Below are positions 1 through 64,000 of a stretch of 64,000 bases of DNA, piece by piece (position 1 is the stretch's first letter; each line of letters starts with the position of its first letter). Where the stretch lies: contig JAPLGD010000072.1 in NCBI GenBank assembly GCA_026390345.1, forward strand, positions 1,128 through 65,127, in the 5' to 3' direction. This stretch comes from Candidatus Bipolaricaulota bacterium. Lineage in GTDB: Bacteria; Bipolaricaulota; Bipolaricaulia; UBA7950; UBA9294. The notes under the pieces are model-generated. The model saw only the letters and a list, made by a program, of their open reading frames with translations. It ran no database searches and was not told the DNA's origin. The translations under genes were made by a program, and so were the position numbers.

Positions 1-1
1 G

Positions 2-856
2 GCGATGTACGAGGCGGGCAAGCTCGACGTCGATGACAACCCGCCGCTCGAGGACATGGACCGGATCAAGACCGACCCCGTCCTATCCAAGGAGCTGAAG
101 CAGGCGCCGCGGCTGTGCACGTACCGCTACGGACTCAACTCCTCGAAGCCGCCGCTCGACAACATCAACGTCCGCAAGGCACTGGCCTCGTCGGTCGACC
201 GACAGTCGCTGATCGACAACGTCCTGAAGGGGAACCAGCTGCCGGCCCAGACCTGGACCTGCCCCGGCATGTTCGGCTACGTGGACGGCGTGGCCCTCGG
301 GATTGGCTACCCGTTCGACCCCGAGGCAGCAAAGCAGTACCTAGCTGACGCAGGGTACCCGGGCGGCGTGGGCTTCCCTGAAGTCACCATCATGGTGAAC
401 ACGAGCCAGGGCCACCAGAAGATCGCGGAGTTCGTCGCCAAGGGCTGGCAGGACACCCTCGGCATCAAGGTGAACATCACGAACCAGGAGTGGGGCGTGT
501 ACCTCAACACCTGCTCCGTGGACGCGCCGCAGGTCTTCCGCATGGGATGGTGCGCAGACTACCCGGACGCCAACAACTTCATGAACGACGTGTTCCATTC
601 GGGCTCGGGGAACAACTACGAGAAGTACAACAACCCCGCGTACGATGCGCTCGTCGAGAAGGCCGCCGTGTCGACCAACGAGGACGAGCGTCTCGAGCTC
701 TACAAGCAGGCCGAGACCCTGATCTGCGACACGGACGTCGCGTTCATCCCGATCTACTTCTACACGTTCAACCAGCTGACGAAGCCCTACGTGGTTCGCA
801 CGTTCGCTTCGATCGGCGGCGAGTCGTGGAAGAACTGGGACATCCTTGACCATTAG
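2..856 (+). CDS. ABC transporter substrate-binding protein, family 5 (peptide/nickel). The 5' end is truncated by the window edge; only the C-terminal 283 residues are present.
   Basis: ORF 5..856 sits in the same frame as the window start. The C-terminal region has the typical family-5 SBP pattern (GWCADYPDANNF, NPAYDALVEKA). It is followed by two DppB/DppC-like permease genes. Confidence 0.8.
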   Translation, partial: AMYEAGKLDVDDNPPLEDMDRIKTDPVLSKELKQAPRLCTYRYGLNSSKPPLDNINVRKALASSVDRQSLIDNVLKGNQLPAQTWTCPGMFGYVDGVALGIGYPFDPEAAKQYLADAGYPGGVGFPEVTIMVNTSQGHQKIAEFVAKGWQDTLGIKVNITNQEWGVYLNTCSVDAPQVFRMGWCADYPDANNFMNDVFHSGSGNNYEKYNNPAYDALVEKAAVSTNEDERLELYKQAETLICDTDVAFIPIYFYTFNQLTKPYVVRTFASIGGESWKNWDILDH

Positions 857-887
857 GTCGTAGGACCTCACTGGAGCCTCACACTTG

Positions 888-914
888 GGGCGGGGCGGCG
901 CGGCCGCCCCGCCC
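888..914 (+). promoter_or_regulatory. Intercistronic GC-rich stem-loop (12 bp perfect stem gggcggggcggc/gccgccccgccc, 3 nt loop) between the binding-protein and permease genes. It has no U-tract.
   Basis: Palindrome read directly at 888-914. The same architecture recurs after the other two binding-protein genes (14060-14084 and 35903-35932). Confidence 0.5.
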
Positions 915-943
915 TCCGAGTGCCCCCCGAGAGGAGTTCGGAG

Positions 944-1861
944 ATGTTCTCGTTCATCGTGCGGCGAATCCTGTGGACGATCCCCGTCATCCTGATCGTG
1001 TCGAGCATCACGTTTCTGCTGATGCACTCGGTGCCCGGCAGCCCGTTCACTCGAGAGAGAGCCCTGCCGGCGGCAATCCAGAAGAACCTCGAGGCGAAGT
1101 ACCACCTGGATGATCCCTTGTGGAAGCAGTACATCGACTACATGTACGGCTTCCTACGCCTCGACTTCGGGCCGTCGATCGCCTACCGCTCCCGGACCGT
1201 GAACGACATCCTGGCCCAGCAGTGGCCTGTGACGGCGACCCTGGGCGGGGTGGCGTTCCTGTTCGCCGTCGTCATGGGAATCCCGCTCGGCGTTCTCTCG
1301 GCGGTCAAGCAAAACACGCTGATCGACCACGGCTCGATGGTGGTGGCGATGCTTGGCGTTTCCATCCCCGCCATTGCTCTCGGCCCGTTCCTCATCTGGA
1401 TCTTCGCCCTCAAGCTCAAGTGGTTCCCCGTCGCGACCTGGGGGTCGCCGTCGCACATCGTCCTCCCCGCCCTGACTCTCTCGACGGCCTACCTCGCCCG
1501 CTTTGCCCGCATCACCCGTGCGTCGATGCTCCAGGTGGTGCGCGAGGAGTACATCCTCGCGGCGCGAGCCAAGGGCCTGCGGGAAATCGTCGTCAACCTG
1601 CGACACGCCTTCCGCAATGCGTTGATCCCCGTGACAACGATCGCCGGCCCGGCGTTCGCCGATATCGTTACCGGCTCTCTGGTCGTCGAGCAGATCTTCG
1701 CCATTCCGGGGATCGGCAAGTACTACGTCCAGAGCATCGGAAACCGCGACTACCCCGTGATCATGGCGACGACGCTCTTGTTCGCGCTCGTCATCGTCCT
1801 GATGAACCTCTTGGTCGACATCAGCTACGCCATGCTCGACCCGCGGATCCGCTACAGCTAG
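944..1861 (+). CDS. ABC transporter permease, DppB/OppB-like.
   Basis: ORF 920..1861, trimmed to ATG 944 (MFSFIVRRILWTIPV). It has multiple transmembrane segments and the family EAA-like loop (AARAKGLREIVVNLRHAFRNA). Confidence 0.85.
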   Translation: MFSFIVRRILWTIPVILIVSSITFLLMHSVPGSPFTRERALPAAIQKNLEAKYHLDDPLWKQYIDYMYGFLRLDFGPSIAYRSRTVNDILAQQWPVTATLGGVAFLFAVVMGIPLGVLSAVKQNTLIDHGSMVVAMLGVSIPAIALGPFLIWIFALKLKWFPVATWGSPSHIVLPALTLSTAYLARFARITRASMLQVVREEYILAARAKGLREIVVNLRHAFRNALIPVTTIAGPAFADIVTGSLVVEQIFAIPGIGKYYVQSIGNRDYPVIMATTLLFALVIVLMNLLVDISYAMLDPRIRYS

Positions 1862-1880
1862 GCCACGGAAGGGAGACGTT

Positions 1881-2852
1881 ATGGCGTTTCACACCAAGAA
1901 GACGCGGTCGGACGACGAGACCGTGAAAGCACCGCCGAGCCGCAGCCTAACGCGTGACGCGATGCGTCGGCTGATGAAGAACCGCGGCGCCGTGGCCGGC
2001 GGGATCATCCTCCTTCTGCTCATTTTCGCGGCCATCTTTGCGGACTTCGTGGCTCCGTACAGCGCCACCGAGGGGGACATCCTCAACAACTACGCCGCGC
2101 CCACGGCGGCCCACCCCTTCGGGTGCGACTTCATGGGACGCGACGTGCTGTCCCGGCTGCTCTTCGGCGCCCGCATCTCCCTTGCGGCAGGGTTCGTGGG
2201 CGCGATCACCGCGTTCGCGATCGGCGTCACGTTCGGGCTTATCTCGGGGTTCTTCGGCGGGAAGACGGACAACTTCATGATGCGCATCGTCGACATCATG
2301 TACGGGTTCCCCACGCTGCTCCTGATCATCCTCCTGATGGTCTTCTTCAAGTCGAGCTTCTCCGTGTCGGGAGTCGCGGGCGCAGGGTTGCGCGGCGTTC
2401 TCTCGAACCTCGATCGGTCGATGGGCGGCATGTTCTTCATCTTCCTCGGGATCGGCCTCACGTCGTGGCTTGGCATGGCCCGGCTTGTCCGCGGCATGAC
2501 GCTCTCCGTGCGGAACACGGAGTACGTGGAGTCGGCGCGGGCGATCGGCACCTCGCGGACTCGGATTCTCTTCCGCCACATCCTCCCGAACGTCCTCGGG
2601 CCCGCCATCGTCGCCCAGGCGCTTCAGATTCCGGGCTTCATCCAGTACGAGGCCTTCCTGTCGTTCATCGGCCTCGGTGTAAACCCCCCCACGCCGAGCT
2701 GGGGCATGATGCTCTCTCAGGGATACCTGGCGATGCGGTCCCACTTCCACCTCGTTCTCTGGCCGGCGCTTGCCATCTCCATCACCCTGTTTGCCTTCAA
2801 CTTTCTGGGAGACGGAGTCCGCGACGCCTTCGATCCGCGGCAGACGAGGTAG
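1881..2852 (+). CDS. ABC transporter permease, DppC/OppC-like.
   Basis: 323 residues with an N-terminal cytoplasmic tail followed by transmembrane segments, the conserved SARAIGTSRTRILFRHILPN motif, and a C-terminal FNFLGDGVRDAFDPR. Confidence 0.85.
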   Translation: MAFHTKKTRSDDETVKAPPSRSLTRDAMRRLMKNRGAVAGGIILLLLIFAAIFADFVAPYSATEGDILNNYAAPTAAHPFGCDFMGRDVLSRLLFGARISLAAGFVGAITAFAIGVTFGLISGFFGGKTDNFMMRIVDIMYGFPTLLLIILLMVFFKSSFSVSGVAGAGLRGVLSNLDRSMGGMFFIFLGIGLTSWLGMARLVRGMTLSVRNTEYVESARAIGTSRTRILFRHILPNVLGPAIVAQALQIPGFIQYEAFLSFIGLGVNPPTPSWGMMLSQGYLAMRSHFHLVLWPALAISITLFAFNFLGDGVRDAFDPRQTR

Positions 2853-2923
2853 GCAGGCGAAGCGCTCTCGTCGGCTAGGCGGCCCGGTGCGACCTTGGCC
2901 GTGGGCGGCGTCCGGCAGCGCGA

Positions 2924-2952
2924 TTGACGGTTCGCAGCACCTGCGATAGAGT
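2924..2952 (+). promoter_or_regulatory. Sigma-70-like promoter TTGACG-17nt-TAGAGT, about 100 nt upstream of the 3056 operon.
   Basis: Hexamers read at 2924-2929 and 2947-2952 with a 17 nt spacer. This is the only lower-GC intergenic stretch before the coupled six-gene operon. Confidence 0.4.
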
Positions 2953-3055
2953 CGGGGTGCGGCCTTCCGGGGAGCGGTAGTCCGAGTGTCTGGAAGGTTC
3001 CCTCGTCCCCTAGCGGGCGCTCTCTCGGAAGTCCCTCGAAAGGGTCGGGATTCCG

Positions 3056-4759
3056 ATGACGGGACGGCGAAGGCTCAAGGGGTTTGCGGTCTTCTTGGCC
3101 CTCGCCGGGCTTCTCGCCGGTCACACCTCTGTCTGCCTCGCGTCCACCTTCGACGTCGTTGTGGGGCTTGCCGGCCGCGTCGTGCCGGAGCGGCTGGCGC
3201 CGATTCACTTGACGCTCACCGGCCTTCCGAGCGGCGCCGCCCGTCTGCGGGTGACTCAGAACGTCGGGAACGCGTGGCGGGGAGAGACGACGATGTCCTT
3301 CGAGATTCCCCTCGCCGAATCTGATCGCGGTGACTTCGAGGAGATCATCCCCATCTACGACGCCGCCCTTCCCCTCCGCCTCGAGCTTCTGTCTGCGGAC
3401 GAACGGCGCCTCGCGGAGAGAGAGGTCGACCTCCGCTCGCGGAGGGTGGACGCCCCCTTCCCAGTCGGGGTCGGAGCCTTCTCGGCCCCCCTCCCTGGTC
3501 AAGCCGCCTCCCTCTCCTCGGCGGAGCTGCCGAAGAAGTGGTCCGCGTACGACGCCGCGGAGAGCGTCTGGATCGGGCGCACGCGTGGGGGACTCGACGG
3601 CGACCAATGGGACGCCTTGGCACGCTGGGTGTTCTCCGGAGGCTCGCTCGTGGTCTTCACGGGCGCCGACTTCTTCCTCCTCGACGCGCCGCGACTGCGT
3701 GACCTCTTGCCCGTCGCGAATCCAACCCTCACCGAGCGGGGGGATGGAGTGCGGGTCCTGACGGGCGACCTCCGCAGCGGGGCGACGCTCCTCGCGACAA
3801 AGGAGAAGGTTCCCTGGCTGGTCGAGAGGCGCTACGGGGCTGGAAACGTTCTCCTCGTGACGGCGGATGCCTTCACGGTCGATGACGCGGAGCTCGCCGA
3901 GATCCGGAGCCACGTGTCCTCCGCGGGCGCGCTGCAACTCGCCGGGGCCGCCTCCGACCTCCTCGATCAGCAACCGATCGACCACCCCGGTCGATGGGTC
4001 GCCACCCTGTTGACCGTCCTGGCCGTCGTCGCCTTGCCGGCCGTGATCGGGCGGCTCGAAGGACGCAGGTCTGCGGCGCCAGCGCTTTGCGCCGTCTTCG
4101 CCGCCCTTGCTCTCTTCGCGGGGGTCTGCACGGATTCCGCACGGGTTGGAAGCGACCTATACCGGACGAACGCAAGCGTGTCGATCGAGGGCTCCCTCGG
4201 CGTGTCGGTATCGTGTTCCGCCCTGTGCTCGGCCGCACGACAGCCGGTGACGGTCCGTGTAGGTGTGGACGCTGTTCCCTACGAGCCTCTCCCGCGCAGC
4301 TTCGAGTCTGGATCGTACGACATGGCGTATCGCGACGGGGCGGCGCAGATCACGCTCGCACCGGGCGGACGTCGATTCCTCATCGCAGAGAGCGACGCAC
4401 CCGTGCGGCTCCGAGCGCGGCTTGCCGGCGATGAGGAGCTACGGCTGACCAGCCGAGGGTCCCGGATCCTCGCAGACGCGCTTCTCCTCCTCGACGGCGA
4501 GGTCTTCGTCTTGCCGCCGCTCGAACCCGGCGAAGTCACGATCTACCTCGCCAACCCTTCATCTGAGAGCACGCGGTCCTTGGGCCCTGAGGGCGGCTCG
4601 CTCGACCGCCTCCTTGCCGCTGCGGCAGACTCACTCCCGCTTCGCCGGGGAGCGTGGTTGGTGGCGGGGGAGATCACGGAGACGAAGCACGCAGAGAGCG
4701 GAGTCCGGACGCGCGTGAGAGACGTAAGCCTCTACGTCGTGGAGGTAGAGCGTGACTAG
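3056..4759 (+). CDS. Secreted/membrane-anchored hypothetical protein. It has a signal peptide, a soluble domain of about 300 residues, two transmembrane segments, and a C-terminal domain of about 200 residues. It is the first gene of the MoxR-VWA operon.
   Basis: Its N-terminus is MTGRRRLKGFAVFLALAGLLAGHTSVCLAS. It has a central hydrophobic pair (WVATLLTVLAVVALPAVIG, ALCAVFAALALFAGVC). Its stop overlaps the next start (GTGACTAG). I could recognise no catalytic motif. Confidence 0.6.
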   Translation: MTGRRRLKGFAVFLALAGLLAGHTSVCLASTFDVVVGLAGRVVPERLAPIHLTLTGLPSGAARLRVTQNVGNAWRGETTMSFEIPLAESDRGDFEEIIPIYDAALPLRLELLSADERRLAEREVDLRSRRVDAPFPVGVGAFSAPLPGQAASLSSAELPKKWSAYDAAESVWIGRTRGGLDGDQWDALARWVFSGGSLVVFTGADFFLLDAPRLRDLLPVANPTLTERGDGVRVLTGDLRSGATLLATKEKVPWLVERRYGAGNVLLVTADAFTVDDAELAEIRSHVSSAGALQLAGAASDLLDQQPIDHPGRWVATLLTVLAVVALPAVIGRLEGRRSAAPALCAVFAALALFAGVCTDSARVGSDLYRTNASVSIEGSLGVSVSCSALCSAARQPVTVRVGVDAVPYEPLPRSFESGSYDMAYRDGAAQITLAPGGRRFLIAESDAPVRLRARLAGDEELRLTSRGSRILADALLLLDGEVFVLPPLEPGEVTIYLANPSSESTRSLGPEGGSLDRLLAAAADSLPLRRGAWLVAGEITETKHAESGVRTRVRDVSLYVVEVERD

Positions 4760-5393
4760 ATCGTACCCATTGATGGACCGCGACGGCTGGCGCCCGTACT
4801 TCAGTCTCGTTCTCTTCTGCGGCATCGCTCTCACCCTCTCCATCCCGAGTGCCCGTGTCGTTCGGGATCTTGCGTCCGCCTCATTCCTGTCCGTCCTTCC
4901 GACCTTCTTCTACGCGCACGCTCTGTTCATGGGTCTCCTCGGATTGGCGCTCGGCACCGCGAGCGCCGGGCGGGGTGAGCAGGGAGGTCGGATGCTCGTG
5001 TCTCTCGCTCTCCGCGTCCTTCTGGGGCAATTCCTCTGCCTCCCGTACCTCGTCTTCGCCCGCGGCCTCTTCCCCGGCCGCGGGGAAACCTTCGCCCTCA
5101 TTGCGCTCTTCACGACGCTCGTTTCGCTCGCGCTGGCCGTGTTCGGTCGGTGGATCGAACAGCCGCGGCGGTCCGGACCCTCCTCCGGCTTCCTCGCGAA
5201 GTACGCTCTCTTTATTGGCTACTACGCCGCTCCTCTCGCGGGACTTCCGCTCCTGTCGCCCCTGGGAGCGGTGGGGCTCCTTCTCGAGGGCGTCGCACCT
5301 CTCGAGGCGCTCCTCGCGCTCCTCGTCCCCGCCGCCCTTCTCGGGGTCCTGTCTCCGTTCGCGGTCCGGCTGAAAGGGGAGGGTCATGTTTGA
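4752..5393 (+). CDS. Polytopic integral membrane protein, 213 residues, function unknown.
   Basis: GTG start preceded by GGAGG. Five to six hydrophobic helices. It is translationally coupled on both sides. Confidence 0.6.
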   Translation: MTRSYPLMDRDGWRPYFSLVLFCGIALTLSIPSARVVRDLASASFLSVLPTFFYAHALFMGLLGLALGTASAGRGEQGGRMLVSLALRVLLGQFLCLPYLVFARGLFPGRGETFALIALFTTLVSLALAVFGRWIEQPRRSGPSSGFLAKYALFIGYYAAPLAGLPLLSPLGAVGLLLEGVAPLEALLALLVPAALLGVLSPFAVRLKGEGHV

Positions 5394-6861
5394 CCTCGGC
5401 CGTCTGGAGAGACAGGCCGTGAGGCGTTCGAGGACCCTGCACGGTGTGCGGACCGCGGGCATCGCCTTCGCGGCGGCCGTCGCCGCCGTCCTGGTCGCGG
5501 CCGTGGCCGCCAGACTCGGGGCGTTCGCTCCTCGCCTCGACCTGTCCGTGGCGGCGGTCCTCTTCATCGCCGCCGCGGCCATCGCTGGGTTTGTTGTCGG
5601 ACACGCTCCCAGGCCGGACATCGCCCGCCTGCTTCTGTCGATCGATCTCGCCCTCGCTACGGGAGAGCGCCTTTGTTCCCTGCACGAACTTCGCTCGCGC
5701 AGCGGGGCGACTCCCCTCGAGAACCGGATCGCGGCTAGGCTTGCCGAAGCCCCGCCCGCGTGGCGCCGTGTCCTGCGGCTTCGCCGGGCCGATATTCTCC
5801 CGTGGGTAGCCGGCGGCGGCGCGCTGACTCTGGCCGTCCTCCTCGCCCTCACGATCGCGCCACCCGCTCCCACCGCGACGGTGGACTCAAGCCACGAGGT
5901 CCGCGTCTCGAGCGGCCGAAACGCGACCCAAGGATCCTCGAATCCCCTCGAGGCGAAGACCGGCGCCGCCGTTGCGAGCGACCGTGGCCTCAGTCCGAGC
6001 GAGCCCGCCGAGCCCTTCGCCGATACGCTCGCCGAACTCCTCTCGGCGCCTCCCTCGCAGGGGCTTCTCGGCGATCTCGGAGACGAGACGCCCACAGAAG
6101 CAAGCTCGCCCGCTCGGAATTCGCGCCGATCGCTCTCGGAATACCTCTCGCAGCTCCTGAGCCGGGCGCAGGCCGACCGCAACCAGACCTTCGCTTTGAC
6201 CGAGCATGAGAAGGAGTCCCTACAGGACCTTCTGCGGAACGTGCCCGGATCGAGTCTTCGCCAATCTCTGTCGTCGTTGCTCGGAGGCGAGACCGGGGAT
6301 GCCCTGAAGGCACGACTCGAGGAGTCCCAGCGGCTTCTCGAGAACTCAGCACGCGGCGACGAGGGTGAGGCGGGCTCGCAGGCCGGGAGGTCGCCGGGAA
6401 GCCCCGAGGGCGAGGCGAACGGGAGCAACCCCGAATCGATCGGCTGGGTTCCCCTTCCCCCCTCATCCGACGGTGAGACCGAGACCACCGAAGCGAGCGG
6501 ACGCCGGACGGGGGCGGACGCCGGGGAGCCCGAGACGCAGGGCGGGTCCGCTCTTCCACGCAACGAGGAGGGCGGGTCGGCCGTCGGAGCAGAAGGAACT
6601 GGACAGGCACCGGCTGCCCCTCCCGGCCTCGGGTTCGTTCCCGAGGAGCTCCTGGGGAGCGTGGGCTCCGAAGGAGACCTACGTCGGTACTTCACCAAAG
6701 GGACTCCGTTCGAGCCACCCGCCGAGAACCGCGCACCCGTCGCCACTCTTTCCCTCGACTACGAGGCCTTGCGTGCCCTGCTCGAAACACGCGCCCTCAC
6801 CCCCGAGGTCCAAACCATCGTCCGGGCCTACTTCGCCGAGATCACGCGGGGAGGACCATGA
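5386..6861 (+). CDS. Membrane protein with two N-terminal transmembrane helices, a Ser/Glu/Gly/Pro-rich disordered linker of about 250 residues, and a conserved C-terminal domain.
   Basis: ATG 5386 is preceded by GGGGAGGG. The hydrophobic N-terminus is IAFAAAVAAVLVAAVAA ... VAAVLFIAAAAIAGFVV. It has a low-complexity acidic middle and its stop overlaps the MoxR start (ATGA). Confidence 0.55.
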   Translation: MFDLGRLERQAVRRSRTLHGVRTAGIAFAAAVAAVLVAAVAARLGAFAPRLDLSVAAVLFIAAAAIAGFVVGHAPRPDIARLLLSIDLALATGERLCSLHELRSRSGATPLENRIAARLAEAPPAWRRVLRLRRADILPWVAGGGALTLAVLLALTIAPPAPTATVDSSHEVRVSSGRNATQGSSNPLEAKTGAAVASDRGLSPSEPAEPFADTLAELLSAPPSQGLLGDLGDETPTEASSPARNSRRSLSEYLSQLLSRAQADRNQTFALTEHEKESLQDLLRNVPGSSLRQSLSSLLGGETGDALKARLEESQRLLENSARGDEGEAGSQAGRSPGSPEGEANGSNPESIGWVPLPPSSDGETETTEASGRRTGADAGEPETQGGSALPRNEEGGSAVGAEGTGQAPAAPPGLGFVPEELLGSVGSEGDLRRYFTKGTPFEPPAENRAPVATLSLDYEALRALLETRALTPEVQTIVRAYFAEITRGGP

Positions 6862-7841
6862 TCACAGAGTATGACCTCGATCGGACGTACTCCACGCTGG
6901 AGCGCCTTCGCGGGGCGATCGGCACCGCCGTCGTCGGTCAAGGAGCCGTCGTCGAGGCCGCCCTCGTCGCGCTCCTGTGCGGCGGAAACGTCCTTCTGGA
7001 AGGCGTCCCCGGCCTGGGGAAAACTCTCCTTGTCCGCGCCCTGGCGAGCTCCCTCGGGCTTCGGTTCTCGCGCATCCAGTTCACCCCAGACCTTATGCCA
7101 GCCGACATCGTGGGCACGAACGTCCTCTCGGACGACGGCGGGCGGCGCCAGTTCACGTACTCTCCCGGCCCGATCTTCGCCAACATCGTTCTCGCCGACG
7201 AGGTGAACCGTGCGACTCCGAAGACCCAGTCGGCCCTGCTCGAGGCGATGGAAGAGCGGACGGTCACGGTCGGGAAGGCGACGTACCTTCTCGGAACCCC
7301 GTTCCTGGTCCTCGCCACGCAGAATCCGATCGAGATGGAGGGAACGTACCCTCTCCCCGAGGCGCAGCTGGACCGGTTCTTCTTCAAGGTGCCCGTCGGC
7401 TATCCCTCCCTAGAGGACCTGGTCGCCATCACCGAGCGCAACACCGAGGGCGGCGGGGTCGCTCTTCCGGAGCCCGTCGCGTCAGCCGACGATATCCTCT
7501 CCGCCCAAGCCGTCGTCCGTGAGGTCCCCATCGCCCAACCTCTACGGCAGTACGTGGCTCGGTTGGTCTTGGCGACCCATCCTGACAGCGGCCACGCCCC
7601 GAAGGACGTCCAGTCGTTTGTCGAGTATGGCGCGAGCCCTCGGGCAGCCATCGCGACGATTCTCGGCGCGAAGGCGCACGCCCTCCTCGCCGAAGAGCCG
7701 AACGTCCGTAGGGCTGACATCGAGGCCGTGTTTCCCCTAGCCCTCGTTCACCGCGTTATCCTCAGCTTCCGGGGGGAGGCTGAGGGCATCGGCGTGCCCG
7801 CGCTGCTTCGACGCGTGTGGGAGGAGACGTCGGTCCTATGA
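6858..7841 (+). CDS. MoxR-family AAA+ ATPase.
   Basis: Walker A GVPGLGKT, Walker B/sensor LADEVNRATPKTQSALLEAMEE, and the family-typical PIEMEGTYPLPEAQLDRF. 327 residues. Confidence 0.9.
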   Translation: MITEYDLDRTYSTLERLRGAIGTAVVGQGAVVEAALVALLCGGNVLLEGVPGLGKTLLVRALASSLGLRFSRIQFTPDLMPADIVGTNVLSDDGGRRQFTYSPGPIFANIVLADEVNRATPKTQSALLEAMEERTVTVGKATYLLGTPFLVLATQNPIEMEGTYPLPEAQLDRFFFKVPVGYPSLEDLVAITERNTEGGGVALPEPVASADDILSAQAVVREVPIAQPLRQYVARLVLATHPDSGHAPKDVQSFVEYGASPRAAIATILGAKAHALLAEEPNVRRADIEAVFPLALVHRVILSFRGEAEGIGVPALLRRVWEETSVL

Positions 7842-7911
7842 GAACCCCGTTCACCGACGAGGCTCGGCTCCCGGACCTCCGTGCGATTCGTAACGCGGGA
7901 GACGATCTCGC

Positions 7912-9702
7912 GTGATCCTCGCGAGCCCGACGTACCTTTCTCTCCTCGCCCTGACGATCGGCATCGTCCTTCTCTACTTCCTCAGCACGCGCCCCCGGCG
8001 GCACGAGGTCTCCGCCCTCTTCCTGTGGGAGGGGTTCCCGAGCGATCCGCGGACGCGAGCCGCGAGGGTTCGTGTTCGGATCGACGCCTCGCTCCTTCTG
8101 CAGATCCTTGTCCTCGCCGCAGCGGTCCTTGCCCTGGCCGATCCGGCATTCCCGACACGAGCGGCACGCCTGGGCGGTCTGGCCATCGTGCTGGATGGAA
8201 GCGCAAGCCTTCGCGCGATGAGCGCAGACGGGCGGTCGTCCGCCGATCGCTGTCGGTCGGAAGCGTTGGCCCTGCTCGACCGCTTCCCGACAACGCCGGT
8301 CGCCGTCTTCGAACTCACGGCCTCGCCCCGCCTCCTGGCGTCCCTCTCCGCAGACCACGAGCAAGCTCGGCGCGTCGTCGCGATGTGGGAACCCACGTGG
8401 TTCGCGAACGGCACCCGTCAGGACCTGATCGATTTGCTCGGCAGTCAGGGAGGAACGTACGAGCGGATCGTGTTTCTGACGGACGGAGCGCCTGCGGTCT
8501 CTCTTCCCGGTCTCGAGGTGGTCTCGTTCTCGCCCGGCGAGAACCTCGCGCTCACGGCCTTCAGCGTCCGCGAAAACCCGAGTGGATCGGGGTCGATGGG
8601 CTTCGCCCGCGTCCGCAACGACACCTCGTCCGACTACGAAGGCACGCTTCGTGTCAGCGACGGCGCGCGACGAGCCTCGGTTTCCGTCTTCCTCGCGCCC
8701 GGCGAGGAGCAGGTCTTCGTCCTTCCTTTCCCGGCGTCCGTCGGACCGCTGTTCACGGCCACGATCGACGCCGCCGATGCGTTCCCCGCCGACGACTCTC
8801 GCGTGGCAAGTCTCGCCCGTCAGACAGAGTGGCGGATCCGGATCGTGGGCGACGTCGATCGCTACCTGCGGGCCGCCTTGGCCTCGGTCGGCACCGTGCG
8901 CTTTCTCGGGGCGAGCGACCCCACTTCGGCCGACCTCACCGTGGCCTGCGATGTCTCGCTCCCGGAAGACACGCCTGGAAGCATCCTCCTCGTCCACAGC
9001 TCTCTTCCTGGGATCGCCGAAGTCGGCGACGATCGCGACGGGGAGCCAGGGCCGCTCTTCGCCGACGCCCCCGGGGACCCTCTCCTCGCCAGCGTCGATC
9101 CCCTGGACTTCGTCGTCCGCCGCGCCCCCGTGACTCGGCTCCTCGTGGCCGGCGTCACCCTCCTCTCGGCAGGTGGGGAGCCGGTCCTCTGGCGCGCCGA
9201 CCTCCCGGATCGACGCATCGTCGTCCTCGCACCCGATCCGATCCGGACGAACCTGCCGCTTTGCGTCGACTTTCCCATCCTCGTCTGGAACATCATCCAC
9301 TGGCTCTCCCTCGCGAATCCCTCCGCCCCTTCCTCGGCGCCGGTCGCCGGTGAGCCGATCCCGTTCTCTCCCTACGGGACCCCCGAGCGTCTCGAGGATC
9401 CGTCCGATCACGAGATCCCGGTGGACGCCGACACCGTCGGCTTCGTCGCGAGGGCCCCCGGGGTCTACCGACTCACAACGTCGACGGGAACCTACGCCGT
9501 CGCCGTGAACGTGGACTGGAACGAGTCGCCTCGCCCCTCCACCTCGAGCACCGCAGCGCCGGCGCCCGCCGACGGGGCGCGGGCTCGGCTGGATTCCACG
9601 TTCTTCTTCGCGTGGCCGATCGCCGCGGCCCTCGCGCTGGCCTTCCTCGTCCTCGAGTGCGTCGTCTACCAGCGGCCCGGTCTCCCGCGGAGGCGAGCGT
9701 GA
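7912..9702 (+). CDS. BatA-like protein with an N-terminal double-transmembrane domain and a VWA-like domain carrying a putative MIDAS motif (DGSAS).
   Basis: GTG start. N-terminus MILASPTYLSLLALTIGIVLLYFLSTRPRR...ALFLWEGF matches the aerotolerance-regulator N-terminal pattern, followed by LAIVLDGSASL. Confidence 0.7.
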   Translation: MILASPTYLSLLALTIGIVLLYFLSTRPRRHEVSALFLWEGFPSDPRTRAARVRVRIDASLLLQILVLAAAVLALADPAFPTRAARLGGLAIVLDGSASLRAMSADGRSSADRCRSEALALLDRFPTTPVAVFELTASPRLLASLSADHEQARRVVAMWEPTWFANGTRQDLIDLLGSQGGTYERIVFLTDGAPAVSLPGLEVVSFSPGENLALTAFSVRENPSGSGSMGFARVRNDTSSDYEGTLRVSDGARRASVSVFLAPGEEQVFVLPFPASVGPLFTATIDAADAFPADDSRVASLARQTEWRIRIVGDVDRYLRAALASVGTVRFLGASDPTSADLTVACDVSLPEDTPGSILLVHSSLPGIAEVGDDRDGEPGPLFADAPGDPLLASVDPLDFVVRRAPVTRLLVAGVTLLSAGGEPVLWRADLPDRRIVVLAPDPIRTNLPLCVDFPILVWNIIHWLSLANPSAPSSAPVAGEPIPFSPYGTPERLEDPSDHEIPVDADTVGFVARAPGVYRLTTSTGTYAVAVNVDWNESPRPSTSSTAAPAPADGARARLDSTFFFAWPIAAALALAFLVLECVVYQRPGLPRRRA

Positions 9703-12218
9703 TCCGTTTTGCGACGCCGCTCGCCCTTCTGGCGCTCCTCGCACTCGGGTTCCTCGTCGTCGGCGGCCGCAAGCGTCTGCGCGACGTCGCCCTTCCCGCC
9801 CTCGCCGCACTGGCCTTGATTGTGGCCCTGGCAGGCCCCGAGCTGCGCCGCGGCCTGCCCCCGGAGAACGTCATCGTCCTCCTCGATCGCTCTCCGAGCG
9901 TCGTGGCCACTCTCGAAGACGACGAGGTTCAGGATGCCGTGGCCGGCCTCCGCGCCGTGAATCCTGACAGACGGTTCGGGGCGGTCGCTTTCGCCTCTCG
10001 GGCGACGATCACCGATCCCCTCTCCGAGAATCCGAGTCCGCTCTCCGGGCTGCCGGAGGGCGCAAGCCTCGGGGCGCGAACCGACGTCGCGGCGGCCGTA
10101 AACCTTGCCCTCGCGGCGTCGCCCACAGGAGGTGCGAACCAGCTTGTGCTCGCCAGCGACGGCCGGATCACGGACGGTCTCCTTGAGGCCGTCACCGCGG
10201 CTCGTGCCGCGGGTGTGCCGATCTCCACACTTCCCCTCGGCCACACCGCAACGGCCGACACCTCCTTCACCCGCCTCGAGGTTCCCTCCCGAGTGCAGGT
10301 CGCGCGGCCGTTTCAGATCGTCGCGGGCGTCGAGTCTCCGTCGCCCGGAGAGGGAACGCTCCTCCTCTATCGCGACGGGGAGCTCGTCTCATCCACTCCT
10401 GTGTCCTTGAACAGCGGACTCTCCCGGTTTCGGATCGTCGACACGCTCACGGAAACCGGCACCCACACGTACCGCGTCGCGGTCAAGCGCTTGGGCGACC
10501 CGATCCCGGAGAATGACTCTCTCTCGGCCTTCGCGGAGAGCGAGACCCCTCCTCCCCTACTCATCGTCTCGCCCGAGGTTCCCAACACCCTCGCCGCCGT
10601 GCTCGCGGGGGCGCAGCGACCCTACGCGCTAAGCGCCGTCGTCCCCCCGCTCGAGGAGCTCGCCCACTACCGCGAGATCCTGATCACGGGTTTCCCCCTG
10701 GGCGAGCTCTCTCCTGGCGACATCCAGATTCTCCGATCCTTCGTCGCCGACCTCGGCGGAGGTCTCCTCGTCGCCGAGGGTGAAGCGGAGCTCCGCGGGG
10801 TGCGAAGCGGTGGGATCGAGGATCTTCTCCCCGTCTCGTACACGCTTCCTCAGCGAGCGGACCAGGCGAGTCTCGCCGTCGTCTACCTCCTCGACCGCTC
10901 GGCGAGCATGCTCGGGCACGCCGAAGGAGCTGCGAAAATCGACGTTGTGAAGGAGGCCGCGGCCGCCTGCGTCGGCCTCCTCGACCCGCAGGCCCTCGCC
11001 GGGATCATCGCGTTCGATCGGGAGTTCCGCTGGCTGCGACGCGTCGCCCCCGTCCTGGATGGCCGCGAGATCTACGAGTCGCTCCGGACTCTCGAAGCGA
11101 GCGGAGGAACCGACATCTACTACCCGACGGTCGCGGCTCTCGACGCCCTCGAACAGGTCTCGGCGCGAATCAAGCACATCCTTCTTCTCTCCGACGGGAA
11201 GACGGTCGACGAGGCTCGCGACTGGGGCGGACTCTTCGCTCGCTTGGAGGCCCAGTCCGACGTCCGCCTCTCCGCCATCGCCGTCGGCCCTCAGCCGAAC
11301 CTGTCGCTCCTCGACCGCCTGGCAAAGGCCGGTCGAGGAGAGCTCTACGTGGCGGCCGACTTCTCTCTCCTCCCGAAAGTATCGATGGAGGCCACCCAAC
11401 GCTTGTCGGAGAGCCGCTTCGTGACCGAGGAGACTTCCGTGTCTGGACCGCTCGTAGGCGGGGATCTGGGCGAGATCCCCCCACTCCAAGGACGCGCGCT
11501 GACGTACTCGCGGCCGACGGCCGAGGTCCTCCTCGCAGCAGGAACGGACCCGATCCTGGCTCGATGGCGACTCGGCCTGGGTAGGGCCGCCGTCCTGAAC
11601 ACCGATCTCGCAGGGATCTGGTCGCGCGACTGGCTCTCCTGGAGCCGTGCGCCTCTGCTTCTCGAAGCCCTCCTGGGGTGTGTGGAAGCCGGAACTTGGG
11701 TCGACCAGGGTCTTCAACCGTCCGTGGAGGTCGGGGAGTTCGGCATTCGCGTGTCCGTCGAGGCGCGGGAATCGGATGGGAGCTTCGCCGACTTCCTGCG
11801 CCTCGAGGCCGCTCTGCTCCCCGGCGGCACGGCCGCTCCGCTCGCACAGACGAGCGCCGGCCGATACGAGACGACGCTCCCCACACTCGCGGAGGGAGGG
11901 TACGCCCTCCGAGTGGTCGATCAGACACGAGGCCGAGTCGTCCTCCTCCCCTTCTCGGTTCCCTACCCGGAGGAGTACCGACACACGGGCGTCGACAAGG
12001 CAACCCTCCGAACGATCGCCCAGGCCACCGGCGGCCGGTTCCTCGTGGGAGAGCAGGTTCTCCCCGAGTCGCCTAGCGCACTAGCCCAATCCTTCGTTCC
12101 CGTCCACCGCCAAGTCCTGCTCCTTGCCCTCGCTCTCTTTCTTCTCGAACTCGTTCGGCGGAAGCTGCCTCGTCGACTTGCGAAGCCGGCGCCGCGGACG
12201 GGCCGCTCCGCTTCTTGA
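9699..12218 (+). CDS. Tandem VWA-domain protein with a BatA-like double-transmembrane N-terminus and a C-terminal transmembrane anchor.
   Basis: GTG start overlaps the upstream stop (GTGA). N-terminus IRFATPLALLALLALGFLVVGGRKR. Two MIDAS-type motifs (VLLDRSPSV and VYLLDRSASM). The C-terminus has LLLALALFLLELVRRKLPRR. Confidence 0.75.
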   Translation: MIRFATPLALLALLALGFLVVGGRKRLRDVALPALAALALIVALAGPELRRGLPPENVIVLLDRSPSVVATLEDDEVQDAVAGLRAVNPDRRFGAVAFASRATITDPLSENPSPLSGLPEGASLGARTDVAAAVNLALAASPTGGANQLVLASDGRITDGLLEAVTAARAAGVPISTLPLGHTATADTSFTRLEVPSRVQVARPFQIVAGVESPSPGEGTLLLYRDGELVSSTPVSLNSGLSRFRIVDTLTETGTHTYRVAVKRLGDPIPENDSLSAFAESETPPPLLIVSPEVPNTLAAVLAGAQRPYALSAVVPPLEELAHYREILITGFPLGELSPGDIQILRSFVADLGGGLLVAEGEAELRGVRSGGIEDLLPVSYTLPQRADQASLAVVYLLDRSASMLGHAEGAAKIDVVKEAAAACVGLLDPQALAGIIAFDREFRWLRRVAPVLDGREIYESLRTLEASGGTDIYYPTVAALDALEQVSARIKHILLLSDGKTVDEARDWGGLFARLEAQSDVRLSAIAVGPQPNLSLLDRLAKAGRGELYVAADFSLLPKVSMEATQRLSESRFVTEETSVSGPLVGGDLGEIPPLQGRALTYSRPTAEVLLAAGTDPILARWRLGLGRAAVLNTDLAGIWSRDWLSWSRAPLLLEALLGCVEAGTWVDQGLQPSVEVGEFGIRVSVEARESDGSFADFLRLEAALLPGGTAAPLAQTSAGRYETTLPTLAEGGYALRVVDQTRGRVVLLPFSVPYPEEYRHTGVDKATLRTIAQATGGRFLVGEQVLPESPSALAQSFVPVHRQVLLLALALFLLELVRRKLPRRLAKPAPRTGRSAS

Positions 12219-12301
12219 GGGACTCGCGATTCCGAAGTGCGGCCATCGGGCGCGTCGTCTGGCAAAAAAGCAGAACCCAAGTGCGGTGCAGTGCGGTCCA
12301 C

Positions 12302-12330
12302 TTGATTCAGTATCACCACAACTCTACACT
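12302..12330 (+). promoter_or_regulatory. Promoter TTGATT-17nt-TACACT for the second peptide ABC operon.
   Basis: Read at 12302-12307 and 12325-12330 in a locally AT-richer intergenic region. The -10 context TACACTGC is shared with the promoter at 21920. Confidence 0.4.
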
Positions 12331-12433
12331 GCTGTCGAAGTTCCCTCTCGATTGCCATCCCACGGAAGGGGAGGTGACGTTCGCGTTTGGCTTCTCTGGT
12401 AGAGCGGAAGGAACATCTCTAAGGGAGGTTCAG

Positions 12434-14035
12434 ATGGGAAGAAAGGGAAACTGGCTAGTACTTGGGCTCGTGGTGTCCCTGGTCATCGGCATGGCTTCCG
12501 TGGGGTTCGGAGCGACGGACAAGTTGATCTATCTGTTCTACGGCGAGCCTGGTGAGGCTGACCCTGCTACAGCGTACGACATGCGCTCGTCGACACTGAT
12601 CAACAACGTCTATGACCGTCTCCTGACGTACGAAGGGAGCGATGCAACGAAGTTCGCGCCGATGTTGGCCGAGCGCTGGGAAGTGTCGGCCGACGGAAAG
12701 ACGGTCACGTTCCACCTCCGGAAGAACGCGACGTTCCACGACGGCTCGCCCCTGACGGCGGAGGATGTGCGCTACTCGTTCAACCGCGTTCTGACGATGA
12801 ACCAACCGCCGTCCTGGATGCTGTCGCAGATGATGAACCAGGATAGCACCGTGGTCGTTGACCCGTACACCATCGAGGTCCACTTGACGCAGGCGTACGC
12901 CGCTGCCCTGGGCGTGCTGACGCACACCGTCGCGTCGATCGTCAACTCGGCGGTCGTCGAGGCGAACGGCGGCATCGTCGCCGATCAGGAAAACACCTGG
13001 ATGAACCAGAACGAGGGCGGCGCCGGATCTGGACCGTACACGCTGAAGGAATGGATCCCGGCCGAGAGACTCACGTTCGAACGGTATGACGGCTACTGGG
13101 GCGCGAAGGCGCTGACGAAGACGATCGAGTGCCCCATCGTCCCTGAGGTCGGAACTCGCGTCCTCATGCTGCGGGCAGGGGATGCCGACGTCCACGACCA
13201 GTTCCCGGAGACGAACGTCGCTGACCTCGAAGGCGCTCCGAACCTGACGATCCTTACTCCGGCCACGTTCAACATCGACTTCATTGCGTTGGGTTGCCGC
13301 GGCCCGATGGCTGAGAAGGCCGTCCGCCAAGCGGTGTCCTACGCGTTCCCGTACGCCATGGCGCTTGAGTTCGTCTACAACGGACTCGCGATCCGATCCA
13401 CCGGCCCGATTCCGTCGGGGATGTTCGGCTACGTCGACCCTGCGGCCGACGGACGGTACGAGTACAACATCGTCAAGGCGAACCAGCTCCTGGACGCGGC
13501 CGGCTGGACTTGGGTTGCCGGTCAGGGCTACCGTGTGAAGGCCGGCGTAGAGCTTGGAATGGAGGTCTTGGCGCCGATCGGCGAGGAAGTCAAGATGCAG
13601 GAAGCCCTGCTCTGGCAGGACAGCCTCCGGCAGATCGGCTTTAACCTGAAGATCCGAGAGATCGTGTACGCCATGATGTACAGGACCGTCCGCAACCACG
13701 ACACGGACGGCATCATGTCGGGCTGGCTACCGGACTACGCGGACCCGGACAACTACGTTGACGCCATCTGCAACTCAGGAAACGCCAACGCCATCTACGG
13801 GAACCAGTACAACAACCCGGCAATGGATGCCCTGATCTTGCAGGCGAAGTCCGAAATCGACGTGGCGAAGCGTGCCGGCCTGTATCGGCAGATCCAGGAG
13901 ATCTCGTTCCAGGATGCGCCGTACATCTGGGTCTCCCAGCGGTCGAACGTTGTCATCCTCAACAACGCCGTGAAGGGCTTCTACTACAACCCGATCCTTC
14001 CGATCGACTTCGCGACGCTGTACAAGGAAGGCTAG
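12434..14035 (+). CDS. ABC transporter substrate-binding protein, family 5 (peptide), with a Sec signal peptide.
   Basis: RBS AAGGGAGG then ATG 12434. Signal MGRKGNWLVLGLVVSLVIGMASVGFGATD. Family-5 motifs (GSGPYTLKEW, GWLPDYADPDNY). Confidence 0.85.
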   Translation: MGRKGNWLVLGLVVSLVIGMASVGFGATDKLIYLFYGEPGEADPATAYDMRSSTLINNVYDRLLTYEGSDATKFAPMLAERWEVSADGKTVTFHLRKNATFHDGSPLTAEDVRYSFNRVLTMNQPPSWMLSQMMNQDSTVVVDPYTIEVHLTQAYAAALGVLTHTVASIVNSAVVEANGGIVADQENTWMNQNEGGAGSGPYTLKEWIPAERLTFERYDGYWGAKALTKTIECPIVPEVGTRVLMLRAGDADVHDQFPETNVADLEGAPNLTILTPATFNIDFIALGCRGPMAEKAVRQAVSYAFPYAMALEFVYNGLAIRSTGPIPSGMFGYVDPAADGRYEYNIVKANQLLDAAGWTWVAGQGYRVKAGVELGMEVLAPIGEEVKMQEALLWQDSLRQIGFNLKIREIVYAMMYRTVRNHDTDGIMSGWLPDYADPDNYVDAICNSGNANAIYGNQYNNPAMDALILQAKSEIDVAKRAGLYRQIQEISFQDAPYIWVSQRSNVVILNNAVKGFYYNPILPIDFATLYKEG

Positions 14036-14059
14036 GCAAGAAGGGATTTGGACCAACAC

Positions 14060-14084
14060 GGGGCCGGAGTCTCACTCCGGCCCC
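14060..14084 (+). promoter_or_regulatory. Intercistronic stem-loop (10 bp stem ggggccggag/ctccggcccc, loop tctca) followed by tcctttgattcc. It is likely a partial terminator or mRNA stabiliser between the binding-protein and permease genes.
   Basis: Read directly from the sequence. It is positioned like the hairpins at 888 and 35903. Confidence 0.5.
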
Positions 14085-14141
14085 TCCTTTGATTCCACAA
14101 CCGCGGGGCGACCTCGTCCTTCCGCGGAATGAGGAGAAGAC

Positions 14142-15161
14142 ATGAGGCTCAGCACCTACATCCTGCGCCGCGTCGCGATGCTGATTCCTGTCCTGCTCGG
14201 CGTGCTGGTGATCATCTTCGTAATCGCGTACGTCATTCCGGCGGATCCGGCGCGAGCCTGGGCCGGGCCGCGGGCGCGAGCGGAGCAGGTTCAGGTGCTT
14301 GAGGAGCGTTACCACCTGAACGACCCGATCTACACCCAGATCTGGATCTACCTGAAGAACGTGGTTCTCCACTTCGACCTCGGGGTCTCTCCGACGACCG
14401 GGCGCCCGGTGCGAGACGATCTCAAGGCCTTCTTCCCGGCAACCTTTGAGCTGGCGATGTGCGCCTTCTTCCTAGCGATCGCCTTAGGAATTCCCTTGGG
14501 CGTCGTCTCCGCTCTGCGGAGGAATCGCCCGACGGACCACTTCTCCCGCGTCATCGCGCTGACCGGAGTCTCGACGCCGTTGTTTTGGTCGGCGCTCCTG
14601 CTGCAGTTCCTGTTCTACTACAAGCTGGGCTGGCTCCCGGCGATGGGGCGATCGACGATCGACATCACGCGCTACACCGGCTTCGTCCTCATCGACAGCG
14701 TTCTCAACTGGAACTGGACGGCGTTCGGCGATGCGGCGATCCACATGATCCTCCCGGCCGCGACGTTGGCGTTCTACTCGATGGGGTACCTGGTCCGCAT
14801 CACACGCGGCAGCATGCTCGAGGTTCTCGAGGCGGAGTACGTGATCACGGCGAAGGCCAAGGGACTTCCGCGTAAGATCGTCATCTACCGGCACGCGCTG
14901 AAGAACGCAATCATCCCGCCGCTGACCGTGCTCGGTGTCGAATTCGGCTGGTTGCTGGGCGGAACGGTTCTGCTTGAGACGATCTTCGCCTGGCCGGGAA
15001 TGGGGCGGTACGCGGCAGGGTCGATTGTCATGGTCGATCTCCCAGCCGTGGTCGGCTACACGCTGGTCGTCGCCATGATCATGCTCTTGTCGAACCTGGT
15101 CGTCGACATTCTCTACAGCGTCATCGATCCGCGGATCCGTGTGGGAGGGAAGCGCAGATGA
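14142..15161 (+). CDS. ABC transporter permease, DppB-like.
   Basis: 339 residues. Transmembrane pattern and conserved AKAKGLPRKIVIYRHALKNA loop. Confidence 0.85.
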   Translation: MRLSTYILRRVAMLIPVLLGVLVIIFVIAYVIPADPARAWAGPRARAEQVQVLEERYHLNDPIYTQIWIYLKNVVLHFDLGVSPTTGRPVRDDLKAFFPATFELAMCAFFLAIALGIPLGVVSALRRNRPTDHFSRVIALTGVSTPLFWSALLLQFLFYYKLGWLPAMGRSTIDITRYTGFVLIDSVLNWNWTAFGDAAIHMILPAATLAFYSMGYLVRITRGSMLEVLEAEYVITAKAKGLPRKIVIYRHALKNAIIPPLTVLGVEFGWLLGGTVLLETIFAWPGMGRYAAGSIVMVDLPAVVGYTLVVAMIMLLSNLVVDILYSVIDPRIRVGGKRR

Positions 15162-16117
15162 GAATCCCTGGAAGCATGCTCTTCTCGTCCCGCTATCGGC
15201 TGCTCCAGAAACGCCTCCATCCGATCACCAAGGAATGGGGTCTGACCTTCTACGTGCTTCGGCACAGCACGTTGGCCGTCGTCGGAGGGCTCATCGCCCT
15301 TGCATTCATCTTCATCGCCCTCTTCGGAGCCATGCTCGCTCCGTACAATCCGATCAGCGCCAACATCCAGGACCGATTTCAGCCGCCTTCGGCGTCGCAC
15401 CCGCTGGGCACCGACACGATGGGGCGCGACGTCATGAGCCGCATGCTGGCCGGGGCACAGCACAGCATCAAGGCGGGGCTGATCGTTCTCGCGATCGCTG
15501 TTCCCCTCGGCGTTCTCCTCGGGGGGATTGCCGGCTTGTTCGGCGGGTGGATCGATGAGGTCATCATGCGGGTCACCGACATGTTCCTCGCGTTCCCCTC
15601 GCTGGTCCTGGCGATGGCCTTTTCGGCCGCTCTCGGGCCGTCTCTGTTCAACGCGATGATCGCCCTGTCAATCGTCTGGTGGCCGATGTACGCTCGCCTC
15701 GTCCGCGGGCAGGCGCTGGCGGTCAGGGAAACGAGCTACGTCGAAGCCGCCCGGTCGCGGGGAGCCAGCAACTGGCACATCATGTTCAAGCACATCCTGC
15801 CGAACTGCCTGTCGCCGATTCTCGTGACGTTGACGCTCGACATGGGATGGGTCATCACCGCCGCCGCGTCGCTGAGCTTCCTGGGGTTCGGCGCCCAGCC
15901 TCCAATCCCCGAGTGGGGTCGGATGGTCAGCGACGGCCGAATCTACATGCTGCGCGCGTGGTGGATGTCTGTGTTCCCCGGGCTCGGCATCGTGCTCGTG
16001 GTGCTGGGGTTCAACCTTCTGGGGGACGGGATCCGTGACTCGTTAGACCCGAAGCTTCGAAGACTGACGGAGGTGACATGGAAACCCGAGAAGACCTCCT
16101 CGTCGTCGACAGACTGA
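15158..16117 (+). CDS. ABC transporter permease, DppC-like.
   Basis: ATGA overlap with the upstream gene. 319 residues. ARSRGASNWHIMFKHILPN motif. Confidence 0.85.
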   Translation: MRIPGSMLFSSRYRLLQKRLHPITKEWGLTFYVLRHSTLAVVGGLIALAFIFIALFGAMLAPYNPISANIQDRFQPPSASHPLGTDTMGRDVMSRMLAGAQHSIKAGLIVLAIAVPLGVLLGGIAGLFGGWIDEVIMRVTDMFLAFPSLVLAMAFSAALGPSLFNAMIALSIVWWPMYARLVRGQALAVRETSYVEAARSRGASNWHIMFKHILPNCLSPILVTLTLDMGWVITAAASLSFLGFGAQPPIPEWGRMVSDGRIYMLRAWWMSVFPGLGIVLVVLGFNLLGDGIRDSLDPKLRRLTEVTWKPEKTSSSSTD

Positions 16118-17067
16118 AGACGCAGTTCTTCACGTACGGAGGCGTCGTCGAAGCCCTCGATGAGGTTAGCTTCGAGATCCGCCTCGGCGAGATCTTCGGA
16201 CTGGTCGGGGAAAGCGGATGCGGCAAGTCCGTGACGGCGACGTCAATCCTTGGGCTCGTCGCCAAACCAGGCAAGATCGTCTCGGGGCGCGTGCTCTTGG
16301 ACGGGGAGAACCTCGTCGAGAAGAGCGAGCAGGAGATGAACCGCGTCCGAGGCTCTCGCATCGCGATGATCTTCCAGGACCCGACCAGTTCGCTCAATCC
16401 CCTGTTCCGGATCGGGTACCAGGTTGCCGAACCCTACATCTACCACCAGCGCCGCCCGAAGCGACAGGCGTTGAAGGACGCGACCGAGATCCTCGCCAAG
16501 ACTGGACTCCCCGACGCCGTGGAGAAGTCGAGGAACTACCCCCACGAGCTGTCCGGAGGAATGCGCCAGCGGGCAATGATCGCCATGTCGCTGACCTGCG
16601 AGCCGGACCTGTTGATCGCGGACGAGCCCACGACGAACCTCGACGTGACGATCGGGCGCCAGATCCTCGACCTCGTCAAGGACCTGCAGCGCGAGTTCGG
16701 AGCCAGCGTCCTCTGGATCACGCACGACATGGCGGTCGTCGCTCAGATGTGCGACCGCGTCGGGGTGATGTACGCGGGGACCATCGTCGAGAAGACCGAC
16801 GTGAGGACCCTGTTCCGGAATGCGAAGCATCCCTACACGGAACGTCTGCTCCGCGCCATCCCTTCCGCGGTGAAGTCCGCTGACAAGCTGGAGGAGATCC
16901 CAGGCTCCGTTCCGCAACTGATCCATCCACCAACGGGGTGTCGGTTCCATCCGCGCTGCGACCACGTGATGGAGATCTGCAGCCGCGTGAAGCCGGTGGA
17001 ACTAGAGGTCGAGCCGGGTCACATGGTGGCGTGCCACCTGTTCGGCGGGGAAAAGGAAGCGACATGA
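16078..17067 (+). CDS. ABC transporter ATP-binding protein, DppD/OppD-like.
   Basis: Walker A GESGCGKS, signature LSGGMRQR, Walker B LLIADEPTTNLD. C-terminal oligopeptide-ABC extension with conserved Cys (GCRFHPRC). Confidence 0.9.
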   Translation: METREDLLVVDRLKTQFFTYGGVVEALDEVSFEIRLGEIFGLVGESGCGKSVTATSILGLVAKPGKIVSGRVLLDGENLVEKSEQEMNRVRGSRIAMIFQDPTSSLNPLFRIGYQVAEPYIYHQRRPKRQALKDATEILAKTGLPDAVEKSRNYPHELSGGMRQRAMIAMSLTCEPDLLIADEPTTNLDVTIGRQILDLVKDLQREFGASVLWITHDMAVVAQMCDRVGVMYAGTIVEKTDVRTLFRNAKHPYTERLLRAIPSAVKSADKLEEIPGSVPQLIHPPTGCRFHPRCDHVMEICSRVKPVELEVEPGHMVACHLFGGEKEAT

Positions 17068-18029
17068 CGACCGCGCTGTTTGAGTGTCGGAACCTAACGA
17101 AGTTCTTCCCGATCAAGAACCTGTTCCGCGAAACAGGGCGGGTCCACGCGGTGGAGGACGTCAACCTGACGATCCCCGAGGGTGGGACCGTCGGCCTGGT
17201 GGGCGAAAGCGGCTGCGGGAAGACGACGCTGGCGCGGACCATCCTGTTGCTGATTGAGCCCACATCGGGGCAGGTCATCTTCCGCGGCGAGGACATGGCT
17301 TCGCGCTCGAAGCGAGATCTGCGACAGTTCCGTCGCGAGACGGCGATCGTATTCCAGGATCCGTACTCCTCTCTCGATCCGCGAATGCTGATCGCCGATG
17401 TCGTCGGCGAACCGCTCGTGATTCACAAAGTGGCGTTCGGCGAAGACCGCGACGACGTCGTGCTGTCACTCTTGGAGCGGGTCGGGCTGAAGGCGGACCA
17501 CATGTACCGTTACCCGCATGAGTTCAGCGGGGGCCAGCGGCAACGGCTGGCGATCGCCCGTGCGCTAGCGGCAGACCCGAAGTTCATCCTGCTCGATGAG
17601 GCGACGTCGGCGCTCGACGTCTCGGTTCAGGCCAAGATCCTAAACATGCTGAACGGGCTCAAGGCCGATCTGCGGCTGACGTACATGTTCATCTCCCACG
17701 ACTTGAACGTCGTGCGGCACCTGAGCGACCACATCGGGGTGATGTACCTCGGGCGGATGGTCGAATACGGCACGCGAGAGCAGGTGTTCGATACCCCCAC
17801 TCACCCGTACACGCGTGGACTTCTTGCTGCGGCGCCGAGCCTCGATCCCAACGATCGGGACCGGCCGCGTGAGGTCGTCCTGCAAGGCGAGGTGCCCAGC
17901 GCTGTTGAACCGCCGTCGGGGTGCCGCTTCCACCCGCGTTGCCCCAACCGGAAGCCGGAATGCGACCGCGTGCGCCCCGAATTGGTGGACATCGGAGATG
18001 GCCACCTGGTAGCCTGTCTTCCAGGATGA
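17064..18029 (+). CDS. ABC transporter ATP-binding protein, DppF/OppF-like.
   Basis: Trimmed to ATG 17064 (ATGA overlap). Walker A GESGCGKT, signature FSGGQRQR, Walker B LLDEATSALD. Confidence 0.9.
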   Translation: MTTALFECRNLTKFFPIKNLFRETGRVHAVEDVNLTIPEGGTVGLVGESGCGKTTLARTILLLIEPTSGQVIFRGEDMASRSKRDLRQFRRETAIVFQDPYSSLDPRMLIADVVGEPLVIHKVAFGEDRDDVVLSLLERVGLKADHMYRYPHEFSGGQRQRLAIARALAADPKFILLDEATSALDVSVQAKILNMLNGLKADLRLTYMFISHDLNVVRHLSDHIGVMYLGRMVEYGTREQVFDTPTHPYTRGLLAAAPSLDPNDRDRPREVVLQGEVPSAVEPPSGCRFHPRCPNRKPECDRVRPELVDIGDGHLVACLPG

Positions 18030-18220
18030 AGATCGGTAGGCCGAGAAAAGAAGAGCCGGAGATTGCTCCTGGCGCGGAAGACTCCGGCGCCGAGCGGAAG
18101 GCGCCCGAGCTATCGCGCAAGGACATCCTCGCGGTGATCATCGCGATGTTCCAGCTCTTCCTCCCGCTGATCGTCGGTCTAGTGATCGTGGGCGCAGTCG
18201 TGGCGCTGATTCTTCGCTGA
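18026..18220 (+). CDS. Small (64 residue) C-terminally membrane-anchored protein, translationally coupled to the DppF-like ATPase.
   Basis: ATG 18026 overlaps the ATPase stop (ATGA). Charged N-terminal half, then one transmembrane helix ILAVIIAMFQLFLPLIVGLVIVGAVVALIL. Confidence 0.45.
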   Translation: MKIGRPRKEEPEIAPGAEDSGAERKAPELSRKDILAVIIAMFQLFLPLIVGLVIVGAVVALILR

Positions 18221-18253
18221 ACTCAGCGAAGCGAATCTGGAGAAGGAGACGAT

Positions 18254-19435
18254 GTGGGTCAGGCGCTAGCCGCGCTCAAGTCGCATCAGGCTTGTGAGAT
18301 TCTCAAGGAGCTGGGGGTCGACTGCTGGCTCGTCTGGGTCCGCGAGACGATGCAGATGCGTGATCCTAGCCTCGACCTCGTCTTGGGAAGTGACGTCATC
18401 GCTCAGACCGCCCTTCTCTTCACGCGGGAGGGAGAGAGGATTGCTGTCGCCCAGGAGCACGACGCCGCGGGTTTCCCGGACGGCCTATTCGATCGCACGA
18501 TCCCGTATCGAACGGGAATCGCCGAGCCTCTTCGCCGTGAGTTGGCCCGCCTGGATCCGGAACAGATCGCCCTGGACTACAGCGTCGACAACGACGCCGC
18601 AGACGGGCTGAGCGTCGGGATGCTGGAACTGCTTCGGCGGTTCCTTGACGGAACCGACTACTCGTCTCGCTTCGTGTCGGCCGGACCGCTCGTAGAGCAC
18701 CTTCGCGGCAGGAAGCTCCCGGAGGAGGTCGACCGCATTCGCGCCGCAATCTCCATCACGGAACGAATCTTCGACGATCTGCGCGGTTTCCTTCGAGTCG
18801 GCCAGACGGAACGCGAGATTGCGGAGTACGTACGTGCCCGCATCCGAGAGCTCGGCGTGAGCCCGTCGTGGGACCCGTCGTACTGCCCCGCCGTCGACGC
18901 CGGGCCGGACAAGGAGTTCGGCCACGCGGGCCCGACGGGTCTTCGGACGAAGGCTGGGCACCTGCTTCACTTCGACTTCGGGGTGAAGGCGGACGGGTAC
19001 TGCGCTGACCTCCAGCGGATGTACTTCTTCGGGGGTCCCGCCGAAATCCCGGCCGAAGTTCGACGCGCCTTTGACACGGTACGCGGCGCCATCGACGCCG
19101 CGAGCTCGTTTCTCCACCCTGGTCGGGTGGGTCATGAGGTGGACGCCGTGGCCCGCGCACACATCACCGGCGCCGGCTACGAGGAGTACGCGCACGGCCT
19201 CGGCCATCAGATCGGACGGTTCGCACACGACGGGGGGATGCGACTCGCGCCGACGTGGGAGCTGTTCGGCCGTCGCCCCTTCGGAATCGTCGAACAGGGC
19301 AACGTCTTCACCATCGAACCGAACGCCGTGACACGGAACTACGGGCGGGTCAGCCTTGAAGAGGACGTCCTGGTAACCGCCGACGGCTGCCGCTACCTCT
19401 CGACTCCACAACGCGAGCTCATCTGTCTCGAATAG
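18254..19435 (+). CDS. M24-family metallopeptidase (Xaa-Pro aminopeptidase/prolidase type).
   Basis: GTG start after GGAGAAGGAGA. N-terminal creatinase-like domain plus C-terminal pita-bread domain with conserved metal-ligand context (HGLGHQIG, FTIEP). Confidence 0.8.
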   Translation: MGQALAALKSHQACEILKELGVDCWLVWVRETMQMRDPSLDLVLGSDVIAQTALLFTREGERIAVAQEHDAAGFPDGLFDRTIPYRTGIAEPLRRELARLDPEQIALDYSVDNDAADGLSVGMLELLRRFLDGTDYSSRFVSAGPLVEHLRGRKLPEEVDRIRAAISITERIFDDLRGFLRVGQTEREIAEYVRARIRELGVSPSWDPSYCPAVDAGPDKEFGHAGPTGLRTKAGHLLHFDFGVKADGYCADLQRMYFFGGPAEIPAEVRRAFDTVRGAIDAASSFLHPGRVGHEVDAVARAHITGAGYEEYAHGLGHQIGRFAHDGGMRLAPTWELFGRRPFGIVEQGNVFTIEPNAVTRNYGRVSLEEDVLVTADGCRYLSTPQRELICLE

Positions 19436-20528
19436 GCTGGCCGATCTCGATGAGACGATCCTTCGGGAAGCGGCTCAAGACTTCGCACCCCGCGTCGGTG
19501 ATTGCGAGCATGTCCTCAATCCGGATCCCGCCGAGACCGTCCAGGTAGACTCCTGGCTCGGCCGTGCAGACCATGCCGGGTTCGTAGGCCGCCACAGCCG
19601 AGGCGCCCGAAGACGCCGGCGCCTCGTGGATCTCGATCCCGACTCCGTGGCTCAGCCCATGTGTGTACTGCGCACCGTACCCGGCGCGCTCGATCACGTC
19701 ACGCGCCGCCTTGTCGACAGTCGGTCCGGACACGCCTGGGGCAAATGCCGCGAGCCCGGCCAGGTTCGCCTCGAGCACGATGTCGTACACACGGCGCAAC
19801 GTGTCCGGAGCGCGCCCCACCGACACGGTCCGGGTGATGTCGCTCAAGTACCCCTTGTAGCGAGCCCCGATGTCGAACAGGAGCACGTCTCCCGACCGGA
19901 TCTTCTGATCGGCGGGAACGTGATGCGGCAGCGCGCTGTTCGCGCCTGCGGAGACGATCAGGTCGAAGCCGACCGCCTCCGCCCCCCGCTCGCGCATACA
20001 GCGCTCGAGAAGCCACGCAATCTGTCCCTCGGTCATCCCGGGGTGGACAGTGGCCAGCGTCTCCTTCAGCGCCTCTTCCGTGATCTCGGTGGCGCGGCGG
20101 ATCCGCGCGATCTCCTCAGCGTCCTTGACTAGGCGGACGCGGCCCACGGGGTCCTCGTCCACGACCAGCTCACAGACCCTTGCTGCCTCGAGCGCCCGCC
20201 CTGTCAACCACCCGATTCGGCGCGACGCCAGGCCGACCCGCCGGAACCCATGTTGCCTGAGGAGCGCAACGATGGCCTCTTGGTACTCCCAGCCCAAGAT
20301 CTGCCAATCCAAGTGCGGCGCCTCAGCCGACGCCATCCCGATGTTGGTGCGAGACGCGTAGGCGTGGATCGTCTCCGGCGTCACCATTAGGACTCCGAAC
20401 CCGTGATACCCGGTGAGGTAGAACATGGACGCGCGATCCGGATCCGTCGTCTCCAGGTGAACCACGAGGAAGCAGTCCGCATCGAGGGAGCTCATTAGTC
20501 GCGCTTGCCGCGCCGCGTAGTCGATCAT
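19419..20528 (-). CDS. M24-family metallopeptidase (Xaa-Pro dipeptidase/aminopeptidase).
   Basis: Trimmed to ATG at 20528 preceded by GAGAGGAGAAGC. Motifs HGLSHGVGIEIHE, CTAEPGVY, IRIEDM. It converges on the previous peptidase with a 17 nt overlap. Confidence 0.8.
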   Translation of the reverse strand: MIDYAARQARLMSSLDADCFLVVHLETTDPDRASMFYLTGYHGFGVLMVTPETIHAYASRTNIGMASAEAPHLDWQILGWEYQEAIVALLRQHGFRRVGLASRRIGWLTGRALEAARVCELVVDEDPVGRVRLVKDAEEIARIRRATEITEEALKETLATVHPGMTEGQIAWLLERCMRERGAEAVGFDLIVSAGANSALPHHVPADQKIRSGDVLLFDIGARYKGYLSDITRTVSVGRAPDTLRRVYDIVLEANLAGLAAFAPGVSGPTVDKAARDVIERAGYGAQYTHGLSHGVGIEIHEAPASSGASAVAAYEPGMVCTAEPGVYLDGLGGIRIEDMLAITDAGCEVLSRFPKDRLIEIGQPIRDR

Positions 20529-20705
20529 GCTTCTCCTCTCGCAATAGACACGTGAACCCGTCGTCCGATCATGCTTCTGACGGGCTTCCGGGTCCACGTC
20601 CGGCACCGCATGGACGGGCCGTCGGGATCCGTGCTCTCCAGGTTCGCGACGAGGAAGGCGCCGACATCCAGGGCTTCCGGAACGCCGGCTCTCCGACGCG
20701 CGTGG

Positions 20706-21806
20706 TCAGTCATCTTCACGCCCTCTTGCCTGCCGAGCTGGATTCGGCGGCACCTGCCCGGGTACCGAGCGTCCGGGTTCGCTGGCACCGGGTACAAGCG
20801 TCGATCCAAGGAGAAACCCGTCCCTCAATGGATCGTCGGAGTCGATCACGAACTCGTGACGCCCGGTCACGAAGGCGCGGCCCGAGATCTCAGGAACGAC
20901 CGCCGCGTGGTCACCGACCTGGGTCTCCTCGACGAGGCGACCGGTGAGCGTGGTGCCGATCAGGCTCTCGTGAACGAACGGCTCGTCGAGGTCGACCTCG
21001 CCCCGCGCGTAGAGGATCGCTAGACGAGCCGCCGTCCCGGTGCCACATGCGGATCGGTCGATCGCACCCGGCGGGATGACGACGGCGTTGCGGCCGGAGA
21101 CGTCGGGGTTGTCCGAGGGGGCGGTGAACTGAACGTGGGTGATCTCGTCGACCCACGCGAACTCGGGGTGGTGAACGAGAAGCTGCCGCCTCGCCGCCTC
21201 CCGCACGGCAATCCCCACCCGGACAATGTCGGAAGCGGAACTCGGAACGAGCCGCAGGCCGAAGCACTTCGCATCGACCGAGACGTACACGTTGCCACCG
21301 TACGCGACATCGACGTCCACCCTGCCGAAGCCGGGAATGTCGACCGGCGTGTCGAGCGTGAAGACGAACGCAGGGACCGAGCGGAACGAGACCCGCACGG
21401 CTCCTCCATGGTCGATGAGAACCCGAGCCGTGACGAGTCCGCCGGGCGTGTCGAGAACGACGGAAGTCTCTCCCGAGCCTCGAATCAGGCCGGCCTCGAC
21501 CAAGGCCGTGCAGCACCCGATCGTGTCGTGCCCGCACATCGGCAAGTACCCGCCGACCTCGACAAAGACGGCGCCGAAGTCCGCGTCGTGGCGACAGGGT
21601 TCCGTCAGCACGACGGCGGACATGACGCTGTTCCCCCGCGGCTCGTACACGAGGGCGGTGCGAATCCAGTCCATGTGCCTGCGAAGGTACAGAGCGCGCT
21701 CTGCAATGCTGTCGCCGGGAATCGCGGGCAGCCCTGAAAGGATCGTGCGCGTCGGCTCACCGCCGGTATGGGTGTCGATCGCTACGATGCGCTGTGTGTG
21801 AGCCAC
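20706..21806 (-). CDS. Proline racemase-family enzyme, Cys/Cys type (4-hydroxyproline epimerase or proline racemase).
   Basis: N-terminus VAIDTHTGGEPTR. First catalytic Cys in MCGHDTIG, second in DRSACGTGTAA. There is an apparent C-terminal extension of about 30 residues beyond the family end (DPLRDGFLLG). Confidence 0.8.
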   Translation of the reverse strand: MAHTQRIVAIDTHTGGEPTRTILSGLPAIPGDSIAERALYLRRHMDWIRTALVYEPRGNSVMSAVVLTEPCRHDADFGAVFVEVGGYLPMCGHDTIGCCTALVEAGLIRGSGETSVVLDTPGGLVTARVLIDHGGAVRVSFRSVPAFVFTLDTPVDIPGFGRVDVDVAYGGNVYVSVDAKCFGLRLVPSSASDIVRVGIAVREAARRQLLVHHPEFAWVDEITHVQFTAPSDNPDVSGRNAVVIPPGAIDRSACGTGTAARLAILYARGEVDLDEPFVHESLIGTTLTGRLVEETQVGDHAAVVPEISGRAFVTGRHEFVIDSDDPLRDGFLLGSTLVPGASEPGRSVPGQVPPNPARQARGREDD

Positions 21807-21896
21807 GGTCTCCCTTTCACTGTTCCGATCGCGCTGACGAGACGGTAGAAGCGGCGCTCCGCCTTGTCAAGCATCTCGCCGGAACGAGCGTGCAGT

Positions 21897-21925
21897 TTGT
21901 CGGTATACGCCGTTTCACCTACACT
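21897..21925 (+). promoter_or_regulatory. Promoter TTGTCG-17nt-TACACT placed 8 nt upstream of the regulator ATG. This gives a leaderless or near-leaderless transcript.
   Basis: Hexamers at 21897-21902 and 21920-21925. The start codon at 21934 has no RBS upstream. Confidence 0.4.
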
Positions 21926-21933
21926 GCATCAAC

Positions 21934-22536
21934 ATGGAACCCGTAGGGCAGCTCATTCGCGACCTCCGTGCGGAGAAAGGATGGACGTTGAAGGAACTCG
22001 CATCGAAGTGCGAGCTCTCAACCAGCTTTCTCTCGCAGGTCGAGCGCGGCCTCTCCTCGGTGTCGATCACGTCTCTCCACGTCATCTGCCAGGCTCTCGG
22101 GATGACGCTGGGCGAGTTCTTCCACCAGCTCGGAGACGGTGTCGGGCAGCCCGAGACCGAAGGGCGAACGCTCGAGGTCATGAAGGCGAAAGACCAGCGG
22201 GCGATTAACCTGTCGGAGGCATCCATCAAGTACCGCTTTCTCAGCCGTGAGTTTCCCGGTCGGCAGTTCGAGATCATGCTCGGGGAAATCCCGTCGGGCT
22301 ACTTCTATCCGCCGTTCTCCCACGAAGGCGAGGAGTTCGGCTACGTCCTCGAAGGCCAACTGCGACTCACGATCGGCGACGATACCTACACCCTTGGCCC
22401 CGGAGACAGCTACCACTTTGCGGCGTCGACGCCCCATGGATACCAGGCGGAGGGCGACGCAGCCGTGCGGATCCTGTGGGTTCAGACCCTGAAGTACTTC
22501 CAGACCCGCGATGGCATCCCGGCCCAGCAGGAGTGA
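21934..22536 (+). CDS. XRE-family HTH transcriptional regulator with a C-terminal cupin domain.
   Basis: N-terminus LRAEKGWTLKELASKCELSTSFLSQVERG (HTH_XRE). C-terminal cupin (FSHEGEEFGYVLEGQL). It is a paralog of the regulator at 43039..44115. Confidence 0.8.
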   Translation: MEPVGQLIRDLRAEKGWTLKELASKCELSTSFLSQVERGLSSVSITSLHVICQALGMTLGEFFHQLGDGVGQPETEGRTLEVMKAKDQRAINLSEASIKYRFLSREFPGRQFEIMLGEIPSGYFYPPFSHEGEEFGYVLEGQLRLTIGDDTYTLGPGDSYHFAASTPHGYQAEGDAAVRILWVQTLKYFQTRDGIPAQQE

Positions 22537-23533
22537 CCCGTCGAAGCTTGCGGAGAGCTCGGCGGGCGGGCGCCTTCTCTACCTGTCAAGCCAGGACGTA
22601 GAGAGGGTCGGACTCACGGAATCCGAGGTCGTGGCGGAGATCGCTTCGCTGTTCGTAGAGAAGGCCGCCGGACGAGTCGAGGCGCCACCCAAGCTCGGAG
22701 TTCATCCAACAAGGGACTCATTCCTGCACGCGATGCCAGCGCACGTTCCGGGCCGTCGCGCGACGGGGATGAAGTGGATCGGCGCATTCCCTGAGAATCG
22801 AACCCACGGGGTCCCACAGATCAGCGGGGTCATCGTGATCAACGACGACGACACCGGTCTTCCTCTCGCCATCCTCGACGCGCGCTGGGTGACGGCGAAG
22901 CGAACCGCCGCCGCGTCCGCCCTCGCAGCGAGGCACTTGGCGCGCCCGGACGCATCCAAGGTGGGGATTCTCGGCTGCGGGGTGCAGGGCCGGAGCCATC
23001 TCGTGGCCCTGTGCGCCGAGTTCCGTATCGAGGAGGTCGTCGCGTACGATCCATCCGAGGAGGCGCGAACGCTCTACGCGGAGGAGATGCGCGAGCACAC
23101 GGGCGTACGCGTTTGCCCCTCGGCCGTGCCGCGCGACGCGGTGGAGGGGCGCGACGTGGTCGTGACCGCGGGGCCGATCGCGCGAACTCCCTATGCGACC
23201 ATCGAGGCCGGCTGGCTCCCGGAGGGTGCGTTCGCCGCGGCCGTCGACTACGCGTCCGCCTGGAGCGCTGGCGCACTCGCAACATTCGACCGGATCTACA
23301 CCGACGACATCCCGCAACTCGAGGCCCAACAACGGGAAGGCTACTTCCCTGACCTCCCCGCGCCTTACGCTGACCTGGGCCAGGTTGTGGTCGGCGCAAA
23401 GCGGGGCAGGACGACCGGGAAGGACCGGATCATGGCCTGCCTCCTCGGCCTCGCGGCCGAAGATGTCGTCGTCGGCCGCCTCGTCGCCGAGCGGGCTGTC
23501 GCGAAGGGAATCGGTACCTGGCTTCCGCTGTAG
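22511..23533 (+). CDS. Ornithine cyclodeaminase/mu-crystallin family NAD(P)-dependent enzyme, likely a delta1-pyrroline-2-carboxylate (or P5C) reductase.
   Basis: OCD-family pattern LYLSSQDVERVGL...GAFPENR...GILGCGVQGRSHL (Rossmann). It sits next to a Cys/Thr proline-racemase-family dehydratase. Confidence 0.7.
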   Translation: MASRPSRSDPSKLAESSAGGRLLYLSSQDVERVGLTESEVVAEIASLFVEKAAGRVEAPPKLGVHPTRDSFLHAMPAHVPGRRATGMKWIGAFPENRTHGVPQISGVIVINDDDTGLPLAILDARWVTAKRTAAASALAARHLARPDASKVGILGCGVQGRSHLVALCAEFRIEEVVAYDPSEEARTLYAEEMREHTGVRVCPSAVPRDAVEGRDVVVTAGPIARTPYATIEAGWLPEGAFAAAVDYASAWSAGALATFDRIYTDDIPQLEAQQREGYFPDLPAPYADLGQVVVGAKRGRTTGKDRIMACLLGLAAEDVVVGRLVAERAVAKGIGTWLPL

Positions 23534-23553
23534 GAGAGGCCGCGAGGAGGACT

Positions 23554-24615
23554 GTGAACGTGGAGCGAACGCTCGGAGAGCGAAGTCAGACGACGGAATG
23601 GCGCTCGCGCGAGGGGTGGCAAGCGTTTCGAACGGTCGACCTCCATGCAGCGGGCGAGCCGTTGCGCATCGTGACCGAGGGCTTTCCTGAGCTCCGCGGC
23701 GCGACGATGCTTGAGCGCCGACAGGATGCTCGAGCGCGCTGCGACGGGCTGCGGCGGATTCTCATGTGGGAGCCCCGCGGCCACGCCGACATGTATGGGT
23801 GTCTCGTCACTCCTCCTGCGACCGACGACGCGGACTTCGGCGTTCTCTTCATGCACAACGAGGGGTGGAGCACCATGTGCGGTCACGGCGTGATCGCCGT
23901 GACGACGGCGGCCATCGAGCTCGGATGGGTCGCCGCACAAGAACCTGAGACGACGGTGCGAATCGACGCCCCGGCGGGCCGAATCACGGCGGTGGCGCAC
24001 CTCGAGGTTGGACACGTCCGCGCGGTCCGGTTCCGCAACGTCCCGTCGTTCGTGCTCGCCTTGGATCAGGCGGTCGACGTTCCCGGGATCGGGCGCGTTC
24101 GATACGACCTCGCGTTCGGCGGTGCGTTCTACGCGTACGTGGACGCCGCGGACGTGGGACTCCGGTGCGCCCCCGAGGAGGTCGAGGCGTTGATCGTCGC
24201 AGGCCGCGCCATCAAGCACGCCGTCGTGGCTCAGCGCTCGATTCCGCATCCCCTCGACCCCGACCTAGGCTTCCTCTACGGCGTGATCCTCATCGCGCCG
24301 CCGCTCTCGGACGAAGCGGACAGCCGAAACGTCTGCGTCTTCGCGGACGGCGAGGTCGACCGAAGCCCGACCGGCACCGGGGTAAGCGGCCGGCTGGCGC
24401 TGCACTACGCGCGCGGCGAATTGGAGCTGGGACAGCCATTGGTAATCGAGAGCATCCTCGGCACTCGCTTCACAGGCCGCGTCGCGGAGGAGACGACGTG
24501 TGGCGCGTTCGCGGCCGTGGTCCCGGAGGTCGAGGGCACGGCACACATCACCGGCTACCACACGTTCGTCGTCGATCCCGACGACCCGCTCCGGGCGGGG
24601 TTTCTCGTGCGGTAG
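23554..24615 (+). CDS. Proline racemase-family enzyme, Cys/Thr type, predicted trans-3-hydroxy-L-proline dehydratase.
   Basis: DLHAAGEPLRIVTEG. First catalytic Cys in MCGHGVIA. The second catalytic position is Thr (DRSPTGTGVS), the hallmark of characterised T3LHyp dehydratases. Confidence 0.75.
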   Translation: MNVERTLGERSQTTEWRSREGWQAFRTVDLHAAGEPLRIVTEGFPELRGATMLERRQDARARCDGLRRILMWEPRGHADMYGCLVTPPATDDADFGVLFMHNEGWSTMCGHGVIAVTTAAIELGWVAAQEPETTVRIDAPAGRITAVAHLEVGHVRAVRFRNVPSFVLALDQAVDVPGIGRVRYDLAFGGAFYAYVDAADVGLRCAPEEVEALIVAGRAIKHAVVAQRSIPHPLDPDLGFLYGVILIAPPLSDEADSRNVCVFADGEVDRSPTGTGVSGRLALHYARGELELGQPLVIESILGTRFTGRVAEETTCGAFAAVVPEVEGTAHITGYHTFVVDPDDPLRAGFLVR

Positions 24616-24644
24616 CCCGGCGAGGCTCTTCCTCCGCTAGCACG

Positions 24645-27011
24645 CTACGCCTCGCTGTGCGCGGTGCGGGCGATGACCTCCTCCTGCAACGCCCGGTCGA
24701 GGGCGTGGAAGTAGTCGCTGTACCCGGCCACTCGAACGATCAGGTCTCGGTACTCCTCCGGGTTCTCCTGCGCACGCCTCAACGTGGCGGTATCGACGAC
24801 GTTGAATTGGATGTGGTGGCCATCGTACCGGAAGTACGTCCTCACGATCGCCGCCACCTTCCGCAGCCCCTCCTCGTCCTTGAGGACGTCAGGAAGGAAT
24901 CGCTGGTTGAGGAGAGTGCCCCCCGTGCGGACGTGGTCGATCTTCCCCACGGAGCGAATGACGGCCGTCGGTCCGTGCGTGTCGGCCCCCTGCGTCGGCG
25001 AGATCCCGTCGGACAGTGGAATCCCGGCGCGGCGGCCGTTCGGTGTGGCACCGACCTTCTCACCAAAGAAGACGTGGACCGTGGTCGGCAGGAGGTTGAC
25101 GCGGTGCGCGCCGCCCTTCGTGTTCGGCCGCCCGTCGATGGCATCGAAGTACGCGTCGAAGATCCGCCGCGCGATGTCGTCGGCGCGGTCGTCGTCGTTG
25201 CCGAAGAACGGGGTCTCGTGCACGAGCAGGTTACGCTCGGCGTCGTGCCCCGCGAAGTCAGCCGCGAGGACTCGAAGCAGGCGGTCCATCGAGAAAGACT
25301 TGCGCACGAACACGTGCTCGCGGATCGCCGAGAGGGAGTCGGTCGCTGTCCCCATCCCGACCCCCTGGATGTACGTCGACTTGTACCGCGGACCCGAGCC
25401 GTTGTAGTCCTGGCCCTTCTCGATGCAGTCGTCGACGAGCACCGAGATGAACGGAGCGGGCATGTGCTCGGCGAAGATTCGCTCAATGCGACCGTTGCCC
25501 TCGACCTTGACGTCCACGAAGTGGCGAAGCTGCTTCTCGAACGCGTCGAAGACCTGCTCGAAGCTCTCGAACGTGCGCGGGTCGCCCGTGCTCGGCCCGA
25601 TCCGACGGCCGCTATTTGGGTCGACGCCGTCGTGGAGCGCCAGCTCGAGGAGCTTCGGCCAGTTCATGTAGCCGGTCAGAATGCAGCTCTCCTTGCCGAA
25701 CGCGCTGATCTCGACGCAGCCGCTCGGCCCGCCGGAGCGGGCGTCACGTAGGCTCTTTCCGACGCGCAGGAACTCCTGCACGATCGCGTCCGTGTTGAAG
25801 ATCGACGGCTGGCCGAACCCCTTCCGAATCACCTCGAGGGTCCGGAGCAGGAATCGGTCAGGGCTCTTCTTTGAGAGCTGCACGCACGATCCGGTGTACG
25901 GGAGCCGCATCTCCTCGATCACGTCAAGCACGAGGTAGGACAGCTCGTTGACGGCGTCGGCTCCGTCCGGGGTCACGCCTCCGACGTTGATCAGGGTGAA
26001 GTCGTTGTACGTCGCGCTCTGCTCTTCCGTCACGCCGACCTTCGGGGGTGCTGGTTGGTTCGAGAACTTCACCCAGAAGCACTCGAGCAGCTCCTTCGCG
26101 CCGTCCCGGGTCAGCCGGCCTGCGTCGACGTCCCGCCGGTAGAACGGGTACAGGTTCACGTCGAGACGTCCCGGGTTGTAGGAGTCCCACTCGTTCAGCT
26201 CGGTGACGACGCCCAAGTGGACGAACCAGTACATCTGCAACGCCTCGCGGAACGTCCGCGGAGCGTGGGCCGGTACCCACGAGCAGATCTCGGCAATCTC
26301 GAGCAGCTCGGCGCGGCGCGCTGGGGTCTTCGCCTCGCCTGCCATGCGCCGCGCGAGATCGGCGTACCGCCCGACAAGTCGGATGAGCGCGTCGCAGACG
26401 ATTTCCATCGCGTCGAGTTCGTCGACCCGCGCCGCGCGGTCCGCAACGTCGGAGGTTCGGAAGCGGTCCCGTGCTTCGGCAATCCGTGCCTTGAAGTCGA
26501 GGAAGCCATGGCGATAGATCTTGTCGTCGAGGATTGCGTGGCCTGGCGCCCGCTGCTCCATGAACTCCGTGAACACCCCCGCGTCGAACGCCGCGTGCCA
26601 GTCTTCGGACATCGCCGCGAACACCCGCTCGCGGAGGCTCTTTCCTTTCCAGAAGGGGATGATCCTCGACTCGTACAGCGTCTTCGTCGCGTCATCCACG
26701 AGGAACGGCGTCTTCCGGCGGGTCGAGAGGACCCGAAGATCCTCGAGCGAGTGGCAGCACAATTCGGGGTATGTCGACGTCGCGCGGGGCCGCGGGCCCC
26801 TCTCGCCAACGATCAGCTCGTCGTCCCCGATGTAGATCGTTTCGTTCTCGAGGATGTAGCGGAATCCCCGTGCGCGATGGACAGGAACGGACTCGCGTAG
26901 GGTCGCACTCTCGCGCTCGAAGCGCGTCAGGAGTTCCGCGCGTTCGCCGCTCACGCTCGGGCGGGTCGTCACGCATTCGGTTCGCAACCGCTCCACTCTC
27001 TCGTTCATCAT
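24645..27011 (-). CDS. Glycyl radical enzyme of the dehydratase/eliminase class, most similar in architecture to trans-4-hydroxy-L-proline dehydratase (HypD).
   Basis: 788 residues. C-terminal glycyl radical motif IVRVAGYSDYF. Active-site Cys loop GCVE (GGPSGCVEISAFG) as in HypD, CutC and glycerol dehydratase. PFL-like fold length. Confidence 0.85.
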   Translation of the reverse strand: MMNERVERLRTECVTTRPSVSGERAELLTRFERESATLRESVPVHRARGFRYILENETIYIGDDELIVGERGPRPRATSTYPELCCHSLEDLRVLSTRRKTPFLVDDATKTLYESRIIPFWKGKSLRERVFAAMSEDWHAAFDAGVFTEFMEQRAPGHAILDDKIYRHGFLDFKARIAEARDRFRTSDVADRAARVDELDAMEIVCDALIRLVGRYADLARRMAGEAKTPARRAELLEIAEICSWVPAHAPRTFREALQMYWFVHLGVVTELNEWDSYNPGRLDVNLYPFYRRDVDAGRLTRDGAKELLECFWVKFSNQPAPPKVGVTEEQSATYNDFTLINVGGVTPDGADAVNELSYLVLDVIEEMRLPYTGSCVQLSKKSPDRFLLRTLEVIRKGFGQPSIFNTDAIVQEFLRVGKSLRDARSGGPSGCVEISAFGKESCILTGYMNWPKLLELALHDGVDPNSGRRIGPSTGDPRTFESFEQVFDAFEKQLRHFVDVKVEGNGRIERIFAEHMPAPFISVLVDDCIEKGQDYNGSGPRYKSTYIQGVGMGTATDSLSAIREHVFVRKSFSMDRLLRVLAADFAGHDAERNLLVHETPFFGNDDDRADDIARRIFDAYFDAIDGRPNTKGGAHRVNLLPTTVHVFFGEKVGATPNGRRAGIPLSDGISPTQGADTHGPTAVIRSVGKIDHVRTGGTLLNQRFLPDVLKDEEGLRKVAAIVRTYFRYDGHHIQFNVVDTATLRRAQENPEEYRDLIVRVAGYSDYFHALDRALQEEVIARTAHSEA

Positions 27012-27012
27012 C

Positions 27013-27957
27013 CTATCCCCCTATCGTTACCGGCAAGCTCGTCGCAGCACGAACGGCCGCGACTGCGTCCTCGATCGTCTCTGGGTCGGATGGAAGCACG
27101 CCGGGAAGCTCATAGCGTCTCCCCAAGTGTGCGAACTTCCGCTCCCCCGCGGCGTGGTACGGGAGGATTTGCACGGCCTCCACGCCAGGAAGTCGCGAGA
27201 CGAACCGCCCGAGTTCCCTCAGGTCCCGCTCCGAATCGTTCACACCGGTGATCAACGGATACCGGATCCAGACGCGCTTCCCATCCTCCGACAGGCAGCG
27301 GAGGTTCGCGAGAATCGTCGCGTTCGAGACGCCCGTCCACCGACGGTGCCGCTCGTCATCGAGCAGCTTGATGTCGTACAGGAAGAGATCGGTGTGGGCC
27401 GCCACCGCAGCAAGGGCTGGCTCGGCGGCGAAACCGCATGTGTCGACCGCCGTGTGGATCCTGCGCTCCTGGCACGCCTGAAGAAGCTCCGCGGCAAACT
27501 CTGGTTGCGCGAGCGGCTCGCCCCCCGACAGCGTGACGCCTCCCCGCGACTGATCGTAGAAGAGCACGTCGCGGTCGATTTCGGAGAGGAGGTCGTCAAT
27601 CGTGCGCGTCGAGCCGACGATTGATCGTGCTCGAGGGACGCACGCTGCGACACAGGCGCCGCAGGCCGTGCAACGGGTCCGGTCGGTCTCGGGCTTTGCG
27701 GCGGTCGACGCACGGGCGATTGCCCCATGGGGGCACGCCGAGACGCACGCCCCGCAGGCGACGCACCGCTCGCCCCAGAAGAGGAGCTCCGGCCCTCGCT
27801 CCTGGCTCTCCGGGTTGTGGCACCACGCACAGCGCAGGGGACAGCCTTTCAGGAAGACCGTGGTGCGTACGCCCGGGCCGTCGTGGATGGCAAAGCGCTT
27901 GAGGTCGAAGATGGTCCCGGTTCTCGACGCCGTTACAGTGGCACTGCACGTTCTCAT
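27013..27957 (-). CDS. Glycyl radical enzyme activating enzyme (radical SAM, with additional ferredoxin-like Cys clusters).
   Basis: Trimmed to ATG 27957 (MRTCS...GTIFDLKRFAIHDGPGVRTTVFLKGCPLRCAWCHNPES). CxxxCxxC motif plus CVACGACVSACPHG and CTACGACVAAC inserts. The 120-codon upstream extension of the ORF is out-of-context read-through and was rejected. Confidence 0.85.
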   Translation of the reverse strand: MRTCSATVTASRTGTIFDLKRFAIHDGPGVRTTVFLKGCPLRCAWCHNPESQERGPELLFWGERCVACGACVSACPHGAIARASTAAKPETDRTRCTACGACVAACVPRARSIVGSTRTIDDLLSEIDRDVLFYDQSRGGVTLSGGEPLAQPEFAAELLQACQERRIHTAVDTCGFAAEPALAAVAAHTDLFLYDIKLLDDERHRRWTGVSNATILANLRCLSEDGKRVWIRYPLITGVNDSERDLRELGRFVSRLPGVEAVQILPYHAAGERKFAHLGRRYELPGVLPSDPETIEDAVAAVRAATSLPVTIGG

Positions 27958-28049
27958 GCCCTCGTCCCCTTCGATCCGTGCTCGCCGATCCGCAGAGAAA
28001 CGATACGTCGAGATCCGAACGGATGCAAGGGCATGCGCCGGCTCTTGTA

Positions 28050-28063
28050 GTGTCACTGAACAC
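28050..28063 (-). promoter_or_regulatory. Operator-like element GTGTTCAgTGACAC inside the hyuB/activase intergenic gap. It shares the GTTCA and GTGACAC half-sites with the regulator promoter at 44136-44190.
   Basis: Motif read on the minus strand at 28050-28063 (plus strand gtgtcactgaacac). A 145 nt gap is unusual inside an otherwise overlap-coupled operon. Confidence 0.3.
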
Positions 28064-28102
28064 GAGGATTCAAGGGGCGGGATCGCCCTAGGCTGGCGCA
28101 GT

Positions 28103-29932
28103 CTAGGGCGTCGCCTTGGGAACCCTAGGCTTGGCTTTGGAAGCCTTGGGGTTCTCCTTGGAAGCCGTAGGGCTCCCCTCGGAACCCGCAGGGTTCCCTT
28201 TGGCCCGACGACGTTCGGTCGCACGGGCGTCGACGGCAAGGGCAAGGGGGTCTCCCGCGAGCACGACGCCGTAGACGCAGTCCGCTGCCTCACGGGACAC
28301 GTACCCGTTCTCGACATCGGCTCGGACCGCCTCCGGGGGACGCGTCATCGGATCGCCATAGCCGCCGCCCGTGCCCGTGATGAAGCGAACCAGGGTTCCG
28401 GCGGGCATGACTTCTCCGGACAAACGTCCGCGCCGGTCGATCCGGCCGTCGGGGTAGTAGACCTCAACACCGTTCGTGGACCCGTCGTGGCCGCCCGCGA
28501 ACCCCCACGGCGGGTACAGGTGGCGGCCGAAGCTCGCGGTCACCGACGCGCGTGAGTTCCGGATGCGGTAGTCCTTGACGATGCCGAGGCCGCCGCGCCG
28601 TGCCCCATGCCCGGCGTCCGCAGCGTGGAGCGCGAACTGTTCCACGAGAAGCGGGTAGCGCGTCTCGGCGACCTCGGCGGAGAGGATGTACGTCTCGCCG
28701 TCGTTCGTACAAACGAGGGCGCTCTCCCCGTCCTTTCCCGCGGCCGCGCCCCACCCCCCCGCGTTGGGCTCGACGGAGAAGAACCACTCCCCCGTCTCGT
28801 CGGAAATCCCGCTGACGGTGGTCCCGCAGACCGAGAGGAAGTGGCCGGCGGGGATCCGGTCTGGAAGCGCCGCCGCAAGCGCTCTCCAGATGACGTCCCC
28901 GGAGTAGGCGTCCGACTCCCAGTAGGTGCTGATCGGGGCCGGGCGTTTCGGATTGAACACCGTGTCCTCGGGCACCACGATCCGAAGGGGAGCGAAGAAG
29001 CCCTCGTTCGGCGCCGCGTGGGGCGAAAGCACGCTCTGGTACGCGAACTTCACCGTGCTGATCAGAACCGAAAGCGGGCAATTGATCGGCCCGGCGCACG
29101 TCTTGCCGGTCCCCGTGAAGTCGACGACGAACTCGTCGTCGCTGAGGGTGACGCGGACGTGCACGGGGACCGGATCACCTCCGAGGCCGTCGTCGTCAAT
29201 GAACTCCTCGGCTTCGTAGACGCCGTGAGGCAGAGACCGGAGCTCCGCAAGGGCGTGGCGCCGACCCTGGTCGATCGAGATCTCGATGGCCTCGAGCACC
29301 GCCTCGACGCCGAACTTGCCGCACAACTCGGCCACGCGCCGGGCCGCGACGTGGAGCGACGCCGCCTGAGCGCGCATGTCGCCGAGGGTCAGCTCGGGAG
29401 CTCGCACGTTGCGGGCCACCATCTCAACGATGTCCTCGACCTCCTCGCCGGCGGAGACGAGGCGGACAACGGGAAACTGGATCCCTTCCTGATAGATGTC
29501 GGTGGCGCTCGGGGACCAGCTCCCGGGGTCCTTGCCACCGACGTCGTTCCAGTGTGCCTTGCTCGCCGCGAACAGGACCAACTCGCCGTTGAAGAAGACG
29601 GGCGCGACGAGAACAACATCGTTCTGATGCGTGGCGCCGCCCATGTACGGATCGTTGGTCATGAACACATCGCCGGGCCGAATGCGCCCGCGGAACTTGG
29701 CGAGCACGTCGCGGACGGCGTCGGTCAGAACCCCAATGAACGGCGGGATGCCGTTCGCCTGGGCGACCATGCGGCCCGCGCGATCGACCACGGCGCACCC
29801 GTAGTCGAGGACCTCGTAGATGACGGAGCTCTTTGCGGTGCGTCCGAGCGCCACAAACATCTGCTCCGCCGCAGAGACGAGCGCCCGCTTGATGACTTCG
29901 ACGGTGAACAGATCGACGGAGCGCGCGGTCAT
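28103..29932 (-). CDS. Hydantoinase B/oxoprolinase family protein (HyuB-like subunit) with a Lys/Pro-rich C-terminal tail.
   Basis: Trimmed to the ATG overlapping the hyuA stop (ATGA). N-terminus MTARSVDLFTVEVIKRALVSAAEQMFVALGRTAKSSVIYEVLDYGCAVVD. The 489-codon upstream extension of the ORF was rejected. The tail is KGNPAGSEGSPTASKENPKASKAKPRVPKATP. Confidence 0.85.
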   Translation of the reverse strand: MTARSVDLFTVEVIKRALVSAAEQMFVALGRTAKSSVIYEVLDYGCAVVDRAGRMVAQANGIPPFIGVLTDAVRDVLAKFRGRIRPGDVFMTNDPYMGGATHQNDVVLVAPVFFNGELVLFAASKAHWNDVGGKDPGSWSPSATDIYQEGIQFPVVRLVSAGEEVEDIVEMVARNVRAPELTLGDMRAQAASLHVAARRVAELCGKFGVEAVLEAIEISIDQGRRHALAELRSLPHGVYEAEEFIDDDGLGGDPVPVHVRVTLSDDEFVVDFTGTGKTCAGPINCPLSVLISTVKFAYQSVLSPHAAPNEGFFAPLRIVVPEDTVFNPKRPAPISTYWESDAYSGDVIWRALAAALPDRIPAGHFLSVCGTTVSGISDETGEWFFSVEPNAGGWGAAAGKDGESALVCTNDGETYILSAEVAETRYPLLVEQFALHAADAGHGARRGGLGIVKDYRIRNSRASVTASFGRHLYPPWGFAGGHDGSTNGVEVYYPDGRIDRRGRLSGEVMPAGTLVRFITGTGGGYGDPMTRPPEAVRADVENGYVSREAADCVYGVVLAGDPLALAVDARATERRRAKGNPAGSEGSPTASKENPKASKAKPRVPKATP

Positions 29933-31977
29933 GGGGTGGCCTCCTCGACGAGGATCAGGTTGCCGAACCGGTCTCGCCGCACCGTCTGTCCCGGCAGAAC
30001 GACCGTCGTCGACGCCGGCTCCTCGATGACGGCGGGGCCCTCGATCGCACGATCGACAGGAATCCGGTCCCGTTCGAAGACGCGCGCGCTCACCCATCCA
30101 AGGCCCTCGTACTGCACCCGACGGTCCTTCTTCCGCGCCGCGGAGAGCGAGGTCGACCCGGCGTCGACCTCGCGCAGCGACGGCTTGCGCACCGTTCCCC
30201 AAGCGGCCACGTGGTAGTTGACGACCTCGACGGGATCGGCGAGCCGGAACGCGTACGCGCGCTCGTGCAGGGCGTGGAACCGCTCGAGGAGGCGGTCGAG
30301 GTCGTCGTCCTCGAGGATCGGAGTGAGGACGGCGTGCTCCTGCCCTGCGTACCGCAGATCCACGTACTGCTGCGCCCAGGCTCGCTCGACGACCACGCGT
30401 TCCTCGGCAAAGCTGCGCAGCGCCTCGGAGGTCAGATCGCCGATCTCGGAGCGCACGTGCTCCCACGTCGCAGGGTTGCACGGCGTCACGCGGGTCCGGA
30501 CGAAGTCCTGGCGCAAGTCGGTGAGGAGCATTCCCCACGCGGAGAACTGGCCCGGCGCGGCGGGGATGAGGATCGTGCCGACGTGGAGCTGCCGCGCGAG
30601 CGACGACGCGTGGAGTCCACCAGCGCCGCCGTAGGCGACCAAGGCGAAGTCGCGCGGGTCGTGTCCGCGCTCTACGGTGACACGCTCCAGCGCGGCCTGC
30701 ATGTTGGCGTTCACCAGGCGCAGAATTCCCATCGCCGCGTCGTCCTCGCCGAGACCGACCCGTTCGCCGAGTGACGCGACCGCGCGGCGGGCGCTCTCGC
30801 CGTTCAGCGTCATTCGCCCAGCCAGGAAGTAGTCGGCATCGAGTCGGCCGGCCAGGAGGTTCGCGTCCGTCACCGTGGGCAGGGTCCCCCCGCGGCCATA
30901 GCACGCAGGCCCGGGACTTGCCCCCGCGCTCCGCGGTCCGACGTGGAGCCCGCCTCCCTCGTCGAGCCACGCGATCGATCCCCCGCCGGCACCGACTTCG
31001 ACGATGTCGACGACGGGGATGCGAAGCGGATACCCGGCCCACGTCTGCGACCGCTCGAGGTGGTAGTCGGTCCGGATCGCAACCTCCCCGGACTCGATCA
31101 CGCTCACCTTGGCCGTGGTCCCCCCCATGTCGAACGCGATGCAGTTCTCCAAGCCCGCCTGCCGCGCCACGGCGGCCGCTCCGATGATTCCGCCGACCGG
31201 CCCCGACTCGACGAGGTGGATCGGCAGCCGCCGCGACCGGCCGAAGCTGCTCGTTCCCCCGTTCGACTGCATCGTCAGCATCGAGCCTCGCAGACCGCGA
31301 GCCTCGAGCTGCTCGGCCAACGAAGCGAGGTAGGCGTCCGCCACGGGGCGCACGTAGGCGTTGAGGACGGTGGTGTTCGTGCGCTCGTACTCCCGCCACT
31401 CGCGCGTCAGCTCGTGGGACGCCGACACCGGAATCCCCGGGCAGGCTTCCTCGAGAAGGCGCTTCGCGCGCGCCTCGTGCTCGACGTGCGCGTAGGCGTG
31501 GAGGAAGCAGACGGCGATCGCCTCAACGTCGCTGCGTTGGCACGCGGTGGCGACTTCGAGCACGTCCTCTTCGGAGAGCGGCTCGAGAACCTCGCCCTTC
31601 CACGTGACGCGCTCGCGGACCTCGAACCGCAGGGCCCGAGGTACGAACGGCGTGGGCTTGCGGTAGAGGAGGTTGTACATGTCCGTGCGGTTCGCGCGCT
31701 GGATCTCGAGGACGTCGCGAAAGCCCCGCGTGGTGACGAGGGCGACGCGGCACCCCGTCCGCTCGGTAAGCGCGTTGATGACCACGGTGGTCCCGTGGAC
31801 GAACTGGGAGACGTCGGCAAGATCCACGTTCCCTTGGGCAATCGCATCGAGGACGCCGTCGGCGAAGTTGCCGGGCGTCGTCAGCGTCTTTCCGAGGTCA
31901 AGCGCACCGGTTGACTCGTCCAGGGCGACCAGGTCGGTGAACGTGCCCCCGATGTCGACGGCGAGCCTCCGGCTCAC
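29929..31977 (-). CDS. Hydantoinase A/oxoprolinase family protein (HyuA-like subunit).
   Basis: N-terminus MSRRLAVDIGGTFTDLVALDE (ASKHA-fold glycine-rich motif). 682 residues. Its start overlaps the upstream ABC ATPase stop (ATGA). Confidence 0.85.
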   Translation of the reverse strand: MSRRLAVDIGGTFTDLVALDESTGALDLGKTLTTPGNFADGVLDAIAQGNVDLADVSQFVHGTTVVINALTERTGCRVALVTTRGFRDVLEIQRANRTDMYNLLYRKPTPFVPRALRFEVRERVTWKGEVLEPLSEEDVLEVATACQRSDVEAIAVCFLHAYAHVEHEARAKRLLEEACPGIPVSASHELTREWREYERTNTTVLNAYVRPVADAYLASLAEQLEARGLRGSMLTMQSNGGTSSFGRSRRLPIHLVESGPVGGIIGAAAVARQAGLENCIAFDMGGTTAKVSVIESGEVAIRTDYHLERSQTWAGYPLRIPVVDIVEVGAGGGSIAWLDEGGGLHVGPRSAGASPGPACYGRGGTLPTVTDANLLAGRLDADYFLAGRMTLNGESARRAVASLGERVGLGEDDAAMGILRLVNANMQAALERVTVERGHDPRDFALVAYGGAGGLHASSLARQLHVGTILIPAAPGQFSAWGMLLTDLRQDFVRTRVTPCNPATWEHVRSEIGDLTSEALRSFAEERVVVERAWAQQYVDLRYAGQEHAVLTPILEDDDLDRLLERFHALHERAYAFRLADPVEVVNYHVAAWGTVRKPSLREVDAGSTSLSAARKKDRRVQYEGLGWVSARVFERDRIPVDRAIEGPAVIEEPASTTVVLPGQTVRRDRFGNLILVEEATP

Positions 31978-32954
31978 GATGTCCGCTCCTGGGATCCGGG
32001 GTATAGGTGGCAGCGAACCACGTGCCCCGCCGCGACCTCCACCGTGGCTGGGTCGATCTTGTCACAGACGTCGAGCCGGCTCGGACAGCGCGAGTGGAAG
32101 CTGCATCCGGGAGGGATGTTCACCGGGCTCGGGATCTCGCCCCGCGAGATCCCCTTCGCCGGCTTCAGGCTCTCCTCCTCGTCCGAGACCACCGGGATCG
32201 ACGAGAGGAGCATCTTCGTGTACGGATGCAGCGGCATCTGGAAGAACTCGGCCGTGTTCGCGATCTCGCTCAGCTTCCCGAGGTACATGATCGCGACGCG
32301 CGACGCGACGTTTCGCATCAGCGACATGTCATGGGTGATGAACAGGTACGTGAGCCCCATCTCCTTCTGGAGTCCGAGGAGGAGGTTGATGATCTTCGCC
32401 TGGACCGAGACGTCGAGCGCCGACGTTGGCTCATCCAGAACGACGAACGAGGGGTCGGTGGCCAGAGCACGGGCGATGGCCACCATCTGCTTCTCCCCGC
32501 CGCCGATCGACTGCGGGTGCTTGTAGAGATACTCGGCCGGCGGAAGCTCCACACGCTCGAGGAGCGCGCTGATCCGCGCCACCTGCTCGCGCCCCGAGGC
32601 CAGGTGATGGACGGCGAGCGGTGTCGCCAGGATCTGCTTGATGGTCCGCTTCGGGTTGAGCGACGAGCCGGGGTCCTGGAACACGATCCGGATCTCGCGC
32701 TTCAGCTCCTTGCTGCGCTTTGCCGCCGTGGCGCCGATCGACTGCCCATGGAACAGAATGTCGCCCGTTGTGGGAGCGTAGATCCCGACCACGCACTGCG
32801 CCGTCGTCGTTTTCCCCGACCCCGATTCGCCCACGAGGCCGAGGGTGTCGCCGGGCGCCATCCGAAAGTCGATGTCGTCAACGGCGCGCACCGTGCCCCG
32901 CTTGGTGGGAAAGAACTTCGTCAGTCCGCGAGCTTCGAGGATGGGTTCGGTCAT
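31974..32954 (-). CDS. ABC transporter ATP-binding protein, OppF/DppF-like.
   Basis: Trimmed to MTEPILEARGLTKFF. Walker A GESGSGKTT, signature IGGGEKQM variant, Walker B VVLDEPTSALD. Confidence 0.85.
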   Translation of the reverse strand: MTEPILEARGLTKFFPTKRGTVRAVDDIDFRMAPGDTLGLVGESGSGKTTTAQCVVGIYAPTTGDILFHGQSIGATAAKRSKELKREIRIVFQDPGSSLNPKRTIKQILATPLAVHHLASGREQVARISALLERVELPPAEYLYKHPQSIGGGEKQMVAIARALATDPSFVVLDEPTSALDVSVQAKIINLLLGLQKEMGLTYLFITHDMSLMRNVASRVAIMYLGKLSEIANTAEFFQMPLHPYTKMLLSSIPVVSDEEESLKPAKGISRGEIPSPVNIPPGCSFHSRCPSRLDVCDKIDPATVEVAAGHVVRCHLYPGSQERTS

Positions 32955-33952
32955 GACGGGGACCTCCGGTACAGGTAGCAGGCCGCACGCTGGTCGGCTC
33001 CGACGTCCGACATCGGCGGCGCCTCGACCGAGCATTCAGGCATTCGATGGGGACAGCGGGGATGGAATCGGCACCCCGGTGGGGGTTCCAAGTAGTTCGG
33101 GATGCGACCCGGGATCCCCTCGCTGACGCCACGCCCCGTGAGTCGGGGCACGCTCGCCATCAACCCCTGCGTGTACGGGTGCTTCGGCGACGCGAGCAGC
33201 TGCCGCGTGGGTCCGGTCTCCACGATCGAGCCGGCGTACATGATGTAGATGCGCTGCGTCAGGTCGCGGACCACGCCCATCGAGTGCGTGATCATGAGGA
33301 CGGACGAGCCCTTCTGGTCGACGAGCCGATCGAGCTTGCGAAGAATCTGATCCTGGATCGTGACGTCGAGGTTGGTGGTCGGCTCGTCGGCGAGAAGGAG
33401 TCGCGCGGTCGTCGACAAGGCCTCCGCAATGCAAACGCGCTGGCGCATTCCCCCCGACAACTGGATCGGGTAGTTCGACATGATGCGCTCCGGATCCGGC
33501 ATCCCGGTCTCCTCGAGCGCCTGGATGCAGCGCGCTTCGATCTCTCGGCGCGACAGAACCCTCCCTTCCGGCGTGCGCATCGAGTCGCGAACGATGTCGC
33601 GAAGCTGTGAGCCGACTGTGAACACCGGGTTGAGCGACTGGAGCGGGTCCTGGAAGATGGCGGTCAACTCCTCCCGGCGCAACACGTGGAGCGCGCGGCG
33701 GTGCATCCTTAGCACGTCGCGTCCGCGGTAGAGGATCTCGCCGCTGGTCACTATCGCAGGAGGGATCGGCAACACGCGCAGCACCGATTTCACGGTCGTC
33801 GTCTTCCCGCACCCGGTTTCCCCGACCAGTCCGACTCGCTCGCCCTCGGCGACCCAGAGAGTGACGCCGGCCAGGACGCGCAGGTGGCCCTCGAAGATGC
33901 GAAAACCGACGTGGAGGTCCCGAATCTCGAGCAAAAGCGATGCGTTGGGCAT
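32951..33952 (-). CDS. ABC transporter ATP-binding protein, OppD/DppD-like.
   Basis: Trimmed to MPNASLLLEIRDL (333 residues). Walker A GETGCGKTT, signature LSGGMRQR, Walker B LLLADEPTTNLD. The 287-codon N-terminal extension of the ORF was rejected. Confidence 0.85.
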   Translation of the reverse strand: MPNASLLLEIRDLHVGFRIFEGHLRVLAGVTLWVAEGERVGLVGETGCGKTTTVKSVLRVLPIPPAIVTSGEILYRGRDVLRMHRRALHVLRREELTAIFQDPLQSLNPVFTVGSQLRDIVRDSMRTPEGRVLSRREIEARCIQALEETGMPDPERIMSNYPIQLSGGMRQRVCIAEALSTTARLLLADEPTTNLDVTIQDQILRKLDRLVDQKGSSVLMITHSMGVVRDLTQRIYIMYAGSIVETGPTRQLLASPKHPYTQGLMASVPRLTGRGVSEGIPGRIPNYLEPPPGCRFHPRCPHRMPECSVEAPPMSDVGADQRAACYLYRRSPS

Positions 33953-34848
33953 CAGACGTCCTCCACGGCGAAGACGTCGCGCAGTCCGTCTCCGATGAGG
34001 TTGAAGGCGAGGATGACGATCACGATGGCGAGCGCGGGGAAGATCGTCGACCACCACTCCGCCGGGAGGCGCTTCGCCCCCTCGGCGACCATGGTTCCGA
34101 GCGCGGGCTTGGGCGGCTGGACGCCGAGGCCGACGAAGCTGAGCGTCGACTCGATGAGAATGACGAGCCCCATGTCGAGCGTCATCTTCGTCATGATCGG
34201 AGCGAAGCAGTTGGGAAGGATTTCGCGGAACAGGATGTGGAACTGGCTCGCCCCGGTGAGCTCCGCCTCCTTCACGAAGTACTCGTTCCGAAGGGACGAC
34301 GCGAGCGAGAATACGAGACGCGAGTACCACGGCCACCAGACGAGGGCGATCGCCATCATCTGGTTGATCAGGTTCGGAGTCAGCATTGCCGTGATGGCAA
34401 GGGCCAGAACCAGCGGTGGCACCGCGAGGAAGACGTCGGTCACCCTCATGATCACGACCTCGACCCACGTTCCGCGGCGGTAGCCGGCAATGAGGCCGAG
34501 GATGACTCCGGGAGCCACTCCGAGGCCGAGCACGACGGCGCCGATCATGAGCGAGAAGCGGTACCCGAACAGGGTCCGGCTGAAAATGTCGCGGCCGATC
34601 CGGTCGGTCCCGAAGAAGTGTTGCGCGCTCGGTGCCTGGCTCGCATCGCGGAAGTTCGTGTACGCCTTGGCGTGCCCGGGGTACGGAGCGATGTACGGAG
34701 CGAAGATGGCCACGAACAAGACGAGGACGAGGATGACCAACCCCAAGACAGACAGCGGGTTGCGCGAGTACTTGTACCAGCCGTGGGCGAGGTTGCGCCG
34801 CCGCTGGCGCCAAGCGGCAAGGAGGTCGGCCTTCGTCGATTCACGCAT
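33952..34848 (-). CDS. ABC transporter permease, OppC/DppC-like.
   Basis: 298 residues with a transmembrane pattern and a C-terminal FNLIGDGLRDVFAVEDV. Its stop overlaps the ATPase start. Confidence 0.85.
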   Translation of the reverse strand: MRESTKADLLAAWRQRRRNLAHGWYKYSRNPLSVLGLVILVLVLFVAIFAPYIAPYPGHAKAYTNFRDASQAPSAQHFFGTDRIGRDIFSRTLFGYRFSLMIGAVVLGLGVAPGVILGLIAGYRRGTWVEVVIMRVTDVFLAVPPLVLALAITAMLTPNLINQMMAIALVWWPWYSRLVFSLASSLRNEYFVKEAELTGASQFHILFREILPNCFAPIMTKMTLDMGLVILIESTLSFVGLGVQPPKPALGTMVAEGAKRLPAEWWSTIFPALAIVIVILAFNLIGDGLRDVFAVEDV

Positions 34849-34851
34849 CGC

Positions 34852-35871
34852 CTACGCACCTCCCTGTCGAAGCCGAACGGTCGGATCGAGAAACATGATG
34901 ATGATGTCGACGATCAGGTTGACCAGAGCGAACGTGATCCCGATGACGAGGACCACAGCAACGATCGCGTTCAGGTCCTTGTTGAGCATCGCCGTCATGG
35001 CGTAGCGGGAGAACCCCGGCCACATGTACACAGTCTCCACGAGAAACGCGTTCGACATCAGGAACGCAAAGTCGAGGCCCATGACCGTGACCGTCGGGAT
35101 GATCGACGGGCGGAGCAAGTACTTGAACAGGATGCGCGAGGTGCGGATCCCGTGGACCTTGTGCAGGGTGATGTAGTCCTTCTGCATCGTTTCAACGATC
35201 GACGTTCGCGTGATGCGCCCTTCCTGAGCGATGTGAATCACGGCAAGGCTGAACGCGGGGAGGAGGAGGTGCTTGAGCGCTGTCACCGTCACGTCCAGGC
35301 GTCCGGCGAGGAGCCCATCGACCATCATGAACCCCGTTCGCACCGGGGGCGGCTGCATCATGATCGGGATCCTGCCGATCCCCGGAGCCAGCTTGAGCAC
35401 CTGGCTGAACACGAAGAGAAGCAGGATGGCGACCACGAACGAGGGGGTCGCGATCCCGAGGTAGGAGACGAGCCGAGAGACCCCATCGAACCACGAGTTG
35501 CGGAAATACCCGGCAAGCACTCCGGTGACCTGTCCAACCACGAAGGAGATCAACGTAGCGAACAGGATCAGTTCCAGCGTGGCCGGGATGTACTGCGCCA
35601 GATCGCTAGCCACCGATCGCCGCGTGTAGGACGATACGCCGAGGTCTCCGTGCAGCAGGGATCGGAGCCAGTAGTAGTACTGGACGGGAAACGAATCGTT
35701 CAGGTGCATCTGCTCCCGCACCCGCTCCACCTGTTCCTGCGACGCCAGAAGACCGAGCGCCTGGCGTGCGGGGTCGCCGGGGACGACGCGAGCAATGAAG
35801 AAGATCAGGAGGGAGAGCCCAAACAGGACGAACACCGACTGCAGGAGCCTGAGACCGATGTACTTGGCCAT
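34852..35871 (-). CDS. ABC transporter permease, OppB/DppB-like.
   Basis: 339 residues, N-terminus MAKYIGLRLLQSVFVLFGLSLLIFFIARVVPGDP, typical of family-5-associated permeases. Confidence 0.85.
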   Translation of the reverse strand: MAKYIGLRLLQSVFVLFGLSLLIFFIARVVPGDPARQALGLLASQEQVERVREQMHLNDSFPVQYYYWLRSLLHGDLGVSSYTRRSVASDLAQYIPATLELILFATLISFVVGQVTGVLAGYFRNSWFDGVSRLVSYLGIATPSFVVAILLLFVFSQVLKLAPGIGRIPIMMQPPPVRTGFMMVDGLLAGRLDVTVTALKHLLLPAFSLAVIHIAQEGRITRTSIVETMQKDYITLHKVHGIRTSRILFKYLLRPSIIPTVTVMGLDFAFLMSNAFLVETVYMWPGFSRYAMTAMLNKDLNAIVAVVLVIGITFALVNLIVDIIIMFLDPTVRLRQGGA

Positions 35872-35902
35872 GCTGTCCTTGCGCTCGGTTTCGAGCGACG
35901 AA

Positions 35903-35932
35903 GGAGGGCGAGACCCGGAGGTCTCGCCCTCC
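35903..35932 (-). promoter_or_regulatory. Intercistronic stem-loop (12 bp perfect stem ggagggcgagac/gtctcgccctcc, 6 nt loop) between the binding-protein and permease genes of the minus-strand operon.
   Basis: Palindrome read at 35903-35932. It is the third instance of a hairpin after a binding-protein gene in this window. Confidence 0.5.
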
Positions 35933-35941
35933 CGTTACGGG

Positions 35942-37522
35942 CTATCTGCCCATCGCCTCTTTCGCCTTCATGTTGATCCGCCACATGTGCATGTTCTCGC
36001 TCGGACCAATGAAGACGATGGTCTCCTGCGGCCCGACGATGTACGCCTGGCGGGCGAACAGGGTCGGCTTCTGATACGGATAGAACGCCAGCGCGTGCGA
36101 CGCGATCAGCGGCTGCACCTGCTCGTAGAGCGCGAGGCGCTTCGCTGAGTCGGGCTCCGCCCGCGTCGCGTCGAGAATCCGGATGATCTCGGGGTCGTCA
36201 AAGAACCAGTGAGCCTCGAAGATCCATCCGAGTCCCTTCGGCGCGAACATCGCGTACGTGTAGTAATCGTGCGTCGGCGCGGACTGTGGGCCGAACAGGA
36301 AGATCGTCATGTTCGGCGTCGTCTCGGGAGATGAGCACTCCGCGGAGTACTGCGGCCACGGGGGTCCGGTGACCTCCACCGTCACGCCGAGTTGCGCCAT
36401 GTCCGCCTGCAGTTGAAGCCCAACCTCTTCCTCGAACCCCAAGCCTCCGCAGAAGTGGAAGCTGACCTTGACGTTCTTCAGGTCCTTCGCGTACTTGGAG
36501 AGCGCCAACTCCTGGCGCGCCCGCTCGAGGTTCTGCTTGCGCGGCTGCGGGTCAATGGCCACGTACCCCGGCATGTTCGGCAGCAGGATGCCGGTTTCGC
36601 CGTTCCCGAACTGCATCCACGGGCCGACGATGCCCTCGTAGTCAAACGCGTAGAGGATCGCCTTGCGGAAGTGCTCGTCGTCGGTCGGCGGCACCTTGGA
36701 GTTCATCCACACCGTGACGTTCTGCGCCCAGACGCTCGAGAACGCGAGCGTCGAATCCTTCTTGATCTCCCCGAGCTGCGGCAGGGTCCAGCCGCCGTTG
36801 ATCTCGAGGTCGAGTCCGCCGCTCTTCAGGAGGGTCATCAGGGTCGTGTAGTCGGTCTCCATGATGAAGACCAACTGCTCGATCGGAACCTCGTCCGGTC
36901 CCCAGCCCGCGTTCGACCACCCCTCGAAGTAGTCCACGAACCGCACGGCGTCGAGGCGCTGGCCCGGGATGTGGCCGGTCATCCGATACGGACCGGTCCC
37001 GGCGTCGTGCGTCGTCAACCAGTCTTCGCCGTAGTCACCGAACTCTCCGTAGTTGCCAGCTTTGACGTTCGCAAGCACAACGGCCTTCTCCACCGGGAAG
37101 AACAGCACCAGGAGGTCCGGGAAGATGGCGCTCGGTTTGTCGAGAACGAAGTCGACAGTGTACCGGTCGACGACGGCCGCGGTAACCTTCCCCAGCGGGC
37201 CCGAGTTGCCCCGCCCCATCGCGATGAACCGCGTCATCGAGAACGCGACGTCCTCCGCCGTGAGCTCATTGCCCGAATGGAACTTCACTCCCTGCCGGAG
37301 CACGAACCTCCAGCGGGTGAAGTCTCCCCCGACCGGTTCCCAGCTCGTCGCCAGATGAGCCCGAACTCCGCCCTCCGGGGCGGGGTAGACGAGCGGGCTG
37401 TACAGGTTGTACATCGTCTCCGTGTCATACCAGTCCGACGCGGTGGCCGGGTCCGCCGTAATGACGGGGTACCCATTGATGACGGCCACGTTGTCCGTGG
37501 CGCCCAGCCTCGGAATCCTCAC
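35942..37522 (-). CDS. ABC transporter substrate-binding protein, family 5 (peptide), with no recognisable signal peptide as encoded.
   Basis: 526 residues with family-5 SBP motifs (ITADPATASDWYDTETMYN, MPGYVAIDPQ). The GTG start at 37522 is preceded by gagagaggtga. None of the three upstream frames encodes a hydrophobic signal region. Confidence 0.7.
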   Translation of the reverse strand: MRIPRLGATDNVAVINGYPVITADPATASDWYDTETMYNLYSPLVYPAPEGGVRAHLATSWEPVGGDFTRWRFVLRQGVKFHSGNELTAEDVAFSMTRFIAMGRGNSGPLGKVTAAVVDRYTVDFVLDKPSAIFPDLLVLFFPVEKAVVLANVKAGNYGEFGDYGEDWLTTHDAGTGPYRMTGHIPGQRLDAVRFVDYFEGWSNAGWGPDEVPIEQLVFIMETDYTTLMTLLKSGGLDLEINGGWTLPQLGEIKKDSTLAFSSVWAQNVTVWMNSKVPPTDDEHFRKAILYAFDYEGIVGPWMQFGNGETGILLPNMPGYVAIDPQPRKQNLERARQELALSKYAKDLKNVKVSFHFCGGLGFEEEVGLQLQADMAQLGVTVEVTGPPWPQYSAECSSPETTPNMTIFLFGPQSAPTHDYYTYAMFAPKGLGWIFEAHWFFDDPEIIRILDATRAEPDSAKRLALYEQVQPLIASHALAFYPYQKPTLFARQAYIVGPQETIVFIGPSENMHMWRINMKAKEAMGR

Positions 37523-37649
37523 GCTGCATCACCTCTCTCCGCTTCTTTCAGCCACGCACATGCCTCCTTCGGGTTCACCTCTGCTGCCGGTTCCACCTCC
37601 TCGTTCGATCCATCTCCGCGGCCGCGGCGGCTGTCGCCGCCGCGCCTCC

Positions 37650-38762
37650 TCAGTCAACGATCAAGAGCTCGTGAGTCACGGTCGTCATCGGCACGCCTCC
37701 CGACTCCGAGACCACGACGACGTCCTCGATGCGAACCCCGAAGCGTCCCGAGAGGTACACGCCCGGCTCGACGGAGAAGGCCATCCCGGGCTCGAGCAAC
37801 GTCTTGTTCCCCGCGACGATGTACGGGGGTTCGTGGATATCGAGGCCGATGCCGTGTCCCGTGCGGTGGATGAAGCGATCGCCCAATCCGGACGACGTCA
37901 GGAAGTCGCGCGCCACGCGGTCGATCTCCTCGGCCGGCACGCCTGGGCGCACGGCGTCCACGGCACGCTGCTGCGCTTCGCGAACCGCGTCGTAAACCGT
38001 TCGGACCTCGTTCGACGGCTCGCCGCATATGACGGTCCGGCTGATGTCCGAACGGTAGCCGCCCGTGCGGCACCCGTAGTCAAGAATGACCACATCGCCG
38101 CTTGCGATCCGCCGCCCCCCCGCCCGGTAGTGCGGCAGCGCCGCCGCCGGCCCCGATGCGACCAACGGGCTGAATGCCGTGTTGTCAGCCCCCGCGCTCC
38201 GCATCGCGTCCACCAGAACCGCGGCGATCTCGAGCTCCGTGCGTCCGACAAACGGCGTCTCGATGACCCTCCGGAACGCCTCGTCGGCGATCGCACCGGC
38301 TCGACGCAGGAGCTCCACTTCCTGGGCATCCTTTCTCATCCGGAGCTTGGCGAGGACCGGCGTCGCGCTCGAGAACGCGTGCTGGGGCAGCGCCTTCTGG
38401 CACGCGAGAAGGAACTCCGCCCAGAGAGACTCCTCGACCAGGACCGGTCCCGGCGATCGCGCGACATCCTTCAGTGCCGCCGCGAGGGCATCGTGAGAGC
38501 CCTCGTGGTCCGCCCACACGAAGTGCTTCGCGAACCCGGTGTCGGCCCGCACCTGCTCCGCGTAGAGTTCCGGGACCACGAAGGCCGGTTCGCCCTCCCG
38601 CGGAACCAGAACCACCAAGAGGCGCTCGCCCGGCTCGTCGGTGAACCCCGTCAGGTAGCGCATCGACGAGGACAGACCGACGATCAAGAGGCTTGCGGGG
38701 CTCTCCCCCAACTCACGTTGCACGGCGGACAGCCGCTCACCGTACGGCTTCACGTTGGTCAT
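37650..38762 (-). CDS. M24-family metallopeptidase (Xaa-Pro dipeptidase/aminopeptidase), third copy in the window.
   Basis: 370 residues. Motifs RTGHGIGLDIHEPPYI, FSVEPGVY, VRIEDVVVV. Its start overlaps the upstream stop. Confidence 0.8.
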   Translation of the reverse strand: MTNVKPYGERLSAVQRELGESPASLLIVGLSSSMRYLTGFTDEPGERLLVVLVPREGEPAFVVPELYAEQVRADTGFAKHFVWADHEGSHDALAAALKDVARSPGPVLVEESLWAEFLLACQKALPQHAFSSATPVLAKLRMRKDAQEVELLRRAGAIADEAFRRVIETPFVGRTELEIAAVLVDAMRSAGADNTAFSPLVASGPAAALPHYRAGGRRIASGDVVILDYGCRTGGYRSDISRTVICGEPSNEVRTVYDAVREAQQRAVDAVRPGVPAEEIDRVARDFLTSSGLGDRFIHRTGHGIGLDIHEPPYIVAGNKTLLEPGMAFSVEPGVYLSGRFGVRIEDVVVVSESGGVPMTTVTHELLIVD

Positions 38763-39247
38763 CTTGTCGACTTGCCTCCTCGGTCCGCACGACGCGGAGC
38801 GTCACTCTCCTGAACCCGCGTTACATGGATCGTTTCGATGCCGTGTTGCCAGATTCGAACGCCGATCTCGGCGATTTTCGGCCACTGATCCTGTGACACG
38901 CGCGCGAAGACGTTGACCGGTAGGTTGCCGCGGTGGTCGCGGACGACTTCGGCGCCGTAGTACACAGAGAGCGCCTCGCTGGCACCCTCGGCCTTCTCCC
39001 ACTCGCGCCAGTAGATGACGTCCCCGGTATTCACGGTCGATGTGTCGTTCTCGCGCGGCGGCGCGGAACGCCCGAGCGCGACCGGGAAGTAGACCTCGCG
39101 CCCGCACCAACGCGTGTGGTAGGCCGTTGCCTCGAGCGGCAGGGCCGAGATAACCGCAGCGATCGTCCGTGGCGCGAGGTCGGGTAGAACATCGGCGACG
39201 AGCACTCCGCCGCGCTCGAACTCCAGCCGAATGCGCTCGACCGTCAC
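38759..39247 (-). CDS. Small (162 residue) conserved hypothetical protein embedded between hyuB and the M24 peptidase.
   Basis: ORF with 4-nt overlaps on both sides. No recognisable catalytic motif. It has an ordinary (non-artefactual) amino-acid composition. Confidence 0.5.
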   Translation of the reverse strand: MTVERIRLEFERGGVLVADVLPDLAPRTIAAVISALPLEATAYHTRWCGREVYFPVALGRSAPPRENDTSTVNTGDVIYWREWEKAEGASEALSVYYGAEVVRDHRGNLPVNVFARVSQDQWPKIAEIGVRIWQHGIETIHVTRVQESDAPRRADRGGKSTR

Positions 39248-41004
39248 CGCTTGTCACCCGCCTTGCCGAGCTTCTTCCGCAGGGTCGTCGTGGCGGTTCG
39301 ATCGACGGCAAGTGTGTCCGGGTCCAAGACTACGCCGTAGTCGGAGCGCGCCGCCTCCAAGGAGACGTAGCCGTTGGCCACGTCGGCGGCGACCAAGGCT
39401 GGATCGCGGTCGAGCGGGTTTCCGTATCCGCCGCCACCGCCGCCCTGGAAGCTCACGACCTCTCCCTTCGCGAGCGGCAGGTTCGAGATCTTCCTCCACC
39501 GCTCTTCTCGCCCATCGTTGCGGCGGACAACCGTGATGTTCGTCTTGCCTGGCTGCCCGCCGAAGACACCCCACGGCGGCGTGTAGAGAACCCGATCGGC
39601 CGTCACCGTCATCCCGGCGTCGGAGCCAAGCCGGTACTCGCGGCGGACCCCAAGCCCGCCACGGAACTTCCCGGCGCCGCCGGAGTCCTGAATCAGCTCG
39701 AATCGGTCAACCCGCCACGGGTACCGGATCTCGGCCACTTCGGCGGGGACGTTGTACGTGTCGCCGAGCGTCATCGAGAACAGCGCCGACTCCCCGTCTT
39801 CGTTCGGCTTCCCGCCGTATCCGCCGGCATCGGCCTCGGCGCAGACGTAGTACTTCTTCGTCTTCGGGTCGGTCCCGTAAAGGAAGTTGGCCATCGAGTC
39901 GCCGAAGTACCCGCCGCGCACCTGGTCCGGGATCGCCGGAGCAAGCGCCTTCAAGAACAGGTCCGGAATCGTCGACGAGGGCGTCGGCCACATCGCGCAC
40001 GCGGCCGGGAACTTCGGCTTCAGAAAGCTGCCGTCCGGGATGACGATCCGCAACGCGCGGAAGAACCCCTCGTTGCTCGGCAGGTGGGGGGTGGTCACGA
40101 TCTTGAACGCGTAGCGGGTCGCCGAGATCGTCGACGGCTCGGGCGTGTTCATCGGCCCCCGGCTCTGCGGCCCGGTCCCCGTGTAGTCGGCGATCATCTC
40201 GTCGTCGTTCACGGTGATTGTCAGCTTCAGGACGAGCTTCTCGTCGAGCGGCGCGTCGTCGTTCCCGTCGCCGTCGAGAATGGCGTCCGCCGTGTAGACG
40301 CCGTTCGGGATTCGCCGCACCGCGGCGCGCGCGAGTCGCTCGCCCTGGGCCAGCATCTCCGCGAGGGCGGCCATCGTGGTCTTGACGCCGAACCGGTCGA
40401 TCACCTCGGAGAAGCGCTGGCTCCCCTTGCGTACCGCCGCCACCATGGCTCGGACATCTCCGAGCACGGCGTCGGGGACCCGCGTGTTGGCGCGGATCAA
40501 GCGGAACACGTCGTCGTTGTTCTTCCCTTCGATCAAGAGCTTGACGGGCGGCAGCCGAAAGCCCTCCTGAAAGACCTCCACGGTGTCGCTGTACCAGCCG
40601 CCCGGATAGATGCCTCCCATGTCCACGGTGTGTCCGCGGAACGCGGCCCACCCGAGGATCTCTCCGTCGTGGAACGCCGGGCAGAGGGCAACCAGATCCG
40701 GGCAGTGCGTGCCCCCGCCGTTGTACGGGTCGTTGCACAGGATGACGTCTCCGGGGCGCAGGTTCGCGCGGCCGATCGTCTCGTAGGTTGACTGCACGGC
40801 GTAGCCCAGGTTCGCGAGGAAGATGGGGAGTCCCGGCGTCTCGGCGATCAGGTTCGCGTCGCCGTCGAGGATTCCGCAGCTGAAGTCAACAACCTCGTAA
40901 AGGATCGGGGAGTACGCGGCGTGTTCGACGGTTCGCCGGATGTCGCGGCTCGCCGCGATCAGCCGGTTGCGAATGACTTCCAGGGTTACGGGATCGATCT
41001 TCAT
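39244..41004 (-). CDS. Hydantoinase B/oxoprolinase family protein (HyuB-like), second copy.
   Basis: N-terminus MKIDPVTLEVIRNRLIAASRDIRRTVEHAAYSPILYEVVDFSCGILD. 586 residues with a basic C-terminal tail RKKLGKAGDKR. Confidence 0.85.
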   Translation of the reverse strand: MKIDPVTLEVIRNRLIAASRDIRRTVEHAAYSPILYEVVDFSCGILDGDANLIAETPGLPIFLANLGYAVQSTYETIGRANLRPGDVILCNDPYNGGGTHCPDLVALCPAFHDGEILGWAAFRGHTVDMGGIYPGGWYSDTVEVFQEGFRLPPVKLLIEGKNNDDVFRLIRANTRVPDAVLGDVRAMVAAVRKGSQRFSEVIDRFGVKTTMAALAEMLAQGERLARAAVRRIPNGVYTADAILDGDGNDDAPLDEKLVLKLTITVNDDEMIADYTGTGPQSRGPMNTPEPSTISATRYAFKIVTTPHLPSNEGFFRALRIVIPDGSFLKPKFPAACAMWPTPSSTIPDLFLKALAPAIPDQVRGGYFGDSMANFLYGTDPKTKKYYVCAEADAGGYGGKPNEDGESALFSMTLGDTYNVPAEVAEIRYPWRVDRFELIQDSGGAGKFRGGLGVRREYRLGSDAGMTVTADRVLYTPPWGVFGGQPGKTNITVVRRNDGREERWRKISNLPLAKGEVVSFQGGGGGGYGNPLDRDPALVAADVANGYVSLEAARSDYGVVLDPDTLAVDRTATTTLRKKLGKAGDKR

Positions 41005-43046
41005 CGCTCCTCCTCGTGGATCGAGACAATCAGGGTTCCGTAGTCATCGACGCGGCAGACTTGCTTCGGCTCGACCGTCGTGGTCGCTGTGACCTCCTCG
41101 ATCAGCGCCGGGCCGTCGATGACGTTCTGGGCGAGGAGCCGCTCGCGACGGTAGATCGTGAACGGCTGATGGCGGCCGCTTCCGACGTACACGGGACGCT
41201 CTCCCATGCGGGCGTCGGCAGGCGGCGTCTTCGAACCCGTCTGGATCTTCTCCAGCACCGGCTTGTTGACGCTCCCGATCCCGATCACCTTGAGCGAGAC
41301 GATCTCCTTCTCCTCCTCGGGGGCGTTGTGGCCGTACACCCGGAGATGCATCTCGTCGAACGCCGCCGCCAGGCCACGCTTCGCCGTCTCGGTGACGGGG
41401 CACGTAGCGCCGACCGCAAGCGTGTGCTCCTGGCCGATGTAGCGCAGATCCAGTTGGTACGACATCGTGATCTGCTTCTTGTCGATGTTCTCCTTCCTGA
41501 ACACCTCGCGGATCTTCTCCTCGAGCGAGGCGAAGGTGCCGTTGAGCTCGCCGATGTCGGCGGAGCGCAACGGAGCGATGTAGGTTTGGCCGAGGTCGTG
41601 GCGCAGGTCGGCCATGAGCATGCCCCACGCCGAGAAGACGCCGGAGTACGGCGGGACGATCACGGTCGGGATGTGCAGGTCCTTGGCAATCGCCGCCGCG
41701 TGGATCGGGCCCGCCCCGCCGAACGCGACCATCGCGAACTCGCGCGGGTCGTAGCCTCGCTTCACGGTCATCGACTGCAGAAGACCGGACATGTTCGTGT
41801 TGACGATCTTGACAATTCCCAACGCGGCCTCATCGACGGAGAGGTCGAAGTGATCGGCCACCTTCTTGATCGCGTCGTGCGCGTGGACCTTCGAGATCTT
41901 CATTTCCCCGCCGAGGAAGTAGTCCGGATCCAGAATCCCGAGCTGCAGGTTAGCGTCCGTGACCGTCGGCTCGGTGCCTCCGCGCAGGTAACACGCCGGT
42001 CCCGGCACGGCGCCCGCACTCTGGGGACCGACGTGCATGGCGCCCGCTTCGTCAATCCAGGCGATCGACCCTCCTCCTGCTCCGATCTCGCGCAGGTCCA
42101 CGACGGGAAGCAGGATCGGTCGGCCCTCCACCACGTACTGCTCGGCCGTTTCGGGGAGCCCGCCGGTGATGATCGACGTCTTCGCCGTGGTCCCGCCCAT
42201 GTCATACGAGATCACGTTGGCGAACCCGGCGAACTTCGCAAGTTGGGCGGCTCCGATGGCTCCGCCCGCCGGACCGGACTCCACCATGGCGATCGGCATG
42301 TCACGGGCCACCGACGCCGCCATCACGCCGCCGTTCGACTGCATGATCTGCAGGATCTGGGTGAAGCCGCGCTTCCGAAGATCGTCCTCGAGCTGGTTCA
42401 GGTATAGCCGAACGACTGGCATCACGTAGGCGTTCTGCGTCGCCGTGCTCGTTCGTTCGAACTCGTAGTAGCGTCGAGTGATGAGGTGGGACAAGGACAC
42501 CGTGACCCCGGGAAGCCGCCGGCCGAGGAACTCGCCGATCGCCGTCTCGTGCTCCGGGTTGGCATACGCGTTGAGCAGGCACACGGCCACGGACTCCACC
42601 TTCTCCCGGACAAGAACGTCGATGAGGCTGTCCAGGTCTTCCTCGCGCAGCGGCTCCACGACGCGCCCCTCCGCATCGATCCGCTCGCGCACCTCGAGTC
42701 GAAGGCGTCTCGGCACGAGCGGGCGCGGCTTCGCATAGAGCGCGTCGTACATCTCCGTCCGGTTCGAGCGGCCGATCTCGAGTACATCGCGGAAGCCTTG
42801 AGTCGTGATGAGGGCCGTCTTCGCGCCCTTCCCCTCGATTAGGGCGTTGATAACGACCGTTGTGCCGTGCGACAGGAACGAGGCATCCCGCAGAGGAACG
42901 TTCCACTTCTCGATGCACTCGATGGTCCCGATCGCGGGATTGTGGGGCGTGGAAGAGACCTTGCTGAGCCTGATCTTCCCTGTTTTCTCGTCGAGGAGTA
43001 CACCGTCGGTGAACGTCCCCCCCACGTCCGTGCTGAGCCTATACAT
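41001..43046 (-). CDS. Hydantoinase A/oxoprolinase family protein (HyuA-like), second copy.
   Basis: Trimmed to ATG 43046 (AGGAGG 6 nt upstream; MYRLSTDVGGTFTDGVLLDEKTGK). 681 residues. Confidence 0.85.
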   Translation of the reverse strand: MYRLSTDVGGTFTDGVLLDEKTGKIRLSKVSSTPHNPAIGTIECIEKWNVPLRDASFLSHGTTVVINALIEGKGAKTALITTQGFRDVLEIGRSNRTEMYDALYAKPRPLVPRRLRLEVRERIDAEGRVVEPLREEDLDSLIDVLVREKVESVAVCLLNAYANPEHETAIGEFLGRRLPGVTVSLSHLITRRYYEFERTSTATQNAYVMPVVRLYLNQLEDDLRKRGFTQILQIMQSNGGVMAASVARDMPIAMVESGPAGGAIGAAQLAKFAGFANVISYDMGGTTAKTSIITGGLPETAEQYVVEGRPILLPVVDLREIGAGGGSIAWIDEAGAMHVGPQSAGAVPGPACYLRGGTEPTVTDANLQLGILDPDYFLGGEMKISKVHAHDAIKKVADHFDLSVDEAALGIVKIVNTNMSGLLQSMTVKRGYDPREFAMVAFGGAGPIHAAAIAKDLHIPTVIVPPYSGVFSAWGMLMADLRHDLGQTYIAPLRSADIGELNGTFASLEEKIREVFRKENIDKKQITMSYQLDLRYIGQEHTLAVGATCPVTETAKRGLAAAFDEMHLRVYGHNAPEEEKEIVSLKVIGIGSVNKPVLEKIQTGSKTPPADARMGERPVYVGSGRHQPFTIYRRERLLAQNVIDGPALIEEVTATTTVEPKQVCRVDDYGTLIVSIHEEER

Positions 43047-44115
43047 TGCTTCCTCCTGATGGTCGAGGTTTCGGATGACCGACCCCGGTCGTCCCCTGCA
43101 GAGAGTTCTCCGTAGCCGCCTGCCACGCCCGCTCCGTCTCGATCGACCCGGGGGCCGATCGAGCCAGGAGCAGCTTGGCTCCCCCGTTCTGCGTCGTCGC
43201 ACAACCTCGGTGACTGAGAGCCGGGAGGTGGTAGCAGTCACCGGATCCGAGGGCGTAGCCCTCTTCTCCGATCGTCAGTTGAATGCGCCCCTCGAGGACG
43301 AATCCGAACTCCTCCCCTTCGTACGCTCCCAGCTCCTGTGAAAAGCCGGATGGGATCTCCGCCACGAGTACCTCCAGCGACCCCGCAGGGAGCGTGCCGC
43401 TCAAGAAGCGGTACGTAACCGTGCTGTCCGAAAGCTTCACGTGATCCGCGCCATCGTCGCCCCCTAGAAGGGGAACCCGCATCTCCTGGGCTCCCGGAAG
43501 GTCGGGGAGTTCGGCGCCCAGAAGCGCGATCGCCTTGGCGTAGCGCGCCGTCTGCACCCACAGCACCTTCGCCGCGGACTCGGCCGCCGCACATCGGTGG
43601 GACGTCGCGGCAAGCAGGTGGTAGCTGTCCCCAACTCCGAGGTGGTGCTCCGCCTCGCCGATCGTCAGGTCGATGGCCCCGTCTAGGACGTAGCCGAACT
43701 CCTCCCCCTCGTGAACGTGGGATTCGTGCGAGCTTCCTTGCGTCATCTCGCCGATCAGCACTTCGAAGCGCCGGCCGGGGAACTCGGCGCTCAAGAAGCG
43801 ATACTTGATGGACGTATCGGACAGGCTGACGTACGAGCGGTTGTCTCCCTTCGTGATCGCCGCGGGGCGCGGATCAGCGAGGAACGCCTTCCCGGGGCCG
43901 TTCGACATCACGAGCATGTCAGCCAAGGCAACATCCAACGCTTCACAGATGGCGCGCAGGGACGGAATGGAGAACGACGACAGTCCACGCTCGATCTGAG
44001 ATAGAAAACCCACCGAGAGACCGCATTGCTCCGAGAGCAAGCGGAGGGTCAACCCACGTTGACGCCGTAGGTATCGTAGTTTGCGCCCAACTTCCTGGAG
44101 GCGTTCAGTCTCCAT
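43039..44115 (-). CDS. XRE-family HTH transcriptional regulator with two C-terminal cupin domains.
   Basis: N-terminus LRRQRGLTLRLLSEQCGLSVGFLSQIERG. Two cupin repeats (HVHEGEEFGYVLDG and YEGEEFGFVLEG). It is a paralog of the regulator at 21934..22536. Confidence 0.8.
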   Translation of the reverse strand: METERLQEVGRKLRYLRRQRGLTLRLLSEQCGLSVGFLSQIERGLSSFSIPSLRAICEALDVALADMLVMSNGPGKAFLADPRPAAITKGDNRSYVSLSDTSIKYRFLSAEFPGRRFEVLIGEMTQGSSHESHVHEGEEFGYVLDGAIDLTIGEAEHHLGVGDSYHLLAATSHRCAAAESAAKVLWVQTARYAKAIALLGAELPDLPGAQEMRVPLLGGDDGADHVKLSDSTVTYRFLSGTLPAGSLEVLVAEIPSGFSQELGAYEGEEFGFVLEGRIQLTIGEEGYALGSGDCYHLPALSHRGCATTQNGGAKLLLARSAPGSIETERAWQAATENSLQGTTGVGHPKPRPSGGSNV

Positions 44116-44121
44116 GAAGCC

Positions 44122-44150
44122 ATTCTAGACGGAGTGTGAACACGGGTCAA
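44122..44150 (-). promoter_or_regulatory. Promoter (minus strand) TTGACC-17nt-TAGAAT ending 6 nt before the regulator ATG. The mRNA is leaderless or near-leaderless.
   Basis: Reverse complement of 44145-44150 (ggtcaa) and 44122-44127 (attcta) with a 17 nt spacer. There is no RBS before the ATG at 44115. Confidence 0.45.
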
Positions 44151-44190
44151 GCCATAGTGAACACCGTTCACTGAAAGTGATCCGTGTCAC
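44136..44190 (-). promoter_or_regulatory. Cluster of operator-like inverted repeats. One GTGAAC half-site lies in the promoter spacer. GTGAACaccGTTCAC (44157-44171) and GTGAtccgtGTCAC (44177-44190) lie just upstream of the -35.
   Basis: Repeats read directly. The classic arrangement for an autoregulated HTH repressor. Confidence 0.45.
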
Positions 44191-44312
44191 GGCGAAACCT
44201 ACCTTCCCAGCGACGGCAACACAGTTCAGAACTGAGAAAGACTGCTACGCGGCAGTTCGACGCCTACTCGGCCGCGTTCGTGGGGAGGGGGTGCTTCTGC
44301 TAGTCCTTCCGC

Positions 44313-44879
44313 CTACCCCGCCGCAATGGGCTCGCCGCCGACTCGGTAGTAGTGGTCATCCAAGGCGTAGAGAATCGGATCGAAGGTGCGAAGGTCGGGA
44401 AGCGCGGAGCTCAACTCCTTCTCGGGGGAGGCACCCGTGCGGAAGAGATCCTCGCGAAGGTGGGCCTCCAGAACCTCGGCGACGAAGAAGTGCCGGTGCT
44501 GAACGGTTCCGTCCTGGAGGACGCGGCACTCGAGGTTGGCGGGGCAATCGTCGATGAGCGGCACCGGAAGGACATCGCCAGGCCGCCATGCGACAAGCCG
44601 CGACTTGTCGACGTCACGACCGGACACGTGGCCAAAGTGGTCAACCAAGGCAAGCTGCGCGGTCGTGGGAAGGTTGATGCTGAACTCGCGGCGATCTCGG
44701 AGGCCGCGTGTCGTGAAGTGGCCTTCATGGAGCGACACTGCGACCAGCGCTGGGCGGATCCCCATGATCGCACAATCGCCAACCGTGGCGAAATTGGCGC
44801 GGCCGTCGACCATCGCCCCGACAAGGACGATCGACACAGGGTAGAGAAGTGGAACCGGACCCAATCGCTTCTTGTTCAT
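44313..44879 (-). CDS. Flavin reductase-like protein (FMN-binding split-barrel family).
   Basis: 188 residues. Pattern VSIVLVGAMVDGRANFATVGDCAIMG...VAVSLH is typical of flavin reductase domain proteins. Confidence 0.6.
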   Translation of the reverse strand: MNKKRLGPVPLLYPVSIVLVGAMVDGRANFATVGDCAIMGIRPALVAVSLHEGHFTTRGLRDRREFSINLPTTAQLALVDHFGHVSGRDVDKSRLVAWRPGDVLPVPLIDDCPANLECRVLQDGTVQHRHFFVAEVLEAHLREDLFRTGASPEKELSSALPDLRTFDPILYALDDHYYRVGGEPIAAG

Positions 44880-45058
44880 CGTATTCGATCACCTGGGCGG
44901 AGGCCCGGTCGAGAGCGTAGCAGGCGGCGCGTCTCGGCAGCGTCCCCTGGTTCAAAGGCGGGGAGCGCGCTAGACTGTCGCTTCGTGCGCGCACCGGGCG
45001 CGCTGGATTGCTCATCCTAGGAGGTTCCGGAGATGGGGCAGTAGGGCGGGACAAGGAC

Positions 45059-46756
45059 ATGGAGAACACGACGACCGACTTCGTCCGCGAGATTGTGCGA
45101 GAGGACTTGCGCCTGGGGAAGAACAACGGCAAGGTCCAAACCCGATGGCCGCCGGAGCCGAACGGATATATCCACGTCGGCCACGCGAAGGGCTTTCTGC
45201 TCGCGTACGGGATCGCCCAGGAGTTCGGCGGGACGTTCAACCTCCGCTTCGATGACACGAACCCCGCGAAAGAGGAACAGGAGTTCGTGGACGGGATCAT
45301 CGCCGACATGCGATGGCTCGGTGTCGACTGGCAGAACGTCTTCTTCGCCTCCGACTACTTCGAGCAGCTGTACGAGTGGGCGGAGGTGATGATTCGAGCC
45401 GGGAAGGCCTACGTCTGCGACCTCTTGTCGGACGAGGTGAGCGCGTACCGCGGCACGGCGATCGAAAAGGACGGGCAGGTGATCACGCCTCCCGGGAAGG
45501 ACAGCCCGTATCGCAACCGCTCCCCGGAGGAGAGCCTCGACCTGTTTCATCGGATGCGGGCGGGCGAGTTCCCCGACGGGGCGAGGACGCTCCGCGCGAA
45601 GATCGACATGGCCCACCCGAACCTGAACATGCGCGACCCTGTCATGTATCGGATCCTCCGCGCGACGCACCACCGACAGGGCGACGCCTGGTGCATCTAC
45701 CCGACCTACGACTGGGCGCACGGACAGTCGGACGCCATCGAAGGGGTCACGCACTCGACGTGCGACCTGGGGTTCGAGAACCATCGTCCTCTCTACGACT
45801 GGTTCCTCGACCAGCTCCCGGTCCGCACGCGTCCGCGCCAGATCGAGTACGGTCGACTCAACCTGGGCCACACCGTGATGAGCAAGCGGTGGCTACGGCA
45901 GCTCGTGGAAGGCGGACACGTGAACGACTGGGACGATCCGCGACTGCCGACCCTCCGGGGAATGCGCCGTCGTGGCTACACACCGGAAGGAATCTGCGCG
46001 TTCGTCCGCGCGACGGGAGTCACGAAGTCCCAGGGGATCGTCGACGCGGCGCTCCTTGAACACTTTCAGAGGCAGGACCTGAACCTCACGTCTCCGCGCG
46101 TGATGGCGGTGCTCGACCCGGTGCGTCTCGTCGTCACCAACTACCCCGAGGGAAAGGTTGAGTGGCTCGACGCGGTGAATAACCCCGAGGCCCCGGCGGC
46201 GGGGACGCGGAAGGTCCCGTTCTCGCGCGAGCTTCTCATCGAGCGGGAGGACTTCCTCGAGAACCCGCCGAGCAAGTTCTTCCGGCTTGCGCCGGGGCGC
46301 GAAGTTCGGCTGCGCTACGCCTACTTCGTCCGCTGCGTGGACGTCGTCAAAGACGCGCGCGGGAAGATCATCGAAATCCGGTGCACATACGACCCCGCGA
46401 CGCGAGGGGGCGACGCCCCGGACGGAAGGAAGGTGAAGGCCACCCTCCACTGGGTGTCGGCGCCCCACGCCGTCGACCTCGAGGCGCGCCTCTACGACCA
46501 CCTCTTCATCAAGGAGGACCCGACGGACGTCGAAGGCGAGAAGACGTGGCTTGACAACCTGAATCCGGACTCGCTCGTGGTCTTCCCCGGCAAGGGCGAG
46601 CCGAGTTTGCGGGATGCGAGGCCATCCGACCGCTTCCAGTTCGAGCGGAAGGGGTACTTCTGCGTCGACCCCGACTCGTCGAAGGGCACGCTCGTGTTCA
46701 ACCGAACCGTGGGGCTTCGCGACACCTGGGCGAAGGCTCAGGCGTCGCAAGAGTAG
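45059..46756 (+). CDS. glnS: Glutaminyl-tRNA synthetase.
   Basis: Class I HIGH motif [14 protein letters not shown], GlnRS-specific NLRFDDTNP, and KMSKS variant VMSKR. The N-terminal half is collinear with GlnRS ([22 protein letters not shown]). Confidence 0.9.
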
Positions 46757-46874
46757 TTCGCCCCTTCGAGATAGTGGATGAGCAGGCGCTCGCCTCGGGC
46801 GAGCGCCTGCCCGTTGTTGCGCCGACTCGCCAACCTCGTGTAGGATCTCCTCCCGAAGACCGGGGGGGATTCGG

Positions 46875-56511: not shown

Positions 56512-57075
56512 ATGAGAGCGTTCTTCTCTCTGCCCGTTGACGGGGCACTTCGCATGCAGATCGGTCGAGTCGCGGAGCGGCTGCGCCGCGAGACGACCAT
56601 GCCGGCCTCGTGGGTCCGACCCGACAACTACCACGTCACGCTTCGCTTTCTCGGGGAGATCGACCCGGACCTCACCGTGCCCCTCGAGAAGGCCGCGCGC
56701 GGGATCGCCCGGGGATTCGCTCCGTTCACGCTCCGCGTCGACACGCTCGGCGCATTTCCGTCGATCGACCGCGCGAGGGTCTTGTGGGTCGGCGCGACGG
56801 CGGATCAGGCGTTTGGCGATTTTGCCGGGGCTCTCGAGCAACAGCTTCACGGGCTGGGATTCGCGCCCGAGCGCTCCGAGGCCATCGCCCACGTCACGAT
56901 GGCGCGACTCAAGGGACGCCCCGACGCCCGCCTCCCTCGCGTTTTCGAGGCGCTCGGCCCCTTCCCGCCTCACTCGCTTCGCATCGATCGTCTTGTCCTC
57001 ATGGAGAGCCGTCTCTCCCCGCACGGGCCAACGTACGATCCGCTCTTCTCCGTCCCGCTTCGCACGGAGGAGTAG
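56512..57075 (+). CDS. thpR: RNA 2',3'-cyclic phosphodiesterase (2H phosphoesterase, LigT/ThpR).
   Basis: Two H-x-T-x motifs (YHVTLRFLGE and AHVTMARLKG). 187 residues. RBS AAGGGGGAG. Confidence 0.8.
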   Translation: MRAFFSLPVDGALRMQIGRVAERLRRETTMPASWVRPDNYHVTLRFLGEIDPDLTVPLEKAARGIARGFAPFTLRVDTLGAFPSIDRARVLWVGATADQAFGDFAGALEQQLHGLGFAPERSEAIAHVTMARLKGRPDARLPRVFEALGPFPPHSLRIDRLVLMESRLSPHGPTYDPLFSVPLRTEE

Positions 57076-57085
57076 GGGAGCGCCG

Positions 57086-57508
57086 ATGCCCTTCGTCTAC
57101 CTCGATCACACCGCCGACCTGGCCATTCGAGCGTGGGGATCGAGCATCGGCGAGGCATTCGCCCAAGCGGCCCTCGCCATGTTCTCGAAGATGATCCGAA
57201 CCGACCGGGTCCGGCCCATGATCGCGCGTGAGTACACGCTCCAGGCCAACTCGCTCAGAGAGCTTCTCGTCGCGTGGTTGGCCGCGCTCCTCGTGCCGAA
57301 GGACGTTGAGGACCTCGTCTTCTCCCGCTTCGACGTCGATGTGCACACGACAGAGCTCGGGTTTGAGCTTTGCGGCCGAGCACTCGGCGAGCCGCTCGAC
57401 GCCGGGCACCACGAGCCGAGCGGCGAGGTGAAGGGGATCACCTACCTCGGTCTCGACGTCCGCGAGGAAACCGGAGTGTGGTACGCTGAGTTCGTTGCCG
57501 ACGTCTGA
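57086..57508 (+). CDS. Archease (RtcB activator/chaperone).
   Basis: N-terminus MPFVYLDHTADLAIRAWG, the archease signature. 140 residues. It is located directly upstream of rtcB. Confidence 0.85.
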   Translation: MPFVYLDHTADLAIRAWGSSIGEAFAQAALAMFSKMIRTDRVRPMIAREYTLQANSLRELLVAWLAALLVPKDVEDLVFSRFDVDVHTTELGFELCGRALGEPLDAGHHEPSGEVKGITYLGLDVREETGVWYAEFVADV

Positions 57509-57553
57509 AAGGCTCGTTGACGCCGTGTCGACGCGGAGCGACGGCGTCGTGAC

Positions 57554-59026
57554 ATGGAGGACCCGATGCGCATCTTCGACCACATGGAACGGGTGGGCGA
57601 CGTCGAGTGGGTCCTGGCCCCGCACGACGGGATGCTCGTCGCCGGGCGGATCTACGCTGACGCTGTAACCATCGATCAGCTCCGCCGCGAGGCCGACGAC
57701 CCGAAGGGCTGGAGCGCGGTTCGCCAACTGAAGAACGTGGCGAGCCTCCCCGGGATCGTCGCGCCGGCCCTTGCCCTCCCCGACGTCCACCCCGGGTACG
57801 GCTTCCCGATCGGCGGGGTCGGAGCCTTCGACTTGGACGACGGAGTCGTCGTGGTCGGAGGGGTCGGGTTCGACATCAACTGCGGGGTCCGTCTCTTGCG
57901 CACTCCCCTGCGCCGAGGCGATGTCGCGCCCGCCATCGACCGTATTGCGGCCGACCTCTACCAGGCAGTCCCTGCGGGGCTCGGATCGAAGGGCGCTCTT
58001 CGCCTCTCGATCAAGGAGATCGACCGTGTGCTCCGAGAGGGGGCTCCGTACGTCGTCCGGCTCGGAAGTGGTATCGAGAGCGACCTCGAGTACACCGAGG
58101 AGAAGGGACAAGCGGAGGGCGCGGAGCCGGATGCCGTGAGTGCCCTCGCCAAACAGCGGCAATTCCAGCAGGTGGGCACTCTCGGCTCGGGCAACCACTA
58201 CCTCGAAGTGCAGGCGGTCGACGAGATTCTCGAGCCAAGAGCGGCCCGGGCGTTCGGGCTGGCCGCCGACCAGGTGGTCGTCTCCATCCATACCGGTTCG
58301 CGCGCGCTCGGGCATCAGATCGGCCAGGACTACTTGAGGGAGATGGCGTTTGCCTCCGAGAAGTACGGCATTCGAATCCCCGACCAAGAGATGGTGTGCG
58401 CCCCGGCCCGCAGTCCGGAGGGGCAGCGATACCTCGCGGCGGTGGCCTGCGGAGCGAACTGCGCGTTCGCCAATCGCCAGGCGATCACGCACCTGGTGAG
58501 AACCTCGCTCGCGCGCAGCTGTGGAATCGACCCGGAGACGATCCAGACCGTCTACGACATCGGCCACAACCACGTTCGAATCGAGGAGCACGAGGTCGGC
58601 GGCGTCCTGCGCCGCCTGCTCGTCCACCGGAAGGGGGCGACGCGCGCGTTCGGCCCCGGCCGGGGCGACGTCCCAGCCGCCTACCGCGAGTTCGGCCACC
58701 CGACCCTCGTCGGCGGAACGATGGGAACGTCGTCGTACGTCATGCACGGAACGTCGGCCGGCATGGAACTCGCTTTCGGCAGCGGGATTCACGGGGCAGG
58801 ACGTGCGCTCTCGCGCAACCAAGCGATCAAACGGTTCCGCAGCGACGAAATCCTGTCCGACCTCACAGCGAAGGGGATTCGCCTCCTGGCGCACGACAAG
58901 CGAGGCATCGCCGAGGAGGCGCCGGGAGCCTACAAGGACGTCGACAGCGTCGTACGCGCCGCCGAGGCCGCCGGAATCAACGTCCCCGTCGCGCGGCTCC
59001 GGCCGCTGGCCGTCATCAAAGGCTAG
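57554..59026 (+). CDS. rtcB: RNA-splicing ligase RtcB (3'-phosphate/5'-hydroxyl RNA ligase).
   Basis: GFDINCGVRLL, GSGNHYLEVQ, HNHV and metal-binding His/Cys pattern. About 490 residues. An alternative start at ATG 57566 (GGAGGA upstream) is possible. Confidence 0.85.
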   Translation: MEDPMRIFDHMERVGDVEWVLAPHDGMLVAGRIYADAVTIDQLRREADDPKGWSAVRQLKNVASLPGIVAPALALPDVHPGYGFPIGGVGAFDLDDGVVVVGGVGFDINCGVRLLRTPLRRGDVAPAIDRIAADLYQAVPAGLGSKGALRLSIKEIDRVLREGAPYVVRLGSGIESDLEYTEEKGQAEGAEPDAVSALAKQRQFQQVGTLGSGNHYLEVQAVDEILEPRAARAFGLAADQVVVSIHTGSRALGHQIGQDYLREMAFASEKYGIRIPDQEMVCAPARSPEGQRYLAAVACGANCAFANRQAITHLVRTSLARSCGIDPETIQTVYDIGHNHVRIEEHEVGGVLRRLLVHRKGATRAFGPGRGDVPAAYREFGHPTLVGGTMGTSSYVMHGTSAGMELAFGSGIHGAGRALSRNQAIKRFRSDEILSDLTAKGIRLLAHDKRGIAEEAPGAYKDVDSVVRAAEAAGINVPVARLRPLAVIKG

Positions 59027-60348
59027 ATCGAGAGATCCGCGGAGTCTCCGACTGCACGGCGCGGAAACGCCTGGCTGTGGCGAACGATGGCACGCGCCAG
59101 CTTGTCCGGGTCGTGCTTGACCGTCGTCTTGCCGACCCAGTCTGCCAGCCCGATCAGATCCTCTCGCACAACGGTGAGGCCATACGGGTTCGGTGTGGGA
59201 AGGTCGTCGACGACGGGTTCCGCCTCCTCGTCGCGGTACCCGGCAAGCAGCAGATCGGTCGGACGAGCGGAGTTGACGAAGAGGAGGTCGAAGCACCGGA
59301 CGTCGACGTACGGCTCGAGCGCGCGAAGGTGGTCCGAGAGCGTGTACCCCGTCGTCTCTCCCGGCTGGGTCATCAGATTCGCGACGAGGATCTTCTCCGC
59401 CGAGGACTCCTCGATCGCCCGCGCGATGCCCTCGACGAGGAGATTCGGAATGAGGCTCGTGAAGAGGCTCCCCGGGCCGAGGATGATGAGGTCCGCGTCC
59501 GCGATTGCCTCCAGCACCTTCGCGTACGCGGGAGCGGGCGAGGGGGTGAGGAAGATCGCCTCGATCCTACGGCCGTCCGCGCCGATCGCGCTCTCTCCCT
59601 CCAGGATCCCGCCACCCTCCATCCGCGCGGCAAGCCGTGTCTTGGCGAGCGTCGCCGGCAGCACGCGCCCTCGAATGCTCAGGAACTGACTCATCGCCTC
59701 AATGGCGCGGTCGAAGCCGCCCGTCGCCTGCTCGAGACCCGCCAGGACGAGGTTCCCGAGCGAGTGTCCGGCCAGCTCTCCGGGTGAAGCGAAGCGGTGC
59801 TGGAAGTAGTCCGAGAAGTGGGACTCGTCCTCGGCCAGGGCAAGCAGGCAGTTGCGCACATCGCCGGGCGGAAGAACGTCGATCTCCTCGCGCAGTCTCC
59901 CGGAACTCCCTCCGTCGTCCATGACCGTCACGACGGCCGTGAGGTTCGCCGTCACTTGCTTGATCCCGCGGAGCAAGGTCGACAGCCCGGTGCCCCCTCC
60001 AATCGCCACGACGTGCGGCGCGCGCTCCAGGATCCGAGTGCGGTAGATGAGCTCGGACGTCTTCTCGCGGGCCCGCGGGGCCACCCCCCGCGCGACGGAC
60101 CGCACGAGGCGCACGATCGCGTAGCCGAACACGCCGAGCCCCACGACGAGGAGAACGCCCATGGCGATGTACCGCTCCGTCGCGCGAAGTGGAACTGCGT
60201 GGTAGAGCATCCGGACGAGCTCAACGCCGAGGGCGTAGAGCACGGCCGTCGCCACGACCGCCATCGAAGCGAACGCGAGCAGCACCCAGCGTTTGACTCC
60301 CATCCCGGGGTAGAGCCATCGAAAGATGCCCCGCGAGAACCAGCTCAC
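59023..60348 (-). CDS. YvcK/CofD-like (UPF0052, gluconeogenesis-factor family) protein with an N-terminal membrane-anchoring extension of about 110 residues.
   Basis: Core motif VVAIGGGTGLSTLLRGIK...VVTVMDDGGSSGRLR. The N-terminus has three hydrophobic helices. Its start overlaps the dnaE stop. Confidence 0.75.
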   Translation of the reverse strand: MSWFSRGIFRWLYPGMGVKRWVLLAFASMAVVATAVLYALGVELVRMLYHAVPLRATERYIAMGVLLVVGLGVFGYAIVRLVRSVARGVAPRAREKTSELIYRTRILERAPHVVAIGGGTGLSTLLRGIKQVTANLTAVVTVMDDGGSSGRLREEIDVLPPGDVRNCLLALAEDESHFSDYFQHRFASPGELAGHSLGNLVLAGLEQATGGFDRAIEAMSQFLSIRGRVLPATLAKTRLAARMEGGGILEGESAIGADGRRIEAIFLTPSPAPAYAKVLEAIADADLIILGPGSLFTSLIPNLLVEGIARAIEESSAEKILVANLMTQPGETTGYTLSDHLRALEPYVDVRCFDLLFVNSARPTDLLLAGYRDEEAEPVVDDLPTPNPYGLTVVREDLIGLADWVGKTTVKHDPDKLARAIVRHSQAFPRRAVGDSADLSI

Positions 60349-63300
60349 GCCGCGCCTCCCTCCGAGAGGGACACACCGAGCACCCCGGCGAGCGCCACGA
60401 GCGCCGACTGGAGAGCAGGGCTCGGGGCCACGCCGAGGGTTTCGCCGGCCGACACCTCGACGGCCCCCGTCGTGTCCGTCAGCTGGAGAACGACCGGCGT
60501 CGGCCCCGGATGGCGACTGAGGACGTCGCGCAGCTGGGCGAGGGCGATGGAATCGACGCGCGCGCCGTCAAGGACGAGCGTCATCCGTAGCGGCCGGCGG
60601 CCGGCGACCTCCTCGAGGGGGAAGAGGTCCTGCACGACGAGGTTCACCTGCCCGTTGCGCCGGCCCACCTCCACGACGGCACCGATCAGCCGATCCTCGG
60701 ACAGGAGCGCCGCGCACCCATCCAACGCCCGGGGAAAGACCGTGGCCTCCACATCGGTGACCCCGTCCTCGATCGTCACGAACGCCATCTGCTCTCCGCG
60801 TCGCGTGTCGATGCGGCGCAGGCGCTTCACCCGCCCACCGATCGTCGCCGTCTCGCCCTCCGACATCGCCATGACGTCACGGATCGAGCGGCAGTAGGTC
60901 TGGAGAAGGTCAGAGTACGCCTCGAGGGGGTGTGCCGTGACGTACAGGCCGAGGAGCTCCTTCTCGAACGCAAGCAGGTCGGCGCGGTCGAACTCCTCCT
61001 CGCGGATCGCCGGGTCGGCGCGGACCTCGTCCAGGCTGGCGAAGATCGACTGCTGCCCCGTCAGCCGCTCGCGCCGCGCCACCTGGGTCATCTCGAGGCC
61101 TTCGGGGAGGTGCCGCAGGAGGCCGCGTCGGGTCGCGCCGGGCCGGTCGAACGCCCCGGACTTGACCAACGCCTCAAGGGTCTCGCGGTCGAGGCCTTCC
61201 ACGTCGACGCGGCGGCACACGTCGAAGAACGAAGCGTACGGCCCGCTCTTGCGTGCGGCCAGGATGGCTCGGATCGCGTTCTCTCCCACGTACTTGATCG
61301 CTCCGAGGCCGAACCGGATTCGTCCCTCCCCGACCGGCGAGAACTCCCGATGGCTCTCGTTGATGTCGGGAGGCAGAACCTCGATTCCCATGTCGCGGCA
61401 CGCGCCGATGTACTCGGCAACCTTGTCGGCGTCCCCCTGCACGCTGGTGAGCAGGCTGGCCATGAAGTGCGTCGGGTGATGAGCCTTGAGGTACGCCGTC
61501 CAATACGAGATGAACGCGTACGCGGTGGCGTGCGACTTGTTGAACCCGTAGCGTGAGAACTTCTCCATGTCGTCGAACGTCGTCGCCGCCAGCTCCTGCG
61601 ACAGCCCGTGCGCCCGGCACCCGTCGATGAACTTCTCGCGGAGGCCGGCCATGATCTCCTTCTTCTTCTTCCCCATCGCCTTTCGCAGCGTGTCGGCCTG
61701 GGCGAGCGTGAAACCCGCCAGCTTCTGCGTCATCAGCATCAGCTGGTCCTGGTAGATCGGAAGCCCGAACGTCTCCTCCAGGATCCCGCGAATGCTCGGG
61801 TGAGCGTACGTGACGGCCTTCCGGCCAGAGCGGCGCTCCACGTACTCGTCCGCTATCCCGCTCTCGAGAGGGCCGGGGCGGTACAGGGCAAGCAGGGCGA
61901 TCAGGTCCTCGAACCGATTGGGCTGCACTCGGCGGATGAGGCCTGTCATTCCGGAGCCCTCCAGCTGGAAGATCCCGTCCGTGTTCCCCTCGCGCAGGAC
62001 GGCGAACGTCGCGTCGTCATCGAGGGGAATGGACTCGAGCTTGACTTCAATCCCCGCCTGCATCGACAGGGAGGCCAGCGCATCCGTGATCAAGGTCAGG
62101 TTGCGAAGGCCGAGGAAGTCGATCTTCAGAAGACCGATCGCCTCGATGTCGGTCATGTCGAACTGCGTGACGTACTCGTTCTCCGCCACGCGGAGGAGCG
62201 GCGCGTACTTCGCTAGCTCGTCGGGCGCAATCACGACGCCCGCGGCGTGCGTCGAGATGTTTCGAGTGAGGTCCTCGAGCCGCAGACCGATGTCGATGAC
62301 GCGGCGGACACTCTCGCTTTCCTCATACAGCGTTCTCAGCTCAACCACGCCGTCGACCGCGGCCTGCAGCTTCGACCCAAACGGGATGAGCTTGGCGATC
62401 CGGTCGGCTTCGCCGTACGGAAGTCCCAGGACACGTCCGACGTCGCGCACGACGCTCCGCGCGGCCATCCGGTCGTACGTCGCGATCTGGGCGATCCGCT
62501 CCCACCATCGCTCGCCCCCGTACTTCGCGCGGACGTAGTCGATGACCCGATCCCGCCCGCGGATGCAGAAATCGATGTCGAAGTCCGGCATGCTGACGCG
62601 ATCGGGGTTCAGGAACCGCTCGAAGATCAGGTTGTAGCGGAGCGGATCGACGCCGGTGATCCCGAGCGCATACGATACGAGGCTTCCCGCCGCGGATCCT
62701 CGTCCCGGCCCGACGGCGATCCCTTGGCTCTTCGAAAACCGCACGAAGTCCCAGACGATCAGGAAGTACGTGCTGTACGACATCTTCGCGATGACGCCAA
62801 GTTCGTACTCGAGACGGTCTCGGACCACCGGGGTAATCTCGCCGTACCGCTCGCCCGCGCCGGCGTACGCCAGATCCCGCAGGTAGGCATCCGTGTCGGT
62901 GGCTCCGTCCGGAAGGGGAAACGGAGGAATCAAGATGCGGTTGAAGTCAAGCTCCACCCGGCAGCGCTCCGCGATCGCGCGGGTGTTGTCGATGGCTTCC
63001 GGCACGTCGGCAAACAGCTTCTCCATCTCCTCGCTGCTCCGGAAGTGGTAGCCGTCGCCGTCGAACGTCCGGTGCTCCGGGTCGGAGAGCGTCCGGTTGG
63101 CCCGGATGTTGATGAGCACCTCGTGGGCCAGCTTGTCGTCCGGATCGAGGTAGTGAACGTCGCTTGTCGCGACGAGCGGCAGGTTCAGTCGGCGGGCGAG
63201 GTCGATCAGACGACGACGGAGCTGCGCGTCGCGCTCCGTGCCGTGGTTCTGGATCTCGATGTAGAAGCGATCCGGCCCGAAGAGCTTTGCGTACGCCGAG

Positions 63301-63788
63301 GCAACCTGATCCGCTTCGCGCTCTTTCCCGGCAGAGAGCAGCCGCGGGATCTCGCCCGACTCGCACGCCGACAGGGCGATCAGGCCCTCGGCATGGGCTG
63401 CCAGGAGCTCCTTGTCCGCGCGGGGTCGGTAGTAGAAGCCTTCGGTGTGCGCCGCGCTCACGATCTGCACAAGGTTGCGGAACCCTACGTCGTTCTCGGC
63501 GAGCAGAACGAGGTGGAAGTACCGGCCGCCCTCACCCCCGGTGCGGTCGCGGCGGTCGCCGGGGGCCACGTAGACCTCGCAGCCGAGCACGGGGTGAACC
63601 CCGCGGTCCTTGGCCTCCCGGTAGAACTTCACGGCTCCACTCAGCACGCCGTGGTCGGTGAGCGCGAGCGCGCCCATGCCGCTCGTGGAGGCCCGCTCGA
63701 TCAGGTCGGGAAGGCGACACGACGAGTCGAGTACGCTGTACTCGGAGTGCACGTGGAGATGGACGAATCGGCTCGGCAACGGGCTCAC
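60345..63788 (-). CDS. dnaE: DNA polymerase III alpha subunit.
   Basis: PHP domain N-terminus FVHLHVHSEYSVLDS. 1147 residues. Polymerase core motifs (GRGSAAGSLVSYALGIT, PDFDIDF). Confidence 0.95.
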   Translation of the reverse strand: MSPLPSRFVHLHVHSEYSVLDSSCRLPDLIERASTSGMGALALTDHGVLSGAVKFYREAKDRGVHPVLGCEVYVAPGDRRDRTGGEGGRYFHLVLLAENDVGFRNLVQIVSAAHTEGFYYRPRADKELLAAHAEGLIALSACESGEIPRLLSAGKEREADQVASAYAKLFGPDRFYIEIQNHGTERDAQLRRRLIDLARRLNLPLVATSDVHYLDPDDKLAHEVLINIRANRTLSDPEHRTFDGDGYHFRSSEEMEKLFADVPEAIDNTRAIAERCRVELDFNRILIPPFPLPDGATDTDAYLRDLAYAGAGERYGEITPVVRDRLEYELGVIAKMSYSTYFLIVWDFVRFSKSQGIAVGPGRGSAAGSLVSYALGITGVDPLRYNLIFERFLNPDRVSMPDFDIDFCIRGRDRVIDYVRAKYGGERWWERIAQIATYDRMAARSVVRDVGRVLGLPYGEADRIAKLIPFGSKLQAAVDGVVELRTLYEESESVRRVIDIGLRLEDLTRNISTHAAGVVIAPDELAKYAPLLRVAENEYVTQFDMTDIEAIGLLKIDFLGLRNLTLITDALASLSMQAGIEVKLESIPLDDDATFAVLREGNTDGIFQLEGSGMTGLIRRVQPNRFEDLIALLALYRPGPLESGIADEYVERRSGRKAVTYAHPSIRGILEETFGLPIYQDQLMLMTQKLAGFTLAQADTLRKAMGKKKKEIMAGLREKFIDGCRAHGLSQELAATTFDDMEKFSRYGFNKSHATAYAFISYWTAYLKAHHPTHFMASLLTSVQGDADKVAEYIGACRDMGIEVLPPDINESHREFSPVGEGRIRFGLGAIKYVGENAIRAILAARKSGPYASFFDVCRRVDVEGLDRETLEALVKSGAFDRPGATRRGLLRHLPEGLEMTQVARRERLTGQQSIFASLDEVRADPAIREEEFDRADLLAFEKELLGLYVTAHPLEAYSDLLQTYCRSIRDVMAMSEGETATIGGRVKRLRRIDTRRGEQMAFVTIEDGVTDVEATVFPRALDGCAALLSEDRLIGAVVEVGRRNGQVNLVVQDLFPLEEVAGRRPLRMTLVLDGARVDSIALAQLRDVLSRHPGPTPVVLQLTDTTGAVEVSAGETLGVAPSPALQSALVALAGVLGVSLSEGGAA

Positions 63789-64000
63789 TCCCCCACGAAG
63801 ATCACTTTTTCCTCACCCGGCTTGATGAGACCCAGCTCCTCCCGCGCTTTGTCCTCCAGCACTTTCGCGCTGGAGGCCGACGCCAACTCGGCCCGTAGCC
63901 GCTTCTGCTCCGCGGTCGCCTCTACGGTGGCCTTCTCGAGGCGAACAAGGTCGTGCCGCAGATGGAGGATACCGAGCCCACGACTGAGGAAGGTCCCGAG
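63785..64000 (-). CDS. Septum formation initiator family protein (FtsB/DivIC-like). Only the C-terminal part is present because the 5' end lies beyond the window edge.
   Basis: The reverse-strand translation ends ...LEDKAREELGLIKPGEEKVIFVGE. Its stop overlaps the dnaE GTG (GTGA). Confidence 0.5.
   Translation of the reverse strand, partial: LGTFLSRGLGILHLRHDLVRLEKATVEATAEQKRLRAELASASSAKVLEDKAREELGLIKPGEEKVIFVGE

Follow-up and report, generated by a model that had tools for sequence, protein, structure and literature searches.

A trans-4-hydroxy-L-proline dehydratase module adjoining a HyuAB lactamase and peptide-import cluster in Candidatus Bipolaricaulota, with a possible link at the pathway level

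Gene content of the locus

The window, i.e., the whole 64-kb stretch of DNA analyzed, comes from a contig of Candidatus Bipolaricaulota, an uncultured phylum. Genes for HyuA (29929..31977), HyuB (28103..29932), a glycyl-radical activating enzyme (27013..27957), and a glycyl radical enzyme (24645..27011) followed one another on the minus strand, in the order and at the coordinates originally predicted. Profile searches found Hydant_A_N, Hydantoinase_A, and Hydant_A_C in the first product, Hydantoinase_B (PF02538, 564 bits) in the second, Radical_SAM and Fer4 in the third, and PFL-like and Gly_radical in the fourth. The four genes were the 3' end of a 14-gene minus-strand array, ordered as regulator, HyuA'B', DUF3830, prolidase-like M24 peptidase, Dpp-type ABC transporter, HyuAB, activase, and HypD. 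The upstream HyuA'B' pair, the DUF3830 gene, and the M24 peptidase, all identified by Pfam, had been absent from the original prediction.

The array was headed by an HTH and double-cupin regulator, HTHc2 (43039..44115; Pfam HTH_3 and two Cupin_2), which precedes HyuA' in most related loci. HyuA' (41001..43046; start ATG at 43046 with an AGGAGG ribosome-binding site) and HyuB' (39244..41004) were followed by a DUF3830/cyclophilin-like protein (38759..39247; PF12903). The DUF3830 gene always lay directly after HyuB', and this triad was kept in Bipolaricaulota, Hadesarchaea, and Chloroflexi loci. The peptidase M24b (37650..38762; Pfam Creatinase_N and Peptidase_M24) was of the prolidase, Xaa-Pro type. 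The importer consisted of a family-5 solute-binding protein of the dipeptide/oligopeptide/opine type (35942..37522; SBP_bac_5), OppB/DppB-like (34852..35871; BPD_transp_1 and BPD_transp_1_N) and OppC/DppC-like (33952..34848; BPD_transp_1 and OppC_N) permeases, and D-like (32951..33955) and F-like (31974..32954) Dpp/Opp-type ATPases (both ABC_tran and oligo_HPY). The start of the F-like ATPase gene (ATG at 32954) overlapped the stop of the preceding ATPase gene. Compared with L086 and L139, the binding-protein gene had lost 60 nt in frame.

The hydantoinase-type pairs

HyuA (682 aa), the ATP-binding subunit, contained the motifs DIGGTFTD, DMGGT, and GASPGP, and HyuB (609 aa), the metal-dependent hydrolytic subunit, had the metal tetrad D43/H102/D105/H127, corresponding to D41/H99/D102/H124 of the caprolactamase subunit CapB. 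This Asp-His-Asp-His tetrad, shown to be necessary in caprolactamase, was kept in both pairs together with the ATP motifs; HyuA' and HyuB' were 47% and 40% identical to HyuA and HyuB, respectively. HyuAB were assigned on profiles and motifs to the ATP-dependent lactamase/carboxylase family, in agreement with the original prediction, and matched no characterized subfamily: the CapA and CapB equivalogs gave 510 bits for HyuA and 262 bits for HyuB against cut-offs of 1000. PDB 6yra_A matched HyuA with 376 bits. The C-terminal tail of HyuB was Lys/Pro-rich, and the L086 HyuB had no such tail.

The best solved homologue, 7hk5 (445 bits for HyuA, 290 bits for HyuB), is named N-methylhydantoinase. 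This name, the Creatinase_N domain of M24b, and the creatininase-family and Amidohydro_1 genes flanking the cluster in L002, L003, L083, and L120 would fit degradation of creatinine or N-methylhydantoin, with HyuAB as an N-methylhydantoinase working together with creatininase, an amidohydrolase of the deaminase type, and an M24 protein resembling creatinase, and with HypD unrelated. Such a role appears improbable. M24b matched PepQ Xaa-Pro dipeptidase best in NCBIfam and Xaa-Pro peptidases in PDB (4rgz, 285 bits), and all five of its metal ligands (D-D-H-E-E) were present. Creatinase is not known to have these ligands. Furthermore, the importer belongs to the dipeptide type, the window contained no creatininase gene, no sarcosine-handling gene was seen, and every other accessory gene concerns proline or hydroxyproline.

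The glycyl radical enzyme and its activase

The glycyl radical enzyme (788 aa) contained both RVAGYSDYF and GCVE, from the latter of which an eliminating type had been predicted, and the type was narrowed to HypD. It passed the HypD equivalog NF043068 in the NCBIfam profile search (1167 bits, cut-off 1100), and its top PDB match was Clostridioides difficile HypD (6vxc, 997 bits; the next match scored 505 and HplG 404). All 15 HypD active-site residues checked were kept (F152, R156, H160, W277, D278, K326, S334, D339, F340, C434, V435, E436, Y450, T645, and G765). These included the contacts to the free amine of hydroxyproline (Hyp; D278, and D339 via water), to its carboxylate (S334, Y450, and T645), and to the ring (F340). 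Judged by profile, structural match, and residues, this is a bona fide, ordinary trans-4-hydroxy-L-proline dehydratase (HypD).

Because all residues that bind the Hyp amine and carboxylate were conserved, a lactam or a hydroxylated 5-oxoproline is an unlikely substrate. The original prediction had offered, as one hypothesis, that HyuAB and the enzyme act in sequence; this stood only in the form of a Hyp-containing lactam that is opened first, free Hyp then passing to HypD. A strict sequence on one cyclic amide, in which the enzyme removes water from a hydroxylated 5-oxoproline or Hyp-lactam, or HyuAB open a lactam derived from the enzyme's product, is very improbable. The genes are indeed adjacent on the same strand and no terminator was found between them, but HypD yields pyrroline-5-carboxylate, which is no lactam, HyuAB are coupled to the importer and not to the enzyme, and HyuAB are missing between importer and HypD cassette in L020, L090, and L123.

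The activase (314 aa) was recognized by TIGR02494 (357 bits, cut-off 174) and contained the radical-SAM motif CPLRCAWC and two ferredoxin-like Cys clusters; with the HypD-activase equivalog NF043069 it scored 353, under the cut-off of 425. Its longest open reading frame (27013-28317) ran into hyuB. The start was placed at ATG 27957, as the family match began at residues 14-16 of the 314-aa product, and the L001 activase begins at the equivalent start. As predicted, a single base (27012) separated the activase stop TAG (27013-27015) from the hypD ATG (27011).

Transcription units

A single coupled operon had been proposed for the four genes. Coupling was confirmed from the ABC ATPase through hyuA to hyuB, and from activase to enzyme. 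The hyuA/hyuB overlap was ATGA, as described; the overlap of the ATPase stop with hyuA, also given as ATGA, was in fact GTGA, hyuA starting with GTG. HyuA is thus translationally coupled to the importer ATPase.

The coupled-operon reading did not extend over the hyuB/activase junction. The 145-nt spacer between hyuB (stop at 28103) and activase (27958..28102, minus strand) was the widest gap in the whole co-directional array. It contained a promoter-like site (-35 TTGCAT at 28028-28023, 17 nt, -10 TATCGT at 28005-28000), weak at 3/6 and 4/6 matches and missed by a simple sigma-70 scan; the promoter-like block was kept in two relatives, L001 and L061. The element was flanked by the palindrome CAGTGACACT (28049-28058), and a second copy, CAGTGCCACT(G), lay at 27936-27946 within the first activase codons. 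No further exact copy of CAGTG-N-CACT occurred in the window; L001 and L061 had no copies other than the equivalents of these two, and L005 and L006 had one each, at -16/-12 of the activase start. The palindromes are operator-like and may serve the activase and HypD module. No single coupled operon across the junction is therefore proposed, given the promoter-like element and palindromes of the spacer. An Rfam search of the spacer gave no match. A search for minus-strand terminator-like hairpins in the spacer found none, so read-through from hyuB into activase may occur.

Separate regulation is also favored by the HTH-cupin regulator HTHc1 (21934..22536, plus strand; Pfam), which travels with hypD and adjoins it in L004, L005, L012, L023, L067, L072, and L139.

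Conservation and rearrangement in relatives

The original prediction had asked whether the adjacency is conserved. The exact order hyuA-hyuB-activase-hypD was found elsewhere only in near-identical relatives, L001 (= L019) and L061 (HypD 94% identical). It was absent in L067 (HypD 85%) and in L086, the closest relative of the cluster, although the cluster proteins of the latter were 94-97% identical; L086 had no HypD within view. The cassette came to lie immediately behind hyuB through a recent rearrangement in the lineage of the window.

A looser adjacency was recurrent but movable. The original prediction was to fail if the adjacency proved sporadic, and this was so only in part. In about 20 further contigs, the HypD cassette adjoined the HyuA'B'-DUF3830-M24-ABC(-HyuAB) cluster; at least three further positions and two distant lineages of HypD were represented. 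The cassette lay after hyuB in the window, L019, and L061; upstream of HTHc2/HyuA' in L005, L007, L008, L011, L139, L097, L116, L117, L122, L126, L110, and L120; upstream without HTHc2, with a distant HypD lineage, in L106, L136, and L137; divergently oriented to the cluster in L103; and after the ATPases, with HyuAB absent, in L020, L090, and L123. Other genes beside the core cluster encoded proline-racemase-family and OCD-family proteins (L111, L118), proline-racemase-family and AcnX proteins (L083), and Pro_dh and M24 proteins (L085); a DAO and Fe-S flavoprotein pair followed HypD in L020 and L123. Where Bipolaricaulota HypD loci had 10-kb flanks, the cluster was missing from about half (e.g., L010, L024, and L029). 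From these loci and from L086, it follows that adjacency is not required for the two modules to work.

Mere co-location, the other hypothesis of the original prediction, with HypD acting on free hydroxyproline and the Hyu pairs being 5-oxoprolinase-like or other lactamases for an unrelated imported lactam, is a possible but doubtful explanation. Small genomes of peptide fermenters would bundle amino-acid catabolic genes, and peptide genes are dense in the window in any case: 45 kb contain three peptide-type ABC systems along with three M24 peptidases. The restriction of the exact order to near-identical genomes, the separate promoter-like region and regulator of activase and HypD, and the absence of Hyu genes within 10 kb of HypD in ~45 loci from other phyla also fit it. 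Against it, the HypD cassette borders this one cluster in four arrangements or more, in which two distant HypD lineages take part, and the remaining accessory genes of the cluster likewise encode proline/hydroxyproline enzymes. Chance would hardly produce such a pattern. The recurrent adjacency at other positions makes a pathway-level link plausible.

Proposed pathway

The preferred reading, for which the chances are considered about even, is that two transcription modules are linked at the pathway level, the cluster opening cyclic amides of proline or hydroxyproline and HypD using the hydroxyproline. Module 1 (43046 to 28103) is a conserved Bipolaricaulota operon comprising the HTH-cupin regulator, HyuA'B', DUF3830, the prolidase-type M24 peptidase, and the dipeptide-type ABC importer, with the translationally coupled HyuAB as an accessory second lactamase pair. 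The cluster would import a proline- or hydroxyproline-containing cyclic amide, most plausibly X-Pro or X-Hyp 2,5-diketopiperazines. These are not cut by ordinary peptidases. HyuA would phosphorylate the lactim using ATP, hydrolysis would follow at the HyuB metal site, and the linear X-Pro or X-Hyp dipeptide would be split by the prolidase. We infer that hydroxyproline flows from here to Module 2 (27957 to 24645), i.e., activase and HypD with a promoter-like element and operator-like palindromes of their own, where the released trans-4-hydroxy-L-proline would be dehydrated through the established glycyl-radical mechanism, giving pyrroline-5-carboxylate. If so, the cluster may feed HypD with hydroxyproline from ring-closed peptides.

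Full-text searches found no paper linking a glycyl radical enzyme with a hydantoinase, in line with the original statement that no known pathway pairs them, and no literature linking this enzyme family to diketopiperazines was found. The creatininase-family and amidohydrolase genes next to the cluster at several loci fit other cyclic amides equally well. The binding protein of the window, which had no hydrophobic signal/anchor segment and was far from every solved one (top match 73 bits), was counted against the proposal.

Beyond HypD, genes for trans-3-Hyp adjoined the array. The gene at 23554..24615 (plus strand; Pfam) had the motifs MCGH and DRSPTGTG and, by the Cys/Thr rule (PMC4113996), would encode a trans-3-Hyp dehydratase-type protein; its best NCBIfam match was NF045511 (431 bits, under the cut-off of 540). 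The neighboring ornithine cyclodeaminase/mu-crystallin (OCD) family protein (22511..23533, plus strand; Pfam) reached no NCBIfam equivalog cut-off and is likely a pyrroline-2-carboxylate reductase, the role of neighboring OCD-family genes having been described (PMC4113996). Together, these dehydratase-type and reductase-type products would take trans-3-Hyp. Further along, the minus strand encoded a proline-racemase-family protein (20706..21806; Pfam) with the Cys/Cys pair of the proline racemase or 4-Hyp epimerase type (motifs MCGH and DRSACGTG; NCBIfam scores 350, cut-off 556, and 317, cut-off 376), and M24a, a second prolidase/aminopeptidase-P-like peptidase (19419..20606; Pfam, NCBIfam).

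Gene layout of the array

The hyuA-hyuB-activase-hypD genes are the tail of a larger array on the minus strand of the window. The array is headed by an HTH-double-cupin regulator (HTHc2, 43039–44115), which is followed by a second hydantoinase-type pair, HyuA' (41001–43046) and HyuB' (39244–41004), a DUF3830 protein (38759–39247), a prolidase-like M24b peptidase (37650–38762), a family-5 binding protein (35942–37522), two permeases (33952–35871), and two ATPases (31974–33955). After these come hyuA (29929–31977), hyuB (28103–29932), the activase (27013–27957), and the glycyl radical enzyme, HypD (24645–27011). At most of the junctions, neighboring genes overlap by 4–8 bases, and the largest gaps are 127 nt (5' of the binding-protein gene) and 145 nt (5' of the activase). 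On the 3' side of hypD, a Cys/Thr protein of the proline-racemase family (trans-3-Hyp dehydratase type) is followed by a likely pyrroline-2-carboxylate reductase from the OCD/mu-crystallin family and by a second HTH-cupin regulator (HTHc1). A Cys/Cys paralogue of the proline-racemase family (racemase/epimerase type) and a further M24 peptidase come next.

The order and location of the four genes and the ATGA overlap between hyuA and hyuB were as given in the original prediction, and so was the single base between the activase stop and the ATG of the glycyl radical enzyme. Two details were corrected. The hyuA gene starts with GTG and is translationally coupled to the importer by a GTGA, not ATGA, overlap with the ABC ATPase stop. 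The activase starts at the ATG at 27957 rather than at the first codon of the longest open reading frame (ORF), which leaves 145 untranslated bases past the hyuB stop at 28103.

The GC content of the window is approximately 66%. Its proteins have their best matches in metagenome-assembled Candidatus Bipolaricaulota genomes, and the DUF3830 protein is 100% identical to one of such a genome. Two more Dpp/Opp-type ABC systems were found at 5–2852 and 12215–18029, and a third M24-like peptidase (18254–19435) comes after the second of them. The region is a dense peptide-uptake island.

Identity of the glycyl radical enzyme and its activase

By sequence, the glycyl radical enzyme was assigned to HypD, the trans-4-hydroxy-L-proline dehydratase. 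Pfam gave the Gly_radical and PFL-like domains, and the enzyme scored 1167.1 bits against NCBIfam NF043068 (cut-off 1100), with all other glycyl-radical-enzyme equivalogs far under their own cut-offs. Against solved structures, the scores were 997 bits for Clostridioides difficile HypD, 505 for glycerol dehydratase, and 404 for HplG (trans-4-hydroxy-D-proline C-N lyase, PDB 7vua), which is likewise a glycyl radical eliminase acting on a hydroxyproline isomer. The two predicted motifs were both present, RVAGYSDYF in the Gly-radical loop (pattern RVxGY, G763) and GCVE in the Cys loop (CXE motif, C432/E434).

The residues for Hyp binding and turnover have been listed from the HypD structure (Backman et al. 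2020, PMC7077986; PDB 6vxc/6vxe), and 15 of them were checked in the alignment with C. difficile HypD (window numbering is the C. difficile number minus 2). All 15 were identical: the HypD-specific substrate and acid/base residues H160, D278, D339, S334, F340, Y450, and T645, together with F152, R156, W277, and K326, and also C434, V435, E436, and G765. HplG or another eliminase was ruled out by the scores and the HypD-specific residues. Since the Hyp-contact residues are all identical, the enzyme would bind free Hyp via its amine and carboxylate. The original prediction had also offered a route in which the glycyl radical enzyme and HyuAB process one cyclic amide in sequence; a lactam as substrate of the enzyme is unlikely, because the conserved residues are those that bind the Hyp amine and carboxylate. 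No entry with the exact HypD sequence of the window was found in the contig index.

The activase has a CX3CX2C radical-SAM motif (CPLRCAWC) and two ferredoxin-like motifs (CVACGACVSAC and CTACGACVAAC). It passes the general model TIGR02494 (357 bits, cut-off 174) and is under the cut-off of the HypD-activase equivalog NF043069 (353 vs 425 bits); it is by adjacency only that it is paired with HypD. Both proteins are members of known families, and HypD itself is ordinary.

The window enzyme has the length, Gly loop, CXE Cys loop, and Hyp-contact and acid/base residues of C. difficile HypD, and each of the two enzymes is encoded next to its own radical-SAM activase, which carries two additional Fe-S motifs. 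Unlike in C. difficile, the host is a high-GC uncultured member of Bipolaricaulota, and the activase, with its score below the equivalog cut-off, is upstream of hypD. The neighbors also differ: in C. difficile, hypD is presumably next to a pyrroline-5-carboxylate reductase gene, whereas in the window it has trans-3-Hyp genes on one side and, on the other, genes for the lactamases, the ABC importer, and a prolidase-like peptidase.

Hydantoinase-type pairs and their neighbors

HyuA and HyuB have the complete Pfam architecture. The three ATP motifs were defined in the caprolactamase study (PMC8453981), and the A subunits were tested with the ASKHA patterns DxGGTxTD, DxGGT, and GxxPGP. HyuA has DIGGTFTD (phosphate-1), DMGGT (phosphate-2), and GASPGP (adenosine); HyuA' has DVGGTFTD, DMGGT, and GAVPGP. 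The metal tetrad of HyuB (D43/H102/D105/H127) aligns with that of CapB (D41/H99/D102/H124), and all four residues are invariant in HyuB'; mutation of the tetrad was reported as confirming its catalytic role (PMC8453981). The two pairs are 47% (A subunits) and 40% (B subunits) identical to each other.

The CapA/CapB equivalog cut-offs (1000) were missed by HyuA (510), HyuB (262), HyuA' (556), and HyuB' (285). HyuAB reached no curated subfamily model, and none matched for 5-oxoprolinase or N-methylhydantoinase. The best solved homologue, a fused protein named N-methylhydantoinase (7hk5), matched HyuA with 445 bits and HyuB with 290 bits, a similarity at the family level only. The use of CapA Lys40 to discriminate between oxoprolinases and lactamases was dropped, as the residue could not be mapped onto the sequence numbering of 6yra_A. 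By their motifs, both pairs are placed in the ATP-dependent lactamase/carboxylase family, as predicted for HyuAB, and outside its characterized subfamilies.

The window pairs share the two-subunit architecture, the ASKHA motifs, and the Asp-His-Asp-His site with CapAB (6yra; PMC8453981), 5-oxoprolinase, and N-methylhydantoinase, and ATP is expected to activate the lactim, with metal-assisted hydrolysis to follow. The window differs from these systems in having two divergent pairs within a single array. DUF3830 always comes after one of the pairs, and the importer operon around them is of the dipeptide type and includes a prolidase. Tandem HyuB' duplicates were seen after HyuA' in the related loci L091, L098, L121, and L132, and several HyuB-like genes stand in a row at 13855–17359 of L085, which marks the hydrolytic subunit as the diversifying part.

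The M24b protein consists of Creatinase_N and Peptidase_M24 domains, and its best matches are Xaa-Pro peptidases. The metal ligands D, D, H, E, and E are all kept in the alignment to 4rgz (DYG, SDISRT, HRTGHG, VEPG, and RIED). The score against the PepQ equivalog was under the cut-off (218 vs 630 bits). What the best solved homologue is called and the creatininase neighbors in related loci suggest a creatinine/N-methylhydantoin route, but the M24 protein is prolidase-like and metal-bearing, whereas creatinase is not known to have the M24 metal ligands; in addition, no creatininase gene was found in the window array, and the accessory genes are proline-centered.

In the aga (agropinic acid) system of Agrobacterium Ti plasmids, a Dpp-like importer brings in a lactam whose ring is opened by a HyuAB-like lactamase, and this system is the nearest in operon logic that we know of. 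Both systems couple an ABC importer with a family-5 binding protein to a HyuAB-type lactam-opening enzyme, and AgaA, the agropinic-acid binder, was the second-best solved match of the window binding protein, although very weak (70 bits). The aga system differs in having an opine-lactam substrate, and it is not known to include a prolidase, DUF3830, or a glycyl radical enzyme.

At the 5' end of the binding-protein gene (37490–37530, minus strand), the window reads VRIPRL|GATDN, where the related loci L086 (97% identical) and L139 have about 20 hydrophobic residues, LGVAVALSAFTVGLLCFIGL. The missing segment indicates an in-frame 60-nt deletion in the window by which the signal/anchor segment is gone; the window importer may be defective; another possibility is a variant collapsed during assembly.

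The spacer between hyuB and the activase

The original prediction had placed the four genes in one coupled operon. Coupling holds for ABC-hyuA-hyuB and for activase-hypD but may not extend over the hyuB/activase junction, where the 145-nt spacer contains a conserved promoter-like element and palindromes and, on the coding strand, no hairpin that resembles a terminator. In the alignment with L001 and L061, the two loci with the window gene order, the block TTGCAT-17 nt-TATCGT (28028–28000) is conserved. A palindrome, CAGTG-N-CACT, is located upstream of this block (28049–28058), and a second copy (27936–27946) lies over the first activase codons. These are the only two exact copies in the 64-kb window, and L001 and L061 have no copies besides these; L005 and L006 have one copy at −16/−12 of the activase start. 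In most distant loci the palindrome was absent 5' of the activase. With one mismatch allowed, it was not enriched in the window (7 found vs 8.7 expected), and it is the exact copies and their placement only that are notable.

The scan of 24.3–32.2 kb with the sigma-70 consensus called no promoter; the promoter-like site is supported by conservation only. An Rfam search of the spacer and the rest of 19–45 kb gave no riboswitch or known RNA. The spacer is read as a separate, putative promoter with operator-like sites, and read-through of transcription from hyuB into the activase is possible.

Conservation of the adjacency

Two sets of loci were probed by tblastn: 79 loci from a HypD-based scan with one genome per species (HypD 50–94% identical, probed with the window proteins), and 53 loci from a cluster-based metagenome scan with the binding protein. 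Among the 79 HypD loci, the order ABC-hyuA-hyuB-activase-hypD was found only in L001 (= L019) and L061 (HypD 94% identical), and the exact four-gene adjacency is lineage-specific and not conserved. The activase-hypD cassette was, nevertheless, repeatedly beside the same cluster in other positions. In L005, L007, L008, and L011 (HypD 71–76%), it is at the opposite end of the array, in the order activase-hypD-(HTHc1)-HTHc2-HyuA'-HyuB'-DUF3830-M24-binding protein onward. In L020 (HypD 65%), it comes after the ATPases with no HyuAB between, and in L067 (HypD 85%) there were no hyu or ABC genes in the 5.5 kb 5' of the activase. In other phyla (including Planctomycetota, Aminicenantes, Bathyarchaeota, WOR-3, and Bacteroidales), none of the scanned loci had Hyu genes within 10 kb of HypD.

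The cluster core is HTHc2-HyuA'-HyuB'-DUF3830-(M24)-binding protein-permeases-ATPases. The HypD cassette is upstream of the core in L097, L116, L117, L122, L126, L110, and L120, and in L106, L136, and L137, where HTHc2 is missing; it is divergently oriented in L103 and follows the ATPases in L090 and L123. The contig of L002 carries the cassette at its 5' end (L139), and this genome has all window-array genes in a permuted order. No cassette was present in five loci with both sides visible (L086, L088, L093, L104, and L109). In the neighbor-joining tree of HypD, the loci with the window arrangement are nested among other arrangements, those with the cassette after the ATPases form a separate clade, and L106, L136, and L137 belong to a distant HypD lineage. 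From this pattern, the adjacency was formed, or formed anew, on at least four occasions, and it is shown to be recurrent but movable.

The L086 cluster is 94–97% identical to that of the window, and the next gene after its hyuB is in convergent orientation and, with its sequence judged by eye, resembles aldehyde:ferredoxin oxidoreductase. The window HyuB ends in a Lys/Pro/Ser-rich tail of approximately 25 residues (28103–28180; …GNPAGSEGSPTASKENPKASKAKPRVPKATP), which is absent in L086 and of other length and sequence in L001 and L061. Given the tailless hyuB and the different next gene in L086, the window junction after hyuB is recent, and the tail has the look of a scar from the rearrangement by which the HypD cassette came to lie there.

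An unrelated co-location, with HyuAB as a 5-oxoprolinase or another lactamase, is a credible explanation, as the exact gene order is confined to one lineage, each module also occurs without the other, and the region is dense in peptide genes; an ordinary HypD cassette would then have landed beside an unrelated lactam operon. The repeated association of HypD with a prolidase, DUF3830, and two lactamases of orphan subfamilies defines a candidate pathway that can be tested.

HyuAB is an accessory to the core and was found in L086, L103, L104, L107, L110, L120, L139, L003, and L083. The importer-activase gap of L020 and L123 contained no hyuAB remnants; it holds a TatD-family metal hydrolase (277 aa, between ATPase and activase; 8232–9062 in L020 and ~10040–10875 in L123). 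An insertion of ~2.3 kb between DUF3830 and M24b was observed in L011, L110, L120, L113, L114, and L108, with low-GC-looking ORFs that have no counterpart among the window proteins; a mobile element is a possible explanation. Clustering of unlabeled ORFs was swamped by antisense ORFs of the high-GC DNA, and few clusters were usable.

Outside Bipolaricaulota, the core was found in the Hadesarchaea archaeon YNP_N21 (contig L140, LQMP01000024), with HTH-cupin, HyuA, HyuB, DUF3830, M24, binding protein, permeases, and ATPases; the binding protein is 71% and DUF3830 60% identical to those of the window. The archaeal core points to horizontal transfer between Bipolaricaulota and Hadesarchaea. The HyuA'-HyuB'-DUF3830 triad was also present in two Chloroflexi contigs (L141 and L142).

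Proline and hydroxyproline accessory genes

In the trans-3-Hyp pathway (Zhao et al. 2014, PMC4113996), a dehydratase of the proline-racemase family is paired with a pyrroline-2-carboxylate reductase of the OCD family. At 22511–24615 of the window, a Cys/Thr proline-racemase-family gene (MCGH and DRSPTGTG) is adjacent to an OCD gene, and the former is, from its motifs and neighbor, of the trans-3-Hyp dehydratase type. Its NCBIfam score was below the equivalog cut-off (431 vs 540 bits), as was that of the OCD protein. Compared with the published pathway (PMC4113996), the window joins the trans-3-Hyp pair to the anaerobic HypD route. The same pair is beside HypD in Aminicenantes/Desulfosarcina loci (L017, L018, and L080). 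More broadly, activase-HypD adjoins a Cys/Thr gene, often with OCD and M24 genes, in L017, L018, L025, L080, L010, L013, L023, and L073, and loci of this kind were from Aminicenantes, Gemmatimonadota, Desulfosarcina, and Bipolaricaulota. These loci point to a widespread anaerobic module that serves both trans-4-Hyp and trans-3-Hyp.

Other accessories of the cluster are also proline/hydroxyproline enzymes. OCD and proline-racemase-family proteins accompany the core in L111 and L118, and proline-racemase-family and AcnX-family proteins in L083, the AcnX family being, we assume, that of cis-3-Hyp dehydratase. A more distant locus, L085, has proline dehydrogenase and M24. Directly 3' of HypD in L020 (12689–15972; also in L123, and seen in L121) are a 712-aa Fer2_4/Pyr_redox_2/Fer4/BFD protein and a 383-aa DAO flavoprotein, a pair that presumably resembles archaeal-type proline or D-hydroxyproline dehydrogenases. 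Also accompanying the core are creatininase-family proteins, Amidohydro_1, and a TatD-family protein, which belong to the metal or cyclic-amide hydrolases.

Proposed pathway

The cluster is rated as a hydroxyproline-utilization cluster with an unusual, uncharacterized front end. What is new is that HypD recurs next to a dipeptide-type importer, a prolidase-like peptidase, DUF3830, and an uncharacterized ATP-dependent lactamase pair, and that further accessories of this cluster are likewise proline/hydroxyproline enzymes. The literature searched gave no description of a Hyu cluster combined with HypD or of any link between glycyl radical enzymes and hydantoinases, in agreement with the original prediction; it also gave nothing tying the hydantoinase/oxoprolinase family to diketopiperazines, nothing on hydroxyproline in Bipolaricaulota, and nothing on DUF3830. 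The interpretation first given to the four genes is, as a whole, partly supported.

In the proposed route, the array would import a cyclic amide containing Pro or Hyp, and a Hyu pair would open it using ATP. Cleavage of the linear X-Pro/X-Hyp product by the M24 prolidase would then free trans-4-Hyp, which HypD would dehydrate. X-Pro peptides form diketopiperazines spontaneously, especially when hot. Our guess for the specific substrate is cyclo(X-Pro/Hyp) diketopiperazines, which fit the gene set best because importer uptake would be followed by lactamase ring opening, prolidase cleavage, and Pro/Hyp-consuming enzymes. HyuA'B'-DUF3830-prolidase-Dpp importer(-HyuAB) would then be the first genetically defined system for the catabolism of Pro/Hyp 2,5-diketopiperazines, an anaerobic route of subsurface Bipolaricaulota, with the core also in Hadesarchaea, in which lactamases open the ring, prolidase splits the dipeptide, and Hyp passes to HypD; we hold this full reading to be rather improbable.

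To our knowledge, the genes for microbial diketopiperazine breakdown are essentially unknown, and we know of no assigned substrate for most members of the hydantoinase/oxoprolinase family. A true link would provide a concrete candidate gene set and a function for DUF3830 and two orphan lactamase subfamilies. HypD, a well-known enzyme of gut microbes, is extended here to uncultured subsurface phyla.

Other genes in the window

Two ORFs with no Pfam match (3056–5393) are located ahead of an aerotolerance/Bat-like operon (6858–12218), which encodes a MoxR-type AAA ATPase, a BatA-like protein, and a von Willebrand factor A protein. On the minus strand at 52081–57024, a 1647-aa protein combines a beta-helix/NosD region and three PKD domains with a caspase-like Peptidase_C14 domain at its C terminus.
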